Source of the DNA: Halarcobacter sp.
Lineage (GTDB): Bacteria; Campylobacterota; Campylobacteria; Campylobacterales; Arcobacteraceae
Assembly: GCA_963676565.1 (NCBI GenBank)
Contig: OY781089.1
Span: 2,368,001 to 2,432,000, forward strand
Direction: 5' to 3'
DNA length: 64,000 nucleotides
Position numbers and translations under genes: made by a program
Notes under the pieces: generated by a model
What the model saw: only the letters and a program-made list of their open reading frames with translations
Told to the model about the DNA's origin: nothing
Database searches by the model: none
Part shown: piece by piece, positions 1 through 64,000 of the stretch
Numbering within the stretch: position 1 is the first letter of the stretch
How the letters are laid out: every line of letters begins with the position of its first letter

Positions 1-45
1 CACCTGGAAAATATCTTTGTATTCTAGTAATTGCAATAAATCCAA
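1..45 (-). CDS. 5' end of a CDS running off the window (MDLLQLLEYKDIFQV...), possibly MksE/JetB-like
   Basis: TTG at 45-43, 1 nt after the stop of the 392-aa ORF, preceded by AAGGGG; open to the window edge. Family call rests on 15 residues plus context. Confidence 0.4.
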   Translation of the reverse strand, partial: MDLLQLLEYKDIFQV

Positions 46-46
46 T

Positions 47-1225
47 TTATCCCCTTTTTATAATATGAGGTAATCTAATACCTTTATGCTCTACAATATC
101 GTCTTTAGATATTGATAAAAACTTGTTATACTGTAAAGTAAGCCTAATGAAAATTGATAAAAATTGCTTTTTATCTAAATCTTTCTGTTTCAAAAATGAT
201 GCTAAATCTAAATCCTGCTTAATAAAGCTTTTATAAACTTTTTTTGTACTTAATATAACTTTTGTTTTTGAAACTTTTTTATCATTAGACTTTATTGGAT
301 TAGGTCTTGCTTCATTCTTTTCATTTTTGTCTTCTTTGGATTTATATTGTTCTTTTGCAATACTCACTATTGATTCTATTAGTACTTCGTCATTCATATA
401 TTGTGGTCTTACTTTTATTGGATCAGCTATGTTTTCTAACCTTGTTACAACCGACTCAATATTGCTCTTTTCAAATAATTCTCCATTTACTTTCATCTTA
501 TACAAATGATTTAATTTTTCTATCTTTTTTGCTTCTTTTTCAATATGCATTAAATATTTTGATAATTCATTTAATGTTTTTCTAATATTCTCTCTTACAT
601 CATGTATATAGTGAGCTAATTGATTAGTATGAAAAGAAATTGATTCATTACCTAGCTCATCTACAAAATATGACTTATACTCTATTAGAAATTTATCAGT
701 ATTACTAACAGCTTCAGACAATGCTGTTAAATCAGCTTTACAATCATATAGATTAGCTTTTTTAACTTCAAAGTTTGTTTCTGCTTTAAACTTCATCTCT
801 TTTTCATTAAGTGATTCAATTACTCTATAAATTATCTTTTTAATACTTCTCAATGTAGAGTTTATTCTTTTTATTTCATTTGAATAAAACTGATTATCTT
901 TTCTTTTAATATTAATATCACGAATTAACTTCTTAATATTTTTTTGCTTTTCCTCAATATCTTTGATATTAACATCTGTATAAGTTTTTAAATGTGCGTT
1001 ATAATCATCACTAAGTAATAAAGAATAAGAATACTCATCATAGTCAAATACATTGAAATCAATAAGTTTTTCAATAACTAAAGATAAATCTTTATTTTTT
1101 TTAGCATCATAATACGGCATATTCTCGACATATTCAATGCTACCTTTAAAATGAGCATCAATAATTGCTTCTTTTGCTTCATTTTGTGCTTTAATAAATT
1201 CTTTAGGATTGATATTTGTTGTCAT
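47..1225 (-). CDS. Helical/coiled-coil protein, probable MksF/JetA-like kleisin
   Basis: 392 aa. N-terminus INPKEFIKA resembles Pseudomonas MksF-type IEPKRVLRA; winged-helix-like segment then long coiled coil; defence-island context. Confidence 0.5.
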   Translation of the reverse strand: MTTNINPKEFIKAQNEAKEAIIDAHFKGSIEYVENMPYYDAKKNKDLSLVIEKLIDFNVFDYDEYSYSLLLSDDYNAHLKTYTDVNIKDIEEKQKNIKKLIRDINIKRKDNQFYSNEIKRINSTLRSIKKIIYRVIESLNEKEMKFKAETNFEVKKANLYDCKADLTALSEAVSNTDKFLIEYKSYFVDELGNESISFHTNQLAHYIHDVRENIRKTLNELSKYLMHIEKEAKKIEKLNHLYKMKVNGELFEKSNIESVVTRLENIADPIKVRPQYMNDEVLIESIVSIAKEQYKSKEDKNEKNEARPNPIKSNDKKVSKTKVILSTKKVYKSFIKQDLDLASFLKQKDLDKKQFLSIFIRLTLQYNKFLSISKDDIVEHKGIRLPHIIKRG

Positions 1226-1307
1226 CTATACTCTTTATTCATATTTTGATAAAATCATATTACAAGTAAATAATAGATTTAGGTTACTCACTTTTTTTAT
1301 ATATTTT

Positions 1308-1412
1308 TCAATTCTCACTTTTTAATTCATCCAGTCTAATAACATAAAGCATATATCTTTGAATAGTAGGAATTAGTTCTAGCAAATTATCTTCATTTTT
1401 AATAATAATCTT
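1308..1412 (-). pseudogene. Possible remnant of a WYL-regulator C-terminus
   Basis: Frame without a convincing start reads KIIIKNEDNLLELIPTIQRYMLYVIRLDELKSEN*, resembling the C-terminal EIxxxIxxYxPYIKV motif of WYL/WCX proteins. Confidence 0.3.
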
Positions 1413-1627
1413 TAAACTAAGGAAATTTGATACATTGAAAATCTCTATTTAAATTATTCCTTATTAATATAATTATTTTATATTATTTTAACTTATATTT
1501 TAATAACTATATTATATATCCTAACTATTATTTATCTATAAGAATTGTTAAATTTCAATACTTCAATAATGTCTATATTCAGAATTAAGAAATTTATAAC
1601 AATTTATTATTTCTTTATTCCATTCAA

Positions 1628-2503
1628 TTAAACTAAATAATCTTTTAACACGTTATTTAGCTTATCTTTTAAATATAACGGCTCAACAATCTTAATATAA
1701 GGTATCCAATATTTAACTACTTTTAGTATTTCATCATCATAGGATACTTTTGTAGAAATAATTAGATAATCATCATTTTGCTCGAGTGTTTTTTGATTTG
1801 AAAATATCTTTCTTCTCTCAAAATACTCTTTAGCTTCATTGTCTATTTGTAGAATTACTTCTATTTTATCAGTAAACCAGTTACTTTTATTTTTTTCAAG
1901 TTCTTCTAAAAACTCTTTTTTAGGTTTAAAACTTTTATTTTCATCTTTCCAGTTAAAGTTTTTAATCTTTGAAAAAGTAAACGTTTTCAACTTTTCATCT
2001 TCTTCTGCCAATAGATACCAGATACCATTATTATTGATAAGTTTATATGGATTTACAACTCTAATTATTTTATTAAATTCAAAACTAATAGGACTGTTTT
2101 TTACAATAGCTGCACTTATTTTTTCAAATTCATTTTGTTTATAACTTATATCTTCAAAACTATGATTTTTAATAAGATATGCTTTATTTAATTTTTCATT
2201 TAAAATATCTGCAATAAATCCATCTGTTAACTCAGGATAAAGTGATTTAATACCACATAATGTTGCAAAACTTTTTATATCTCTAAAACTTAATTTTCCT
2301 AGAGCATAACTTGCTAAACTATAATCATCACCATTTTTTTCAATTGGAATATAAGAGAATCGTTCATTAATATCTCTTTGAATAGTTCTTATACTTACTC
2401 CAAATTCTTTAGATAAGCTTTTAGTATTAAGTTTTTCACCATTGTTTAATTTTGTAAGAATTAAAGATAGTCTAGTAGCTAATTTATCATGTTCTGTAAC
2501 CAT
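1628..2503 (-). CDS. WYL-domain transcriptional regulator (HTH-WYL-WCX)
   Basis: N-terminal HTH (LSKEFGVSIRTIQRDI), WYL motif (VNPYKLINNNGIWYLLAEE), C-terminal EILKVVKYWIPYIKIVEP. Confidence 0.93.
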   Translation of the reverse strand: MVTEHDKLATRLSLILTKLNNGEKLNTKSLSKEFGVSIRTIQRDINERFSYIPIEKNGDDYSLASYALGKLSFRDIKSFATLCGIKSLYPELTDGFIADILNEKLNKAYLIKNHSFEDISYKQNEFEKISAAIVKNSPISFEFNKIIRVVNPYKLINNNGIWYLLAEEDEKLKTFTFSKIKNFNWKDENKSFKPKKEFLEELEKNKSNWFTDKIEVILQIDNEAKEYFERRKIFSNQKTLEQNDDYLIISTKVSYDDEILKVVKYWIPYIKIVEPLYLKDKLNNVLKDYLV

Positions 2504-2523
2504 AAGTTAATACCAATTTTTGC

Positions 2524-2925
2524 TTATATTAATCCTTTAATTCTATCTATTAAAAAATTTTTGAATTTTTTTTCTAATTTGTTACATCGATTATAAGTAC
2601 ACTTATATACTTCGTCATCTTTATCTACACAGAAAAAAGATCCATCTCCAGACTCAAAAAAAACTATTAAATTATTTGGAAAATTTTCAATTATACTTCT
2701 ATGATATAATGTTGAATGTATAGCACTTGGTAAAACATTGTTATCTTTGAAAATTCCATAAAATTCTAAATATTCTACTTCTAATGTTCCAAATTCTAAA
2801 AGAAAACTTTTGTATTCATTTCCCAATTTAATATTTAATTTTCTTTCGAAATCATTAATATCTTTATCTATAACATGGTTAGTTAATTCAAAATCTAAAT
2901 TTAATTTTTTTATTTCACTATACAT
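2524..2925 (-). CDS. SMI1/KNR4 (SUKH) immunity protein
   Basis: DINDFERKLNIKLGNEYKSFLLEFG and ESGDGSFFCVD motifs; overlaps the stop of the upstream nuclease gene. Confidence 0.9.
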   Translation of the reverse strand: MYSEIKKLNLDFELTNHVIDKDINDFERKLNIKLGNEYKSFLLEFGTLEVEYLEFYGIFKDNNVLPSAIHSTLYHRSIIENFPNNLIVFFESGDGSFFCVDKDDEVYKCTYNRCNKLEKKFKNFLIDRIKGLI

Positions 2926-3523
2926 TTAAATCCCTTTCTTTTTTCATTTCTTCTGCCCTTGCTTTCCAGTGATCACTTCTTTCTTTATCCCAATTAACTT
3001 CACTATTCTCATTATGTACTTCTGTTTTTTGCGTCTTATCATGAAGAGCAGAATCATTTTTTTTATGAACATTATCTTTTAATTCAGCTAAAGGTGAATC
3101 ACTTTTTTGTCCAATATGATGCAAGTTATATGGCTTACCATCTTCATCTAATGGAGCTAGTCCTTTTTCCATTCTTTCAAGGTTTGTTCTTCCTTTACTA
3201 TCTACTAAATCAGGATCAATATTAGTATCTTTTAAAGTTATTCTGTCGTTAACTTTACCTTCTTCTAAGCCTTCATTTTGATAAACATCCAATTCTTCTT
3301 CTGTTATTATGTAATCATTTATATCATCTGAATAATTAGTTTTTTCTTTTACTTTTTCATCCTCAGTTTCCTTGTCAACTTCACTTCTAACAATACCATG
3401 TGTAACAGTTTTTAAAAAATCTGGGACATTAGTAGATTCTTTTTTCTCTTTACCAAACTCAGGGGTATTATCTGATATTTTTTTAACACTTTCTTTTGCA
3501 ACTTCAACTATTTTTTCAATCAT
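2918..3523 (-). CDS. HNH/EndoVII-fold LHH nuclease toxin
   Basis: GRTNLERMEKGLAPLD..GKPYNLHHIGQ..SPLAEL...H...LH...RSDHWKAR is the LHH family signature; acidic N-terminal extension, no signal peptide. Confidence 0.9.
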   Translation of the reverse strand: MIEKIVEVAKESVKKISDNTPEFGKEKKESTNVPDFLKTVTHGIVRSEVDKETEDEKVKEKTNYSDDINDYIITEEELDVYQNEGLEEGKVNDRITLKDTNIDPDLVDSKGRTNLERMEKGLAPLDEDGKPYNLHHIGQKSDSPLAELKDNVHKKNDSALHDKTQKTEVHNENSEVNWDKERSDHWKARAEEMKKERDLNV

Positions 3524-3535
3524 CTATTAAATCTC

Positions 3536-6500
3536 CTAAAAGTGATTTCTATGCCAATTACCATAATGTTGTTCAAAACCACTTGTATCGCAAGATTCAC
3601 AATACATAATCATATCTTTTAGATGTAATTCTAGATATAAGTTATCATCAATATTTACATTTTTTTTAATCAAATTAGAAAAATTCAAATCATACTCTTC
3701 CATACTTTTCGCATTTTTAATTCTTGATAATATTTTACTTCCATCTAAAAGTTCATTTATAATCTTTGCTTTAGTTTTTTTATCAATACTTTTAGATGTT
3801 TTTTCATTATTAGTAATTTCAAGCAATTCATCTTTTATATTAGTTGAAATATTCATGGTATTAATATATTCTGTTAAATCTTTTAACTTTATATTATCAA
3901 CTCCTAATTCTAGTTTTTCATTAAGCTCTTCAAAAAGAAGTATTTTTAATAAACTACTCATTAAGTTGTTATGTGTATTTATAACATCTTTAAAAGAATA
4001 ATTAAGTGCTTTAAACTCTTTTTTATCAAAGACATCTATTTTACATAATACAGCTTCTAACCAGTTATTTTGATATACAATAGCTGTTCCTGTACTAAGT
4101 TTTGGAATTTCATTTATTTGCTCATCGTTTAAAGCAGCAGACCTACCAATATCATTTCTATCTGTATATTCAGGTAATCTCATTATTATTTTTGTTCCTG
4201 TATTCCTAATCGCTGAGATATCAAGCATATTTGGAGATTGGTCAACAATAATAAATCCTTCTCCATAAGTTCTCATTTCTGCTATTGCATTAGAAATCAT
4301 TTCAACTGATTTTCCTTGAAGGTTATTTCCTTCAGATGATTGTTCTGTTGATGTTCTTTTTAAAATATTATGTGCTTCTTCTAGTACAGTAACATGTTTG
4401 AGACTTGAGTCTAATGTTTCTTTGTTAGAATATCTGTATTCAATTAATCTTAATACAATCATTCCCATAAGAAGTGATTTTGTTTCCATAGAACCAACTC
4501 TACTTAAATCAACAATTACATTTGTATCAAATAGTTTATCATCACTAATAGGATCAATATTATTTAAAACTTGTCCTATTAGACCATTATTTAAAGATTT
4601 TACCCTAGTTAATAATGCACCTTTATAATTTGACTTCATCTCTTCTGAATAACTAGAGTCATCAATTATTTTTTCTAAAGTATTAAGTAGTATTTTAAAA
4701 GTAGGATATCTTTTTGTCTCATATATTGAATAAGATAAATCTGTATCCCATCCTACCTCTTCATAAGATTTGATAATTGCATCTTTTAACACTTCAGGCA
4801 TAGCTGCATACATAGGCCAACAAGCATTAAATATTTCTACAAGCCTATCAATATGCTCTAAAACATGAATTTCATCATGAAAACTAAAAGGGTTAAGTTT
4901 TAATACTTCTGAGTATTTTGAATTTGTTCCCAAAACTGTTACATCTTCTCTTCCCCCAAATACCTCTTTATATTCACCTTTAGCTGGTTCAACTACAAGA
5001 AATTTTACATTATTTTTATCTAATTGATTCAAAATACTATAAAGAGTATTCGATTTGCCTGCACCTGTTGATCCTGTAACTAAAGTGTGCATACTTAAAC
5101 TGTCAATGTCAAGTTTTATAGGAGTATTATGTTCTAAAGTTCCAAGATGTGTTAGTTTTCCAAGATTGATAGTCCTTTTTGAAGATGAGTTGTCTAAAAG
5201 ATGTAAACTTCTTCCAAACTCTACACTCTCTTCAACAGCTAAACCTTTTACAGATTTTCGTGGAAAACTCATTGCTAAAGAGAGTTCTTTACTACTAATT
5301 AAACTTGTTGGTTTAATTTCCATATCTATATTATTAAGACTAATTTTTGGATGCTCAAAATTTTTTAAATAAGGTATTAATTTAATAGATTCGCTTATAT
5401 TCCAACTGACAACAGACGATTTTTCTAAGGAAGACACTTCTCCTCTAGTAATAGACTTATATGTACTTGCTGCAATTTTTGCATCTTCATGACTGTCTGA
5501 AATAAAATATGCTGCAAAATCAAACATTCCATAATTTTCAGATTCAATAATTCTTTCAATCTGTTTATCTATTTTTTCTAAAATATTCTTTGCTGTTTTA
5601 TTTTCATAATTTATTTGATAAGTCTCTGATTGACCTGTCGTATTTGACTCTGAACTATTTGTACCTTTCATTGTACTTTCAGAAGTTCCTTTATTTAAAC
5701 TTTCACTATTGCTTTCAGATTTATTTTTAGAATAACTTGCAGAAGCTATTAAAACACTAAGGTTTCCAGATATACTTTCACCTTCTGAGATACTTGTTGT
5801 TTTACTAAGTGATTCAGTTACTGTATTTGTAAAGGATGAACTCATACCATCTGTTATAGTCATACTTTCATTCTTACCAAAACTTATTTGTTGTGAGCTA
5901 AAAGGAAGAAGAGATGAGTATATTTTTTCATATGCAGACCTTCTTTGTGTAATGGCAGAATCAGATACACTATCAGCTATAAATAAAGCTGTATATTTTT
6001 TACCATTCATTGCTTCAATAAATTTTTCTATACCTTGGGAAAATGATTCTTTATCATTACTTTTTAAAGAAGGAACTCCATTTGCCAAACTTACTGCTAT
6101 ATTATTTGAATTAAAAATTTTTTTGTTTACTAGCTCTTCAATTTCTGAGTTTAAAAACTTCTCTTCTATTTTACATCCTGGAAAATTTCCAGATAATGAA
6201 CCAAAATATCCATTTTCAAGTAACTTTAAATCCTTATTTTCTGACTTTTTTGTTCCTAGATAAATTTCTATTTCATTGCCATTAGAATAAATAATCATAA
6301 TAGCAGAACCACCCAGTGAATTTATTGTAGTATAAACACTTGTAAGCTTATCTTGAATATCTTCATTTTTATCAAAAACTATTTTTCTTACTTTTTTTAA
6401 TCTAACATTTTTTGCTGGCTGAATTTCTTTTATAGATGTTAAAATAGGATAATCTGATATGTTTTCAAGATATCTCTTTTCTATTACCTCTTCTACACTT

Positions 6501-6550
6501 TGAAAAGATTTTTTTAAATCGTCAACTTTTAATACTTCATTTCTTTCCAT
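3536..6550 (-). CDS. HerA/FtsK-superfamily (DUF87-like) ATPase with Ser/Thr-rich N-terminal region
   Basis: HTLVTGSTGAGKS (Walker A), TVLEEAHN (Walker B), AEMRTYGEG and IVDQSP motifs; 1004 aa. Confidence 0.88.
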   Translation of the reverse strand: MERNEVLKVDDLKKSFQSVEEVIEKRYLENISDYPILTSIKEIQPAKNVRLKKVRKIVFDKNEDIQDKLTSVYTTINSLGGSAIMIIYSNGNEIEIYLGTKKSENKDLKLLENGYFGSLSGNFPGCKIEEKFLNSEIEELVNKKIFNSNNIAVSLANGVPSLKSNDKESFSQGIEKFIEAMNGKKYTALFIADSVSDSAITQRRSAYEKIYSSLLPFSSQQISFGKNESMTITDGMSSSFTNTVTESLSKTTSISEGESISGNLSVLIASASYSKNKSESNSESLNKGTSESTMKGTNSSESNTTGQSETYQINYENKTAKNILEKIDKQIERIIESENYGMFDFAAYFISDSHEDAKIAASTYKSITRGEVSSLEKSSVVSWNISESIKLIPYLKNFEHPKISLNNIDMEIKPTSLISSKELSLAMSFPRKSVKGLAVEESVEFGRSLHLLDNSSSKRTINLGKLTHLGTLEHNTPIKLDIDSLSMHTLVTGSTGAGKSNTLYSILNQLDKNNVKFLVVEPAKGEYKEVFGGREDVTVLGTNSKYSEVLKLNPFSFHDEIHVLEHIDRLVEIFNACWPMYAAMPEVLKDAIIKSYEEVGWDTDLSYSIYETKRYPTFKILLNTLEKIIDDSSYSEEMKSNYKGALLTRVKSLNNGLIGQVLNNIDPISDDKLFDTNVIVDLSRVGSMETKSLLMGMIVLRLIEYRYSNKETLDSSLKHVTVLEEAHNILKRTSTEQSSEGNNLQGKSVEMISNAIAEMRTYGEGFIIVDQSPNMLDISAIRNTGTKIIMRLPEYTDRNDIGRSAALNDEQINEIPKLSTGTAIVYQNNWLEAVLCKIDVFDKKEFKALNYSFKDVINTHNNLMSSLLKILLFEELNEKLELGVDNIKLKDLTEYINTMNISTNIKDELLEITNNEKTSKSIDKKTKAKIINELLDGSKILSRIKNAKSMEEYDLNFSNLIKKNVNIDDNLYLELHLKDMIMYCESCDTSGFEQHYGNWHRNHF

Positions 6551-6608
6551 TAATTTTCCTTGGTAATTTGACTTAACTCATTCATCTTTTGTATGGTATT
6601 ATTAATAT

Positions 6609-7064
6609 CTATTTTAGTAAAACTATTGCTGCTACTACTCCTACAGCTAGTATTCCTATTATTGCAAGAGTGTTGTTCTTTGAGCTTTTTTTTTGTGAAA
6701 TCTCAATTCTCTCTTCTTTTTTTGTTTCATTAGTTTTAATTTCTACAGGAAATATAAACTTTCCAAGTTCCCTTACATGGTCAAGTCTTTCTTTTGAAAA
6801 GTTTCTTTGTAGTTTTACTTTTTGTTTATTAAAATAATCTTCATCCCATTGCTCTTTAGGAAGAATAGGACATAAGTTATTATCATGCTTTTCATATAGT
6901 TCATCATCTGAAATTTTATTTCTTAATAAACTTAATCTTTCTTCAACTTCTCTTCGTTCTCCATTTGGATCTAAAGCATTTGAACTTTCAATTGATATCC
7001 TAATATCTTCAATATTTTTCTCTTTTATATAGTTTTCAAATTCAATTTTACTTTCTTCTATCAT
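6609..7064 (-). CDS. Hypothetical protein with C-terminal membrane anchor
   Basis: 151 aa; ends in LAIIGILAVGVVAAIVLLK after a basic patch; 10 nt from the dynamin stop. Confidence 0.8.
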   Translation of the reverse strand: MIEESKIEFENYIKEKNIEDIRISIESSNALDPNGERREVEERLSLLRNKISDDELYEKHDNNLCPILPKEQWDEDYFNKQKVKLQRNFSKERLDHVRELGKFIFPVEIKTNETKKEERIEISQKKSSKNNTLAIIGILAVGVVAAIVLLK

Positions 7065-7074
7065 TTTGAGCCTT

Positions 7075-9315
7075 TTAATTAATTAAGTTTTCTTTCTCTA
7101 AATTATATTTATCTATCCAATTTATGATTTTTTCATGATTTTTAATCTCTATTTCAAGATGTTCTTTATTATTTATTAAGTTACTCATTTTTTGTATTTC
7201 CGTAGTTATAATTTGTCTAACTATATCAATCTCTTTAGTTGCAACTATCTTAATATTTGCTAACTCGTTTTCTGCTTCTTTTATTTCATTATTCATTTTT
7301 TTTAAAAAAGACTGTCTTAACTTTAAAAACTCTCTCTCTAATTTTTTTGAATCACTTTTTGTTTTTATATTTGGTATCCACTCTTTACCTGTTTCCCAAA
7401 ATTTAATACCCCAAAAAGAAACTGCATATTTGGTCTCATACTTACCTTCATCTATTTCTTTCGAGGAACCTTGTAAAATCTTTTCCTTACTTGGAAGCAT
7501 TGACTCAGAAAAAACTTTTACACTATATGACATTTCTCCTAATTCAATGTCATAAAAAGTTTTTGATATCTCTTCTTTAAACTCATTCACAATTTCTTCA
7601 GTTTTAACTTTTATATCTGAATGAACTTGTTGTTCAAGAGTTGTTTTAATTGATGTTTCTAAATCTGAAATTGTCTTAAATATACTATCTAGTTCTCTTT
7701 TTGCTTTACTTACCTCTATATCACGATTAAAAATACTCTTTTTAAGTATTTCATTAAATTTTCTTTCTAATTTTTCTTTTTCTATATCAATTGGTTCATG
7801 GGATATACTAATTGATTCAATTTTTTTTTTAAAGTTATCAACACTTTCTTTACTAGTTATTTTTATCGAAACTTCTTGTAACTTTTCTTTTAAATCGTTA
7901 TTTTCATCTTTTCTCTTTTGTAGTAAATTCAGTAAGTCATCTCTCTTAACTTCTGTGTTTACGGCTTTTTCTATTTCTGTAAAAGCATCATGTATTTTCA
8001 TAGGTATTGCATATTTATTTACATAATCATCTATCGCCATTTCTAAAGATGGTATTCCTGAATGGATTTCAGCTTGAGTAACCCAATCATTTTCCTCTTT
8101 AGCTTTTTTTAATTTATCTTCGATGATAGATTTTTGTTGATTTGTAATTGGAGCATATTTCTCAAAATAATGATATTCTCTTTCTTTCTTTACAACTTTT
8201 TCACATATATCTAATGCATCACCTTCATCATCATCTAATTCAAAACCTTTTAAATTCTTTCTACAACATAAGGCTCTATATGATGAGATAGGAAATATTT
8301 TTGTATCTTTAATATTAAGACCTTCTAAAAACTCTTTTGCATTATTAATCATTTTATCAACTTGTGTTTTATTAATATCATCAGCTTTATTAAGTACAAA
8401 AATAAATCTCTCATGATCTTGAGAAGTATTTTTCTTATTTATACTCTCTGCTATTTCCTCTAGTAAATCATTTGTACCGTCGTCTGTTAAACTATTAGCA
8501 TTTAGTACATAGATGATTAAAGGATTTTTTTCTTCATCTTTAATTAATGTATAAGTAACCTTTTTATGTTCTTGGTTCTGTGCATTATTAGGTCCAGGGG
8601 TATCAAGTAGTACTAGATTAGCTACACTTGACGAAATGTTTGGTATGTCTCCATTTAATCTAATTTCATGAACATTTTCTTGTTTATTCGCATTTTCAAG
8701 TTGTTCTTCTAGAGATTCGCCAAAAACTTCTAATGATTCGCCATTTGAATTTAATAAATTTACAGAAAAATTTTCGGCATAGTCATCATCGCGTATTGAA
8801 AATATTTTTGCAGTAGTTGGTTCATTTCTTGCAGGAAGAATAGATTGTCCTATCATAGAGTTGATAAGAGTCGATTTTCCAGAACTCATAGTTGCTACTA
8901 TTGCTACTTCAAATTCTGTATTAAGTTTATTTAAAAATCTATTTATAAGTTCTTCATTTTGACTAATACCTTCAATCGGTGAACTTCTAAGTATTGATTC
9001 AAATTTTTTTATCTTTGTAATATCTATATTATCATATTTTGATTCATGAATAATAGTTAAATTTATTCCATTATTACTATTATAACTTTTGCAAGAATGT
9101 AATAAATCTTCATATTCAAAACTTCTTCCTATAAATATAAGATTTATATTCTTTTCATTACATTCGTTAAAGAACTCTTCTGGTATGTCATCTATAACAT
9201 CTATTAATCTTTTATTCTTTAATTTACTAAATTTTTCATCATTAGTTAATTCATCTTCAATCCAAATTTTAGTTTCATTGAAAAATGGATTATGTTCAAT
9301 TGTAAAGTTTGACAC
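7075..9315 (-). CDS. Bacterial dynamin-like GTPase
   Basis: G1 ATMSSGKST, G2 PTT, G3 DTPG, G4 NKAD; long C-terminal coiled coil with a hydrophobic tip (YAVSFWGIKFW); GTG start. Confidence 0.88.
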   Translation of the reverse strand: MSNFTIEHNPFFNETKIWIEDELTNDEKFSKLKNKRLIDVIDDIPEEFFNECNEKNINLIFIGRSFEYEDLLHSCKSYNSNNGINLTIIHESKYDNIDITKIKKFESILRSSPIEGISQNEELINRFLNKLNTEFEVAIVATMSSGKSTLINSMIGQSILPARNEPTTAKIFSIRDDDYAENFSVNLLNSNGESLEVFGESLEEQLENANKQENVHEIRLNGDIPNISSSVANLVLLDTPGPNNAQNQEHKKVTYTLIKDEEKNPLIIYVLNANSLTDDGTNDLLEEIAESINKKNTSQDHERFIFVLNKADDINKTQVDKMINNAKEFLEGLNIKDTKIFPISSYRALCCRKNLKGFELDDDEGDALDICEKVVKKEREYHYFEKYAPITNQQKSIIEDKLKKAKEENDWVTQAEIHSGIPSLEMAIDDYVNKYAIPMKIHDAFTEIEKAVNTEVKRDDLLNLLQKRKDENNDLKEKLQEVSIKITSKESVDNFKKKIESISISHEPIDIEKEKLERKFNEILKKSIFNRDIEVSKAKRELDSIFKTISDLETSIKTTLEQQVHSDIKVKTEEIVNEFKEEISKTFYDIELGEMSYSVKVFSESMLPSKEKILQGSSKEIDEGKYETKYAVSFWGIKFWETGKEWIPNIKTKSDSKKLEREFLKLRQSFLKKMNNEIKEAENELANIKIVATKEIDIVRQIITTEIQKMSNLINNKEHLEIEIKNHEKIINWIDKYNLEKENLIN

Positions 9316-9390
9316 TAAAATACCTTTTTTTAAAATAACAAATATTATATATAATTATTTCTTAATATCTTTATTATTACATTACCTTTG

Positions 9391-9403
9391 GACAGGGTAT
9401 GTC
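9391..9403. promoter_or_regulatory. GACA-N5-TGTC inverted repeat in the divergent promoter region; candidate WYL-regulator operator
   Basis: gacagggtatgtc, a GC-rich patch in an AT-rich spacer. Function inferred. Confidence 0.35.
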
Positions 9404-9498
9404 GTTTTTATAAATTAATATCATTTTTTTACACTCACATATCATAGGTATAGAAAAGCAAGAATAGTCTTGCTTTGTCAAAACACAAAGGAATGCCT

Positions 9499-9666
9499 AT
9501 GAAAAAATCTGTTTTAAGTATTTCAAAAAAAGATTTAGCCTATGAGCGATGGCTAAGAAAGTTTATTAAAGCTCCATCTTCAAAAGAGCTTGATGATATG
9601 GAAAAAGAAGCTTTAAAACTCAAACCTCAAAATAACCCTTACTATCAACCACTACAAGGAGCTTAA
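9499..9666 (+). CDS. Small hypothetical protein (55 aa from ATG 9499)
   Basis: AAAGGA 6 nt upstream of ATG 9499; first gene of the + strand module. Confidence 0.65.
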   Translation: MKKSVLSISKKDLAYERWLRKFIKAPSSKELDDMEKEALKLKPQNNPYYQPLQGA

Positions 9667-9667
9667 G

Positions 9668-9754
9668 ATGAATATACCTCCTACTGTAGTAGTAGCCATT
9701 ATTATCGCTTCTGCAACGATTGTAAAAGAGTATCTTGAATCAAAAGAAAACTAG
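9668..9754 (+). CDS. 28-aa hydrophobic peptide MNIPPTVVVAIIIASATIVKEYLESKEN
   Basis: Translated by hand; AAGGAG upstream; starts 1 nt after the previous stop. Confidence 0.55.
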   Translation: MNIPPTVVVAIIIASATIVKEYLESKEN

Positions 9755-9809
9755 TTTTAGTCAAAGACTATTAATTCAATTAAACAATAAAAATAAACAA
9801 GGAAAAATC

Positions 9810-10628
9810 ATGTCAGTAAATCCATTAACAAACGAGCAACTAAAAAAGTTAGCTCCTTCAATCTTCAGTGAAACACCAATAGAAGGAGTTTCGGAGCAAT
9901 ACACTTTTGTACCAACACATTCAGTATTAGATACATTTAGAGAAGCTGGCTATTATCCAATTATGGCTAGTGAGAGTAAAGTAAGAAACTCTGAAAATCA
10001 AGGCTATCAAAAACATATAATTCAGTTTAGAAGTGTAGATAATATTCTAAGACCAAAAGCTAATGAAGAGTATGCAGATATTGTATTAACTAACTCACAC
10101 AATCGTACATCATCATTCATTGTAGATTTAGCTTTCTTTAGAATCGTATGTTCTAATATGCTTGTAGTACCAAGCCAGAGCTTTATTCACCACTCTATTA
10201 TGCATAAAGGCTTTAACTTTTTAAAAGTAGATAATGCAATAAATGAAGTAGTTTCATATATGCCAAAAATGAAAGAACAAATTGAAAGCTTTAAATGTAT
10301 TCCTTTATCTAAAATAGAGCAACACTCTCTTGCTAGTGCTGCTATTGATATTAGATTTGATAGAAAACTACATGAAGTATCTTCAAATGAACTTCTAGCA
10401 GTTAATAGAGAAGAAGATGAAGATAATTCATTATGGAATGTATTTAATCGTATTCAAGAAGCAATCATAAGAGGTGGAATAAAAGGAAAAAATAAACATA
10501 CAGGTAAAAGTTTTACTTCTAAAGCTATTACAGCAATTGATGCCAATTTAAAATTAAATAAAGAGCTATTTACTACTGTTCAGAATATGGCAATGCTAAA
10601 GTCTCAAGACTATGCAATGGCTGCATAA
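9810..10628 (+). CDS. DUF932/DUF945 family protein
   Basis: LAPSIF, SEQYTFVPT, KHIIQFR, IVLTNSHN, FRIVCSN and LWNVFNRIQE motifs; ATG 9810 after AAGGA. Confidence 0.88.
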   Translation: MSVNPLTNEQLKKLAPSIFSETPIEGVSEQYTFVPTHSVLDTFREAGYYPIMASESKVRNSENQGYQKHIIQFRSVDNILRPKANEEYADIVLTNSHNRTSSFIVDLAFFRIVCSNMLVVPSQSFIHHSIMHKGFNFLKVDNAINEVVSYMPKMKEQIESFKCIPLSKIEQHSLASAAIDIRFDRKLHEVSSNELLAVNREEDEDNSLWNVFNRIQEAIIRGGIKGKNKHTGKSFTSKAITAIDANLKLNKELFTTVQNMAMLKSQDYAMAA

Positions 10629-10638
10629 GGAGTATGTT

Positions 10639-11205
10639 ATGAAAATCAAAAAGTATAGACTTCAAACAGAGATGGAAAATCTAAAAGTAGGAAGTGAAAA
10701 ATGGTTTAAAGACTATCTAAAAGAGTTGTTAGAATCAGACAAACCATACTATGAAAAAGCAGACTATATTGCTTACTGTGTTAATCAACTACAGGCAAAG
10801 ATTGATTATGTCTCTTCTGAAATTAGACATCTTCAACAAGTTAAAAAGTCTTTATCTTCTTCAAAAGAGTTAGCTATGGAACTTACTGCATCTGTTTTAG
10901 CCGAATATGGAATTGATAAAATTGAAGGAGTAAATATCTCTTCAATCACAGTAACTGCTTCAACTACAAAAAGTAAAGATGTAATTAACTTTAAAGATGA
11001 AAATAAAATTATGGGACTAGGATATGTAAAATTCTTAGTTGATGAAGAAGCTGTAGAGAAAGCTTTAAAAAGTAATGAATCACAAGAACTAAAAGATCTT
11101 GTAGATATTATAACTATCAAAGAAACAAGTCCTTCTAAGATTAAAATCAATAATAAAAGAAACCAATCAAACAATGAAGTGAAAATAGAAAAACAAGTAG
11201 CATAA
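10639..11205 (+). CDS. Siphovirus Gp157-like coiled-coil protein
   Basis: KADYIA...LQAKIDYVSSEIRHLQQVKK...YGIDKIEG pattern; directly upstream of a Rad52-family gene; TAAGGAG RBS. Confidence 0.6.
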   Translation: MKIKKYRLQTEMENLKVGSEKWFKDYLKELLESDKPYYEKADYIAYCVNQLQAKIDYVSSEIRHLQQVKKSLSSSKELAMELTASVLAEYGIDKIEGVNISSITVTASTTKSKDVINFKDENKIMGLGYVKFLVDEEAVEKALKSNESQELKDLVDIITIKETSPSKIKINNKRNQSNNEVKIEKQVA

Positions 11206-11215
11206 GGAGAAAGCT

Positions 11216-11893
11216 ATGTTTAATGATAAACAAATAAAGACATTAGAAGATGAGTTAGACTCTTCAAGAATTAAAACACGAGACAAAGGAAACATCAACC
11301 TCTCATATTTAGAGGGGTTTGATGTAATTGAAACAGCTAATAATGTGTTTGGTTTTGGGAATTGGTCATATACTGTATCAAAACTAGAACAAGTATCTCA
11401 AGAAACAAATGTCAATCAAAACTATGTAGTTTGTTATAAAGCAGTTCTTAGAGTAATAGTTTATAATAATACGCATACTATCAATGTAGATAGAGAAGAT
11501 GTAGGATTTGGAACTGGAATTGCTAAAACTTTAGCTGATGCCCATGAAAATGGAGCAAAAGAAGCTATTACAGATGGATTAAAAAGAGCACTTAGGTCTT
11601 TTGGAAACCAGTTTGGTAACTCACTATATGATAAGAGTAGAAATCATAATAAGCAAAATCAAAGAAACCAACAAAACAAACAAGTAACCCATAATCAACA
11701 AACTCCACTTTCAAACAATCAAAATCAAAGAAATACTAATCAAGGATTGAATCAATATGAGTATCAATCCCTTTACAATCTAGGATTAAATATCCTTGAA
11801 CAAAATGGCTTCTTAATAGTTGTAGGTGATGATATTTTTGCTAAGAAAGATTCTATTAAAGCTTGTGGCTTTAGATGGGGATGGAAACTCTAA
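11216..11893 (+). CDS. Rad52/Rad22 (Sak-like) single-strand annealing protein, frameshifted near the C-terminus
   Basis: LSYLEGFDVIETANNVFGFGNWS, REDVGFG, AKEAITDGLKRALRSFGNQFGNSLYDK. Confidence 0.92.
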   Translation: MFNDKQIKTLEDELDSSRIKTRDKGNINLSYLEGFDVIETANNVFGFGNWSYTVSKLEQVSQETNVNQNYVVCYKAVLRVIVYNNTHTINVDREDVGFGTGIAKTLADAHENGAKEAITDGLKRALRSFGNQFGNSLYDKSRNHNKQNQRNQQNKQVTHNQQTPLSNNQNQRNTNQGLNQYEYQSLYNLGLNILEQNGFLIVVGDDIFAKKDSIKACGFRWGWKL

Positions 11894-11929
11894 GCAATGG
11901 TATAAATCACTAGAACAAGGGGCTGCTTA

Positions 11930-12229
11930 ATGGAATTAATACCAAATGAAATAAAAGATAAAATTCCTAAGCTATATGATACAGAAGATATTTCAGACCC
12001 TATTGTTCATATAAAATTATTCTTAGATGGATGGACTTGGTACATAACCGAACTTTCAATAAATGATGATATATGCTTTGGATATGTTGTTTCTCCATAT
12101 GAAAGTGAACTTGGATACTTTTCATTAGAGGAGTTAAAGTCATTAAGAGGAAGATTAGGAACTTGGGTTGAAAGGGATTTGTTCTTTAAGCCAACACCAT
12201 TATCAAAAATAAAAAAGGGAAGAAGATGA
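11930..12229 (+). CDS. DUF2958 family protein
   Basis: IPKLYDTE..PIVHIKLF..WTWYITE..FGYV..ELGYFSLEEL..ERDLFF. Confidence 0.88.
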   Translation: MELIPNEIKDKIPKLYDTEDISDPIVHIKLFLDGWTWYITELSINDDICFGYVVSPYESELGYFSLEELKSLRGRLGTWVERDLFFKPTPLSKIKKGRR

Positions 12230-12462
12230 ATACTGATTATGAAATGTTAATACCTAAAGAAAAATTTCTATTGTCTATTAAAGATATTGATAATCTAGGT
12301 ATTATTAAGAGTGCTATGTGCAAAAAACTAATCTATAAAAGAGAAATAGAAGTAGTTAAAATTGGAACTAAAAACTTCATTTCTCATTATGAATTAATTA
12401 GATACCTTAAAGAGAGAACTATCCCAACAGAAAACTATAATCATAATAGATCATCTGCTTAA
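12226..12462 (+). CDS. Small excisionase-like (HTH_17/MerR-type) DNA-binding protein
   Basis: 78 aa; KKLIYKREIEVVKIGTKNFISHYELIRYL wing motif. Confidence 0.65.
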   Translation: MNTDYEMLIPKEKFLLSIKDIDNLGIIKSAMCKKLIYKREIEVVKIGTKNFISHYELIRYLKERTIPTENYNHNRSSA

Positions 12463-12523
12463 ACTAAATAGTCTTAGTAGATTAAATGATTTTTTATACT
12501 TTTGAGACGGTTTAAAATCACTC

Positions 12524-12558
12524 TTTTACAAGCATAGTATTTCACTATGCTTGTAAAA
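12524..12558. terminator. 15-bp perfect stem-loop between convergent genes, probably a bidirectional terminator
   Basis: ttttacaagcatagt-atttc-actatgcttgtaaaa followed by a T tract. Confidence 0.8.
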
Positions 12559-12647
12559 TATTTTTTTGTTTGATTTGAAGTTTACTATTAAGTTAGAGTG
12601 ATTTTAGTAGATTTAGTATTTAAAAAATTTGATTTAAACTGTAATAT

Positions 12648-12854
12648 TTATTCTACAGGAAAAGTTTGCGACTCCAAATATGAAATCAAAGCAGTTCTAG
12701 ATATGAAGTTTTTTGAATTCAACTTCACAACCTCAATTTTATGGGCATATATGAGCTTCTTTAAAAGATCACTTTTTATAAGTTTCATTTCATCAATTTG
12801 TCTTATGCTAAAAAGAATTCCCTCTGGAATTAATTTATCAAAATCTGTAATCAT
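12648..12854 (-). CDS. Small excisionase-like DNA-binding protein, paralog of 12226-12462
   Basis: 68 aa; KKLIYAHKIEVVKLNSKNFISRTALISYL. Confidence 0.7.
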   Translation of the reverse strand: MITDFDKLIPEGILFSIRQIDEMKLIKSDLLKKLIYAHKIEVVKLNSKNFISRTALISYLESQTFPVE

Positions 12855-12919
12855 TATAAAAATCCTTAAATTTTAGTCTTTTGATATTTCTATCACATAT
12901 GTAGGTTTGCTATAATTTT

Positions 12920-13960
12920 TTATTTTCTATTAAACCTTGAGGTGCCGTATATGTAGTTTTCTTTTTTACAAATTTTAAACTTACCATTTGCACTAAAAGT
13001 AATAGTATCTATCATTCTAATAAATTTATCAATATTAGATAAGTTAGTTTTTATTGTAATTGCAAATAATGAAGCTTTTTCAATAAGTTCTGTTCTCTCT
13101 TTATTTGAGTTAGCCTTATTATACTTTTTAGTAAAATTGTCCTTTTCCTTTAAATCTTCAAAGTAGAGAACTTTGTAATCTTTTAACTCTCTAAGAAAAG
13201 CTTCAATTGAAACTTTATTATTTAAGAAGTATCGATTTTGTAACTTCATCTCAAAGCGTGTCAAAGAATAGCCTAAATTATAATTACTTTTATCAATAAG
13301 CTGTTTTCTTTTATCATACAAATAAGCTCTCTTTTGAACATTGTTTCTTCTTTTCCTTATTTCTGCCAATAGTTTCTCTTTTTCAGTGAACCATTTTTTA
13401 TCATCATGTCGCGTAAACTTCTCTACATAAAATGTACCGTTATACATCTGGATTCTATTGCCACTATTATCGCACTCACCTAAATCATGGTACTTTTTCC
13501 TACTTTTTCTATTTATGGGGACAATTACTGTATTATTTATTTTATAAGGCATATCCATACATATATCAAGTTGAGAGATCATAGGAACTAGGCTTTTATC
13601 TTTATTTATAAAAGCCATTACATTTTTAAGTAATAATTCACTTTTTTCATCTAAGTCTTTTATGTGTCTCTTTAGACCATAAAAATTTATACTTACATAA
13701 TAGTTTGTAATTTTAGAGTATGGGTTTGGATAGCCACTTTTAGAAATATCACCAATAGTGGTATTAGAGTTTATTAACTTAGTACATTTAAAAAACTGAG
13801 TACTTTTCCTTTTATCATAACATAAACCAACTAACTTAGTTGTTTTTATAAAATTCAATAATTCACTGTAGATAAGATCTCTTTTATTCTTATCTACAAA
13901 ATCTATTCTTAAAGATAGACTATCAATATAGCCATCAAAAAACTCTTCTTTATTCTTCAT
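12920..13960 (-). CDS. Replication initiator/relaxase-like protein (Rep_trans-like)
   Basis: IDSLSL, ISQLDICMD, AYLYDKRKQ and LTRFEMKL in the order expected for Rep_trans/phage CRI initiators. Confidence 0.6.
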   Translation of the reverse strand: MKNKEEFFDGYIDSLSLRIDFVDKNKRDLIYSELLNFIKTTKLVGLCYDKRKSTQFFKCTKLINSNTTIGDISKSGYPNPYSKITNYYVSINFYGLKRHIKDLDEKSELLLKNVMAFINKDKSLVPMISQLDICMDMPYKINNTVIVPINRKSRKKYHDLGECDNSGNRIQMYNGTFYVEKFTRHDDKKWFTEKEKLLAEIRKRRNNVQKRAYLYDKRKQLIDKSNYNLGYSLTRFEMKLQNRYFLNNKVSIEAFLRELKDYKVLYFEDLKEKDNFTKKYNKANSNKERTELIEKASLFAITIKTNLSNIDKFIRMIDTITFSANGKFKICKKENYIYGTSRFNRK

Positions 13961-14244
13961 TTCTATTCCTTTTACTTTTTGTCAAGAAATAGAACAATAT
14001 TAAAATAAATAATATTTATAAGCTTAATATTTTGATTATTAACTACTGTAATATACACCTATTATATGTTTAGGTAAAAAGCTAAGGGTTATAGAATTAG
14101 TTTACTTTTTTACAAAATCTTTTAATTGTTAAGTTCAAAGTAAAAGTGTAATGCATAAATAAAACAAAACTATAGTAAAAATCTATACAACTTTATACCA
14201 GGTTACAGCCTAATGATTTTACTAAAACACTAAACTGTTTTGTC

Positions 14245-14325
14245 TGAGAATAGTACTGAGAATCTTTTGAGAAGGGGCTTGAGAAATATTGAGAATTTAC
14301 TGAGAGTACTCTGAAAGTTACTCAG
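14245..14325 (+). repeat. Helically phased TGAGAA direct repeats (iteron-like)
   Basis: TGAGAA at 14245, 14257, 14268, 14280, 14290; TGAGAG at 14301; TGAAAG at 14312; inverted CTCAG at 14321. Confidence 0.75.
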
Positions 14326-14371
14326 AGCACATTGATTTTGATTAAATTTGATTTAATTTTTACAGATAGTT

Positions 14372-17300
14372 TTATTTAGTTTCTTGCTTTTTTTGTAGTT
14401 GTTTTCTATCATATTTATCATACATCTTTTTAGCGGTTTCAATATCTTCATACTCATATTTAAATCTCGCTTTTCCTTCTCTATTTGTAATTATAAATCC
14501 CTTTGGAACTAAAATGTCTTTTGCTAATTTATAATTTTTTATTCTTGAAAGTTTTTTATAGTTAACTTCTTTAAATGAAGAAACTCCTTCAAGTAAAACT
14601 TTTTCTTCACCTTCTTCATTTATTGCTTTTATAACATCTGATTCTTGTTTAAACATTTCATCTTTTTCTTTTAATTCATTAATAAATAAAGTCTTATTTT
14701 CAAAATTATGATTATTATAGATTTTACAAAAATAATCAAAAAGATACTGATTAATAAAATAGCCTTTTTCTAAAGCAGCTTTTAGAGGTTTATATAATTC
14801 TTCGTCATCTTTTAAAGTATCAAAATACTTTAAATCATAATTTTTAAAAGCTAATATAAAATCATCCACTTGAGAAGCAGAAATTTTTTCATTTGTTTTT
14901 TTATCTTTCACACTATTATCTATATCTCTGTCTTCTGTATTTAATGCATATCTTGCAAAATGTCTATCTATTGGATAAGTTGATAAAATAGATGAAAATA
15001 GATCTATATCTTCTAGAATTTTTGTTTCTAGTGTACTTTCATCAGGTACTTCTAATTTTTCAAGAATAGTTTGTAAATCATTGACTTTTAAAACTGTACA
15101 TTTTGAATAACAAGATTTAGCAATTTCATATACTTCATCAGATGTAATTATTGTCTGCCCATATATTGGTACTATTTCAAACTTATTATCTTTATTCTTT
15201 GTTTTTACTGATTCTTTTACTAATAATTCTTTTAATATTTTAGATAAGGTTTCATTATTAAATTTTGACTTTTTATTATCTATAGTACCTATATGAAAAA
15301 ATATCTTATTTTTTATTATATTTGATATCTCAACTTTACTATATTCTTCATCACTTATAGTTGTACAATATTCAAAACCAAATATTTGCTTAATAATAAG
15401 CTCTAAAAATAGTTCTTCTTTTACAGTTCTATCTCCTACCAAGGCTATTGCTACATTTGTTTTTTCTAATCTCTTAAAAAAGGAAGCTAACCAATTCATT
15501 ACATATGTATAATTAATAATATCTTCTTTCACCATATAATAAATAAACTCCTCAATAAAAGATTTTTTGCCATTATCCTTAAAACTATAGTTTTCTAAAA
15601 TTGAAGTATTAGATTCAAGATAAAAATTGCTTTCATTTTTATAAAAAATTTTTTTCTTCTTATCTAGTGTTAATTCGAAAGATGATTCTTTTTTAACATC
15701 AATATATCTGCACTCTTGATGTCTTTTTAGTAAATTTTTATTATGGACAAATAGATTTCTAGTCAAATTAAGACTATAATAACATTTAAAAAACTCCTCA
15801 GAAACTGTAATATCAAAAACTTCATCCTCTACTATAGGTATTTTATTAGAAAAAATACATATTACAAACATATTATTCAAATTCAATTTTTCAGTAATTT
15901 TAGTTGCTTCTTCAATATTATCTACAATTCTAACTTCTACTGAAAAAAGCTTATTCCTATTATAATTTTTTCTAATTATGAAATCATTTATTTTTTGATT
16001 AACTGAACTATTTATTTTTTTACTTATTTTTTTCTTGTCACCAGACTTTACTTTACTACTAATTCCTGCTCTAAAGTAATATTTGTCATCTTCATTATTT
16101 AACCACAAACATAAATCATCTCTATTTATAATATTTAATACAATATCTTGCCAAAAATAAATATCATCTAGTTTATATTCTCTATCTCTTTGTTTTTGAT
16201 AATCACTTTTTAAATTTGCAATATTTATATTATGGATTTTCTTTTCTAGAGATATAATTTCATTTAATGAGTTCTTATATCTTTTTATTGCTTTTTCATC
16301 AGATAAGTATTCAAATAATTTGTTTAAACTATCTACACTTTCTTTATTGAAATTATTTTCATAAGGTATTATTTCTTTATGATCTTGTACTACTGGTGAT
16401 TTTTCTTCCACAATATTATCCTTTAATAAAAGCCAATTAGGATTAGACTTTTTTCTTATTTCTATTTCATTACTATATGCTTCGTTATCAGCTTTTTTTA
16501 TTTCTTGAAAGTTTTTTATCTCTTCTTCATCACATTCACTATAAATATATTTATTTAATTCATTTATTTCATTTTTGATAAATGATAAATCCCGTCTTAA
16601 AAATTCTAATCTATACTCATTGGATAGTAATTCTTTTATATTTAAAAACAATTTTATTAGAATATAAAAAACTGGACACTTATTACTATCTTGTGGAATA
16701 TTAATATCATTATTTAATAGGTCCTCAAATATATTTATAATAAAACTTTTGTAAATATTCTTAAAGAATTTAACTTCAGAATCTTCTAGAGTAATCGAAA
16801 AAAATTTATTATTTTTTATCTCCTCTAAATATCTATATAAAGGATAGTCAATCTCAATTTTAAAAGACTGTGTATCACTATTATAAGTAAAAGAAAATAA
16901 AATAAGATTTCTAGAAAAAGAAGTTGCCGTGATTATATTATAGATATTTTTCCACTTATGAAGAGTATAAATGTCTATTCTTGGTAGTTCATTTATATCT
17001 TTAGTATCAAAAGTATAATAATTATTTTCTTCAATATTAATTTTAAGCTTTTTTTCAATAACAATATTAAATATTTTGTAAATATAATTACTTAAAGTAC
17101 TGTGAATAGCATCTTTTAAAGCCAAGTTACTACAACGTGAACAAGATTCATCAAGAGGATTAAAAATCAATTTAGTTTTAATTATCTTTTCAGGGATTAA
17201 AGTCCAATCATCATTAGCTAAAATCATTTGTTTATTATCAAATATCAATCTGTAAGAGTTCTTAAGATTTTTAGAGTACAAGTATTCTAACTTATTTACT

Positions 17301-17383
17301 TTATGAAATTCTATATTTAAATTTTTTAAAACATTTATATATAACTCAATCAATTGAGGATGATAAAACTGACTTATATTCAA
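14372..17383 (-). CDS. Large multidomain protein with a degenerate DUF5906/D5-like primase-helicase region
   Basis: YVMNWLASFF..EKTNVAIALVG..LFLELIIKQIFG matches the family, but the P-loop reads GDRTVKEE; TTG start 13 nt after the AbiEii stop. Confidence 0.6.
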   Translation of the reverse strand: MNISQFYHPQLIELYINVLKNLNIEFHKVNKLEYLYSKNLKNSYRLIFDNKQMILANDDWTLIPEKIIKTKLIFNPLDESCSRCSNLALKDAIHSTLSNYIYKIFNIVIEKKLKINIEENNYYTFDTKDINELPRIDIYTLHKWKNIYNIITATSFSRNLILFSFTYNSDTQSFKIEIDYPLYRYLEEIKNNKFFSITLEDSEVKFFKNIYKSFIINIFEDLLNNDINIPQDSNKCPVFYILIKLFLNIKELLSNEYRLEFLRRDLSFIKNEINELNKYIYSECDEEEIKNFQEIKKADNEAYSNEIEIRKKSNPNWLLLKDNIVEEKSPVVQDHKEIIPYENNFNKESVDSLNKLFEYLSDEKAIKRYKNSLNEIISLEKKIHNINIANLKSDYQKQRDREYKLDDIYFWQDIVLNIINRDDLCLWLNNEDDKYYFRAGISSKVKSGDKKKISKKINSSVNQKINDFIIRKNYNRNKLFSVEVRIVDNIEEATKITEKLNLNNMFVICIFSNKIPIVEDEVFDITVSEEFFKCYYSLNLTRNLFVHNKNLLKRHQECRYIDVKKESSFELTLDKKKKIFYKNESNFYLESNTSILENYSFKDNGKKSFIEEFIYYMVKEDIINYTYVMNWLASFFKRLEKTNVAIALVGDRTVKEELFLELIIKQIFGFEYCTTISDEEYSKVEISNIIKNKIFFHIGTIDNKKSKFNNETLSKILKELLVKESVKTKNKDNKFEIVPIYGQTIITSDEVYEIAKSCYSKCTVLKVNDLQTILEKLEVPDESTLETKILEDIDLFSSILSTYPIDRHFARYALNTEDRDIDNSVKDKKTNEKISASQVDDFILAFKNYDLKYFDTLKDDEELYKPLKAALEKGYFINQYLFDYFCKIYNNHNFENKTLFINELKEKDEMFKQESDVIKAINEEGEEKVLLEGVSSFKEVNYKKLSRIKNYKLAKDILVPKGFIITNREGKARFKYEYEDIETAKKMYDKYDRKQLQKKQETK

Positions 17384-17396
17384 AGATAGTTCCTAA

Positions 17397-18251
17397 TTAT
17401 TTAATTTTATTATAATGATTATTCCACTCATCTACAATAAATTTGTTATCTTCAACAATATTAATGTAGTCATTTGCATCTAATCCAAACTCTTGTGCTT
17501 TTTTTTTAATCATAGTTTTATATGAGAAGTCAAGAATAGTATCATTTTCAAAAGCTTTTTTTAACTCTTCTTGAAAAGATTCTATTTCAAGTTTTAGCCC
17601 ATGTAAATGTTTTATATGTTCGCCAATCTCAATATCCCACTCTAATCTATGATTTAAAGCACTTACAATATTTTCTTTTGAATATTCTATACCAATTGCA
17701 TCTTTAAATTTTTTATTTATATCTTCAATAAGAGAAGATATATTAACTTCTTTTAAATCTCTTAAAATAAAATATAAATCAAATAGATCTTTGATTGTAT
17801 CAGGACGATCACATAAAGCTTTTAGTTTATACAATAAAAGATTATATAAATTTTCTGTTCTAAATATATCTTTATTTACAAATGTAAAATCTTTTAATCT
17901 TGTACAAGTAAAATTTAGGATTTCAATTTTTACTGTTTCATCATTATCTTCAAAATCATAAAACATTCTCCAAGACAGTTCATCTTTTATCCATTTTGAA
18001 TTTACAAGTTTAGCTTCTGGAAGTTTTGATAATAAACTTAATATTTCATCTTTAATTTCATCTAGTTCTGTTTTATCACATAATTTTTCTAAAAAAAAGT
18101 CTAAATCTTCTGAATTACGATAGGCAGTTGGTAGTACAAATCTTTGAAGACCTGTACCACCAGCAAGAAACATTTTATTATTTAAAGGTTTTAATTGTTC
18201 AAGTATTTTATCTTGATTTTTAAATACGCTATCCCAATCATCTCTATGCAT
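17397..18251 (-). CDS. AbiEii-family nucleotidyltransferase (type IV TA toxin)
   Basis: FLAGGTGL..YRNSEDLDFF, YKLKALCDR..KDLFDLYFI. Confidence 0.9.
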   Translation of the reverse strand: MHRDDWDSVFKNQDKILEQLKPLNNKMFLAGGTGLQRFVLPTAYRNSEDLDFFLEKLCDKTELDEIKDEILSLLSKLPEAKLVNSKWIKDELSWRMFYDFEDNDETVKIEILNFTCTRLKDFTFVNKDIFRTENLYNLLLYKLKALCDRPDTIKDLFDLYFILRDLKEVNISSLIEDINKKFKDAIGIEYSKENIVSALNHRLEWDIEIGEHIKHLHGLKLEIESFQEELKKAFENDTILDFSYKTMIKKKAQEFGLDANDYINIVEDNKFIVDEWNNHYNKIK

Positions 18252-18657
18252 TAGCTAATTTACCTATTATTTGTCTTTGTATATTAAAAGGAAGATTTTC
18301 TTCTATTCTTTTTATCATTTTTTGATTTTTCCCTTTTATTCCATCAACAATATCATTAATCGTATAATTAGTACCCCAAAATACTGACTTTAATCTTTTC
18401 TCTTCATTTTTTGTTAAAGAGTAATTAGTTTCTGAACTAATTGTATTATTCTTCCTTAAATCATTAGCAGCATCTAAATCAAGTTTTTTTCGATAATTCA
18501 TATCTTTTAATATAACCATAGCATATGGTGGTACATGATTTCTCTTCTTCCACCCAGCTACTGTATCATAAGGAATTTTAGAATATTCAGAAAATTCTTT
18601 TTTTGATATATTATTATTAATTAACATTTTTTCAAATATTATGTTTGTAATTTCCAT
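18244..18657 (-). CDS. HTH protein, putative cognate antitoxin
   Basis: XRE-like HTH (ISKKEFSEYSKIPYDTVAGW); overlaps the AbiEii start by 8 nt. Confidence 0.7.
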   Translation of the reverse strand: MEITNIIFEKMLINNNISKKEFSEYSKIPYDTVAGWKKRNHVPPYAMVILKDMNYRKKLDLDAANDLRKNNTISSETNYSLTKNEEKRLKSVFWGTNYTINDIVDGIKGKNQKMIKRIEENLPFNIQRQIIGKLANA

Positions 18658-18678
18658 GATTATCCTTTCATTTTTATA

Positions 18679-18714
18679 ATTATATCATTTTTTAAGTATT
18701 TGTCAAAATGACAA
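18679..18714 (-). promoter_or_regulatory. Sigma70 promoter TTGACA-16-TATAAT (extended TGn) with overlapping palindrome TTGTCA-N3-TGACAA
   Basis: Minus strand: TTGACA at 18706-18701 and TGATATAAT at 18687-18679; inverted repeat at 18700-18714. Confidence 0.7.
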
Positions 18715-18741
18715 CTATATTATAATTGTTTATTTTTAAAA

Positions 18742-20034
18742 CTATGCTTTTAAAAACACAATTAACTGCTCAATAGATTTTTCAGGAAACAAAGTTTGTA
18801 ATTGTTTTAATTTATCATTATCAGCCTCTTCAGTTTTATTTTCGTCCAGCAAACCATTAAGTGCTGTATCCACAATAGAACCAACAGTAGTATTTTTAAT
18901 AGTTGCATACCTTGAAGCGATACCACTTGGTATATGACCTAAAACTGTATCGACTACATTATTACTCTGTAACATTTGATTCATCAAATACTCACCTAGC
19001 AATTTTCTTATATCATGCATTCTTGTAAAAGGAAAATTATTATCACCTCTTACCTTTTCCCAATGATTTCTTAGTGTCGCTTCATTAAGAGGTTTTTTCT
19101 TGTCGTTAATACTTTTAAAAACATACCCTTTCATCTGTTCAGGTTGCTTTGTTCCTGCTAAAACTTTCAAAGTACTATAAAGTCTATCTGATACCCGATA
19201 AGTCATATTGATACCCGCTTTATTAGAAATATCTCTTATAGTATATGTCATATCTTCAAAATTAATATCTTCCCATTTTAAACTAAGGACTTCACCTCGT
19301 CTTCTTCCATGCAATAACCACATAAATAATTCTCTAAATGGTGTAATAGGATAATCTCTTAGAGCCTTTGCAACTGCTTTTGATTTTTCTAATGGTAAAT
19401 CTAAATTTGTTTTATTTCTTAGCGGTGGCAAACCTTTTTGCGAGGCTGGAGAGATAAGCACAAACTCTGTAGTAGACTTATTTATCTCACTATAGATATA
19501 ATTCACAACCTGATAAGTCCTTCTTTGTGTTCTATCAGATCTACCAGCCCTTTTTAATCTATCTGCAATATCTTTTATATCGTTTGGTGCAATTTTATTT
19601 AATGGCTTTTTGTAAATTGGTTGCAACCAATTTTTATAAAATTGTTTCTCTGTTTTGTTATCTTTTCCGTTTCTGTCTTCTTTATCTCGAATAAGCTTCC
19701 AAGCCTTTTCAAATAGCATATCTGGCTTAATCGTATTGCTTGAGTCACTATAAAAGATTTTATTACTTAACTTATCCATCATCTCATCATATCTTTTTGA
19801 TGCAATCTTTATAGCTTCTAGTAATGTTGTTTTAGGATCAAAAGTAAGTGTTTCTTTATTTACAGATCTTTTTCTATCAATAACTTTAGAAGCTCTTACT
19901 TGAAGCCTGTAAGGTTTTGAAAAAGTTATATTAGTATTGATGATTTTTCCATTTTTGATTTTACTTTTTGGTATCTGGTCATCATCTTTGTATGTAATAC
20001 CAATAGTTGGTCGATTCTTTAAATCAAAATACAC
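18742..20034 (-). CDS. Tyrosine recombinase/integrase
   Basis: HGRRRGEVLSLKW, HDIRK, LGH and SRY catalytic motifs; GTG start after AAGGAG. Confidence 0.95.
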   Translation of the reverse strand: MYFDLKNRPTIGITYKDDDQIPKSKIKNGKIINTNITFSKPYRLQVRASKVIDRKRSVNKETLTFDPKTTLLEAIKIASKRYDEMMDKLSNKIFYSDSSNTIKPDMLFEKAWKLIRDKEDRNGKDNKTEKQFYKNWLQPIYKKPLNKIAPNDIKDIADRLKRAGRSDRTQRRTYQVVNYIYSEINKSTTEFVLISPASQKGLPPLRNKTNLDLPLEKSKAVAKALRDYPITPFRELFMWLLHGRRRGEVLSLKWEDINFEDMTYTIRDISNKAGINMTYRVSDRLYSTLKVLAGTKQPEQMKGYVFKSINDKKKPLNEATLRNHWEKVRGDNNFPFTRMHDIRKLLGEYLMNQMLQSNNVVDTVLGHIPSGIASRYATIKNTTVGSIVDTALNGLLDENKTEEADNDKLKQLQTLFPEKSIEQLIVFLKA

Positions 20035-20093
20035 CTCTTATCTCCTTATCAAGCAATTATGACTACAATTACGAAATTAAATTATATCATAAC

Positions 20094-20135
20094 GGGTATC
20101 AATTTTAACTAATATGGGTATCAACTTACTAATAT
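20094..20135 (+). repeat. Tandem imperfect repeat GGGTATCAA..ACTAATAT x2; candidate integrase arm sites
   Basis: gggtatcaattttaactaatat / gggtatcaacttactaatat, between the integrase start and the att core. Confidence 0.5.
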
Positions 20136-20253
20136 ATACCTATATTTAGTTGTACACATTTGTATATAATTTAAAATAAAAAAGATGCTATTAGTAAGCT
20201 AAATAAGGGCTATTTGTATGTTTTTATATACAGGTATACTCAAAATAGTAATT

Positions 20254-20309
20254 GGATTCAAAATCCGGTGACTTCGGTCTTGTCGGTTCAAGTCCGACTA
20301 GCGGTACCA
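20254..20309 (+). pseudogene. 3' half of tRNA-Leu(CAA), probable att site
   Basis: GGA-TTCAAAA-TCC anticodon loop, variable arm GAC-TTCG-GTC, T arm GTCGG-TTCAAGT-CCGAC, TAGCGGT-A-CCA end. No D arm or 5' acceptor strand upstream. Confidence 0.9.
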
Positions 20310-20318
20310 CTTTATATT

Positions 20319-21086
20319 TTAAAGAAAAAATCCATCTTCTTTTTTGATTTCTGTTTCTTTAGAGTCTTCTTTTAACCATTCATCAAAATCTTCATTTATT
20401 TCAGAAGTGTAATCTTTTAAATTCTCTTTATATTGAATATAAGCTTTTTCATTTGGTTTTATAATATCACTTTCTTCAATTTCATCTAAACTAGCATTTA
20501 AATTATTTATATTGCTAACTTTTCCACCATTACAAGTTATTATTACATTTAAAGAATTACTTTTATATTGTTCAAATGTGTCTATCTGACCTTCATGTTT
20601 TTCAAATCCATATTTTTCAATAATTTCATCTGTACATTCTGAATCTTTTAATAAAGTTAAACTTTTAAAAGTAGTACTTTTTATAGGTTTAAAATAAAAT
20701 CTTCCAGCTACAAGTCCGAATTGTACTTGTGTTGCAACATAATACATTTTAGAACTATCAGTTGAAACTTTTATCATATCATCATTTTCTCCCCCACTCA
20801 TATAAAAAAAGTGCGTTCCTGGATTTGTCTCATAAATTATTCTATCATAAGAGCCTAATGTTCCTACAAGTTTTGTTTCTTTTGTTGAAGGGTCAAATTC
20901 AATTACAGTATTACTTAAAGCTGCACCTAATGTTTGAGGTCTAGCAAAAGTAATATAACTTTTTGATTTGTCTGCAGTTATTTGAGAAATTGGAGTATCA
21001 ATTTTTGTTGTTAAACTACTTGCACAACCAGTAAATAAGATAACACTTAAGGCAAGTGTACCTACTTTTAAATAATTAAAATTCAT
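20319..21086 (-). CDS. Lipoprotein (DUF2846-like N-terminal domain)
   Basis: Lipobox FTGC; ITFARP...PGTHFF pattern. Confidence 0.8.
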   Translation of the reverse strand: MNFNYLKVGTLALSVILFTGCASSLTTKIDTPISQITADKSKSYITFARPQTLGAALSNTVIEFDPSTKETKLVGTLGSYDRIIYETNPGTHFFYMSGGENDDMIKVSTDSSKMYYVATQVQFGLVAGRFYFKPIKSTTFKSLTLLKDSECTDEIIEKYGFEKHEGQIDTFEQYKSNSLNVIITCNGGKVSNINNLNASLDEIEESDIIKPNEKAYIQYKENLKDYTSEINEDFDEWLKEDSKETEIKKEDGFFL

Positions 21087-21237
21087 CTATTTCCTTTAAT
21101 ATATAATGTAATTATAATAATATAATATCTCTATTTATAAATTTATTAGTAATGTATACAAGATAAAAATAAATACAACTCTAATTATTAAAAGTAAATA
21201 TTTGTTATAATCAACTACTTTTTTTGAGGTTAATTAG

Positions 21238-21435
21238 ATGAAAATCATTAATATATTTTTTATTATTTTACTAAGTTTTATTCTTTCTGGATGTGTTACT
21301 GCACTTTTAGTAACAGGTACTGTTGTTGGTGGAGTATATGTTGCAGATGAGATTGAAAATGATTACAATGGAGATGCAGGAGAGTTTATCGAAGATAAGA
21401 CCAGCAAAGCTTATAGAGCAATAACTAAAGATTAA
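21238..21435 (+). CDS. Small lipoprotein
   Basis: Lipobox LSGC; GAGGT RBS. Confidence 0.75.
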   Translation: MKIINIFFIILLSFILSGCVTALLVTGTVVGGVYVADEIENDYNGDAGEFIEDKTSKAYRAITKD

Positions 21436-21533
21436 TTAAAACTTGATATTGAAACAGCTATTGCTTGAATTGCTAGTAGAATCCATATGATTCTACTCAT
21501 ATTTGCATCAAACCATTTATTAAAATCATTCAT
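21432..21533 (-). CDS. Possible 33-aa membrane peptide MNDFNKWFDANMSRIIWILLAIQAIAVSISSFN
   Basis: Translated by hand; ATG overlaps the EAL gene stop (ATGAATGA). Confidence 0.35.
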   Translation of the reverse strand: MNDFNKWFDANMSRIIWILLAIQAIAVSISSFN

Positions 21534-23796
21534 TGTTTTTCTCTTCTAATTTATCTTGAGGTCTACCTACATAATACCCTTGAGAATATATAATGCCCAT
21601 ACTAACTATATAATCAAAGGTTTCTTTGTCTTCTATAAATTCAGCAATTACTTTAATTCTTAAATTATCACATAAAAACTTCAGTGTTACAACAAGTAAT
21701 TGAGTTTTTGGATTCTTACTAATACCTCTTATTAATGAACCATCTATTTTAATATAATCAATATAATCACTCATTTTAACAATATAATCAAAATTTGAAT
21801 ATCCACTACCAAAATCATCAATAGCTACTTTACAACCATATTCTCTAATTTTTTCCAAAAAATTAATAAACTCTGAATAGTTTGCAATACCCTCTTGCTC
21901 AACTATTTCAACAACTAATCTATCTTTTATATCAAACTCTTCAATTTTTTCAAATAAATATTTCTGTAAATCTATATTTGTGATATCTAATATACTTAGA
22001 TTTATAGAAAACTCAATATCTTTATCTTTAAAAAAATCAAAGGCCTTGTCAATAATCAAAAAAGACAAATCATTGTATTTATTTATTTGTTTAGCTATTG
22101 GTAAAAATATATCTGGATAAATTAATTCATCTTTATCTTTAATTCTTGCTAAACACTCATACTTTTCTATAGTTTTACTTAAACTATTGAAAATTGGTTG
22201 ATAATGAAGAACTAAACCATCATGCTCAATTGCATTTTTGATTTTTCTTGCTAATTGAATATTATCTTTATTTGTTTTTATATTTTCATTATGTTCTTCT
22301 TCAAAAATAGCATATCGTTTGTTTTTACTTAGCGCAATTTCTAAAGCATTTTCTGCCTCATTTAATTCCTCAATACTATAATTCAACTTATGAGGATTAC
22401 TAATACCTAAAGTAATATCTAAAAGGAAATCAAACTCTTCTTCATTTAAGGTAAAAGAACAACTTTCAAGTTTATTTATTAAGTTATCTATGAAACTTTT
22501 AAAAGAGCCGTAGTCTGTGTATTGTAAATTTATTATAAATGTATTGTAATTATTTGAATAAATTTTTAAAATATTTTCTTCATTTAATGACTTCAAAACA
22601 TTATGAAAATTCTTAACAACTTCATCTGAGATTTTATATCCATATGTACTTTGTATTTTAAGTAAGTTATTGATTGATATTAATATTACAATTGTAGATT
22701 TAGGAAATTTTTTGTTGATTAAATCATTTACTAAATTAACCCTATTGGGTAAGCCTGTTAGTTTATCATGTTGTTTGTCTTTGTTAGCTTTATCCCTTAA
22801 AAAATCAGGTAGCTTTGCAAAATAAATTATTATAGGAAAAAGAACAATACTAAATAATATACTTAACCATACAAAGTTATTTTGTGTTTTTTGTGTATTT
22901 TTTATCTCTTCTAAAAACTTTGGTTCTAAAACTAACCTAATATTTTGTCCATTATTAAAATCACGTATTTTTAAAGAATAAAAGTTTTTTAAATAATAAT
23001 AATCATTTGTTAATGCTTTAGAAGCATCTTCTGGAAACTCATCATACAATGTATAATTCATATTTCTACCAATAAGACCATAATTTGGATTGTGATGACT
23101 TAAAAAAGAACCATTTTTATCAACTAAATGTGTATAATATAAAACTGTATCATCTAAATTTTTAAATAATTCCTTTAAAGAAATATTATAAATAAGTATA
23201 CCTTTCTTATTATCATCATTATCCCTTAAAATCATAGCAAATCTAACTACTGGTTGCTTTGGTAAAGTTATTTTACCTAACTCTTTGTTTAACTCAATTT
23301 TTGAAATTCCAATATCATCTTTATGTAGATTTACAAACTTTTTAAAGTATTTAGTATCTTTCTTATTTTGTAACTTATCTTTAGGAACTATTTCAATTAT
23401 CTTTTTTACACCACTATTAGAATTAAAAAAAGAAGAGTGAACTCTTACAATCTCATTTCCATCAAAATCTAAATATCTAATTTGCCTAAGGTTAGGTAAC
23501 GATTCTTGTATACTAATAAAATAGTTTTGTATATATGTATGGTCAATACTATTACTGAGTGAATTTTTTAAATTTTTATTTTGAGTAACTGCTTTAATTG
23601 AACTAAAATATGGTTTAAAAAAACTATGAAAATACTTTTCCCTTTCCAATGTTTTACTATGCATATTTTTTTGTGTTATTTGTCCAACATCAGTTGAATT
23701 TGTTACTATAAATAAATTAATTACTAAAAAAATAACTATTAAAATTATAATAAAATAACTAACTAGTATTTTTATTTTATATGATAAAGTGTACAT
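21526..23796 (-). CDS. Cache-sensor GGDEF(degenerate)-EAL c-di-GMP phosphodiesterase
   Basis: Two TM helices around a periplasmic domain; DKLTGLPNR; GGDEF position reads NYNTF; ECLAR, DDFGSGYSN, IKIDGSLI, SQGYY. Confidence 0.92.
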   Translation of the reverse strand: MYTLSYKIKILVSYFIIILIVIFLVINLFIVTNSTDVGQITQKNMHSKTLEREKYFHSFFKPYFSSIKAVTQNKNLKNSLSNSIDHTYIQNYFISIQESLPNLRQIRYLDFDGNEIVRVHSSFFNSNSGVKKIIEIVPKDKLQNKKDTKYFKKFVNLHKDDIGISKIELNKELGKITLPKQPVVRFAMILRDNDDNKKGILIYNISLKELFKNLDDTVLYYTHLVDKNGSFLSHHNPNYGLIGRNMNYTLYDEFPEDASKALTNDYYYLKNFYSLKIRDFNNGQNIRLVLEPKFLEEIKNTQKTQNNFVWLSILFSIVLFPIIIYFAKLPDFLRDKANKDKQHDKLTGLPNRVNLVNDLINKKFPKSTIVILISINNLLKIQSTYGYKISDEVVKNFHNVLKSLNEENILKIYSNNYNTFIINLQYTDYGSFKSFIDNLINKLESCSFTLNEEEFDFLLDITLGISNPHKLNYSIEELNEAENALEIALSKNKRYAIFEEEHNENIKTNKDNIQLARKIKNAIEHDGLVLHYQPIFNSLSKTIEKYECLARIKDKDELIYPDIFLPIAKQINKYNDLSFLIIDKAFDFFKDKDIEFSINLSILDITNIDLQKYLFEKIEEFDIKDRLVVEIVEQEGIANYSEFINFLEKIREYGCKVAIDDFGSGYSNFDYIVKMSDYIDYIKIDGSLIRGISKNPKTQLLVVTLKFLCDNLRIKVIAEFIEDKETFDYIVSMGIIYSQGYYVGRPQDKLEEKNNE

Positions 23797-23941
23797 AATT
23801 TAATTTTATATTAAAATGATTATAAAGTCAAATTTATCAAAGATAACCTAAACATAGTTTATTATAAAGTAATTTTGATAGTTAATAATTTTTTAATTAA
23901 ATTAGTATTAAGATTAATCAAAGATTGATAAGGAGGATATT

Positions 23942-24772
23942 TTGCAAATAAACAACAATATTCAGAATAATCAAACCCCTTATTTAAATGCAAATCAAGC
24001 TTTAAATAGAATTGCAACTGGTATAGAATTAAATAGTGCTTCTGATGATGCTTCAGCTTTATCAATTGTACAAAATTTACAAGTGCAATCAAGTGGGATT
24101 TCTCAATCAATAGACAATGTTAATAGTGGTTTAGCAGCATTACAAATTTCTGATGGAGCATTAACAAATCAGTCTGAAATCTTGGATGAAGTAAAACAGA
24201 AACTTCTTCAAGCATCTACAGATACCACTTCTCAAGAAGGAAGAGAATCATTACTAAATGATATCCAAGGGCTTTTGGAAAATTTCAATAACATTGCTAG
24301 TAGTACAAACTATAATGGAGAAACACTTTTACAAAATAGTTCAAGTGATACAAGTGCATCATCAAGCTTACAAATTCAAGCAGGTGAGAACTCTGATAGC
24401 TTAGTAGATACGCAAGCAATTCAATCTAATACCACGGGTGTAGGATTAGATGATTTATTGAACCAAGACCCAGCTACATTTACATCTCAAACAGCTAGGG
24501 ATTCTCTAGAAAATTTAGATAATGCAATTGACAGTGTAAGTTCATTTAGAAGTGATGTAGGTTCAGTTCAAAATCAGCTTCAAAGTACTTCAAGAAACTT
24601 ATTTTCTGAGTTTACACAAACAAGCGCTGCTTCATCAATAATTCAAGATATTGATTATGCTCAAGAGGTTTCTAATTTTAGTAAGCAAAATATTTTAGCT
24701 CAAATTGGAGCTTATGGGGCAGCACAATCAAATAATATCAATCAGGCTATGGTAACAAGATTATTATCATAA
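23942..24772 (+). CDS. Short flagellin-like protein
   Basis: RIATG..NSASDDAS, TNYNGETLL, RSDVGSVQNQL, IQDIDYAQEVSNFSKQNIL; TTG start after AGGAGG. Confidence 0.92.
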   Translation: MQINNNIQNNQTPYLNANQALNRIATGIELNSASDDASALSIVQNLQVQSSGISQSIDNVNSGLAALQISDGALTNQSEILDEVKQKLLQASTDTTSQEGRESLLNDIQGLLENFNNIASSTNYNGETLLQNSSSDTSASSSLQIQAGENSDSLVDTQAIQSNTTGVGLDDLLNQDPATFTSQTARDSLENLDNAIDSVSSFRSDVGSVQNQLQSTSRNLFSEFTQTSAASSIIQDIDYAQEVSNFSKQNILAQIGAYGAAQSNNINQAMVTRLLS

Positions 24773-24776
24773 AAGC

Positions 24777-24802
24777 AAACCTAAGTTTATAAACTTAGGT
24801 TT
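24777..24802. terminator. Perfect 26-bp palindrome between convergent genes
   Basis: aaacctaagttta/taaacttaggttt. Confidence 0.7.
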
Positions 24803-25334
24803 AAAAATCGATTGTATGTGTAATTTTAACTCTTCTCATTGGTCTATTTGAAATCTTATAATGCTCTACTCCATTATAAACAAAATAGTTTTTATATCCT
24901 GTAATAGTTTTTCTTTTAATCCTTGATGGTTTATCATAACATTCAGTTTTTGTTTCATATCTGTAGTTGTCATCATATCTATCATTTGGTCTATAATTAT
25001 TTCTAATTTCATGGGCAACTTTAGCACCTAATAATCCACCAACAATTTGAGCAGCAACTCTACCATTACCTTTTCCTATTTGGCTTCCTATAACAGCACC
25101 AGCAGCTGTTCCTATAAGTGTATCAACACCTAAATTATCATCATAATCTGAATAATATCTATCATCTCTTACTTTATATCTTACTTCTTTGCATTCTCTT
25201 TGTGTTTCTCTATCATAAACATAATCGTAAATTGGTTCAGAATATGAAACCTTTGCAAAATCATGAAATCTATCACTACCTGCATATAAAGATGATATAA
25301 AAAGTAATCCAGTTAAAGCTATTTTTTTTAACAT
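24801..25334 (-). CDS. Glycine-zipper 2TM (YcfJ-like) protein
   Basis: GTAAGAVIGSQIGKGNGRVAAQIVGGLLGAKV; signal peptide. Confidence 0.88.
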   Translation of the reverse strand: MLKKIALTGLLFISSLYAGSDRFHDFAKVSYSEPIYDYVYDRETQRECKEVRYKVRDDRYYSDYDDNLGVDTLIGTAAGAVIGSQIGKGNGRVAAQIVGGLLGAKVAHEIRNNYRPNDRYDDNYRYETKTECYDKPSRIKRKTITGYKNYFVYNGVEHYKISNRPMRRVKITHTIDF

Positions 25335-25375
25335 AATAAATCCTTTGAGAGGCTCCTATTTAAAGGAACCTTTAT

Positions 25376-25675
25376 TTACATTTTTGAGATATATTCCGCC
25401 AATGCTTTTATATCTGCATCTGAAAGTCTTGCAACTTGACCTTTCATAACACCTTTCATTGCTCCACCATAAGATCCATCTTTATAACCTTTTAATGCTG
25501 TTTCAATTTTTGATGCATCCCAACCTTTAATAACTTGAGACTTACCTAATGCTGCTTTTTCAGCATTTATACCATGACATGCTGCACATGATTGATATAA
25601 ACCTGCTCCATCATTTGCAAAAAGTGAAGTTAAACCTAAAAGTGCAACTCCTGTTAAAATTTTTGTAGTTTTCAT
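25376..25675 (-). CDS. Cytochrome c553
   Basis: Signal peptide, CAACH, YGGAMKGVMKGQV. Confidence 0.95.
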   Translation of the reverse strand: MKTTKILTGVALLGLTSLFANDGAGLYQSCAACHGINAEKAALGKSQVIKGWDASKIETALKGYKDGSYGGAMKGVMKGQVARLSDADIKALAEYISKM

Positions 25676-25721
25676 TTTGTACTCCTATATTTTATTTATA
25701 GAAGAAGTATAAAAATTAATT

Positions 25722-25737
25722 GTGAATCGATTGTGAA
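25722..25737 (-). promoter_or_regulatory. TTCAC-N6-TTCAC direct repeat (DccR-type box) 10 nt upstream of a TATACT -10
   Basis: Minus strand reads ATTCACAATCGATTCACAATTAATTTTTATACT. Confidence 0.7.
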
Positions 25738-25758
25738 TGATTTAAAAAAGTAAAAAAT

Positions 25759-26088
25759 TTATTGTAGTTTTCCAAATACTTTGTATTTTTCCCAGTAGAT
25801 ATCTAAGGCTTCTTTTAGTTCTTTATCTGTTAATTTTGTTTTTTCTTTTATTCCAAATCTTTCTATAAAGGCCTCTGGCATGATAGTTGTATCTTTACTT
25901 GGGTTCTTTAAAAAATTAGTCATTGCCTCTTTTACACTTCTTTGACTACTATATTTTAAAAGGTATCTGTAAAAGTATTTATCAATTGAAACAGGTTGTT
26001 TTTTATGACAAGATACACAATTGTTTTCATAAACATCAGAAAAACTAATTCCTAAAAAAAGAAAGAATACTAAAATTAATTTTCCCAT
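25759..26088 (-). CDS. Monoheme c-type cytochrome
   Basis: Signal peptide, CVSCH, downstream MP ligand motif. Confidence 0.85.
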   Translation of the reverse strand: MGKLILVFFLFLGISFSDVYENNCVSCHKKQPVSIDKYFYRYLLKYSSQRSVKEAMTNFLKNPSKDTTIMPEAFIERFGIKEKTKLTDKELKEALDIYWEKYKVFGKLQ

Positions 26089-27269
26089 ATAAGCTCCATT
26101 TTTGTACCAACTTTGATTTTTGATTCCACATTGATTTTAAAGTTATACTCTTTTGCAATCATTGAAACAATATTTAGACCTATTCCAAAACCACCTACAC
26201 TTTTATCAAATCTCATATATCTTTCAAAAAGCTGTTCAACTTGGTCTTCTGTCATACCCTTTCCACTATCTTCTACAATCAAGGATTTTTTTTTAAGTGT
26301 GACTTTTATGAAGCCTTTTACCTTGTTATATTTAATAGCATTTGATAAAAGATTATCAATAAGCTTAGAAATTTTCTTAATATCACAAAAAATGATTACA
26401 TGATCTTCAATATTTTCAATAAGTTCAATTTTCTTAACATCAGCAAGAGTTTTAAAATATTCTAACCTTTGATGAACTATTTTGCTTAAATCCAAATTTT
26501 CATTTTGTGAAATAATCTTATTATCCAAAGTTAAATATGTCAAATCTTCATATATATTTGATATTGTTTTTGCTCCAATATCAATACGTTTTATTTTTTT
26601 TGATAATTTTTCATCTAAACTATTTGTATCAATCATCTCTACATTTGTAATAATTGCGGAAATAGGAGTATTTAACTCATGGGTTGTGTCTTTTATAAAC
26701 CTATCTAAAAGATGTAAAGCATCTCTCATTGGTTTTAGAAAAACCCTAAGTAAAAAATATCCAAGTACAGTCATAAAGAAAAAGGCAATAACCACAAAAA
26801 CAAATATTTCTTTTTTTAATTTTTCTAACCATATACCATCATCAGGGATTTCCAAAACAACATATTTTGCACCTAGATAGTAAGATTCTGGTTCTTCTAT
26901 AAAATGTATTTTATTATTGCTAGTATAACTTATCTCATCAAGATTAACTTTTTTTGATTCTAAAGTTGAAAATATCAAAGTTCTATCACTATCATAAATA
27001 GCAGAATTATACCTTTCATCTCTAGGGTAAAATTTATACTTATCAAAATTAATATGTAAATCTTTTAATCTAAAGATAAAATCGTTTGAATACTCTTGCA
27101 TCAAAACTCTTTTTTCTTGAAGCATTAAATTTTTTTGAAATGAAAAATATAAGAATGATATAAAAAATAAAATTACAATTGTGAAAAATGAATATAAAGA
27201 TAAAAAGCTAAGAAGAGTTTTCTTCTCACTTCGAGTTAAATCTATATCCAAGCTTTTTAAGACTAACAA
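26076..27269 (-). CDS. Sensor histidine kinase (DccS/CrdS-like); true start may be TTG 27251
   Basis: Two TM helices; THELNTP, NLLSNAIKYN, DSGKG, GGFGIGL. Confidence 0.93.
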   Translation of the reverse strand: MLVLKSLDIDLTRSEKKTLLSFLSLYSFFTIVILFFISFLYFSFQKNLMLQEKRVLMQEYSNDFIFRLKDLHINFDKYKFYPRDERYNSAIYDSDRTLIFSTLESKKVNLDEISYTSNNKIHFIEEPESYYLGAKYVVLEIPDDGIWLEKLKKEIFVFVVIAFFFMTVLGYFLLRVFLKPMRDALHLLDRFIKDTTHELNTPISAIITNVEMIDTNSLDEKLSKKIKRIDIGAKTISNIYEDLTYLTLDNKIISQNENLDLSKIVHQRLEYFKTLADVKKIELIENIEDHVIIFCDIKKISKLIDNLLSNAIKYNKVKGFIKVTLKKKSLIVEDSGKGMTEDQVEQLFERYMRFDKSVGGFGIGLNIVSMIAKEYNFKINVESKIKVGTKMELIWEN

Positions 27270-27897
27270 TTTTATCTTTTCCTAACACTTTTCTTAAGTT
27301 TTTAATATAAGTTCTTAGGGAGTTATCACTTGGTTCTTCATCATAATCCCAAACAAAGTCATATATTCTTTCATGAACCAATAACTCATCTTGATTTTGA
27401 AGGAAAAATTTCAAAAGCTTTAATTCTTTAAAATTTAAAGCTACAACTTCCCCATCTTTTTTTACTTCATTTGTATTTGTATCAAAAGTAACTGATTCAC
27501 TTAAATTAATAATTGTTTCTTTTTTATTAGAAAACTCTCTTTTTATAATAGTTTGAACCCTAAGTAAAAGCTCTTTTAACTCAAAGGGTTTTCTAATATA
27601 ATCATCACAACCACTTTCAAAACCCTCTTCTAAAGAGTTCATAGAGTTTAATGAAGTTATAAATATAGCAGGAGTTGTATTGCCTTGCTCTCTTACAGAT
27701 TTTAATAGTTCAAACCCATTTAAAGAAGGAACATTTACATCAAGTAAAAATATATCAAACTTCTCTTCATAAATAACATCGTTTGCTTCATCGCCATCAT
27801 ATACGGCTCTTACTTCAAAGCCCTGCTCTTCAAAATAATCAACTACGGTTTCACTTAAAGTTAAGTCATCTTCAAGGAGTAATAGTCTAGTTTTCAT
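27226..27897 (-). CDS. OmpR-family response regulator (DccR/CrdR-like)
   Basis: LLLEDD, LLDVNVP, DDYIRKPF, SLRTYIKNLRK, LGYRF. Confidence 0.95.
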   Translation of the reverse strand: MKTRLLLLEDDLTLSETVVDYFEEQGFEVRAVYDGDEANDVIYEEKFDIFLLDVNVPSLNGFELLKSVREQGNTTPAIFITSLNSMNSLEEGFESGCDDYIRKPFELKELLLRVQTIIKREFSNKKETIINLSESVTFDTNTNEVKKDGEVVALNFKELKLLKFFLQNQDELLVHERIYDFVWDYDEEPSDNSLRTYIKNLRKVLGKDKIVSLKKLGYRFNSK

Positions 27898-28121
27898 TTT
27901 TTATTTTTCAACTTTTTGAGATTTTCTTGATATTTTGCCTTTTCTTTGGCATTCATAGTTGGAACTCTTTCTTTCAGTTCTTTTTTAAATTTTTCTTCAT
28001 TTTGTTTTTTTACATATCCCATAATTACAATTAACTCTTGAGTACTCATTTCTGAATAATCAACTGCATAAAGGGGAGAGAAAAAAACTGATATTAAAAT
28101 TGATATTAAAAATTTTTTCAT
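27894..28121 (-). CDS. DUF1104 family periplasmic protein
   Basis: Signal peptide then AVDYSEMSTQELI..GYV...ELKER. Confidence 0.8.
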   Translation of the reverse strand: MKKFLISILISVFFSPLYAVDYSEMSTQELIVIMGYVKKQNEEKFKKELKERVPTMNAKEKAKYQENLKKLKNKK

Positions 28122-28191
28122 AGTCTACTCTAAAATATTATTTTTGTAATGATACCATATTAATTGTAGAAGAATCGTAAAGTATAGATAT

Positions 28192-29052
28192 TTATACAAT
28201 CATTTCTTTTACTCTTTCATTATTTAAAAGACCTATAAACTCTTCTTCTGTTTCTATTTTAGTTGCGTACTCTTCATTTAGTTGGATCGCTTTTTGTAAG
28301 TCATCAATTGCATTATCTTCATATTCTAAAACTGCATATGCCTTTGCCCTTTGAAAATATGCACTTGGGTAGTTTTTATCGATAAGTAAGGCTTGATTTG
28401 TAAGATTTAATGACCAGTTTGCTTCACCTATGTCTAACACTGCGTCAGCTTTATAAATTAAAGCTTCAACCTCATTTGGTCTAATATCCAAAATTTCATC
28501 ATAGGCTTCAATTTTACCAGTAGGTGTAGTTTCTTGTGAAGCTCTAAGCCATAAAGAGTGTATAGTATTCATAATCTTAATTTCATTTTCATTGTGTTTT
28601 ACTTGTCTTGCTCTTTTTGCTAGGTCTTGCTCAAAACCTGCCATCTTCTCTTCATATTTTTGGATTGTTTTTGAAGTTTTTTCATCAACCATATTTTTAA
28701 TTTTGTCATTAATATCTTTAATTGAACTCCATCCAATAATCACTAAAATAGAACTAGCAGCTGCAATAATATAAAACATATTGTTAATTGTTGATGTCGC
28801 ATAGTTAATTACATTTGAAGACATTTCTATCTCTTTTTTAGCCAAAGTTTTATGTAATTCAACCTTTAAATCCCTATTTTCTTCCCTTAATTGCTTAATC
28901 TCATTTAAAATATAGTTTTCCACAAAAGGAGTATATAAAGGTTTTTCTATGGTATTTATTTTCTCTTTTAGATTTTTTTCATTTTCAATATTTTTTATAT
29001 TAGCAGACATATAAAGTGAACAAATAAGAAAAAAGAGTGATATTTTTTTCAT
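28192..29052 (-). CDS. Membrane-anchored TPR protein
   Basis: Internal TM helix; C-terminal TPRs (ALIYKADA, AYFQRAKAY..AIDDLQKAI). Confidence 0.85.
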   Translation of the reverse strand: MKKISLFFLICSLYMSANIKNIENEKNLKEKINTIEKPLYTPFVENYILNEIKQLREENRDLKVELHKTLAKKEIEMSSNVINYATSTINNMFYIIAAASSILVIIGWSSIKDINDKIKNMVDEKTSKTIQKYEEKMAGFEQDLAKRARQVKHNENEIKIMNTIHSLWLRASQETTPTGKIEAYDEILDIRPNEVEALIYKADAVLDIGEANWSLNLTNQALLIDKNYPSAYFQRAKAYAVLEYEDNAIDDLQKAIQLNEEYATKIETEEEFIGLLNNERVKEMIV

Positions 29053-29061
29053 TTTTCTTAT

Positions 29062-30438
29062 CTATCCTATTTTAAGTAGTTTTTTATATAAACATTCTAA
29101 GGCTGCATCTGCAACATTTTGTGCAACACCTATATGAAATGAGATTTTAGATGGACTCATATCAAACATATCAAAGTAAATATTGTTTTCTTTAAGTGCA
29201 GTTATAGCATCAACAATAGAAAAGGCATTTTCTTTCAATCTAATACCCACTAATGTAATTATAGAGATATTATATTTTACATAAATGCAAGATGTTTTTA
29301 ATCTTTTTTCTATATGTCTTCTTAAATTATTTATATTTCCCTCTAAATCTTTTTGCTCAACTAGTATAGATATATCATCTTTATCAGTTGGATAATGATG
29401 GGTATTTATATTAAATTCACCAAAGATTTTTAAAAGTTCAGCTGTAAAGCCAATCTCATCACCTAACATATCTTTTTGAATATGAATTGCAGCCATATTA
29501 TCAAGTTTGGCAATACCAACTAAATCCTCCATAGGAACTCTTTCATTTAAAATCAAAGTACCTTCATTATTTGGATTGTTTGTATTTCTAATATTAATTG
29601 GAATCTTACTTTTTTTACAATTTAACATAGCATTAAAATGAAAAACATTAAAACCCTTTGAACTTAAAAGCCTTAATTCTTTAAAAGTAAGTCTTGGTAT
29701 AACATTTGCCCCTTTTATTATTCTAGGGTCAACTTCATAAACACCATCTGTATCTGTCCAATTTTCATAAATATCAGCATCTAAAGCATAGGCTAATTCT
29801 CCACCTGTTAAATCAGAACCTCCCCTACTCATAACTGCTATTTCATTTTCATTAGTTATTCCATAAAAACCTGGAACTATAAAAATCTCTCCATTATCAA
29901 GGTCAAATTTCTCTTCTATATTTTGGTGCGTTTGAGGTAAAACCTTTCCATCACAATAATTATCATCTAAAATAAACCCAAAATCTTCAGGTAACATTAG
30001 CCTAATATTTAGTCCACTATTTTGCATAAAAGTAGAGATAACTTTTGCATTATAGTGTTCACCACGTGATAAGAAAAAGGCTTCTTTTTTAAAACCTTCA
30101 AAAATTTTATTTTCTAAATCTTTTTTTAAATCATCAATTATTAGTTTTTTATCAATATTTAAATCAATACATAATTTTTCAAATTTTTCTATAACTACTT
30201 GATGGCTTTGTTTTACTGTAATAGCAATTTTACTTGAAAGAAAATGTTCACCATTAGTTGCAATATTTAGTAAGTGATCGGTGATTTTTTCATCATATCT
30301 CTCGTCTCTACCTGGGGCAGAAACAACTATTACTTTTCTTCTTTCATCAGAGTTTATAATATCTAGTACTTTTTTAATCTGTATAGCATCTTTTACAGAA
30401 CTTCCACCAAACTTACAAACTTTTATATCAATATTCAT
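29062..30438 (-). CDS. ask: Aspartate kinase (ectoine-associated)
   Basis: KFGGSSV, VVSAPG, SRGGSDLTG, WTDTDGV; follows ectC. Confidence 0.93.
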   Translation of the reverse strand: MNIDIKVCKFGGSSVKDAIQIKKVLDIINSDERRKVIVVSAPGRDERYDEKITDHLLNIATNGEHFLSSKIAITVKQSHQVVIEKFEKLCIDLNIDKKLIIDDLKKDLENKIFEGFKKEAFFLSRGEHYNAKVISTFMQNSGLNIRLMLPEDFGFILDDNYCDGKVLPQTHQNIEEKFDLDNGEIFIVPGFYGITNENEIAVMSRGGSDLTGGELAYALDADIYENWTDTDGVYEVDPRIIKGANVIPRLTFKELRLLSSKGFNVFHFNAMLNCKKSKIPINIRNTNNPNNEGTLILNERVPMEDLVGIAKLDNMAAIHIQKDMLGDEIGFTAELLKIFGEFNINTHHYPTDKDDISILVEQKDLEGNINNLRRHIEKRLKTSCIYVKYNISIITLVGIRLKENAFSIVDAITALKENNIYFDMFDMSPSKISFHIGVAQNVADAALECLYKKLLKIG

Positions 30439-30479
30439 TGGAATCCTATTATTTATTTTTATAACTTAATTTTTTTCAA

Positions 30480-30875
30480 TTAGTTTTCTAAAGGATAAAC
30501 CCCATTTTCATCATGGTGTTCAGTTCCCTTAATTGGAGGGTTAAAAACACAAATAAGTCTCATATCTTCACTTCCACCATAAAGGTTATGATCATCATGA
30601 TTATTAAGTGCATACATAACACCATCATAAATCTCGTGAGTTTCTCCTGTTGCTAAGTCTTCAATTTTTCCATTTCCAGCAACACAATAAACTGCTTCTA
30701 AATGATTTTGGTAGTGAATATGAGTTTTTGTATTTGCTTTTATAATTGTCTCATGGAATGAAAATCCCATTCCCTCATCTTTTAAAAGCATTCTTCTACT
30801 AATCCATTGTCCACCTTCGGCAAATACTTCTTTATCTGTACCGATTACATCTTTATTAATATCTTTAACAATCAT
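30480..30875 (-). CDS. ectC: Ectoine synthase
   Basis: WISRRMLLKDEGMGFSFHET, HYQNHLEAVYC, CVFNPP. Confidence 0.97.
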   Translation of the reverse strand: MIVKDINKDVIGTDKEVFAEGGQWISRRMLLKDEGMGFSFHETIIKANTKTHIHYQNHLEAVYCVAGNGKIEDLATGETHEIYDGVMYALNNHDDHNLYGGSEDMRLICVFNPPIKGTEHHDENGVYPLEN

Positions 30876-32156
30876 TTAAAACTCTCCTGTTAATTTTTCT
30901 TTTTTATCTGCTACTAGTTTTGCAATTGCAGAATCTAATCTTTCTAAACCTTCTAATAAAGTCTCTTCATCAATAATCAATGGAGGTAAAAATTTAACGA
31001 TTTGATCTTCACTACCACAAGTTTCAACAATTAATTTTTCTTCAAAAGCATAACTTGATATCTCACCAGCAACAGAGTTGTCACCTTTAATTTCAAATCC
31101 ATATGCCATTCCTCTACCACGAACTTCAACGTCAAAAGTATCTTTATATTTGTCTGCAATTTTTTGTAAATTATCTTTTAAAAGTTTCTCTTTATATTTA
31201 ACTGCATTTGATAAATCATCATTTTGCCAATATTGTTCAATAGCTACTTTTGCTGCAACGAAAGCTAAGTTATTACCTCTAAATGTACCTGTGTGCTCAC
31301 CTGGCTTCCATTGGTCTAAATCTGGTTTCAATAATACAAGTGCCATTGGTAAACCACCACCAATAGATTTTGATATAGTTACAATGTCAGGATTTATCCC
31401 AGCAAATTCAAAAGAGAAGAACTCTCCAGTTCTACCATTTCCAACTTGAATGTCATCAATAATTAATAAAATATCATACTCTCTACAAAGTGCTTCTAGC
31501 TCTTGTAACCACTCTTTAGATGCAACGTTAATTCCACCTTCACCTTGAATAGTTTCAACAATAACAGCTGCTGGAATATCTAAACCACTACTACTATCTT
31601 GTAAAAATTTTCTAAAAATAGCCATAGTATTCATATCACCAAAATATCCATCAAATGGCATAAACGTTACATTTGATCTACTAATATAACTCTCATCTCT
31701 ATAATCATTGTTTCCAGTAACAGAAGATGAACCTTGGGTTAAACCATGGAAACCATTTGTAAATGAAACTACATTTGATCTTCCCTTTACAAGTCTTGCA
31801 AGTTTTAAAGCTGTTTCAACTGCATTTGTTCCTGTTGGTCCAGTAAATTGAAGCTTATAATCAAGGTTTCTAGGTATTAAAATTGTGTCTTGAAAAGTTT
31901 GTAAAAACTCTTTTTTTGCACTTGTTGCCATATCAAGACCATGTACAACCCCATTTCCTTGTAAATATTCAATTAAAGCTTTTGTAATATGTTCATTATT
32001 ATGTCCATAATTTAAAGTACCCGCTCCCGCAAAAAAGTCAATATATTCTTCACCTTGTTCATCCGTAAGAATACATCCTTTACTAGATTGAAAAATTGTT
32101 GGGAAACTTCTAATATAACCCCTTACTTCAGACTCAAGATTTTCAAATATTCTCAT
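30876..32156 (-). CDS. ectB: Diaminobutyrate-2-oxoglutarate transaminase
   Basis: ESEVRGYIRSFP, DFFAGAGTLNYGHN, WKPGEHTGTFRGNN. Confidence 0.97.
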   Translation of the reverse strand: MRIFENLESEVRGYIRSFPTIFQSSKGCILTDEQGEEYIDFFAGAGTLNYGHNNEHITKALIEYLQGNGVVHGLDMATSAKKEFLQTFQDTILIPRNLDYKLQFTGPTGTNAVETALKLARLVKGRSNVVSFTNGFHGLTQGSSSVTGNNDYRDESYISRSNVTFMPFDGYFGDMNTMAIFRKFLQDSSSGLDIPAAVIVETIQGEGGINVASKEWLQELEALCREYDILLIIDDIQVGNGRTGEFFSFEFAGINPDIVTISKSIGGGLPMALVLLKPDLDQWKPGEHTGTFRGNNLAFVAAKVAIEQYWQNDDLSNAVKYKEKLLKDNLQKIADKYKDTFDVEVRGRGMAYGFEIKGDNSVAGEISSYAFEEKLIVETCGSEDQIVKFLPPLIIDEETLLEGLERLDSAIAKLVADKKEKLTGEF

Positions 32157-32655
32157 TTTTTTCCTTTATCTTAAATGGTCCTATTTCATATAGAACCTCT
32201 TCTTCATGTTGATTTATAAAATCTTCTTTTTCAAAGAAGCTTTTAGAAACCATTTTTGTTTTTAAATCACCTGAAAGTTTTTCAAAAGCTCTAATTGAGG
32301 CTTTGTTACTTGGTGAAACCGTAGTGTGTATGTAATTCAAATCATGATTTTCTTTTCTTTTTAAAATATTCATCATCAATTTCTTTGCTAGATTTTGCCC
32401 TCTTAACTTACTATCTACTGCAACTTGCCAGATAAAAAGAGTGTTAGGTTTATCAGGTAATCTATAACCAGATACAAAACCAACAACTTTTTCATCCAAA
32501 ATTGCAACAGAACAAGTTTTTGCAAAATGTGTAGTTTGAAGTAGATATAAATATTCAGAATTTACATCTAAAACTTTAGTACTTTTAACAAGATTGAAAA
32601 TCATCTTTGAAAAACTTTTATTTGGTTTTTTCAAACATATTTCTAACTTTTCCAA
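32143..32655 (-). CDS. ectA: Diaminobutyrate acetyltransferase (likely TTG start at 32655)
   Basis: LDVNSEYLYLL, LFIWQVAV, TTVSPSNKAS; AGAAAGGT upstream of the TTG. Confidence 0.95.
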   Translation of the reverse strand: MEKLEICLKKPNKSFSKMIFNLVKSTKVLDVNSEYLYLLQTTHFAKTCSVAILDEKVVGFVSGYRLPDKPNTLFIWQVAVDSKLRGQNLAKKLMMNILKRKENHDLNYIHTTVSPSNKASIRAFEKLSGDLKTKMVSKSFFEKEDFINQHEEEVLYEIGPFKIKEKNENI

Positions 32656-32920
32656 TAAAAACCTTTCTCTTTTTTGACACATATTATGTAATATTTTTAC
32701 ATTTAAAATGTAATAATCTTACACAATATATGTTTTTAAAGATTTGTATCTTAACAAGTGTAACTTAAATTAAAATAAATATTGTCAATTATAGTGTAAA
32801 AAATATACACTAATTGTGTAAAAAATACTTTTATTTTATGTTATATAAATATATTCTTTTTTTTTATGTTTTTTTAAATGAAAGTTATAATACAATCTTT
32901 GAAAAATTTAAAGTGGGAAT

Positions 32921-33208
32921 ATGAAAAAAACAATTATATTGGTAGCTACATCAGTATTTATATTTACTGGATGTTTAGGTGGATCAGATGAAAAAAAGGA
33001 ATGGACTTCATTAATCTTTCCTGATAAAGATAATAGCAAAAGAAGTAAAAAATTTGCTGTTTATAAAACTTTAGATGAGTGTAGAGAGGGTTCTAAAAAT
33101 GAGCTTTCAAGACTTGGATTATCTGACAGAGGTGACTATAAATGTGGATTAAATTGTGAATATCATGAGGGAATGAAACTTGATATTTGTGAGAAATTAG
33201 TTCAATAG
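32921..33208 (+). CDS. Small Cys-rich lipoprotein
   Basis: Lipobox FTGC; DYKCGLNC. Confidence 0.8.
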   Translation: MKKTIILVATSVFIFTGCLGGSDEKKEWTSLIFPDKDNSKRSKKFAVYKTLDECREGSKNELSRLGLSDRGDYKCGLNCEYHEGMKLDICEKLVQ

Positions 33209-33222
33209 TTTCCCTTTAGTTT

Positions 33223-34989
33223 ATGGAAAAAATAGATTTAAAATACTTATGGAACCTTTTACTAGATAAGAAAAAAACACTTATTTTAGGTCAAATTGTA
33301 ACTATAATTGCAATTTTAATAAGTGTTCCAATTCCATTAATGCTTCCTGCACTTGTGGATGAAGTACTTTTAAAAAAACCTGACTTCTTTGTAAATAGTA
33401 TAGATTTTGTATTTGGTAGTGGTAATGCCTTTTATTACATTGCAATAATTACTGTAGTAGTGATTTTATTAAGATTCATTTACTTTGTATTTACTGTCAT
33501 AATTACAAAGATTTTTACAGCAATTGCTAAATATGTAACTTTTAAAATAAGAGAGAAACTACTTAACTATTTAAAAAAAGTATCAATGAATGAATATGAA
33601 AGTTTAGGAAATGGTGCTATTTCAGCAAATCTGATTACAGATGTAAATACTTTAGATGATTTTATTATAAAAAGTGCCAGTAAATTTATCTCTTCAGTAT
33701 TAACTTTACTAGCAGTTTCAATTGTAATGATTGCGATTCATCCAATTTTAGGTTTAATGATTCTTCTAATACAACCTATTATTATACTTATGTCAAAAAA
33801 AATCTCTAAACAAGTTGGTGTTTTAAAAAAAGATGAAAATCAAGCAATTGAAGAGTTTCAAGATAATATTGGTGAATCTTTAGAACTATTTGGACAAATA
33901 AAAGCTAGTAATAAAGAAAGCTATTTTATAAATGAATCTATAAAAAAAGCAAATAAAATCCAACAAACATCAAATGAATACAATTATAAAAGTGTAGCTT
34001 ATGAAAGATTTTCATTTACCATATTTTTAATAGCCTTTGAGATGTTAAGGGCAAGTGGTTTACTTATGGTTGTTTATAGTGACTTAAGTATAGGTATGAT
34101 GTTTGCTATGTTTGGTTATATTTGGTTTATAATGACACCTGTTCAAGATATACTTTCAATGCAATATGCTTATACAACTGCAACCGCGGCTTTAAAAAGA
34201 ATAAATAAAATTCTAAGTCTTCAATGTGAAGATAATGGAGAAGAAAGATTATCAAATAATGAAGGTGTTCATATAGAATTAAAAAATATGTTCTTTTCCT
34301 ATAATATAGAAAAGCCTTTATTAGAAAATATTTCAATAGATATTAAGCCTAAAGAAAAAGTAGCTTTAATTGGTGCAAGTGGAAGTGGAAAAACTACACT
34401 TGCTCAAGTTATTGCAGGTTTTTATTCAAAAACAAAAGGCGATATTAAATATAACAATATAAGCATTAATGTTCTAGATAGAAACTCTTTAAGAAATGAG
34501 ATATTCTTAGTGCTTCAAATGCCTATTTTGTTTAACAATACACTTAGGTTTAATATCACTATGGGAGATGAATCCATAAGTGATGAAGAGATTTTTAGAG
34601 CCTTAGAGATAGCTCAATTAAAAGATACAGTATTACAGATGAGTGACAAACTTGATACATTGGTTGGTAAACACGGAATTAGATTAAGTGGAGGACAAAG
34701 ACAAAGATTATCAATAGCTAGAATGATTATATCAAATCCTTCAGTTGTAATCTTTGATGAATCTACATCAGCTTTAGATGTTCATACAGAAGCTAAACTT
34801 TTTAGTGCCCTTATACCTATACTTGAAAATAAAACTGTAATAACAATTGCCCATAGACTAAGTACAGTTAAAAATGCAAATAAGATTTATGTATTAGATA
34901 ATGGAAAAATTGTTCAAAGTGGAACTCATGAAGAGTTGGAAGAGGAAGAAGGACATTATTTAGAGTTTGTAAAAAATCAATTAGTGTAA
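33223..34989 (+). CDS. ABC exporter, fused permease/ATPase
   Basis: TM domain plus GASGSGKT, LSGGQRQR, DESTSALD, IAHRLST. Confidence 0.95.
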   Translation: MEKIDLKYLWNLLLDKKKTLILGQIVTIIAILISVPIPLMLPALVDEVLLKKPDFFVNSIDFVFGSGNAFYYIAIITVVVILLRFIYFVFTVIITKIFTAIAKYVTFKIREKLLNYLKKVSMNEYESLGNGAISANLITDVNTLDDFIIKSASKFISSVLTLLAVSIVMIAIHPILGLMILLIQPIIILMSKKISKQVGVLKKDENQAIEEFQDNIGESLELFGQIKASNKESYFINESIKKANKIQQTSNEYNYKSVAYERFSFTIFLIAFEMLRASGLLMVVYSDLSIGMMFAMFGYIWFIMTPVQDILSMQYAYTTATAALKRINKILSLQCEDNGEERLSNNEGVHIELKNMFFSYNIEKPLLENISIDIKPKEKVALIGASGSGKTTLAQVIAGFYSKTKGDIKYNNISINVLDRNSLRNEIFLVLQMPILFNNTLRFNITMGDESISDEEIFRALEIAQLKDTVLQMSDKLDTLVGKHGIRLSGGQRQRLSIARMIISNPSVVIFDESTSALDVHTEAKLFSALIPILENKTVITIAHRLSTVKNANKIYVLDNGKIVQSGTHEELEEEEGHYLEFVKNQLV

Positions 34990-34998
34990 AGGGTTTCA

Positions 34999-35685
34999 AT
35001 GATTTATTATATTACACTTGATGATTTAAACAATGAAGAAACATTATTTAAATATATTTATCCAAATATGGAAGAAAACTATTACTGGAGTGATGATTAC
35101 AGTGCTGAGTTTTATGTCAAAGCTGCCCAGTGTGGCTTTATTACTACTTCCATGTATAGAGAAGAAAAACTAATACTACTTCCTGAAATACAATTTGAAT
35201 ATGCTTTGATGAAATTTGATGAGATAAAAGTCTCAAAAAAAGTAAAAAAACTTATAGATGAAGACAAATATGAACTAAGAATTAATCAAAGAACTCAAGA
35301 AGTGTATGAAAAAATAATTAGTTACCATAAAGATTCTTGGTTAAATAATGAATATATTAAAATACTTAATTCAATAAATAATCAAACTTCAAACTTTAAG
35401 TTTTTTAGTGTAGAATTAGTAGAAAAAGAAACAAACTTGCTTATTTCTGGAGAAATTGGTTACCAAACAGGCACTATCTATACTTCACTAACAGGCTTTA
35501 CAACAAGAGAAAAGAAATATAACAATTGTGGTAAACTTCAACTTGTATTACTAAACTATTATCTAAAGGATAATGGCTTAAAGCTCTGGAACTTGGGACA
35601 TCCACAACTTCAATATAAAATAGATTTAGGTGCAAAAATATATAATCGGGATAACTTTTTAAAGCTTTGGTATGATAATATTTAA
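34999..35685 (+). CDS. Leucyl/phenylalanyl-tRNA-protein transferase-like protein
   Basis: SVEL....LISGEIGY..GTIYTSLTGF...GKLQL motif. Confidence 0.7.
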   Translation: MIYYITLDDLNNEETLFKYIYPNMEENYYWSDDYSAEFYVKAAQCGFITTSMYREEKLILLPEIQFEYALMKFDEIKVSKKVKKLIDEDKYELRINQRTQEVYEKIISYHKDSWLNNEYIKILNSINNQTSNFKFFSVELVEKETNLLISGEIGYQTGTIYTSLTGFTTREKKYNNCGKLQLVLLNYYLKDNGLKLWNLGHPQLQYKIDLGAKIYNRDNFLKLWYDNI

Positions 35686-35817
35686 ATAATTATTGAGTCA
35701 TTTTTTTGTTATTTATTAAAATTTGATAAGAATTGTCTCATAATTGACTCAATTTAAGGTTTATCATAACATAGTGTGTTATAATTCAAATAAATTTATA
35801 AAAAGCGAGAAAAAGTT

Positions 35818-36228
35818 ATGAGTAATAATATTTCTATAGATTTAACAAAAGACATGGAAAGATTTTTAAAAAGTAAATCAAAAGAGTTCAATTTGAGCAT
35901 CGAAGATACTTTAAAAGAGATTTTAAGTCAACAAATAGATAGTAGACTTGATTTAGGAAAAGGTTTTTACTATGACAAGGTAGTAAAAAAAGTATTTGAT
36001 AAAAAGAATAATGATGTAGGTTTAACAAAAACTCAAATGTCAATTTTCCATACACTATTAAAAAATAGAGACACAATTGTTGATGTTGAAACAATTAAAA
36101 AGAATGCATGGAAAGATAAAAATACATCAATCTTTACACTTAGAAACATGATAAAACAAATTAGAGATAAAACTTTTTATGGACTTATTAAAAGTCACTC
36201 AAGTAGAGGTTACTCTGCAGGTTTCTAA
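35818..36228 (+). CDS. OmpR/PhoB-type winged-helix protein lacking a receiver domain
   Basis: LTKTQMSIFHTL, TLRNMIKQIRDK, SRGY. Confidence 0.85.
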   Translation: MSNNISIDLTKDMERFLKSKSKEFNLSIEDTLKEILSQQIDSRLDLGKGFYYDKVVKKVFDKKNNDVGLTKTQMSIFHTLLKNRDTIVDVETIKKNAWKDKNTSIFTLRNMIKQIRDKTFYGLIKSHSSRGYSAGF

Positions 36229-36239
36229 AAAACCTTTTA

Positions 36240-36263
36240 AATAAGCATCAAATGATGCTTATT
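36240..36263. terminator. Stem-loop between convergent genes
   Basis: aataagcatca-aa-tgatgcttatt. Confidence 0.55.
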
Positions 36264-36723
36264 TGATTCTATATAATACTTGCCCTACCCAATTTGCCAA
36301 CCTTACACTTATTGTAGTTAGTAAAGAAAAAAGAGTTTTAGGTTTACTTTTGTACTCTTTTTGAAAATAATGAACTTTTATCCACTTCTTTACCAAGTAA
36401 AAAATAATTCCATCAAAAAAAGAAAAATACTTTATAGTCATAATTACAGGAGCTAGGATAAACAAATAACCTTTAAAAGTCAGTTCATCATACCAAGAAG
36501 CTACTTCTTCTGTCTCAAACTCATATTGATCTTTAGTTAAAAGATTCTTTTCGTATAAAACACTACAAACAGTATCTCTTTTTTTAACTCTTTGTAAATC
36601 AATTCGTATTTTTTTATTAATAAAAAGTGCACCTAATATTGCTATTAAAAGACAAAATAATAACCAGATACAAAGTAAAGGGATAAATAACATATTGGCA
36701 ATAATTTTAGATATAAGTTTCAT
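36259..36723 (-). CDS. Hypothetical membrane protein
   Basis: 154 aa with hydrophobic segments; no family recognised. Confidence 0.6.
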   Translation of the reverse strand: MKLISKIIANMLFIPLLCIWLLFCLLIAILGALFINKKIRIDLQRVKKRDTVCSVLYEKNLLTKDQYEFETEEVASWYDELTFKGYLFILAPVIMTIKYFSFFDGIIFYLVKKWIKVHYFQKEYKSKPKTLFSLLTTISVRLANWVGQVLYRIK

Positions 36724-36781
36724 ACTTCTATCTTATAATTTTTTTCTAAAAGTAATTATAAACTTTTAAATTAGAGATTTA

Positions 36782-36895
36782 TTAATTGATTTTACTTAAT
36801 AAGTCAGTGAAAGGGATTTTCTTTTTTTCTTGAGCTTTTTCAGATAAATATAAAAAAGTTGTAAGTGTTAAAATTGCTAAAACTAAGTATTCCAA
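36782..36895 (-). CDS. Possible 37-aa membrane peptide MEYLVLAILTLTTFLYLSEKAQEKKKIPFTDLLSKIN
   Basis: Translated by hand; TTG start with AGGAA 5 nt upstream. Confidence 0.35.
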   Translation of the reverse strand: MEYLVLAILTLTTFLYLSEKAQEKKKIPFTDLLSKIN

Positions 36896-37121
36896 AAGTG
36901 TTCCTATTTTTATTTATGGAAATATAACTTTTCATTTCTTAAATCTAGTTTAAAACTGATTTATTATATCTCTAAACTATTTTTAGTAGCTGTGTATAAA
37001 GACACTTAAACTTTATTATGGTGGTCTTTATAAGAATAGATTTGGATATATTCTTATAAAGTATAAAAAAATTATTTTTTGTACACACTATTATCTTACT
37101 GTTATATTAATTGAAAAATAT

Positions 37122-37139
37122 AACTTGTCTATACAAGTT
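37122..37139. promoter_or_regulatory. HutC/PhnF-type operator palindrome AACTTGTCTATACAAGTT
   Basis: Near-perfect 18-bp palindrome upstream of phnF, similar to HutC-subfamily TGT-N4-ACA sites. Confidence 0.75.
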
Positions 37140-37171
37140 GTAACACTTCTGTAATCAATTTAATTTATACT
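37138..37171 (+). promoter_or_regulatory. Pho-box-like repeat TTGTAAC-ACTT-CTGTAAT plus TATACT -10
   Basis: 7+4+7 direct repeat at 37138-37155, 10 nt before TATACT at 37166-37171. Confidence 0.65.
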
Positions 37172-37199
37172 TTCACCAAGAAATTTGAAAGGTGATTTT

Positions 37200-37916
37200 T
37201 TGACTAAACTATTTGACTATGAAATTATATACACACATCTTATCAATTTAATAGAAAATGAATTAAATGAGCATGAAAAGATTCCTTCAGAAAACTCTTT
37301 ATGTGAACTATTTAATGTTACAAGAGCAACTGTTAGACAAGGTATTAATAAAGCTAAAAGTGAAGGTCTAATCTACTCAAAAAAAGGAAGTGGAAATTTT
37401 GTGAGTCCTAAAAAAATCATTTATTCAATCACACCAAATACAACATTTACAAAAGAAATATTAAAAATTGGGAAAAAACCAAAATTAAAATTTATAGGAT
37501 CAAAAATAATTGAAGCGGATGAATTTATTGCTGAAAAATTAGAAATTAATATTGGAGATAAAGTACTTTACGTTAAAAACTTAAGATTGGTAGATGATAT
37601 TCCTTTTTTATTTGCAAAATATTTTATAAATTTAAAATTGATTGAAAATGCAGAGAAGAGAATAAAAAATACAAATTCAATATCAAAATTATATGAACAA
37701 TCAGGTTTATCACCTATTAGAGATAGTTCTGAAATAGATATTATACCTTCTACCATAAAATCTAAAAGTATATTTCAAGTACAACATGATTTTCCAATAA
37801 TAAAAATTGCAACAAAAACTACTGATATAAATACTAAAAAAGTAATTGATTATTGTTTTTCTAATTTTAGAAGCGATATGGCAAAAATAGTAGTTGATTA
37901 TAAAGGTGAAAAATAA
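37200..37916 (+). CDS. phnF: GntR/HutC-family phosphonate regulator
   Basis: IPSENSLCELFNVTRATVRQ HTH plus UTRA domain; TTG after GAAAGGT. Confidence 0.88.
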   Translation: MTKLFDYEIIYTHLINLIENELNEHEKIPSENSLCELFNVTRATVRQGINKAKSEGLIYSKKGSGNFVSPKKIIYSITPNTTFTKEILKIGKKPKLKFIGSKIIEADEFIAEKLEINIGDKVLYVKNLRLVDDIPFLFAKYFINLKLIENAEKRIKNTNSISKLYEQSGLSPIRDSSEIDIIPSTIKSKSIFQVQHDFPIIKIATKTTDINTKKVIDYCFSNFRSDMAKIVVDYKGEK

Positions 37917-37917
37917 A

Positions 37918-38673
37918 ATGATAAAAATGAAAAAATTAACGATAGGTTATAAAAAAGAAAAAATTCTAAAAAATATTGATTTGGAAATAAAAAAAGGTGA
38001 ATTTGTAGGAATCATTGGACCTAGTGGTGCTGGCAAATCAACACTATTAATGTCTGTTGTTGGTGGAATCAAAGTATTTGATGGAGATTTTGAAGTTTTA
38101 AAATTTGATATGGATAATATCAAGAAAAAAGATTTAATTAAACTTCGAGAACAAATAGGAATAATCTTCCAAGGATATAACTTAGTAGATAGATTAAGTG
38201 TATTAGATAATGTAATTAGTGGGATGTTAAAAGATATCCCAATGGCCAGAGCTATTATTAAATATTACAAAGAAAAAGACCTAAAAAAAGTTAATGAGTT
38301 AATGAAACTTGTTGATATTGAAAAATACTCTTTAAAAAGATGTGATGAACTAAGTGGAGGTCAAAGACAAAGAGTTGCAATAGCAAGAGCACTTGCCTCT
38401 AACCCTAAAATTATTTTAGCTGATGAACCTATTTCTGCCCTTGATCAAAAAAGTGCAAAAAAAGTAATGGATATTTTACAAAAAATCAATGAAAAACTTG
38501 GAGTTACTATAATTGCCAATCTTCATCACTTAGAAATTGCAGAAAAATATTGTACAAGAATTCTAGGAATCAACAAAGGGAAAATAGTTTTTGATGGAAA
38601 TATAAAAGAATTAGATAAAAAAACTATTGACAAAATTTATGAAGGTGAACAACAAGAAAACGTTAACGAATAG
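37918..38673 (+). CDS. phnC: Phosphonate ABC transporter ATPase
   Basis: GPSGAGKST, YNLVDRLSVLDNV, LSGGQRQRVAIARAL, NLHH. Confidence 0.93.
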   Translation: MIKMKKLTIGYKKEKILKNIDLEIKKGEFVGIIGPSGAGKSTLLMSVVGGIKVFDGDFEVLKFDMDNIKKKDLIKLREQIGIIFQGYNLVDRLSVLDNVISGMLKDIPMARAIIKYYKEKDLKKVNELMKLVDIEKYSLKRCDELSGGQRQRVAIARALASNPKIILADEPISALDQKSAKKVMDILQKINEKLGVTIIANLHHLEIAEKYCTRILGINKGKIVFDGNIKELDKKTIDKIYEGEQQENVNE

Positions 38674-38679
38674 ATATTT

Positions 38680-38829
38680 TTATAGTAAAGCTCTAAGAAT
38701 TTTTTGAGTTTTTAGAGGTTTGCTATAAGGATTCTTGTTTGGAACTTTGAGCGGCAACAAACAAGAATCTTTAGGTAATTAGTGGTGAGTTATTAAACTG
38801 AACAAAACACTACCAATTAAAGGTAGTGT
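38680..38829 (+). other. Three consecutive stem-loops in the phnC-phnD spacer
   Basis: Stems at 38680-38727, 38730-38769 (gattcttgtttg/caaacaagaatc) and 38807-38829 (acactacc/ggtagtgt). Confidence 0.6.
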
Positions 38830-38861
38830 AACAAATTTTTGATTTGAAAGGTATAAAAATC

Positions 38862-39737
38862 ATGAGAAGAGATTTTCTTAAAAAAATGGGATTAGCTACA
38901 CTAGCTTTAACTTTAGGTATTAGTACATTAAGTGCAAAAGAAGCAAATTGGCCAAAAGAAGTTAACTTTGGTTTAATTCCAGTTGCTGGAACTTCAAGTG
39001 TTAAAGATACATTTGGACCATTAGGTGTTTATTTAGAAAAAACTTTAGGTGTTAAAGTTAACTTACAATCGGCTGGAGATTATGCAGGTGTTATTACTGC
39101 TATGCAACACAAACATGTTGATATTGCTTACTTTGGACCAAAATCTTATGTAGAAGCTGCAAAAAGAGCTGGAGCCCAAGCTGTTGCAACTGAAATTGAT
39201 GCAGAATCAGGATTACCAGGATACAAAGGTATTATTATCACTAAAAAAGGAAGTGGTTTAAAAACTTTAGAAGATATCAAAGGTAAAACTTGGGCATTTA
39301 CTGACTCTAACTCTACATCAGGAACTTTAGTACCAACTGTAATGTTTTCTAAAAAAGGTATCAATCCTCAAAAATACTTCTCAAAAGTTCTTTATTCAGG
39401 TGGACACGAAGCTTCAATTTTAGCAGTAAAAGCTGGAAAAGTTGATGCAGCATCTACAAATAACTTAGACTTTAATAGAGGATTAGGAAAACATTGGAAT
39501 GAAGATGATTTTAATATTCTTTGGACTTCTGAATTAATTCCAGGTTCTCCAATGACAGTTAGAAAAGACTTACCAGAATCATTTAAAAAAGCTGTTAAAG
39601 ATGCATTTTTATCATTAAAAGATGAAAAAATCTTATCAAATATGAAAATCAAAGGTTATGCAGATGGAAATGATGCATTTTATAACCCAGTTAGAGAATT
39701 AATTGAATTAAAAAAATCTTTAAAAAAGAAACAATAA
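38862..39737 (+). CDS. phnD: Phosphonate ABC transporter substrate-binding protein
   Basis: DYAGVITAM, AYFGPKSYV, STSGTLVP, SGGHEAS. Confidence 0.95.
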   Translation: MRRDFLKKMGLATLALTLGISTLSAKEANWPKEVNFGLIPVAGTSSVKDTFGPLGVYLEKTLGVKVNLQSAGDYAGVITAMQHKHVDIAYFGPKSYVEAAKRAGAQAVATEIDAESGLPGYKGIIITKKGSGLKTLEDIKGKTWAFTDSNSTSGTLVPTVMFSKKGINPQKYFSKVLYSGGHEASILAVKAGKVDAASTNNLDFNRGLGKHWNEDDFNILWTSELIPGSPMTVRKDLPESFKKAVKDAFLSLKDEKILSNMKIKGYADGNDAFYNPVRELIELKKSLKKKQ

Positions 39738-39754
39738 TCATTTAAAAACCTATT

Positions 39755-39776
39755 AACACAGGATTTTTCCTGTGTT
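39755..39776 (+). terminator. Stem-loop after phnD (terminator or mRNA stabiliser)
   Basis: aacacagga-tttt-tcctgtgtt. Confidence 0.6.
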
Positions 39777-39844
39777 TACCATAATAAGTTTAAAAAAGGC
39801 TATACCCGATTATTGTCTTTTTTAAATGTATAAAAGGAAAAAAA

Positions 39845-40702
39845 ATGTCAATTGAAATATTAAAAAAAGAATCAAACCCCTTTAAACTATTTAATTTAGC
39901 AATTATAGGGATCTTTGCATATATAGTGATAAAAAGTTGGGTTGATACAGAGATGAGTTTTGTAGGATTGGTTGAAGGATGGGGACATATGGTTTCATAT
40001 ATCCAAGGTAATCCAGACATTGAAGGAAGTTCATATTTTCCACCAATATTTTATAAAGATGATTTACTAGTTTATTTTTGGGCAATGGTTGAAACTGTTC
40101 AAATGGCTGTAATAGCTTTATTCTTATCAGTTATATTAGCTATTCCATTATCATATATTACTTCTAGAAATATTTTGGAAATATTAATTCCAGGGAAAAC
40201 AGTTTTTCATACTTTTTTGAAAAAAGCACTTTATTCTTTTGGTACTACTATAGCAAATATTTTTAGGTCAGTTAATGAATTAGTTTGGGCTTTAATTTTT
40301 GTAAGTGCAGTTGGTCTTGGACCAATGGCTGGTATTTTAGCTTTAGGTATTCATACAGCGGGAGTATTAAGTAAACTTTTAAGTGAAGGTAATGAAGCAA
40401 TTGATCCAGGTCCAGTTGAAGCATTAACAAATAGTGGAGCAGGATTTATAAAAGTAATTGCATTTGCAGTTGTTCCTCAAACTATGCCTCACTTTGTATC
40501 AATGATTTTATATAGATTTGAATCAGATGTTAGAAGTGCTTCAATCTTAGGATTTGTTGGTGCAGGAGGTATTGGTTTTTATCTATTTGATAAGTTAAGA
40601 GGGTTCGAAAATGGCCATGTGTGTACCATCTTGATTTTTATTATCGTGACAGTTTGGGTTTTGGATAATCTAAGTGCAATTATTAGAAAAAGGTTTATCT
40701 AA
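39845..40702 (+). CDS. phnE: Phosphonate ABC transporter permease
   Basis: RSVNELVWALIFVSAVGLGP, YRFESDVRSASILGFVGAGGIG. Confidence 0.95.
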   Translation: MSIEILKKESNPFKLFNLAIIGIFAYIVIKSWVDTEMSFVGLVEGWGHMVSYIQGNPDIEGSSYFPPIFYKDDLLVYFWAMVETVQMAVIALFLSVILAIPLSYITSRNILEILIPGKTVFHTFLKKALYSFGTTIANIFRSVNELVWALIFVSAVGLGPMAGILALGIHTAGVLSKLLSEGNEAIDPGPVEALTNSGAGFIKVIAFAVVPQTMPHFVSMILYRFESDVRSASILGFVGAGGIGFYLFDKLRGFENGHVCTILIFIIVTVWVLDNLSAIIRKRFI

Positions 40703-41133
40703 TGAAAAGAGAAGATATCAATTTTATACTTCAAAAAACTGATTTAAAAGAATTAAAATCCCTTTATGAAAAAATTAATGAATTTCATGAAATAAAAATT
40801 TTACAAAAACCAACACAACAAACTCTACTTCAACCAGTAATTGATCCTGTAAGTTCAGGGGAATTTTATGCAGGTGAAGTTTTAGTAACTACTACAATAG
40901 TTCAAGTTGGAACCAACTCAGCAAATAAAGGCTGGGCTATGGTACAAGATGATAATGAAGAAGTTTCTTTATATATTTCTGCTTGTGATGGAGCATATGG
41001 TGCAGATTTTTTAAAAAATGAAATAGAAAATCTAGTAACAAAAACTATTGAAAATATTGAAAAAACTCAAAAAGAATTAAACAAAAAAATCAACTCTACA
41101 AAAGTTAGCTTTGATTTGATGACACAAGGTTAA
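40702..41133 (+). CDS. phnG: C-P lyase subunit PhnG
   Basis: FYAGEVLVT; C-terminal TKVSFD; operon position. Confidence 0.88.
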   Translation: MKREDINFILQKTDLKELKSLYEKINEFHEIKILQKPTQQTLLQPVIDPVSSGEFYAGEVLVTTTIVQVGTNSANKGWAMVQDDNEEVSLYISACDGAYGADFLKNEIENLVTKTIENIEKTQKELNKKINSTKVSFDLMTQG

Positions 41134-41135
41134 AA

Positions 41136-41666
41136 ATGGAAGATTTAGAGAAGTTAAATAGACAAAACTTTAAAAGCCTTAGTGATTCTTTATCACAACC
41201 TGGGAAAATATCAAAGATAAAACCAATCTTTGATTCAAAACTTTTAGGAATCGCAAGTGTACTTTTATATAGTGAAGTATCTTATTATTACAATGGTTCT
41301 AGGGATATGACACTAATTGAAGCAATTACAAATCCAAAAGCTGAAACTGTACAAAATGCTGATTATATATTTAGTGATGAGATTGATGTAAACTTATTAA
41401 AAGATGCAAAAGTTGGTGACCACTTAAACCCTGATTTTTCTTCAACTTTAATATTTCAATGTGTTAATTTTGAAATTACAAAAGTTAAATTATCAGGATC
41501 AGGAATAAATAAGGAGTTAATTACGACACTTCCATGTGATAAAGATTTTTTAGAAGTTTTAGCTAATAAAAATAGTGAATATCCACTAGGTTTAGAAATA
41601 TACTTTATAAATAATGAAGGTGAACTATTGGCACTTTCAAGAACTACAAAAGTGGAGGTGCTTTAA
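41136..41666 (+). CDS. phnH: C-P lyase subunit PhnH
   Basis: LSQPGK, GDHLNPDFSSTL, LSGSGI, YPLG, LSRTT. Confidence 0.9.
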   Translation: MEDLEKLNRQNFKSLSDSLSQPGKISKIKPIFDSKLLGIASVLLYSEVSYYYNGSRDMTLIEAITNPKAETVQNADYIFSDEIDVNLLKDAKVGDHLNPDFSSTLIFQCVNFEITKVKLSGSGINKELITTLPCDKDFLEVLANKNSEYPLGLEIYFINNEGELLALSRTTKVEVL

Positions 41667-42733
41667 TGGGTTATGTCGCAATTAAAGGTGGTGAAGAGGC
41701 TATTAATAACTCATTAGCCTTTTATGAAGATAGAATCACTGAAAAACAAAATATCAATGAAGTTGATATAGAAAATTCATTAACATTTGCCGTTGATAAA
41801 GTGATTAGTGAGGGAAGTTTATATTCAAAAAAACTATCTTCAATAGCTATAAAAAAAGCTGGTGGAGATTTATTAAATGCTTCATTTTTCTTAAGGGCCC
41901 ATAGAAGTAGTTGTGCAAGAGCTGGTATTGCTAAAACTATTGATATAAATGATATGAGAATCACCAGAAGAATCTCATCAGCTTTTAAAGATATTAAAGG
42001 GGGACAAATATTAGGTCCTTCAAATGATTATGAAGTAAAACTAATATTAAAAAAATCATTAAATAAAACTATTTGGAATGATTATAATGATGATGATATT
42101 TTTGTGGAATCAGCTTTAACTCCATTAAGAGAAAAAGGGATTGTTAAAACTCTTCCAAAAGATAAAGAGATAAGTGATATTACAAGAAACTTCCCAACAC
42201 CTCCTTACCCAAGAAGTGCAGTTTTACAGATTATGAGTAGAGGTGAAACTGGTTCAATGCTTGGGTTTGCTTACACTTCAATGAGAGGTTATGGTGATGT
42301 TCACCCAACAATTGGTGATTTAAGACTTGGAAGCTGTGAACTTAGATTTACCCATCCCTTTACTAAAAATGAAGTAAAAGTTGGTGAAATAGATGCAACA
42401 TCTTGTGAAACAGCAGCTACTTTAGAAAAGCAAGATGATGGAACTATGAAGTTATCAACTGGTTTTGGGTTTTGTTTTGGGTTTAATGAAACAAAAGCTA
42501 TTTCAATGAGTATTCTTGATACTTCACTTTATAACACTGCTTATACAATAGGTGAAGGGAGCATTGCAAGTAATTTTGAAATGATTATTCACCATATAGA
42601 TGGAATTGAATCAATGGGATTTACTAATCACTATAAACTTCCTCACTATGTAACTTTCCAAGCAGATTTACAAGTTCTTGCAAATGCAACTGAACATTCT
42701 AAAAGTGAAGAATCTAAAAAGGATAATAAATGA
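41666..42733 (+). CDS. phnI: C-P lyase subunit PhnI
   Basis: MGYVAIKGGEEAI, RGYGDVHP, HYKLPHYVTFQA. Confidence 0.96.
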   Translation: MGYVAIKGGEEAINNSLAFYEDRITEKQNINEVDIENSLTFAVDKVISEGSLYSKKLSSIAIKKAGGDLLNASFFLRAHRSSCARAGIAKTIDINDMRITRRISSAFKDIKGGQILGPSNDYEVKLILKKSLNKTIWNDYNDDDIFVESALTPLREKGIVKTLPKDKEISDITRNFPTPPYPRSAVLQIMSRGETGSMLGFAYTSMRGYGDVHPTIGDLRLGSCELRFTHPFTKNEVKVGEIDATSCETAATLEKQDDGTMKLSTGFGFCFGFNETKAISMSILDTSLYNTAYTIGEGSIASNFEMIIHHIDGIESMGFTNHYKLPHYVTFQADLQVLANATEHSKSEESKKDNK

Positions 42734-43554
42734 TATATGGTTTTTTAGATGAAGATGCAAAAAAAGAGATAAGAAGAAGTATCTTAAAAGCTATTGCAAT
42801 ACCTGGATATCAAGTTTCTTTTGCAAGTAGAGAATTACCAATAGCTAGAGGTTGGGGAACAGGTGGCCTTCAACTAACCCTCTCAATTATAAATGAAGAG
42901 GATGTTTTAAAGGTAATTGACCAAGGTTGTGATGGAAGTGTAAATGCTGTAAATATTAGAAATTTCATAACTTCTGTTACAGGAAATAAAACAACAATCA
43001 ATTTAAATGAAGCAGATATTATTCAAACAAGACATAGAATCCCTGAATTTGAATTAAGTGAGGGTCAGACTTTAGTTTTTCAAGTACCCTACCCTGAAGT
43101 TTTAACAAATGTTGAAGCAAATACATATAAACAAAAACTAATGCATGCAAATAGTGATTATGCAAAACTTTGGGTTTTATTATATGAAGATACTGCACAA
43201 TTTGGTGATAGTAGAATTGGTCATAGATACCCTGTTATGGTAAATAACAGATATGCGATGGACCCAAGTCCAATTCCAAAATATGATACACCAAAACTAA
43301 ATCAAAGTAAAGCATTAATGCTATTTGGAGCAGGTAGAGAAAAGAAAATTTATGCAATCCCACCTTATACAAACGTAGAACCTCTTAAGTTTGAAGATAA
43401 AGAGTTCAAAGTAGAAAAATTTAAAGATAAATTTTGTCAAAGATGTGGTTCTAGTGGTGTTTACATGGATGAAGTTTATGATGAAAATGGCACTGCTAAA
43501 TTTTACTGTAATGACACAGCATATTGTGATAGCAAGTTAGAGGCAAAAAAATGA
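42730..43554 (+). CDS. phnJ: Radical SAM C-P lyase PhnJ
   Basis: AIPGYQV (glycyl site), GWGTGG, IQTRHRIPE, CQRC...CNDTAYC. Confidence 0.97.
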   Translation: MIYGFLDEDAKKEIRRSILKAIAIPGYQVSFASRELPIARGWGTGGLQLTLSIINEEDVLKVIDQGCDGSVNAVNIRNFITSVTGNKTTINLNEADIIQTRHRIPEFELSEGQTLVFQVPYPEVLTNVEANTYKQKLMHANSDYAKLWVLLYEDTAQFGDSRIGHRYPVMVNNRYAMDPSPIPKYDTPKLNQSKALMLFGAGREKKIYAIPPYTNVEPLKFEDKEFKVEKFKDKFCQRCGSSGVYMDEVYDENGTAKFYCNDTAYCDSKLEAKK

Positions 43555-44387
43555 TACTTGATTTAAAGAATGTTAATAAAGTTTATGGTGAATTTTGCAA
43601 TAAATGCCTAAGTTTAACTGGCTCAAAATTTAATAGCTCAATTTGTCCAAATTGTGGAAGTGTAGTTGCAGTAAATAATATAAATCTTCATCTAAATAAA
43701 GGGGAGGTTTTAGGAATAGTTGGGGAAAGTGGTAGCGGGAAATCTACACTTTTACAACTAATTTACCAAGACCAAAAGGCAAGTGCTGGAGTGATTCACT
43801 TAGATAATTATCTAGATAAATTAGGAAATTATAAAAATATTTTAGATGCTGGAGCAAATGAACTAAATTATCTAAGAGATGAGTTGATGTCTATGATTTA
43901 TCAAAACCCAAGACTAGGACTTAATTATCAATTTAGTGCAGGTGGAAACATCGCTGAAAAAGTGATTATGAGTGGAACTAAAAAATATGAAGAGATTAGA
44001 CAAAGAGCTTTATATTTTTTAGAAAAAACTGAAATCCCAGTTGAAAGAATTGATGATTATCCAGATAGATTTAGTGGAGGTCAACAACAAAGAATTCAAA
44101 TCTCTAAAGCTTTATCATCCAATCCAAAGATACTATTGCTTGATGAACCGACTACTGGGCTTGATTTATCAGTTCAAGCAAAAATACTTGATTTAATCAA
44201 AGAGCTTCAAAAAGAGATAGGTTTTGCTATGGTAATTGTATCTCATGATTTAGGGGTAATAAAACACTTAACAGATATTTCAATAGTTATGAAAAATGGT
44301 GAAGTTGTAGAGTATGGATTAACAGATCAAATACTTGAAGACCCTCAACATCCGTATACTCAAACTTTAGTATCAAGTATTTTGTAA
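43551..44387 (+). CDS. phnK: C-P lyase ATPase PhnK
   Basis: GESGSGKST, DEPTTGLDLSVQAKILDL, GLTDQILEDPQHPYTQ. Confidence 0.95.
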   Translation: MILDLKNVNKVYGEFCNKCLSLTGSKFNSSICPNCGSVVAVNNINLHLNKGEVLGIVGESGSGKSTLLQLIYQDQKASAGVIHLDNYLDKLGNYKNILDAGANELNYLRDELMSMIYQNPRLGLNYQFSAGGNIAEKVIMSGTKKYEEIRQRALYFLEKTEIPVERIDDYPDRFSGGQQQRIQISKALSSNPKILLLDEPTTGLDLSVQAKILDLIKELQKEIGFAMVIVSHDLGVIKHLTDISIVMKNGEVVEYGLTDQILEDPQHPYTQTLVSSIL

Positions 44388-44396
44388 GGAGAAATT

Positions 44397-45101
44397 ATGG
44401 AAAAAATAAAAGTTAGAAATCTTTGCAAAGAGTTTACTGTGCATACTAGAGGTGGAATAAAAATTAATGGATTCAAAGATATAAATTTTGAAGTAAACAA
44501 AGGTGAGTTTTTATCACTATTTGGTCCAAGTGGTATGGGTAAATCTTCAATTTTAAAGACTATTTTTAGAACATATACAACAACTTCCGGAGATATTATT
44601 TTCACAAAAGAAAATGGACAAAGTGAAAATATAGCTACTTGTGATGAAAGTTCTATGTTAAAACTAAGAAAAGAAGAGATTGGTTATGTATCTCAGTTTT
44701 TACAAGTATTACCAAGAATTAGTGCTGTTGATGTTGTAGCCCAACCACTTATTGATAAAGGTGAAGAAAAAATTATAGCCCAAGAAAAAGCAAAAGAGTT
44801 ATTAGACTTTTTAGGAATCAAAAAAGAACTATTTGATATCTCACCTTTGACTTTTAGTGGTGGTGAGCAACAAAGAGTAAATATAGCAAAAGGGATAATT
44901 GCTCCAAAATCTGTTTTACTTTTAGATGAACCAACTGCATCATTAGATAAAACAAATACTATGAAAGTGATTGAAAGATTAATGAAAATAAAAGAGGATG
45001 GCGTAGCTATGATTGGGATATTTCACGATATTGATGCCATGAATACAATAAGTGATAAATTATTTGATATAAGGGAAAAAAGATATGCAAACAATTATTA
45101 G
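44397..45101 (+). CDS. phnL: C-P lyase ATPase PhnL
   Basis: GYVSQFLQVLPR, PLTFSGGEQQRVNIA, GIFHD. Confidence 0.95.
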   Translation: MEKIKVRNLCKEFTVHTRGGIKINGFKDINFEVNKGEFLSLFGPSGMGKSSILKTIFRTYTTTSGDIIFTKENGQSENIATCDESSMLKLRKEEIGYVSQFLQVLPRISAVDVVAQPLIDKGEEKIIAQEKAKELLDFLGIKKELFDISPLTFSGGEQQRVNIAKGIIAPKSVLLLDEPTASLDKTNTMKVIERLMKIKEDGVAMIGIFHDIDAMNTISDKLFDIREKRYANNY

Positions 45102-46230
45102 AAGTAAAAATGTTTTAATTGATGGTTGTTTTAAAGCTGCTGATATAGTTATACAAGGGGATAAAATCACTTCTGTAAAAACTTACCAAACTTTAGATGT
45201 AGCAATTGATTTAGGAGAAAGAAGAATAGTTCCTGGATTTGTTGATTTACATGGTGATGCTATTGAAAAAGAGATTGAACCAAGACCTGGAGCTAGATTT
45301 CCCACTTCTATGGCAGTAGTTGAACTTGATAAAAAACTTTCTATGGCAGGAGTTACAACAATGTATCATGCCATTGGTTTTAATGATGAAGAGTTAAGTA
45401 AAGGAAGAGGAACACAACAATCAAAAGAGTTAATTGAAGAGATTTTTAAAGCAAATAAAAATCATTTAGGGGTTGATAATCTAGTTCATGCAAGATTTGA
45501 AATCACTAGTGAAAGTTCCCTTGAAACAATTAAACAGTTAATCATTGATAAAAAAGTGGATATGTTATCTATTATGGATCATAGTCCGGGACAAGGTCAA
45601 TTTAAAACTTTAGAATCATGGAAAAAGTATCACTTGTCTGCATATGAAATTCAAGATGAAGATGTAGATGAATACCTAAAGAATAAATCTTCAAAAGATA
45701 AAGTTGGTATTGTAGAAGAGTTAGTAAACTTTGGACTTGAGCATAAAATTCCAGTTTTAAGTCACGATGATGATTGCGAAGAAAAACTAAATACTTTAAA
45801 AAATCTAGGAGTTACTTTTTCAGAATTTCCACTAAGTGTAGATGTTGCTAAAAAAGCTAAACAGATGAATATTAGTACAGGAATGGGTGCACCAAATGTT
45901 GTAAGAGGTGGAAGCCAGAGTGGAAACATTGCTGCAAAAATCTTAGTAGAACAAGGTGTTTGTGATTATTTATGTAGCGACTATCATCCTGCATCACTTT
46001 TAATGAGTCCATATAGATTAAAAGAAGATGTTGAACTATCACTAGAGCAAGGTTTTGCTATGATTAGTACAACACCAGCAAAACTTGCAGGGTTAAAAGA
46101 TAGAGGTGAAATTGCTGAGGGGAAATTAGCTGACATAGCTGTTATTGATGAATCACATTTCCCTAAAATAGTACTTACTTTTAAAGATGGGGAGATAGTT
46201 TACAATGGAATTAGAGGATTCAAAATCTAA
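45085..46230 (+). CDS. phnM: Alpha-D-ribose 1-methylphosphonate 5-triphosphate diphosphatase
   Basis: VDLHGDAIEKEIEPRP, MDHSPGQGQF, SHDD, GAPNVVRGGS, SDYHP. Confidence 0.96.
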   Translation: MQTIIRSKNVLIDGCFKAADIVIQGDKITSVKTYQTLDVAIDLGERRIVPGFVDLHGDAIEKEIEPRPGARFPTSMAVVELDKKLSMAGVTTMYHAIGFNDEELSKGRGTQQSKELIEEIFKANKNHLGVDNLVHARFEITSESSLETIKQLIIDKKVDMLSIMDHSPGQGQFKTLESWKKYHLSAYEIQDEDVDEYLKNKSSKDKVGIVEELVNFGLEHKIPVLSHDDDCEEKLNTLKNLGVTFSEFPLSVDVAKKAKQMNISTGMGAPNVVRGGSQSGNIAAKILVEQGVCDYLCSDYHPASLLMSPYRLKEDVELSLEQGFAMISTTPAKLAGLKDRGEIAEGKLADIAVIDESHFPKIVLTFKDGEIVYNGIRGFKI

Positions 46231-46869
46231 ATGAAAAAAATAGACTCACTAAACCTTTCAAAAAAGAAGATATTGGGGGATGAACCGTTAATTCATGATG
46301 AATGTATCATAAAAGATTCATCTTTTGGTAAATATGTTGAAATAGGTATAAATAATAATATCCAAGAGAGTATAATAGATGATTACAGTTATACAAGTGA
46401 GTATTGCCAAATCATCTATTCAGAGATAAAAAAATTTTCAAATATTGCTTCATTTGTAAGATTAAATCCCGGTCAACATCCAAAACACTGGCCATGTCAA
46501 CATCATATGCTTTATAGAAAAGAGATGTATGGATTTGGAAAAAATGATGATAGTTTTTTCAACTGGCGGAGGGAAAAAAAAGTAACTATAGGTAATGATA
46601 CTTGGATTGGTCATAATGTAACTATTATGGGTGGAGTTACTATTGGAAATGGTGCGGTTATTGGAAGTGGTTCAATAGTAACAAAAGATATTCCTCCATA
46701 TGCAATTGCTGTTGGAAATCCAGCAAAAGTTATAAAGTTTAGATTTGAAGAAAAAACAATACAAAAACTTCAAGATATAGCTTGGTGGGATTGGTCTCAT
46801 GAAAAAATAAATAGATGTTTAGATGATTTAAAAAATCTTGAACTTTTTATAGAAAAATATGGTAGATAA
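46231..46869 (+). CDS. Hexapeptide-repeat acetyltransferase associated with phn clusters
   Basis: [32 protein letters not shown]. Confidence 0.88.
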
Positions 46870-46872
46870 TTA

Positions 46873-47385
46873 ATGCAAAAAATAGTTTTAATAGTTGGTG
46901 CTAGCGGTGTTGGTAAGGACTCTTTGTTAAAGATAATTAAATCAAAAATAGATGCAAACTTTGTAAAAAGATATATAACAAGAATACCTGATGAAAATGA
47001 ATCAAACTACTTTATTGATGAAGAAGCCTTTACTATTTTAAAAAACAACAATTATTTTGTATCATCGTGGTATGCACATGGAAACTCTTATGCAATAGCA
47101 CACAATCAAATAAAAAAGGGTTTAAATATAATTTCTATTTCAAGAAGTGCAATAAAAGATTTTGAAAAAATTTTTCAAGATGTTATAACTATAAATATAA
47201 CTGTTCCAAAAGAGACTTTAAGGGAAAGATTAAAGAAAAGAGGAAGAGAAACTTTTGAAGAAATAGAAAATAGACTAAATAGGAGTAGTATAGAAATATA
47301 TGCAAAAGATTTAGTAGAGTTTGAAAATTTAAATGATTTAGAAACATCTTCTAAAAAACTTATTGAGATTTTAAAAAATATATAA
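46873..47385 (+). CDS. phnN: Ribose 1,5-bisphosphokinase
   Basis: VGASGVGKDSL, RYITR, WYAHGNSY, RLKKRGRE. Confidence 0.92.
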   Translation: MQKIVLIVGASGVGKDSLLKIIKSKIDANFVKRYITRIPDENESNYFIDEEAFTILKNNNYFVSSWYAHGNSYAIAHNQIKKGLNIISISRSAIKDFEKIFQDVITINITVPKETLRERLKKRGRETFEEIENRLNRSSIEIYAKDLVEFENLNDLETSSKKLIEILKNI

Positions 47386-47394
47386 AATAACTTT

Positions 47395-48603
47395 ATGGTA
47401 AACAAATTTTTTATTGCTGGGACATTAAAGTATGTATTAGGTTTAAGTATTACTACAACAATTGGTTATGGCACTTTATTCTACTCCTTTACAATAATGT
47501 CCCAAGAGTTTGAGAAAGAATTTTTATGGTCAAAAACCTTTATTTTTGGGATATTTTCTTTAGGTATTTTTTTAGGGGGATTGCTAGCACCCAAAATAGG
47601 AAAACTTCTTGATAGTCATGGTGCAAGAGTTGTTATGTCTGTTGGTTCTTTGTTATGTGCTTTAGGTTTGTTTTTTGTCTCAAATATTCAATCTCAATTA
47701 AACTATATCTTTTCTATAATATTTTTAGAAATAGTCTCAACTTTGGTTTTATATGAAGCTGCTTTTGTGGCATTTTCCCAATTGGCTGGAAATAAAGCTA
47801 GACTTCCAATAACTCAAATCACACTAATAGCAGGTTTTGCATCAACTATTTTTTGGCCATTGATAAGTTTTTTACTTTCTTTTTTATCATGGAGAGAAGT
47901 TTATTCGATATTGGCATTTTTTCATCTTTTTATAGCTTTGCCAATTCATTTTTTTATCTTAAAAAAAGATGTTCTTATTAAAACTGATATGAAATTTTCA
48001 AATAGTTTTGATGACTCTTTAGAATTAGAAGGAAAAATAAGAAAAAAATCTTTAATTCTTGTTGGAACCGTATTTTCACTAATGGCAATCCCAATTACAG
48101 TAATGCAAACACACTTTTTAGGACTTATGAGTGGGTTTGGTATCGAAATGACTTCAGCTATTGCCCTTGGGGCTTTAATTGGTCCGTCACAAGTTGGCTC
48201 TAGAATTATAGAAATTACACTATCAAAAAAAATCACGCCAATTACTTCTGGAATATTTTCAACTTTTGTTATGAGTTTAGGAATTTTAGCCCTATATTTT
48301 AGTGGCTATGACATATTGCTTGCAACATTTTTTGTAGTATTATATGGAGCAGGACAAGGTTTAACTGATATTATAAGAGGCTCAATTCCTTTATATTTAT
48401 TTGGAAAAGACAATTTAGGAAAAACAACAGGTGGGATAAATCTATATAGAAATGTCATAGTTTCCTTAGTACCATTTGGTTTTGCGTTTTTTATGGAAAC
48501 CTTTGGGATAAGAACTTCAACACTATTTTTAGTTTTTATAACAAGCTTTGCAATGATTATATTAATAATACTAAATAAAAAAGTTTTAAAGGATTTAAAA
48601 TGA
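47395..48603 (+). CDS. MFS transporter, ArsK-like
   Basis: IGYGTLFYSF, ITLIAGFASTIFWP, LIGPSQVGSR; multiple TM helices. Confidence 0.8.
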   Translation: MVNKFFIAGTLKYVLGLSITTTIGYGTLFYSFTIMSQEFEKEFLWSKTFIFGIFSLGIFLGGLLAPKIGKLLDSHGARVVMSVGSLLCALGLFFVSNIQSQLNYIFSIIFLEIVSTLVLYEAAFVAFSQLAGNKARLPITQITLIAGFASTIFWPLISFLLSFLSWREVYSILAFFHLFIALPIHFFILKKDVLIKTDMKFSNSFDDSLELEGKIRKKSLILVGTVFSLMAIPITVMQTHFLGLMSGFGIEMTSAIALGALIGPSQVGSRIIEITLSKKITPITSGIFSTFVMSLGILALYFSGYDILLATFFVVLYGAGQGLTDIIRGSIPLYLFGKDNLGKTTGGINLYRNVIVSLVPFGFAFFMETFGIRTSTLFLVFITSFAMIILIILNKKVLKDLK

Positions 48604-49349
48604 ATCTAAGATTTTTAGGAACAGCAGATAGCAGTGGAATACCAACTCATAATTGTAAATGTATAATATGTGAAGAGTATAGAAATAAAGGAATAAAAAA
48701 TCTAGCTACAAATGCATATTTAGAATCTACAAATAATGAGATAATATTACTTGATGCAGGGATAGAAAGTATTTCAGAGATTTTTGATAGTAAAACGATT
48801 AAAGCTATTTTTCTTACGCACTTTCATGCAGACCATGTTTTAGGGCTATTAAGACTTAGATATAGTAGCGATGAAATCACATGTTATCATCCTAAAGATA
48901 ATGATGGTTTTGCAGATTTATTTAAACACAAAAAAGCAATTAAATATATAGAGAATACTCCCTTTGAAAAAATTGTAATAAACAATATAGAGTTTTATCC
49001 AGTGCCTTTGAAACACTCTAAAAATACTACTGGATATATAATAAAAAATAAAGAAAAAACAATAGCTTATCTAACTGATTGTGGGGGTATTAGTGAAAAA
49101 TCTATGCAGTTTTTAAAATCTTTTGATTTAGATGAGTGTTACATAGATGCAGGCGCGAATCCAAACATCGAAAATAAAAACCATTTAGATTATATACAAG
49201 GAACAAAAGTTCTAGATGAAATAGGTGCTAAAAACTCTTTTTTAATTCATTGTAACCATAAAGTTTTAAGTACTATAAAAAAAGAAGAAATAAAATTAAA
49301 ATATAAGTATATCGATAAGACTGTAAATTTAGCAATATCTGTAAGATGA
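48600..49349 (+). CDS. phnP: Phosphoribosyl cyclic phosphodiesterase (MBL fold)
   Basis: FLGTA..GIP..CKCIIC, LLDAG, LTHFHADHVLGL, LKHSK, YLTD. Confidence 0.92.
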   Translation: MNLRFLGTADSSGIPTHNCKCIICEEYRNKGIKNLATNAYLESTNNEIILLDAGIESISEIFDSKTIKAIFLTHFHADHVLGLLRLRYSSDEITCYHPKDNDGFADLFKHKKAIKYIENTPFEKIVINNIEFYPVPLKHSKNTTGYIIKNKEKTIAYLTDCGGISEKSMQFLKSFDLDECYIDAGANPNIENKNHLDYIQGTKVLDEIGAKNSFLIHCNHKVLSTIKKEEIKLKYKYIDKTVNLAISVR

Positions 49350-49503
49350 ATATTTAAAATATGTCAAGCTGCAATTTTTTCATATCAAAATCCTTTTTAT
49401 CATCTATGCCAAGTATATTATAATTTACTTTTAAAGCATAGATAAAAGAAATAAAAGAGATAATATTAAAAAATTATTTAAATAATTTACAGAGGTTAAA
49501 TAA

Positions 49504-50292
49504 ATGAAAAGTTTAAAAAAGAAATTAACTATTGGAGTATTTAGCTTAAGCATATTATTCCCACTATATCTATTTTCAGACACACTAAGAATAGCTACAG
49601 ATGAATGGTGTCCTTATGATTGTTTAGCAGGACAAAATGATGGAAAATTTGGTTATTTAGGTGATTTATTAGTTGAGACTATGAAATCAAGAGGTCATAA
49701 AGTAGAGTTTGTAGAAGTTAGTTATACTCGTGGTTTAGAATTAGTACGAGAAGGAAAATTAGATGGCACTATGGCTTGTTTTAGAGAAGAAGCACCTGAT
49801 TTTATTTTTCCAGATTTTGCTCTTGGGAAAAGTAACAGTACTTTTTTTAGTCTTAAAAACTCTACTTGGGAATACTCAGGAACAAAATCTCTAAAAGAAG
49901 CCAAAATGATTGGTATAATTGATGGCTATGACTATGTTGACCCAACTGTAATGGAATATATTAATAAAAATCCAAAAAATATTTTAGCAATAAAAGGTGA
50001 AAAACCATTAGAAAGATTATTAGAAATGTTGATTAATGGTCGTATAACAACAATTATTGAAGACAGAAGTGTTTTAGAATATAAAATCAATCAAATGGGT
50101 AAAGCTGACTTGATAAAAGTAGCTGGTGTGACAGATGTAGTAATTGACGTATTTGCTAGTTTCTCACCTAAAAAAGAAAACTCAAAAGCGTATGCCAAAA
50201 TTTTATCTGAAGAAACTATAAAAATGAGAGAAGATGGAAGATTAAAAGTTTTATTAGATAAATATGGAATTAAAGATTGGCAATCTAAGTAA
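49504..50292 (+). CDS. Periplasmic substrate-binding protein (family 3)
   Basis: DEWCPYDC, MREDGRLKVLLDKYGI. Confidence 0.88.
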   Translation: MKSLKKKLTIGVFSLSILFPLYLFSDTLRIATDEWCPYDCLAGQNDGKFGYLGDLLVETMKSRGHKVEFVEVSYTRGLELVREGKLDGTMACFREEAPDFIFPDFALGKSNSTFFSLKNSTWEYSGTKSLKEAKMIGIIDGYDYVDPTVMEYINKNPKNILAIKGEKPLERLLEMLINGRITTIIEDRSVLEYKINQMGKADLIKVAGVTDVVIDVFASFSPKKENSKAYAKILSEETIKMREDGRLKVLLDKYGIKDWQSK

Positions 50293-50296
50293 TATT

Positions 50297-51541
50297 ATGT
50301 TTAGCTCTTTATTAAAACGTTTCCGTCAAAATATTGCATTACATTTACTAACTACTATTTTTAGTTTTTATTTTTTAGTTGCAGTTCTTGTAACTGTAGT
50401 TCAACTTTATAAAGAGTATGAAGACACTAAATCTAAATTCTACAAAGAGATTCAAACCTTACCAGCTACTTTTAATAGAGGTATTGTTGACTCCGTTTGG
50501 ACATATAATAAAGAGTTATTACAATCTATTTTATTAGGTATGCATAATTTACCTATTGTCGTGGGAATTAAAGTTGAATCAATTGATCATAAAATGGATT
50601 TCAAAATAGGAGCAGTTTTAAATGAAAAAAATGAGATAAGCTATTATGATTCTTCAGGGAAAATAACAGAGCAAAAAGAGTTTGGGTTAGGTACTGATAC
50701 ACTGTTTAAACATGAATTTCCTATGGAATATACAGGAGTGGCTTTTGAACAAAAAGTGCCTTTAGGTCAAGTTACACTATACTCAAATAATCAACTAGTA
50801 TTTGATAGAGTTAAATATGGTTTTATTCTTATTTTAATCAATTCGATTATCAAAACAATTGCACTATGGTTTATTATATATTACTTTATAAGAAAATATT
50901 TAGGACAACCTTTAGAGGAATTTACTACTAAAATACGTAAACAAGATATACATTTTCCGCAAGCTATTGATTTAAATATTCCTTGGACAGATACAAATGA
51001 ATTATATGTATTAAAAGATAGTTATAATCAAATGATAGCACGTTTAAATAAGCACAAAGTCCTTAGTATTACAGATAAATTAACAGGAGTTTTTAATAGA
51101 CTAAAACTTGATGAAGTACTTAATGACGAATTTAATCGTAGTAGTCGTTTCAAAAGTAACTTTGGAGTAATTATTATAGATATTGATTACTTCAAAAAAA
51201 TTAATGATACTTTTGGTCATTTAGTTGGGGATCAAGTACTTATTGAATTTGCCAAAATTCTTGAGACAAATATTCGTAAAATTGATGTCTTAGGACGTTG
51301 GGGAGGAGAAGAGTTTATGATAATATGTCCTGAAACTAATTTTCAAGGTACTATAAAAGTAGCCCAGTCTCTTCGTGAAATAATTAGTGAATATGAGTTT
51401 TCAACTGTTAATAAAATTAGCGCAAGTTTTGGTATATCAGCATATAATAAAAATGATGAGAATATAGATAAAATCATTGCACGTGCAGATAGTGCTTTAT
51501 ATAAAGCAAAAGTAAATGGTAGAAATAGAGTTGAAGGGTAA
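50297..51541 (+). CDS. Membrane diguanylate cyclase (likely ATG 50297)
   Basis: Two TM helices, HAMP-like linker, DKLTGVFNR, DIDYFKKINDTFGH, RWGGEEF. Confidence 0.93.
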   Translation: MFSSLLKRFRQNIALHLLTTIFSFYFLVAVLVTVVQLYKEYEDTKSKFYKEIQTLPATFNRGIVDSVWTYNKELLQSILLGMHNLPIVVGIKVESIDHKMDFKIGAVLNEKNEISYYDSSGKITEQKEFGLGTDTLFKHEFPMEYTGVAFEQKVPLGQVTLYSNNQLVFDRVKYGFILILINSIIKTIALWFIIYYFIRKYLGQPLEEFTTKIRKQDIHFPQAIDLNIPWTDTNELYVLKDSYNQMIARLNKHKVLSITDKLTGVFNRLKLDEVLNDEFNRSSRFKSNFGVIIIDIDYFKKINDTFGHLVGDQVLIEFAKILETNIRKIDVLGRWGGEEFMIICPETNFQGTIKVAQSLREIISEYEFSTVNKISASFGISAYNKNDENIDKIIARADSALYKAKVNGRNRVEG

Positions 51542-51596
51542 ATATAATTAAGTTTTAAAACAAAACAAGTATTGATGTTGGGATAGGTGCTTATAG

Positions 51597-51936
51597 TATT
51601 TAGGTACATCTATAAGCTGAGTTATGTAGTTGATAATAATTTATCTAGTTGTTAAATCACTTTAACAATCATGCGAGAAACAATATTTGTGAAGCTTATT
51701 ACCACGCTTCTCTTGCTGCTGGTTGGGTTTACATAGCTCTATGAATTGCTTCAAAGACTGGTGGGCTCTTACCCCACCGTTTCACCCTTACCCAAATGGG
51801 CGGTATACTTTCTGTTGCACTGTCCCTTAGGTTACCCTAGCCATCCGTTAGATGGAACCATGCTTCACTGCAGCCCAGACTTTCCTCTTGAAAAATTTCA
51901 ATTATTTTTCAAGCTATTATCCAATGTACCTAAATA
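51597..51936 (-). ncRNA. rnpB: RNase P RNA (class A)
   Basis: Minus strand GAGGAAAGTCTGGGCTGC, AGTGCAACAGAAA, GGTGAAACGGTGGGGTAAGAGCCCACC, ACATAACTCAGCTTAT; P1 pairing TATTTAGGTACAT/ATGTACCTAAATA. Ends approximate. Confidence 0.95.
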
Positions 51937-51963
51937 AGGTTGGAATTCTATCTAAAAAGCTCT

Positions 51964-52491
51964 TTATTTTTCTATAATATCATAATAGTCAGGGGGTAAA
52001 AATTGAAATACGCTATCATTTATTTCTATATTTTGTTTGTTATTTAGAAACTTTATCTCTATAGAATTTGCAAGTTCATCTTTGTAAGAAAGTGATGAGA
52101 TTTTGTCATCTTTAATTTTTATAAGATATTCTACATCATATAAATTAGATTCGAAAAGGTTTTCTTCAATCTTTTTTGCCTCTTTTAAAAGTTTTATCAT
52201 ATCAATACTTTTTTCTAATTTTGTATAAATTGCTTGTTCCAATTCAGGTTCATCAACTATTACTAAATCATCTATTAAAAATACATTTTTTACAACTGGC
52301 TCAAAGTATTTCCATAAAACTTTTCCATTATTTTTAATAAAAACTTTTCCTTTGTACTCAATTGTTTTCCCAGACTCATTTGTTACTGTTTGCAAAAAAT
52401 CTGCTTCAAAACTTCTAATATTTTCTTTATCAAAAGAAGCAAATGCTAAAGAAATAAACAACCCCATTACCAAAAAGATTCTATAAACCAT
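51964..52491 (-). CDS. lolA: Outer-membrane lipoprotein chaperone LolA
   Basis: SFEADFLQ, LWKYFEP, DEPELEQA; divergent from secA. Confidence 0.88.
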   Translation of the reverse strand: MVYRIFLVMGLFISLAFASFDKENIRSFEADFLQTVTNESGKTIEYKGKVFIKNNGKVLWKYFEPVVKNVFLIDDLVIVDEPELEQAIYTKLEKSIDMIKLLKEAKKIEENLFESNLYDVEYLIKIKDDKISSLSYKDELANSIEIKFLNNKQNIEINDSVFQFLPPDYYDIIEK

Positions 52492-52587
52492 TTTTTAACC
52501 TTATTTTATATATAATCTTGCGATTATAACTAATACCAAATTAAAGTAGATAGATTGTGAAGAGTTTGGTAAAAAGGAACATTTTTT

Positions 52588-55206
52588 ATGGTTAATATTT
52601 TTTCAAGTATATTTGGGACATCAAATGATAGAGAAGTAAAAAAATACAAAAAAAGAGCAAATGCTATTACAGCACTTGAGAGTAAATATGAGAATTTAAG
52701 TGATGAAGAGCTTAAGGGTGCTTTTAATGAATTAAAAGAACAAGTTAAAAGTGAAGAAAAAACTTTAGATGAAGTATTAAACGATTCATTTGCTATTACA
52801 AGAGAAGCTTCTAAAAGAGTTTTAGGAATGAGACACTATGATGTACAGCTAATTGGTGGTATGGTTTTACATGAAGGTAGAATTGCAGAAATGAAAACAG
52901 GTGAAGGTAAAACTTTAGTTGCTACACTTCCTGTTGCACTAAATGCAATGACAGGAAGAGGCGTTCATGTTGTTACTGTAAATGACTACCTAGCTTCAAG
53001 GGATGCTGTAGAGTTAGAGCCTCTTTATAACTTTTTAGGGTATACAGTTGGTGCTATTGTTGGAAGCATTAGAGATGATGAGCAAAGAAAAGAGCAATAT
53101 AGTTCAGATATCACTTATGGTACAAACAACGAATTTGGTTTTGATTATCTAAGAGATAATATGAACTATGATTTAGAAGAGAAAGTTCAAAGAGATCATT
53201 ACTTTGTAATTGTCGATGAAGTTGACTCAATTTTAATCGATGAAGCAAGAACTCCACTAATTATCTCTGGTCCTACAAACCATAAAAGTGCAGACTATGC
53301 AAAATCAAATGAGATTGCACTTAAACTTGAAAAAGGTGAATTGATTGAACCTAAGTCTGCTGATGAAAAGCCATATTCTACAGGAGATTTTACAGTTGAT
53401 GAAAAAAATAAAGCTATTTTAATCACTGAAAAAGGTATAGAAAAAGCTGAAAAGCTTTATGGTGTTGATAACTTATATTCACTTGAAAATGCAATTTTAT
53501 CTCATCACTTAGACCAAGCACTAAAAGCACATTATGTATTTGTTAAAGATGTTGATTATGTTGTAAAAGAAAATGAAGTTATCATTGTAGATGAATTTAC
53601 AGGAAGATTAAGTGAAGGAAGAAGATTCTCTGAGGGATTACACCAAGCACTAGAAGCAAAAGAAGGTGTTGTTATTCAAGATGAATCACAAACACTTGCA
53701 GATATTACTTTCCAAAATTACTTTAGAATGTATGATAAATTAGCTGGTATGACGGGTACAGCACAAACAGAAGCAACAGAGTTTGCTGAAATTTATAATC
53801 TTGATGTTGTATCAATACCAACAAATGTTCCTGTTCAAAGAATTGATAAAAATGATTTAATCTACAAAAGTGAAAGAGAAAAGTTTGAAGCTGTAAGTAA
53901 AAAGATTAAAGAATACCATGAAAAAGGACAGCCTGTTCTTGTTGGTACTGCTTCAATTGAAAAATCTGAACATCTTCATAATCTTTTAACAAAACAAAAA
54001 ATTCCCCATACAGTATTAAATGCTAAGCAACATGAAAAAGAGGGAAAAATTATTGAAGATGCAGGTCAAAAAGGTGCTGTAACAATTGCTACAAATATGG
54101 CTGGTCGTGGTGTTGATATTAAACTTCCAAAAGAGTGTTTAGAACTTGGTGGTTTAGCAATTATAGGTACAGAAAGACATGAATCAAGAAGAATTGATAA
54201 TCAATTAAGAGGTAGAGCTGGACGTCAAGGTGATGTTGGTGAATCTCAATTTTATTTATCTTTAGAAGATAACCTATTAAGAATCTTTGGAAGTGATAAA
54301 ATCAAAGGTATCATGGAAAGAATTGGTATTGAAGAGGGTGAGCATATTGAATCTAAGATGGTAACAAGAGCCGTTGAAAATGCTCAGAAAAAAGTTGAGA
54401 CAATGCATTTTGAAGCAAGAAAACATATCTTAGAGTATGATGACGTTGCAAATAAGCAAAGAAAAGTTATATATGCATTTAGAAATGACCTTTTAAACCC
54501 AGATTACGATATTACTTCTAAACTTGAAGAGAATAGACTTGAATATGTTCAAGATTTATTAGCAAATGCCGAGATTATAGAAGGTATGCCTTCAGAAGAC
54601 TTTAACTATGAATTTGTAATTGCTAAACTAAAAGAGGAATTAAACCTAGTAGTAGAGCAAGAGCATATAGAATCAAAAGATTACTTAGAACTAGAGCAAA
54701 AACTTTTAAATATTATCACTGAAGTTTATAACCAAAAAATGAGTATAGCGGCACCTGAACAAAGACATGAGATTGAAAGAATTCTTTATTTACAAATCCT
54801 TGATAAAGCTTGGAGAGAACATTTATACTCAATGGATACATTAAAAACAGGTATTGGGCTTAGAGGATATAACCAAAAAGATCCACTTGTTGAATATAAA
54901 AAAGAATCATATAATATGTTTATTGAGTTAATTGGAAGTATTAAACATGAAGTAATCAAAGTATTATTTACAGTTCAATTACAAAGTAATGAAGATGCAC
55001 AAAAAGAGCAACAAGCATTAGAAAAAATGAAAGAGCAAATGGAAGAATCTATTGAAGATATTGTAACTAATATTGACCAAGAAGCATTAACTTCAAGCGA
55101 AAAGAAAATTGCTAGAAACGAACCTTGCCCATGTGGATCTGGAAAAAAATATAAACAATGTTGTGGTAAAAGTGGACCTAAAAGAGGTTTAGTAGCAGGA
55201 AACTAA
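52588..55206 (+). CDS. secA: Preprotein translocase SecA
   Basis: [50 protein letters not shown]. Confidence 0.99.
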
Positions 55207-55207
55207 T

Positions 55208-56413
55208 TTGAATAGAAAATTAGTAAACTTTATTGTCAAAAAATATCTAAAATTTGACAAAAAAAATCCATTTATTTCAATAAGTGCCATCTTGGCATTT
55301 ATTGGAGTTGCCATTGGTGTGATGGTCTTAATGATTTCTATGGCTATTATGAATGGTACAGCAAAAGAGTTTGAAAGTAAACTTTTTACAATGAACTACC
55401 CTTTATCAATTTATCCTAAATTTTCTAATAGTGTTAATAAAGAATTATTACAAAACTTAGAAAAAGAATATCCTAATCTAAAATTTTCACCATACTTAAG
55501 CTCACAAGTTATTATTCAAAATGGTGACAATATGAATGGTGGTATGATTTTTGGAGTTGATTCAGAAAAAGAATCTCAAATTAACTCTATTTATGAAAAA
55601 GCAGCAAAGGGTTTAAAGCTATCAAAATATGACATAATTGTTGGTGATGGGATTAGAGAAAATCTATATTTAACTACTGGTGAAAAGGCAACCTTATATT
55701 TTACTTCATTGAACCCAACGGGTCTTTCTATGATGCCAAAATTAAAAAGATTTACTTATCAAAACTCATTTAAATCTGGACTTCATGCCTACGATAAAGC
55801 TTATATGTATACTACTATTGAAGCCTTACAAACTCTAACAAAAAAAGGTGAAGGAAACTTTGATGGTATTCATGTATATAGTGATAATGCCATGAAAGAC
55901 ATTGTTCCTTTAAAAGAGTTTTTAAGAGACTATGGAGCTGGAGTTATTGGATGGTGGCAACAAAATGGGAACTTCTTTGCTGCAATGCAAATGGAAAAAA
56001 AGGCTTTATTTATTGTCTTAATGCTAATTATACTTGTGGCATCACTAAATATCATCTCTTCACTTCTAATGACAGTTATGAGTAGAAGAAAAGAGATTGC
56101 CCTACTTTTATCTATGGGAGCTTCATATAAAGAGATTAAACAAATATTTTTAAAACTTGGAACTATAATTGGTTTCTCTGGAATTGTTATTGGAGTATTA
56201 TTAGGATTTAGTGGGATGTGGCTACTTGATACTTTTGAGATTATTTCACTTCCTGCAGATGTTTACGGAACTTCAAAATTACCATTAGACTTATCATTAA
56301 TTGACTTTATCTCAATCATTATTGGAGCTTCTATAATTGTTCTTTTATCTTCATATTATCCAGCAAAAAAAGCAACAAAAATTGATGTAATTGATGTATT
56401 AAGAAATGAGTAG
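55208..56413 (+). CDS. Lipoprotein-releasing ABC permease (LolC/E/F family)
   Basis: GVAIGVMVL..MAIMNG, LNIISSLLMTV..RRKEIALL, YYPAKKA. Confidence 0.92.
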   Translation: MNRKLVNFIVKKYLKFDKKNPFISISAILAFIGVAIGVMVLMISMAIMNGTAKEFESKLFTMNYPLSIYPKFSNSVNKELLQNLEKEYPNLKFSPYLSSQVIIQNGDNMNGGMIFGVDSEKESQINSIYEKAAKGLKLSKYDIIVGDGIRENLYLTTGEKATLYFTSLNPTGLSMMPKLKRFTYQNSFKSGLHAYDKAYMYTTIEALQTLTKKGEGNFDGIHVYSDNAMKDIVPLKEFLRDYGAGVIGWWQQNGNFFAAMQMEKKALFIVLMLIILVASLNIISSLLMTVMSRRKEIALLLSMGASYKEIKQIFLKLGTIIGFSGIVIGVLLGFSGMWLLDTFEIISLPADVYGTSKLPLDLSLIDFISIIIGASIIVLLSSYYPAKKATKIDVIDVLRNE

Positions 56414-56432
56414 AAAAGGTATAATTTTTCTA

Positions 56433-59378
56433 CTATTTCTTTTCATCAGGACTAACACTATCACCAATTGATTTCAATAATTTAATTGGTGAAGTTATAA
56501 CTCTTTTAAGAAAGTTTACTGGTGCTGTAACACCCTCTTCTAATAGTTTTGTTTTATATTTTGGTTCTTCTAAAGTTCCAAAAATTTCAACTTCTGTATC
56601 AACTCTATTTTCATCCCCTAAAAGTACATAATTTAATACAGGGATTGAACCAACAATTTTTGAATAATCTTTTAAGAATACTAAATGAAGTTTTGAATCA
56701 ATCTTAGAATTATCAAAATTAATAGTAGCATTTCCATCAAAATCAATACCATTACCTTTTGTAGTAATTTTTTCCATATTTAAAAACTTAGAAGCAAAAT
56801 CATAAGTAAAGTCTACTCTTCCTTCAATTACCCTATAACCATTAAGATTAAAACCATCATTTGTTGCCATTCCAACAACAGAAGGTATTGCTAAAAAAGG
56901 ATTTATGATACCAGGAGATGTATTTATCAGAATTAGAAGATTGTTTAAAATTGCTAAATCAAGAATTCTATTTTTTTCTAAAAATGCTGTTCCATATATT
57001 TTCCCATCTTTTCCTGATGCATTTATATTTACAATTCCACCTTTTACTAAGTTTTTTCCTAAAATTGAATTTAAAAACTCATCATTCATATTTTTGGCAT
57101 CAATATTTAAAACACCTTCAAAATCTTTATGATAAACAAATGTAGTATCTTTATATTTTAAATCGATATCCGTTTTATAATTTTCAAATATAAAATTGTA
57201 TGTATCTGCCATTGCTACATATTTTTCATTTATTATAATATTTGAATTTTTCCCATTAATATAATATGAGGTTTTAGAAGACTCATCAGATTCTTGATTT
57301 GTATTATAAATAACATCAAAATCTTCTAAATCCATTGTAATTTTTTCTTTATCAATCTCATATTTTAGTTTTAGTTTTTTATCTTTTGTAATTAAATCAA
57401 CAACTCTATTGTTATAATCACCATTTAACTCTAAACTTCTAACTTGTTTTCCATCTTTTGATATTGGCAAATCTAAATAAAGTGCTTCCCCTTCAAATTT
57501 TACATCTTTGTTTTTAATAAAAATATTTGCCCACGATGTTTTATATTTGTGTCCCTCATCTAAAATTAGAAAAGAGTCTTTAAGCTGTAGATCTATATTT
57601 GGTAAAGATTCACCTTTTGAGTCTTTTTTAGTGTTATTTGATAAATCTAAATCTATATTATTAAGTTTTATAAGTGGATTTTTATCCTTTTCCAAAACTA
57701 TTTGTATATCATTATCATTAGTTTTAACAATAATCAAATCATTTTTAATAGAACCATTAGCACTTAATTTATCTATTTTTTCACCATCTTTACTAAATGG
57801 ATAATCTAAATTTTTTGCATTTATTATAAACTCTACATTGTTTTCGTCAAAAACTTTTACTTTTAAATCACCCTCTTTTATCCCTGCATTATCTAATAAT
57901 TTAGAATAAGGATAAATTTTTCTCAAATCATTTATGTCAATATCTATAGATTTATCATTTATATCAATCTTTGTCTCTAAATCTTTTATATCAATCTTTG
58001 CTGTTTCTTTAAAATCTATATCAAGTTTTGTAGTTATATCTTTTGCATCAATAATAGATTCTTTATCACTTTCAATTTTAAAACTATCTATTTTTGCTTC
58101 ACCCTTAGCAGTTGAAGTATTTGTATCAATAACCAAAGATAAATCACTATCTAGCATCTCTTTGTGCTTAATATGTGAACTTTTAATATCAACAATATTA
58201 TCTTTTAGTTCAACATCTGCTTCAAAAGCTTTAAACTCAAAATCATTTAGTTTTAATAATGCATCTTTTAATTTAAATTCGCCCAAAACCTCCATTTTTC
58301 TAGAAGCTAGATATGGAACTTTTAGATAAACCCTTGATTTCAATTCTCCACTTAACTGTCTTAATGGAAGATTTATTTCATAAGCTTTCAAAATACCTAA
58401 AATATCATTGTTTAACATCGATTCTGACTTTAAATCAACATGTACAACACCCTTTTGTAAACTTGTTAAATCTGTTATATAAACCTTACTACCATAAAGT
58501 TTACTTTCATCGTATGTTGGATTATCTAAATCAAAAGACAAAGTATCATTTTTATAATTAATTGTTAAAAGTTTAGTATCAACAGTTTTTGCTTTTTTAT
58601 TAAATCTAATTTTTGCATCTTTTATATATACTCTTCCTCTTATAGAATCCATAATTGCTTGTTTTTTCTCAATATCAATCTTACCATATAGGTATTCTAG
58701 ATTAATATCTCCCTCAACATTATCATACATCCAACTTTCAGCAACACTATCTAGTCTAAATAACTGTTTTAAAAACTTCATTGATTTAAATGAGTTTTTT
58801 GAATTTACATAAAAATCAAAAATATTATTAGCTACTTGAGTATTTATCTCTCCAAAAACATCTTCATAATAGTAATTACCAAAAAAATTAAATATATTTT
58901 TTGATAAATCTAATTTTGACTTACCAATTAATGTTAAACCACTATGTTTATGGTATATTGAATAAAAATTTAAAAATATCTGTGTAGAATTAATATCTAA
59001 ATTGGCAGAAAGATTTATATCTTTATTATCCAAATAAAGAAGTTTATTATTTAAAGTAACTGTAAACTCATTATCTGCAATTTTTATTCTTTCAACATCA
59101 ATTTTTTTAAAGAAACTTAGTACATTTTTTACATTAGATAAAATATTTAAAATATCTGTCTGTGAGGTTTTATCTTCTTTTGAAGCTAAGAGTTTACTGT
59201 CAATTTTCAACTCATCAATTTCTAAAATGAGTTTTTTATCATATTTTAAATAGAATTGCGACACTGAAAAATTATTAAAAGAGAATGAATCAATTTTTAT
59301 GCCTGAAAATAACGAAACGCCAAGACCTAAAAAAAGAACAAGTAAAACTATTATAATTAGTTTAATAAGCTTTAACAT
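56433..59378 (-). CDS. YhdP/AsmA-like envelope protein
   Basis: N-terminal TM helix, beta-rich body, C-terminal IPVLNYVLLG..IFGTLEEP. Confidence 0.85.
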   Translation of the reverse strand: MLKLIKLIIIVLLVLFLGLGVSLFSGIKIDSFSFNNFSVSQFYLKYDKKLILEIDELKIDSKLLASKEDKTSQTDILNILSNVKNVLSFFKKIDVERIKIADNEFTVTLNNKLLYLDNKDINLSANLDINSTQIFLNFYSIYHKHSGLTLIGKSKLDLSKNIFNFFGNYYYEDVFGEINTQVANNIFDFYVNSKNSFKSMKFLKQLFRLDSVAESWMYDNVEGDINLEYLYGKIDIEKKQAIMDSIRGRVYIKDAKIRFNKKAKTVDTKLLTINYKNDTLSFDLDNPTYDESKLYGSKVYITDLTSLQKGVVHVDLKSESMLNNDILGILKAYEINLPLRQLSGELKSRVYLKVPYLASRKMEVLGEFKLKDALLKLNDFEFKAFEADVELKDNIVDIKSSHIKHKEMLDSDLSLVIDTNTSTAKGEAKIDSFKIESDKESIIDAKDITTKLDIDFKETAKIDIKDLETKIDINDKSIDIDINDLRKIYPYSKLLDNAGIKEGDLKVKVFDENNVEFIINAKNLDYPFSKDGEKIDKLSANGSIKNDLIIVKTNDNDIQIVLEKDKNPLIKLNNIDLDLSNNTKKDSKGESLPNIDLQLKDSFLILDEGHKYKTSWANIFIKNKDVKFEGEALYLDLPISKDGKQVRSLELNGDYNNRVVDLITKDKKLKLKYEIDKEKITMDLEDFDVIYNTNQESDESSKTSYYINGKNSNIIINEKYVAMADTYNFIFENYKTDIDLKYKDTTFVYHKDFEGVLNIDAKNMNDEFLNSILGKNLVKGGIVNINASGKDGKIYGTAFLEKNRILDLAILNNLLILINTSPGIINPFLAIPSVVGMATNDGFNLNGYRVIEGRVDFTYDFASKFLNMEKITTKGNGIDFDGNATINFDNSKIDSKLHLVFLKDYSKIVGSIPVLNYVLLGDENRVDTEVEIFGTLEEPKYKTKLLEEGVTAPVNFLKRVITSPIKLLKSIGDSVSPDEKK

Positions 59379-60420
59379 TATCGAGATGTTCCTTATAGCA
59401 ACTATTGCTGTGCTTTTTTATCTTAACATACCAATAAGCTCAACTAAAGTATTGTATATTCCTAAAGGTAGTACTAGTTCTATTATATCTTATTTGAACA
59501 AAAATGGTTATGAAATGAATCAAATTGATAACATAGTTATAAGACAATTTGGTTACCCCCAAAGTGGTTGGATAGACTTAAAATCTCAATATATGAATAA
59601 AGCAGATTTTTTATATAAATTAACAAAATCAAAGGCTGCTTTAAAAAATATAACTTTAATTCCAGGGGAAACTTATTTTATATTCTTAAAGGAAATCGCT
59701 GAAAAATTTAATCTTTCTGAAGAAAGATTAAAAATCATATATGATAAATATGCTTATAAAAAAGATGGAAATATTTTAGCTGAAACATACTCTTTACCAT
59801 ATGGTATGAAAGAGGATCATCTACTATTTTATCTATTCTCAAATACAAATAAACAATATGAAGAGTTTTCACAAAAAGTATTTGGTTATTATGATAAGAA
59901 AAAATGGTATTACTATATAACAATGGCATCAATTATCCAAAAAGAAGCTGCTACAGTTGATGAGATGCCTTTAGTTTCATCAGTAATCTATAATAGGTTA
60001 AAAAAGGGTATGGCTTTACAAATGGATGGAACTTTAAATTATGGAGAATATTCCCATGTAAAAGTAACAGCCCAAAGAATTAAAGAAGATAATAGTTCAT
60101 ATAATACATATAAAAATAAAGGACTTCCTGCAAATCCAATTTGTGCAGTTAGTTTAGATGCAATTAAAGCTGCTCTTTTCCCTGTAAAAAGTAATTATCT
60201 ATATTTTGTAAAAGACAATAAAACTGGATTACATAAATTTGCTTCAACATATAATGAACATGTTAATAATATTAATGCAAATAGAGGTGTTAAAAAAAGT
60301 TACACTAAAGTAAAAGAAAAAGAGACAAAAATCGACCAAGAAGCTAAAAAAATCATGAAAACTGATGTTTCTAAACAAAAACCCTCAACAATTAAAGATT
60401 TATGGAGTAATGTTAAGTAG
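59299..60420 (+). CDS. mltG: Endolytic transglycosylase MltG
   Basis: ASIIQKE, SVIYNRLKKGMALQMDGT, YNTYKNKGLP, YLYFV. Confidence 0.95.
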   Translation: MPENNETPRPKKRTSKTIIISLISFNIIEMFLIATIAVLFYLNIPISSTKVLYIPKGSTSSIISYLNKNGYEMNQIDNIVIRQFGYPQSGWIDLKSQYMNKADFLYKLTKSKAALKNITLIPGETYFIFLKEIAEKFNLSEERLKIIYDKYAYKKDGNILAETYSLPYGMKEDHLLFYLFSNTNKQYEEFSQKVFGYYDKKKWYYYITMASIIQKEAATVDEMPLVSSVIYNRLKKGMALQMDGTLNYGEYSHVKVTAQRIKEDNSSYNTYKNKGLPANPICAVSLDAIKAALFPVKSNYLYFVKDNKTGLHKFASTYNEHVNNINANRGVKKSYTKVKEKETKIDQEAKKIMKTDVSKQKPSTIKDLWSNVK

Positions 60421-60483
60421 TCATTTGTGAATAATTGAAACAGTCATTTTTTTGTAACTAACCAAATGTTAAAATTCAATTAG

Positions 60484-62733
<2,250 letters not shown>

Positions 62734-62767
62734 AGTAACCAAAAAATTTATCTACATTTGTTAGAAT

Positions 62768-62797
62768 AAAGGCAAGGCTTCGGTCTTGCCTTTTTTT
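62768..62797 (+). terminator. Rho-independent terminator after icd
   Basis: aaaggcaaggc-ttcg-gtcttgccttt followed by a T tract. Confidence 0.9.
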
Positions 62798-62896
62798 ATA
62801 TAAAATATACAATTAGTTTAATTATATTAAATATTAATTTGATATAATTAAACTAATTTATAAATATGATTGTATTTAATTTAAATAAGGATAATT

Positions 62897-63841
62897 ATGG
62901 ATAATAAAAAAGTTGGAATTATTGGAGTTGGAAATGTAGGTTCTACACTTGCATATACCTTAGCTCATAAAGGTATTTGTTCTAAAATAGTTTTAAAAGA
63001 TATTAGAGAAAATATAGTTCAAGCAATGGCTTTAGATATTTCCCAAAGTGCAAATGCTGCTAAATCACATACTATTGTGACATCTGCCAAATCTGGTGTT
63101 GATTTAAAAGGGTGCGATATCATTGTTATAACTGCTGGACTTCCGAGAAAACCAGGTATGAGTAGAGATGATTTACTACTAACAAATGCAAAAATAATTT
63201 CAAGTGTAATAGAAGATATTAAAATCTATGCCCCAAAGAGTAAATTAATAATTGTTTCTAATCCTCTTGATGCCATGGTTTATACAGCAATTAAAACATC
63301 TGGAATGCCTCGAAACCAAGTAATTGGAATGGCTGGAATTTTAGATAGTGCAAGAATGTCTCACTTTATACTTGAAAAAGTTGGTTATGGTGCTGGACAA
63401 ATTGAGTCTTCTGTTATGGGTGGACATGGAGATGATATGGTTCCACTTCCAAACTATTCAACTGTTGCAGGTGTTGCATTACCTGAGATATTAAGTAAGA
63501 ATGATATAAATGATATTGTAGAAAAAACTAAAAATGGTGGACTTCAAATTGTTAAACTTCTGGAAACTGGTTCAGCATATTATGCGCCTGCTCATGCAAC
63601 TTCATTGATGGTTGAAGCTATATTAGATAATAAAAGAAAAATCTATCCTTGTGCAGTGATGCTAGATGGTGAATATGGTTATGAGAATATAGTTGGTGGA
63701 GTTCCTATTATGTTAGGAAGTAATGGTATAGAAAAAATTATAGAGTTAAATTTAAATGATGAACAAAAAGAATTATTTGAAAAATCGATAAATTCAGTAA
63801 AAGAGCTTGCTAATACACTTGAAGAAAGATTTTTTAATTAA
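62897..63841 (+). CDS. mdh: Malate dehydrogenase (LDH-like)
   Basis: GVGNVG, TAGLPRKPGMSRDDLL, LDSAR, GGHGDDMVP. Confidence 0.96.
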   Translation: MDNKKVGIIGVGNVGSTLAYTLAHKGICSKIVLKDIRENIVQAMALDISQSANAAKSHTIVTSAKSGVDLKGCDIIVITAGLPRKPGMSRDDLLLTNAKIISSVIEDIKIYAPKSKLIIVSNPLDAMVYTAIKTSGMPRNQVIGMAGILDSARMSHFILEKVGYGAGQIESSVMGGHGDDMVPLPNYSTVAGVALPEILSKNDINDIVEKTKNGGLQIVKLLETGSAYYAPAHATSLMVEAILDNKRKIYPCAVMLDGEYGYENIVGGVPIMLGSNGIEKIIELNLNDEQKELFEKSINSVKELANTLEERFFN

Positions 63842-63902
63842 TCAATACTAACTACACACTAAAATGGTATTATAAATAAATTTTTCAAATGAAGGATTAA
63901 AA

Positions 63903-64000
63903 ATGACAAAAACATATGAAGTACTAAATGTAAAATGTGGAGGGTGTGCAAATACTTTAATCAATGGATTAAAAGATCAATTTGGTAAAGTAGAAGTTGA
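63903..64000 (+). CDS. Heavy-metal-associated (HMA/CopZ-like) protein, truncated by the window end
   Basis: MTKTYEVLNVKCGGCANTL...; GAAGGA RBS. Confidence 0.85.
   Translation, partial: MTKTYEVLNVKCGGCANTLINGLKDQFGKVEV

Follow-up and report, generated by a model that had tools for sequence, protein, structure and literature searches.

The six genes at positions 1628..9315 of the window, by which we mean the whole stretch of 64,000 nt that was analyzed (Halarcobacter sp. contig OY781089.1, assembly GCA_963676565.1), are one copy of a widespread, horizontally mobile cassette that is, as a system, apparently undescribed. The constant core consists of a VirB4-like ATPase, then a swappable toxin that bears a leader and is nearly always a DNase, and then the cognate immunity gene. 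The position upstream of this core holds one of three interchangeable modules (a dynamin, small GTPases, or Sel1/TPR proteins) with a common N-terminal adaptor domain. We tentatively regard an anti-phage suicide device as the most likely function, and otherwise a new route of toxin delivery to rival bacteria. All six ORFs (746, 151, 1004, 201, 133, and 291 aa) lie on the minus strand and are separated by 10, 58, and 12 nt, then by an 8-nt overlap, and finally by 20 nt, as computed from the ORF coordinates, which bear out the arrangement given in an initial annotation of this DNA. Its assignments of a dynamin, an LHH nuclease, a SUKH immunity protein, and a WYL regulator were recovered with Pfam, and the GKS, EEAH, and LHH motifs that it named are all legible in the ORF translations. 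The window copy comprises the following features:

7075..9315, minus strand: dynamin-like GTPase, 746 aa, the "input" module of the window copy (Pfam Dynamin_N, 1.1e-19, residues 137-311)
8971..9315, minus strand: N-terminal adaptor domain of the dynamin, about residues 1-115 (profile search)
6609..7064, minus strand: small tail-anchored membrane protein, 151 aa (C-terminal hydrophobic segment)
3536..6550, minus strand: VirB4-like/HerA-FtsK superfamily ATPase, 1004 aa, constant core (Pfam DUF87/HerA central domain, 1.3e-14)
5171..6550, minus strand: N-terminal domain of the ATPase, residues 1-460, VirB4/TrwK N-terminal fold (structure search)
5627..5875, minus strand: Ser/Thr-rich insert of the ATPase, residues 226-308, with a hydrophobic middle (model and 40 homologues)
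3542..3994, minus strand: all-helical C-terminal domain of the ATPase, residues 853-1003 (AF2 model)
2918..3523, minus strand: polymorphic toxin, 201 aa, with leader, acidic linker, and C-terminal LHH (HNH/EndoVII) nuclease (Pfam LHH, 1.8e-26)
3344..3523, minus strand: toxin leader, about residues 1-60 (sequence, motif counts, leader profile)
2524..2925, minus strand: SUKH (SMI1/KNR4) immunity protein, 133 aa, overlapping the toxin gene by 8 nt (Pfam SUKH_5, 1.6e-16)
1628..2503, minus strand: wHTH-WYL-WCX transcription regulator, 291 aa (Pfam HTH_11, WYL, WCX)

From 123 confirmed ATPase relatives we retained 80 loci, which come from several phyla. The gene order recurs across dozens of loci in these phyla and on plasmids, which places the linkage far above chance; the proposal that the genes form a conserved unit was upheld by their co-occurrence in other genomes. 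Copies reside on conjugative plasmids, one of dairy Lactococcus and one of E. coli; the ATPase has matches in 43 plasmid records, and many copies are chromosomal with housekeeping neighbors. Monoderms and diderms carry the same small gene set, with no outer-membrane part, and the cassette is absent from all 60 nearest genomes searched. Among 1.84 billion representatives, the family-specific N-terminal 450 aa of the ATPase matched 1104 clusters at E≤1e-3 and 333 at E≤1e-30. The ATPase tree calls for at least 15 switches of toxin type and 5 of upstream module type, and the swapping of toxin/immunity pairs among relatives that the initial annotation had proposed to look for was found. PADLOC returned only generic HerA/mad8/WYL matches on the window and none for the dynamin, membrane protein, toxin, or immunity protein; our literature searches likewise turned up no description of such a cassette, in line with the earlier view that this combination is not a described system.

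A co-oriented gene lies within 150 nt downstream of the ATPase in 71/80 loci, and 44 of these 71 genes encode a recognized toxin domain: WHH/colicin-DNase (21), NS_2 (11), LHH (8), Ntox15 (2), GH-E (1), or deamidase (1), nucleases making up 43 of the 44. The recognized types all act in the cytoplasm. The toxins are about 170 to 300 aa long, with no signal peptide, receptor-binding region, or translocation region; the window toxin, whose LHH domain covers residues 113-191 (nt 2951-3187), has neither a signal peptide nor a hydrophobic segment. The deamidase, in locus L076, is a glutamine deamidase, and L028 has a TNT-domain NADase-type protein. Judging from the sequences, an N-terminal leader is common to the toxins. 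In the window it begins with a helix (starting MIE), followed by two proline motifs, TPEFGKE and NVPDFLK, and these roughly 55 to 60 residues match no Pfam family. The strict proline motif occurs in 26/71 toxin-position proteins versus 2/652 other genes of at least 130 aa, and a start of the form M..[IVLF][EQ] in 31/71 versus 54/1105 other genes. A leader profile matched 14 proteins at E<1e-6, each encoded directly downstream of an ATPase and carrying a WHH, LHH, or unknown C-terminus. The gene after the toxin usually belongs to a matching immunity family: it is of the SUKH, YezG, Tdi1, PoNi, or ankyrin immunity type in 30/62 loci and encodes DUF6985 in 4 more; in 7/8 LHH loci the toxin adjoins a gene with SUKH_5 as best match, and the window immunity protein also matches SUKH_6 (2.2e-14) and SMI1_KNR4 (1.1e-11). 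Each cassette has a single toxin-immunity pair; orphan toxin or immunity arrays were not seen when 46 genes farther downstream were inspected at 30 loci, and the host genome encodes no further protein that has the leader motif or is similar to the toxin or immunity protein. A constant N-terminus, a variable C-terminal toxin, an adjacent immunity gene, and cassette exchange between close relatives are likewise found in polymorphic toxin systems, as set out in excerpts of Zhang, de Souza, Anantharaman, Iyer, and Aravind (2012, PMC3482391). Compared with those excerpts, however, the leader is a short helix-plus-proline-motif segment and not a listed trafficking domain, and a VirB4-like ATPase with dynamin/GTPase/Sel1 and WYL is not among the routes named there; the lack of orphan cassettes is a further difference from polymorphic toxin systems.

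The ATPase, annotated earlier as HerA-like, has a DUF87/HerA central domain; its N-terminal half is VirB4-like in Foldseek and VIA-align searches, and it is not a classical HerA. The AF2 model (mean pLDDT, 77) matched HerA (4d2i, 8.8e-13) and also TrwK/VirB4. With the N-terminal domain alone, the best 11 pdb matches listed by Foldseek were all R388 TrwK/VirB4 (top E, 2.6e-4), and VIA-align against 48,161 chains gave 7o42_A at Z 16.9 (rmsd 3.7 over 264 residues), with the runner-up at Z 8.8. Across 40 aligned ATPases, the Walker A and Walker B residues do not vary; a match to the NCBIfam model ser_rich_anae_1 (6.5e-27) falls far below that model's cut-off. The Ser/Thr-rich insert has pLDDT values below 50 in the full-length model and forms four long strands (219-317), at low confidence, when its domain is modeled separately. 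In 40 homologues it measures 83 to 142 aa with 25 to 48% Ser+Thr, many having a Gly/Ala-rich hydrophobic stretch at the center, and a hydrophobic 15-mer is present within the first 450 aa of 24/71 ATPases. The C-terminal domain is the least conserved part: the consensus of the 40 aligned sequences is mostly undefined past about residue 840, and many tblastn matches stop near residues 840 to 860. A DNA-binding element was recognized in neither the N- nor the C-terminal domain.

The ATPase core resembles that of HerA-effector complexes (8wld, 8uae, 8ziq, and 9c1n; Foldseek E, 1e-9 to 1e-10), and SIR2-HerA and DUF4297-HerA defense likewise places a HerA/FtsK-superfamily hexameric-type ATPase beside a swappable effector in defense islands. 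Yet the cassette ATPase has about 1000 aa and a VirB4-type N-terminal domain rather than a HAS barrel alone, adds the insert and the helical C-domain, and is covered only in parts by the PADLOC HerA models (best E, 8.7e-21); in place of SIR2 or DUF4297, it is accompanied by a polymorphic toxin as effector and a dedicated immunity protein for that toxin. The two-domain ATPase fold is shared with VirB4 of type IV secretion, and T7SSb EssC-LXG systems similarly combine an FtsK/HerA-superfamily ATPase with toxins that have a common N-terminus and with immunity genes. In contrast to these systems, neither VirB3, B6, B8, B10, D4, relaxase, and pilin nor EssA, EssB, EsaA, WXG100, and LXG were found in the cassette or its flanks, and the ATPase carries the insert and has no FHA domain or N-terminal transmembrane segment.

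Upstream of the ATPase, the dynamin that had been listed as part of the system is indeed present in the window, with legible G1 GKS, DTPG, and NKAD motifs, but it is not a fixed component, small GTPases or Sel1/TPR proteins taking its place elsewhere. Dynamin relatives lie directly upstream of the ATPase in 43/80 loci by phmmer and in 5 more by Pfam, many loci having a dynamin pair. The adaptor domain recurs in Sel1/TPR, 270-aa, and Big_2 proteins of other loci: a profile built on the N-termini of dynamins matched the same region of the Big_2 protein in L028 (3.7e-10) and of the TPR protein in L026 (8e-4) and, after one iteration, proteins of L045 (5.8e-10) and L029 (2.8e-9) and the Sel1 proteins of L037 (1.3e-5) and L024 (1.9e-5). 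In the window's own genome, the iterated profile matched only the window dynamin gene (5.2e-22). The 151-aa protein has no family in Pfam, PADLOC, or NCBIfam; its single hydrophobic segment is C-terminal (residues 132-150; mean Kyte-Doolittle, 2.93), and relatives sit between dynamin and ATPase in 21 loci (phmmer). A hydrophobic segment is present in 13/18 small proteins sampled from this position, and membrane anchors were found in all three module types. LeoABC has a role in enterotoxin release. Eleos/LeoABC and B. subtilis DynA are similar in that a membrane partner accompanies one or two dynamin-like GTPases, frequently in defense contexts, but Eleos has no ATPase, toxin, or immunity gene, the cassette dynamin can be replaced by other modules, and the window dynamin matched neither LeoA nor LeoBC PADLOC models at E≤0.01; to solved BDLPs it showed a P-loop match only (2j68; E, 0.008). 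As bacterial dynamin defense, Eleos/LeoABC and DynA are reportedly covered by a preprint of Millman et al. and by Guo et al. (2022).

The regulator of the window (Pfam HTH_11, 2.8e-6; WYL, 1.5e-7; WCX, 1.3e-5; PADLOC WYL model, 3.3e-30) proved to be a frequent accessory and not a universal component. A co-oriented WYL gene adjoins the cassette in 30/77 loci, and in 21/52 (about 40%) of those with at least 5 kb of upstream sequence. It shares the wHTH-WYL-WCX architecture, co-orientation, and operon-edge position of the CapW/BrxR repressors, as given in parts of the respective papers (PMC9122588, PMC9122601, and PMC11662680), but it is the last gene of the window cassette and not the first, the 5' end being its usual place in the cassette. 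Dynamin, HerA, DUF87, and GTPase partners have 0 occurrences each in the main texts of PMC9122588 and PMC9122601.

The window cassette lies inside a 36.8-kb tRNA-Leu island, which substantiates the integrative island described earlier: the tRNA-Leu is located 16.5 kb left of the window, its last 18 to 19 nt recur once, at 20292-20309 of the window (0 matches in 100 shuffles), and an integrase (18742-20034) directly precedes this repeat. Further cargo comprises a type III R-M pair, a Ppl-like ATPase, RmuC, and AbiE (AbiEii). We also scanned 115 flanking genes of 34 other loci. Unambiguous R-M, BREX, or CRISPR neighbors occur at 6/34 (L009, L010, L014, L016, L028, and L040) and candidate or ambiguous PADLOC neighbors at 3 more (L005, L025, and L032), both counts standing without a matched random-locus control. 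Schlafen/AlbA_2, FRG, and DUF2971 genes lie downstream of the cassette at other loci, and no T4, T6, or T7 secretion part was recognizable among the 115 genes.

Of the two mechanisms offered in the initial annotation, the context leans toward intracellular, NTPase-driven release of the nuclease rather than toxin delivery, and our tentative preference is for an abortive system, WYL-controlled and associated with the membrane, that acts against phages or mobile DNA. Until DNA damage or ssDNA appears, the WYL repressor would keep operon expression low. The immunity protein of a resting cell would hold the DNase inactive, and the DNase leader would be bound to the ATPase hexamer; the adaptor-bearing dynamin, GTPase, or Sel1 protein might sense a membrane disturbance and switch on the ATPase, which would tug the leader and strip the toxin off the immunity protein, and the freed DNase would then degrade phage and host DNA alike. 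This leaning draws on the CapW/BrxR-like regulators in 21/52 loci, the defense genes in the window island and near other loci, the lack of recognizable secretion parts among the flanking genes, the single toxin-immunity pair without orphan arrays or relatives elsewhere in the host genome, and the short, cytoplasm-acting toxins without signal peptide or receptor-binding region. It also draws on the occurrence on a conjugative dairy plasmid together with absence from the 60 nearest genomes, and on the swappable repeat or NTPase modules, which, with their common adaptor domain, look like exchangeable sensors. Several points count against defense: exported polymorphic toxins are characterized by the combination of conserved leader, variable toxin, and tight-binding immunity protein, and their deployment routes, as listed in excerpts of Zhang et al. 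2012 (PMC3482391), are all secretory; polymorphic toxin loci likewise collect on mobile islands; and WYL regulators occur outside defense too. Characterized VirB4 ATPases, moreover, power transport across envelopes, and we know of no established defense system with SUKH-, Tdi-, or PoNi-type immunity partners.

It is less probable that the cassette exports or delivers toxins in competition between bacteria, as a new kind of apparatus. A VirB4-like hexamer would recognize the leader, strip the immunity protein, and push the DNase outward through a channel built from the Ser/Thr-rich inserts of the hexamer with their hydrophobic tips, while the dynamin and membrane-anchor module would remodel or bridge membranes and the immunity gene would shield sister cells. 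Beyond the VirB4-type N-terminal domain, this is favored by the classic polymorphic-toxin anatomy, with a common leader on WHH, LHH, or unknown C-termini, by toxin swapping between close ATPases, and by immunity families known from T6SS and T7SS toxins; the membrane anchors of every module type and the hydrophobic or glycine-rich middle of the insert, with its arms of alternating Ser/Thr, would suit a translocon as well. Dynamins, however, narrow a membrane neck from its cytosolic face, a topology unsuited to outward budding, and the insert structure is of low confidence. Also in favor of export, two cassettes (L031 and L046) pair Ntox15 with Tdi1, and according to excerpts of a recent study (mBio 2026, PMC13556189) a Bacillus Ntox15 toxin (Tde) can be secreted without an active T7SS, most tde-positive gut Bacillota having no dedicated toxin secretion system. 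Against export stand the same small gene set, without an outer-membrane part, in monoderms and diderms; toxins without a receptor-binding or translocation region although all known types act in the cytoplasm; a single substrate per system with no other in the genome and no orphan immunity arrays; and the frequency of WYL regulators and defense-gene neighbors.

An abortive outcome might not be needed if the VirB4/HerA-type motor formed a membrane barrier that captures entering phage or conjugative DNA and feeds it to a tethered DNase, following HerA-NurA logic, with the immunity protein merely guarding the chromosome from untethered enzyme. The near-exclusive use of nucleases, the closeness of the ATPase core to HerA DNA translocases and HerA-effector defense complexes, the membrane association of the modules, and the defense-island context would fit, yet we consider this improbable: the glutamine deamidase of L076 and the NADase-type protein of L028 do not suit DNA feeding, the ATPase terminal domains offered no DNA-binding element, and an enzyme working only when docked should not need a dedicated high-affinity immunity protein. 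Very unlikely, finally, is plasmid or island stabilization (addiction) or inter-element competition, in which the toxin-immunity pair would kill cells that lose the element and the NTPases would tune the response. The integrative island, the plasmid-borne copies, and the sporadic distribution among relatives (0/60) are consistent with it, but two small genes suffice for addiction, the conserved NTPase genes, which span more than 5 kb and keep their catalytic motifs invariant, are left unexplained, and many copies are chromosomal with housekeeping neighbors.

The cassette comprises six co-oriented genes, and the open reading frame (ORF) coordinates agree with the arrangement proposed in the initial annotation: spacings of 10, 58 and 12 nt, an 8-nt overlap between the toxin and immunity genes, and a last gap of 20 nt.

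Genes of the cassette (window coordinates; Pfam matches)
9315..7075, minus strand: dynamin; Dynamin_N, 1.1e-19
7064..6609, minus strand: small membrane protein, 151 aa; without a Pfam family
6550..3536, minus strand: ATPase; DUF87/HerA central domain, 1.3e-14
3523..2918, minus strand: toxin; LHH, 1.8e-26, residues 113-191
2925..2524, minus strand: immunity protein; SUKH_5, 1.6e-16, with SUKH_6 and SMI1_KNR4 weaker
2503..1628, minus strand: regulator; HTH_11, WYL and WCX

The dynamin covers the full Dynamin_N profile (1-168 of 168), and its translation holds the G1-G4 dynamin motifs (GKS, DTPG, NKAD). A single hydrophobic segment lies at the C terminus of the 151-aa protein, and none was found in the other five proteins, the toxin included. 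Searches of the ESM Atlas placed the 151-aa protein only in unnamed “hypothetical protein” clusters, and PDB sequence searches returned no match for the toxin and only a P-loop match for the dynamin. PADLOC (2023 version) assigned generic HerA, mad8 and WYL matches to the six proteins and none to the dynamin, membrane protein, toxin or immunity protein; the check suggested in the initial annotation thus matched no known system. In a scan of this AT-rich DNA, 59 promoter-like sites were found versus 60.7 expected, and 2 terminator-like sites versus 1.4 expected. In the host genome (a single contig of 3.34 Mb, 28% G+C), the LHH, SUKH, ATPase and dynamin genes each occur only once.

To place this gene set in a wider context, we scanned one genome per species for the ATPase, which gave 198 pattern matches and 123 confirmed relatives, the best 80 of which were kept as loci; many of their contigs are cut short, and genes were called crudely as the longest ORFs by greedy choice, with uncertain start codons. 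Among these best 80 of 123, loci were found in Bacillota (Paenibacillus, Bacillus, Clostridium, Ruminococcus, Lachnospiraceae and others) as well as in Bacteroidota, Fusobacteriota, Campylobacterota, Desulfovibrio, Oxalobacter and others, and, in the genome collection searched, the ATPase has its best relative in a Sulfurovum metagenome-assembled genome. In phmmer searches with the window proteins, 43 of the 80 loci had a dynamin immediately upstream of the ATPase, often as a tandem pair; relatives of the small membrane protein were found in 21 loci, LHH in 8, SUKH in 6 and WYL in 8. Chance adjacency of the cassette genes is ruled out by this recurring order, and the neighborhood comparison envisaged in the initial annotation revealed what it had anticipated, namely, a kept gene order with swapped toxin/immunity pairs.

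The family is large and mobile. The family-specific N-terminal 450 residues of the ATPase matched 1104 clusters at E<=1e-3 (685 at E<=1e-10 and 333 at E<=1e-30) among 1.84 billion representatives, and cassettes occur on plasmids of both Lactococcus and E. coli that are tractable in the laboratory. The Lactococcus cremoris plasmid pB26B encodes WYL, two dynamins, two hypothetical proteins, an ATP-binding protein, an HNH endonuclease and a hypothetical protein; an E. coli IncI plasmid encodes two dynamins, a hypothetical protein, an ATP-binding protein, an HNH/ENDO VII nuclease and SMI1/KNR4, and megablast found this copy in 1 of 5426 complete E. coli genomes. Both are annotated gene by gene without a system name, and family members carry only the labels “ATP-binding protein,” “dynamin family protein” or “hypothetical protein.”

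The gene directly downstream of the ATPase (the toxin position) was compared across the 71 loci in which it is co-oriented and starts within 150 nt of the ATPase, and the gene following it across 62.

Genes at the toxin position (Pfam, n = 71)
Colicin-DNase/WHH: 21 loci
Endonuclea_NS_2: 11 loci
LHH: 8 loci
Ntox15: 2 loci
GH-E: 1 locus
Glutamine deamidase: 1 locus
Big_2 (not a toxin): 2 loci
Without a Pfam match: 25 loci

Genes following the toxin position (n = 62)
SUKH type: 20 loci
YezG-like: 5 loci
DUF6985: 4 loci
Tdi1: 2 loci
PoNi: 2 loci
Ankyrin: 1 locus
Toxin domain (toxin split, or first gene something else): 4 loci
Other or weak: 4 loci (DUF7738, 2; DUF7832, 1; HTH_3, 1)
Without a match: 20 loci

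Six toxin families thus occupy the same position. They pair with immunity families in the known way: 7 of the 8 LHH loci have SUKH_5, NS_2 goes with YezG, and Ntox15 goes with Tdi1. Toxin type changed at least 15 times on a FastTree phylogeny of 72 ATPases; the window cassette carries LHH, versus WHH in its 64%-identical Sulfurovum relative. What these proteins share is the leader, i.e., their N-terminal ~60 residues: a short helix, often starting with MIE, then one to several proline-centered motifs (e.g., DVPxFAK or LPDEIGE), followed by an acidic linker and the toxin domain. A strict leader-motif regular expression matched 26 of the 71 toxin-position proteins versus 2 of the 652 remaining genes with 130 aa or more, and the start pattern matched 31 of 71 versus 54 of 1105 others. 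A profile built from nine leaders gave 14 matches at E<1e-6, each encoded immediately downstream of an ATPase and ending in a WHH, an LHH or an unknown domain; the window leader is a diverged version that was used in building the profile and does not count as an independent match. In the host genome, the regular expression matched three times, the cassette toxin being the only credible case. None of the 71 proteins has a Pfam family (E<=1e-3) in its N-terminal part, nor was the leader tied to a known secretion route such as a signal peptide, LXG/WXG, PAAR/VgrG, TPS or RHS.

Further downstream, 46 genes of 30 loci contained no orphan toxin or immunity arrays; the sole such gene found, a SUKH gene in locus L056, belongs with a WHH toxin that is split. 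In this locus (L056:7734-8802), the toxin gene is broken into a leader piece of 131 aa and a WHH piece of 65 aa, with an intact SUKH gene behind them, which probably marks a frameshifted, decaying copy. Separately, among the 25 proteins at the toxin position that had no Pfam match, 7 (loci L011, L022, L025, L034, L044, L057 and L058) have in common a “GGSY..V....EVHH.PA” stretch and are followed by genes likewise without a clear family; they may represent an uncatalogued toxin family.

The initial annotation had described the ATPase as HerA-like. The whole AlphaFold model (mean pLDDT 77) matches HerA (4d2i, 8.8e-13), TrwK/VirB4, SIR2-HerA, DUF4297-HerA and DndH. The N-terminal 460 residues modeled separately, however, match only TrwK/VirB4 convincingly, so that VirB4-like is the better name: the 11 best listed Foldseek rows were all R388 VirB4 (best E value, 2.6e-4), and VIA-align against 48,161 chains gave 7o42_A with a Z score of 16.9 (rmsd 3.7 over 264 residues), the next chain scoring 8.8. 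The likeness is one of fold, and VirB4 sequence models are not among the Pfam and NCBIfam matches; the best NCBIfam match is the “serine-rich protein” subfamily NF033849 (6.5e-27, 93 bits versus a cutoff of 650). The protein has the two-domain architecture of VirB4, a VirB4-type N-domain joined to a RecA-like ATPase with Walker A and B.

Regions of the ATPase model
Residues 1-225 and 309-460: folded N-terminal region
Residues 226-308: Ser/Thr-rich insert, disordered
Residues ~460-850: RecA-like core
Residues 853-1003: helical C-terminal domain, the least conserved part

In a 40-sequence alignment, the Walker A residues G493, T495, G496, G498, K499 and S500 (GxxGxGKS) are invariant, as are E724, E725 and H727 (EE..H) and many other core residues. 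The insert spans 83-142 residues in these 40 homologues, is 25-48% Ser plus Thr, and often has a central Gly/Ala-rich hydrophobic stretch, which is short in the window copy. In the domain model, the insert forms four long strands, predicted with low confidence, and we infer that it might be a membrane-inserting or conduit-forming element. Complex prediction for ATPase residues 1-232 plus 303-1004 with toxin residues 1-60, run without controls, scored 0.11 and 0.21 (threshold, 0.32), which counts neither for nor against binding.

Upstream of the ATPase, the cassettes fall into distinct module types, classified with Pfam on 75 upstream genes of loci without a phmmer dynamin match and counted among the 72 ATPases of the tree.

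Upstream module types (72 ATPases)
Type A: a single dynamin or a dynamin pair with a small protein, usually tail-anchored; 45, counting the window
Type B: two small GTPases (MMR_HSR1/septin/AIG1-like) together with a protein of 270 aa; 10
Type C: a 590-950-aa protein with Sel1 or TPR repeats; 7
Unclassified: 10

On the ATPase tree, loci with the same module type group together, and the type changes 5 times. In all three types, the leading protein opens with a related domain of ~110 residues, which we call the adaptor. A profile of the dynamin N terminus matched the N termini of the Big_2 proteins of loci L028 (3.7e-10) and L043 (1.9e-4) and of the TPR protein of L026 (8e-4); after one iteration, it reached 270-aa proteins (L045, 5.8e-10; L029, 2.8e-9; and three more) and Sel1 proteins (L037, 1.3e-5; L024, 1.9e-5). 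In the window's genome, it matched the cassette dynamin only. Each of the three module types includes parts with hydrophobic segments, which suggests that the modules are generally located at the membrane. The idea of a Sel1 variant without a membrane part was dropped, because the Sel1-type loci L024, L026, L037 and L062 have hydrophobic segments, and the argument against export that it offered was withdrawn.

Gene order is not fixed, given that locus L033 has its dynamin module after the immunity gene (L033:11122-15634: ATPase, toxin, SUKH, a 394-aa adaptor-domain protein, dynamin). The related loci L028 (11096-14348) and L043 (7248-9795) encode an adaptor plus Big_2 protein of ~600 aa directly after the ATPase, with the toxin (TNT-domain or NS_2) second; these proteins may be a fourth, downstream module type. 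The WYL regulator is a frequent accessory rather than a core part: of 77 loci searched with a WYL profile, 30 have a co-oriented WYL gene next to the cassette, as do 21 of the 52 with at least 5 kb of upstream sequence. This gene lies nearly always at the 5' end, and after the immunity gene in the window and in loci L004 and L009.

At the sequence level, the cassette is a polymorphic toxin system, with a shared N terminus, variable C-terminal toxins and a cognate immunity gene directly downstream (SUKH_5 with an 8-nt overlap in the window; in relatives, the families listed above), but its leader and machinery are not listed for such systems. The window dynamin did not match the LeoA and LeoBC models of Eleos/LeoABC (PADLOC, E<=0.01); the L033 dynamin is the only one to touch them (LeoBC, 1.9e-15; LeoA, 1.3e-13), making the cassette dynamins distant relatives of Eleos. 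Whereas SIR2-HerA and DUF4297-HerA combine a HerA of ~570 aa with a SIR2 or DUF4297 effector, the cassette has only partial HerA model matches, an LHH toxin as effector and a VirB4-like N-domain. Neither VirB3/6/8/9/10 nor a coupling protein of type IV secretion was found in the cassette, the 75 upstream genes or 115 flanking genes. Unlike the type VIIb ATPase EssC (FHA plus FtsK/SpoIIIE), the ATPase has just a 57-residue FtsK_SpoIIIE P-loop match below the cutoff, and no WXG100 or LXG protein was found among the toxin-position, next, upstream, further downstream and flanking genes scanned. The window regulator (wHTH-WYL-WCX; PADLOC WYL model, 3.3e-30) resembles CapW/BrxR in architecture; CapW/BrxR repression of their own operons is relieved by single-stranded DNA or DNA damage. 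We found no description of the cassette in the literature searched (full text, few subscription journals, main articles), nor in passages of Zhang 2012, Kaur 2020, Picton 2022, Blankenchip 2022, a lactococcal plasmidome study, a 2026 domain-centric defense screen and PMC13556189. As the cassette is quite likely undescribed, we rate it a new kind of system.

The surroundings of the loci bear on the function of the cassette. Among 115 of 238 listed flanking genes, from the first 34 loci, PADLOC (E<=1e-10) identified unambiguous restriction-modification, BREX or CRISPR genes in six loci (L009, L010, L014, L016, L028 and L040) and candidate or ambiguous matches in three (L005, PDC-S03/Uma2; L025, protein kinase; L032, mad3, a plain ABC ATPase by Pfam). 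Pfam assigned integrases, recombinases, MazF, McrB-like AAA_5 and PD-(D/E)XK proteins to the same 115 genes, also many housekeeping genes, and no parts of type IV, VI or VII secretion systems. Past the immunity gene lie Schlafen/AlbA_2 (3 loci), FRG, DUF2971, PARG, HTH_3 regulators and transposases. An enrichment of defense genes near the cassettes is our impression, counted without a matched random-locus control. Cytoskeletal-type genes also occur in these conflict-system neighborhoods: a vWA protein and a 1265-aa Tubulin_2 protein adjoin the cassette at L026:12029-18146, and an FtsZ/tubulin-like fragment adjoins the Sulfurovum cassette (L001:13941-14486).

The integrative island presumed in the initial annotation could be delimited. 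A tRNA-Leu(CAA) gene lies 16.5 kb left of the window, in the adjoining DNA of the same genome (L081:3461-3547); its 3' end (18-19 nt) is repeated exactly once, at window 20292-20309, and a tyrosine integrase (18742-20034) lies just inside this repeat. Together, these features define an island of ~36.8 kb, in which the integrase sits at the repeat end, not the tRNA end. The ATPase was absent from 60 of 60 other genomes (24 of the same genus, 12 of further genera of the family and 24 of further families of the order), which together with the island's contents identifies the cassette as acquired DNA in a defense-rich island. Cytochrome c, flagellin and ectoine genes are also present in the window, and the host is probably a member of Campylobacterota. 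The left part of the island is a run of defense-type genes (L081:3993-19504 plus window 47-1225).

Left part of the island
Minus strand: type III restriction-modification pair, Res (981 aa) and Mod (622 aa), and a 301-aa protein without assignment
Minus strand: Ppl-like ABC/SMC ATPase (1014 aa) and RmuC (671 aa)
Minus strand: DUF7281 (294 aa) and DUF3584 SMC-like protein (1240 aa)
Two final ORFs, one of 392 aa (window 47-1225) without a family

The last four genes of this run may be a separate SMC-type system. Divergent from the cassette, on the plus strand (window 9735-12229), lies a DUF932, Siphovirus Gp157, Rad52/22 and DUF2958 block, a mobile-element module of the recombination or anti-restriction kind. 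Between it and an AbiEii nucleotidyltransferase toxin gene (Pfam, 2.9e-15), two minus-strand ORFs of 346 aa (12920-13960) and 1003 aa (14372-17383) have no Pfam or PADLOC match. A 137-aa ORF without a family overlaps and precedes AbiEii and is presumably its antitoxin; the pair lies at 17397-18657.

Both roles put forward in the initial annotation, defense and toxin export, survive these results. We tentatively prefer abortive or membrane-associated defense because of the WYL regulators and the defense-rich surroundings here and elsewhere, and because sensor-like, swappable modules share a common adaptor. Moreover, there is one toxin per system, with no other substrate in the genome and no orphan immunity genes; the toxins are short, have no entry domain and all act in the cytoplasm; and the same small gene set occurs in monoderms and diderms. 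In this form of defense, the ATPase would hold the toxin leader and, once switched on, would pull the DNase off the immunity protein, each step being conjectural. A related variant, a direct DNA barrier, appears improbable; counting both versions, defense has slightly better than an even chance. Toxin export, which we consider less likely, would fit the textbook polymorphic-toxin anatomy, the VirB4 ancestry of the ATPase, the insert with its hydrophobic tip and the recurrence of membrane anchors. It would also fit a Bacillus Ntox15 toxin that, according to one report, is secreted without an active type VII system (PMC13556189); the same report states that most tde-positive gut Bacillota are without a dedicated secretion system and treats the secretion of many Bacillota nuclease toxins as an open question.

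On either account, it is reasonably probable that these loci form an unnamed class of conflict systems across bacterial phyla, in which a VirB4-derived ATPase handles polymorphic toxin-immunity cassettes via the leader, commanded by adaptor-sharing plug-in sensors (dynamin pair, small GTPases or Sel1/TPR proteins), for anti-phage or export purposes. If anti-phage, it would be the first system with a leader-tagged polymorphic toxin, a competition-type immunity protein and release by a motor. Two usually separate fields would then be joined, with interbacterial toxin-immunity cassettes serving as exchangeable, motor-released anti-phage effectors, and bacterial dynamins would gain a defined place among several interchangeable input modules. 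If export, it would be a minimal VirB4-plus-dynamin secretion system, a new route built on a stand-alone VirB4 relative with a conduit from the Ser/Thr-rich inserts, and a candidate explanation of how Bacillota nuclease toxins exit without a known secretion system, the question raised in PMC13556189.

Finally, sequencing runs were compared with window positions 1-10000. Runs under the same organism label gave near-identical fragments only. A wastewater metagenome run contained contigs ~85-99% identical to the cassette, in pieces, one of which spans the WYL, SUKH, LHH and ATPase genes at ~98.7%, indicating that a closely related cassette carrying the same toxin circulates in such samples.
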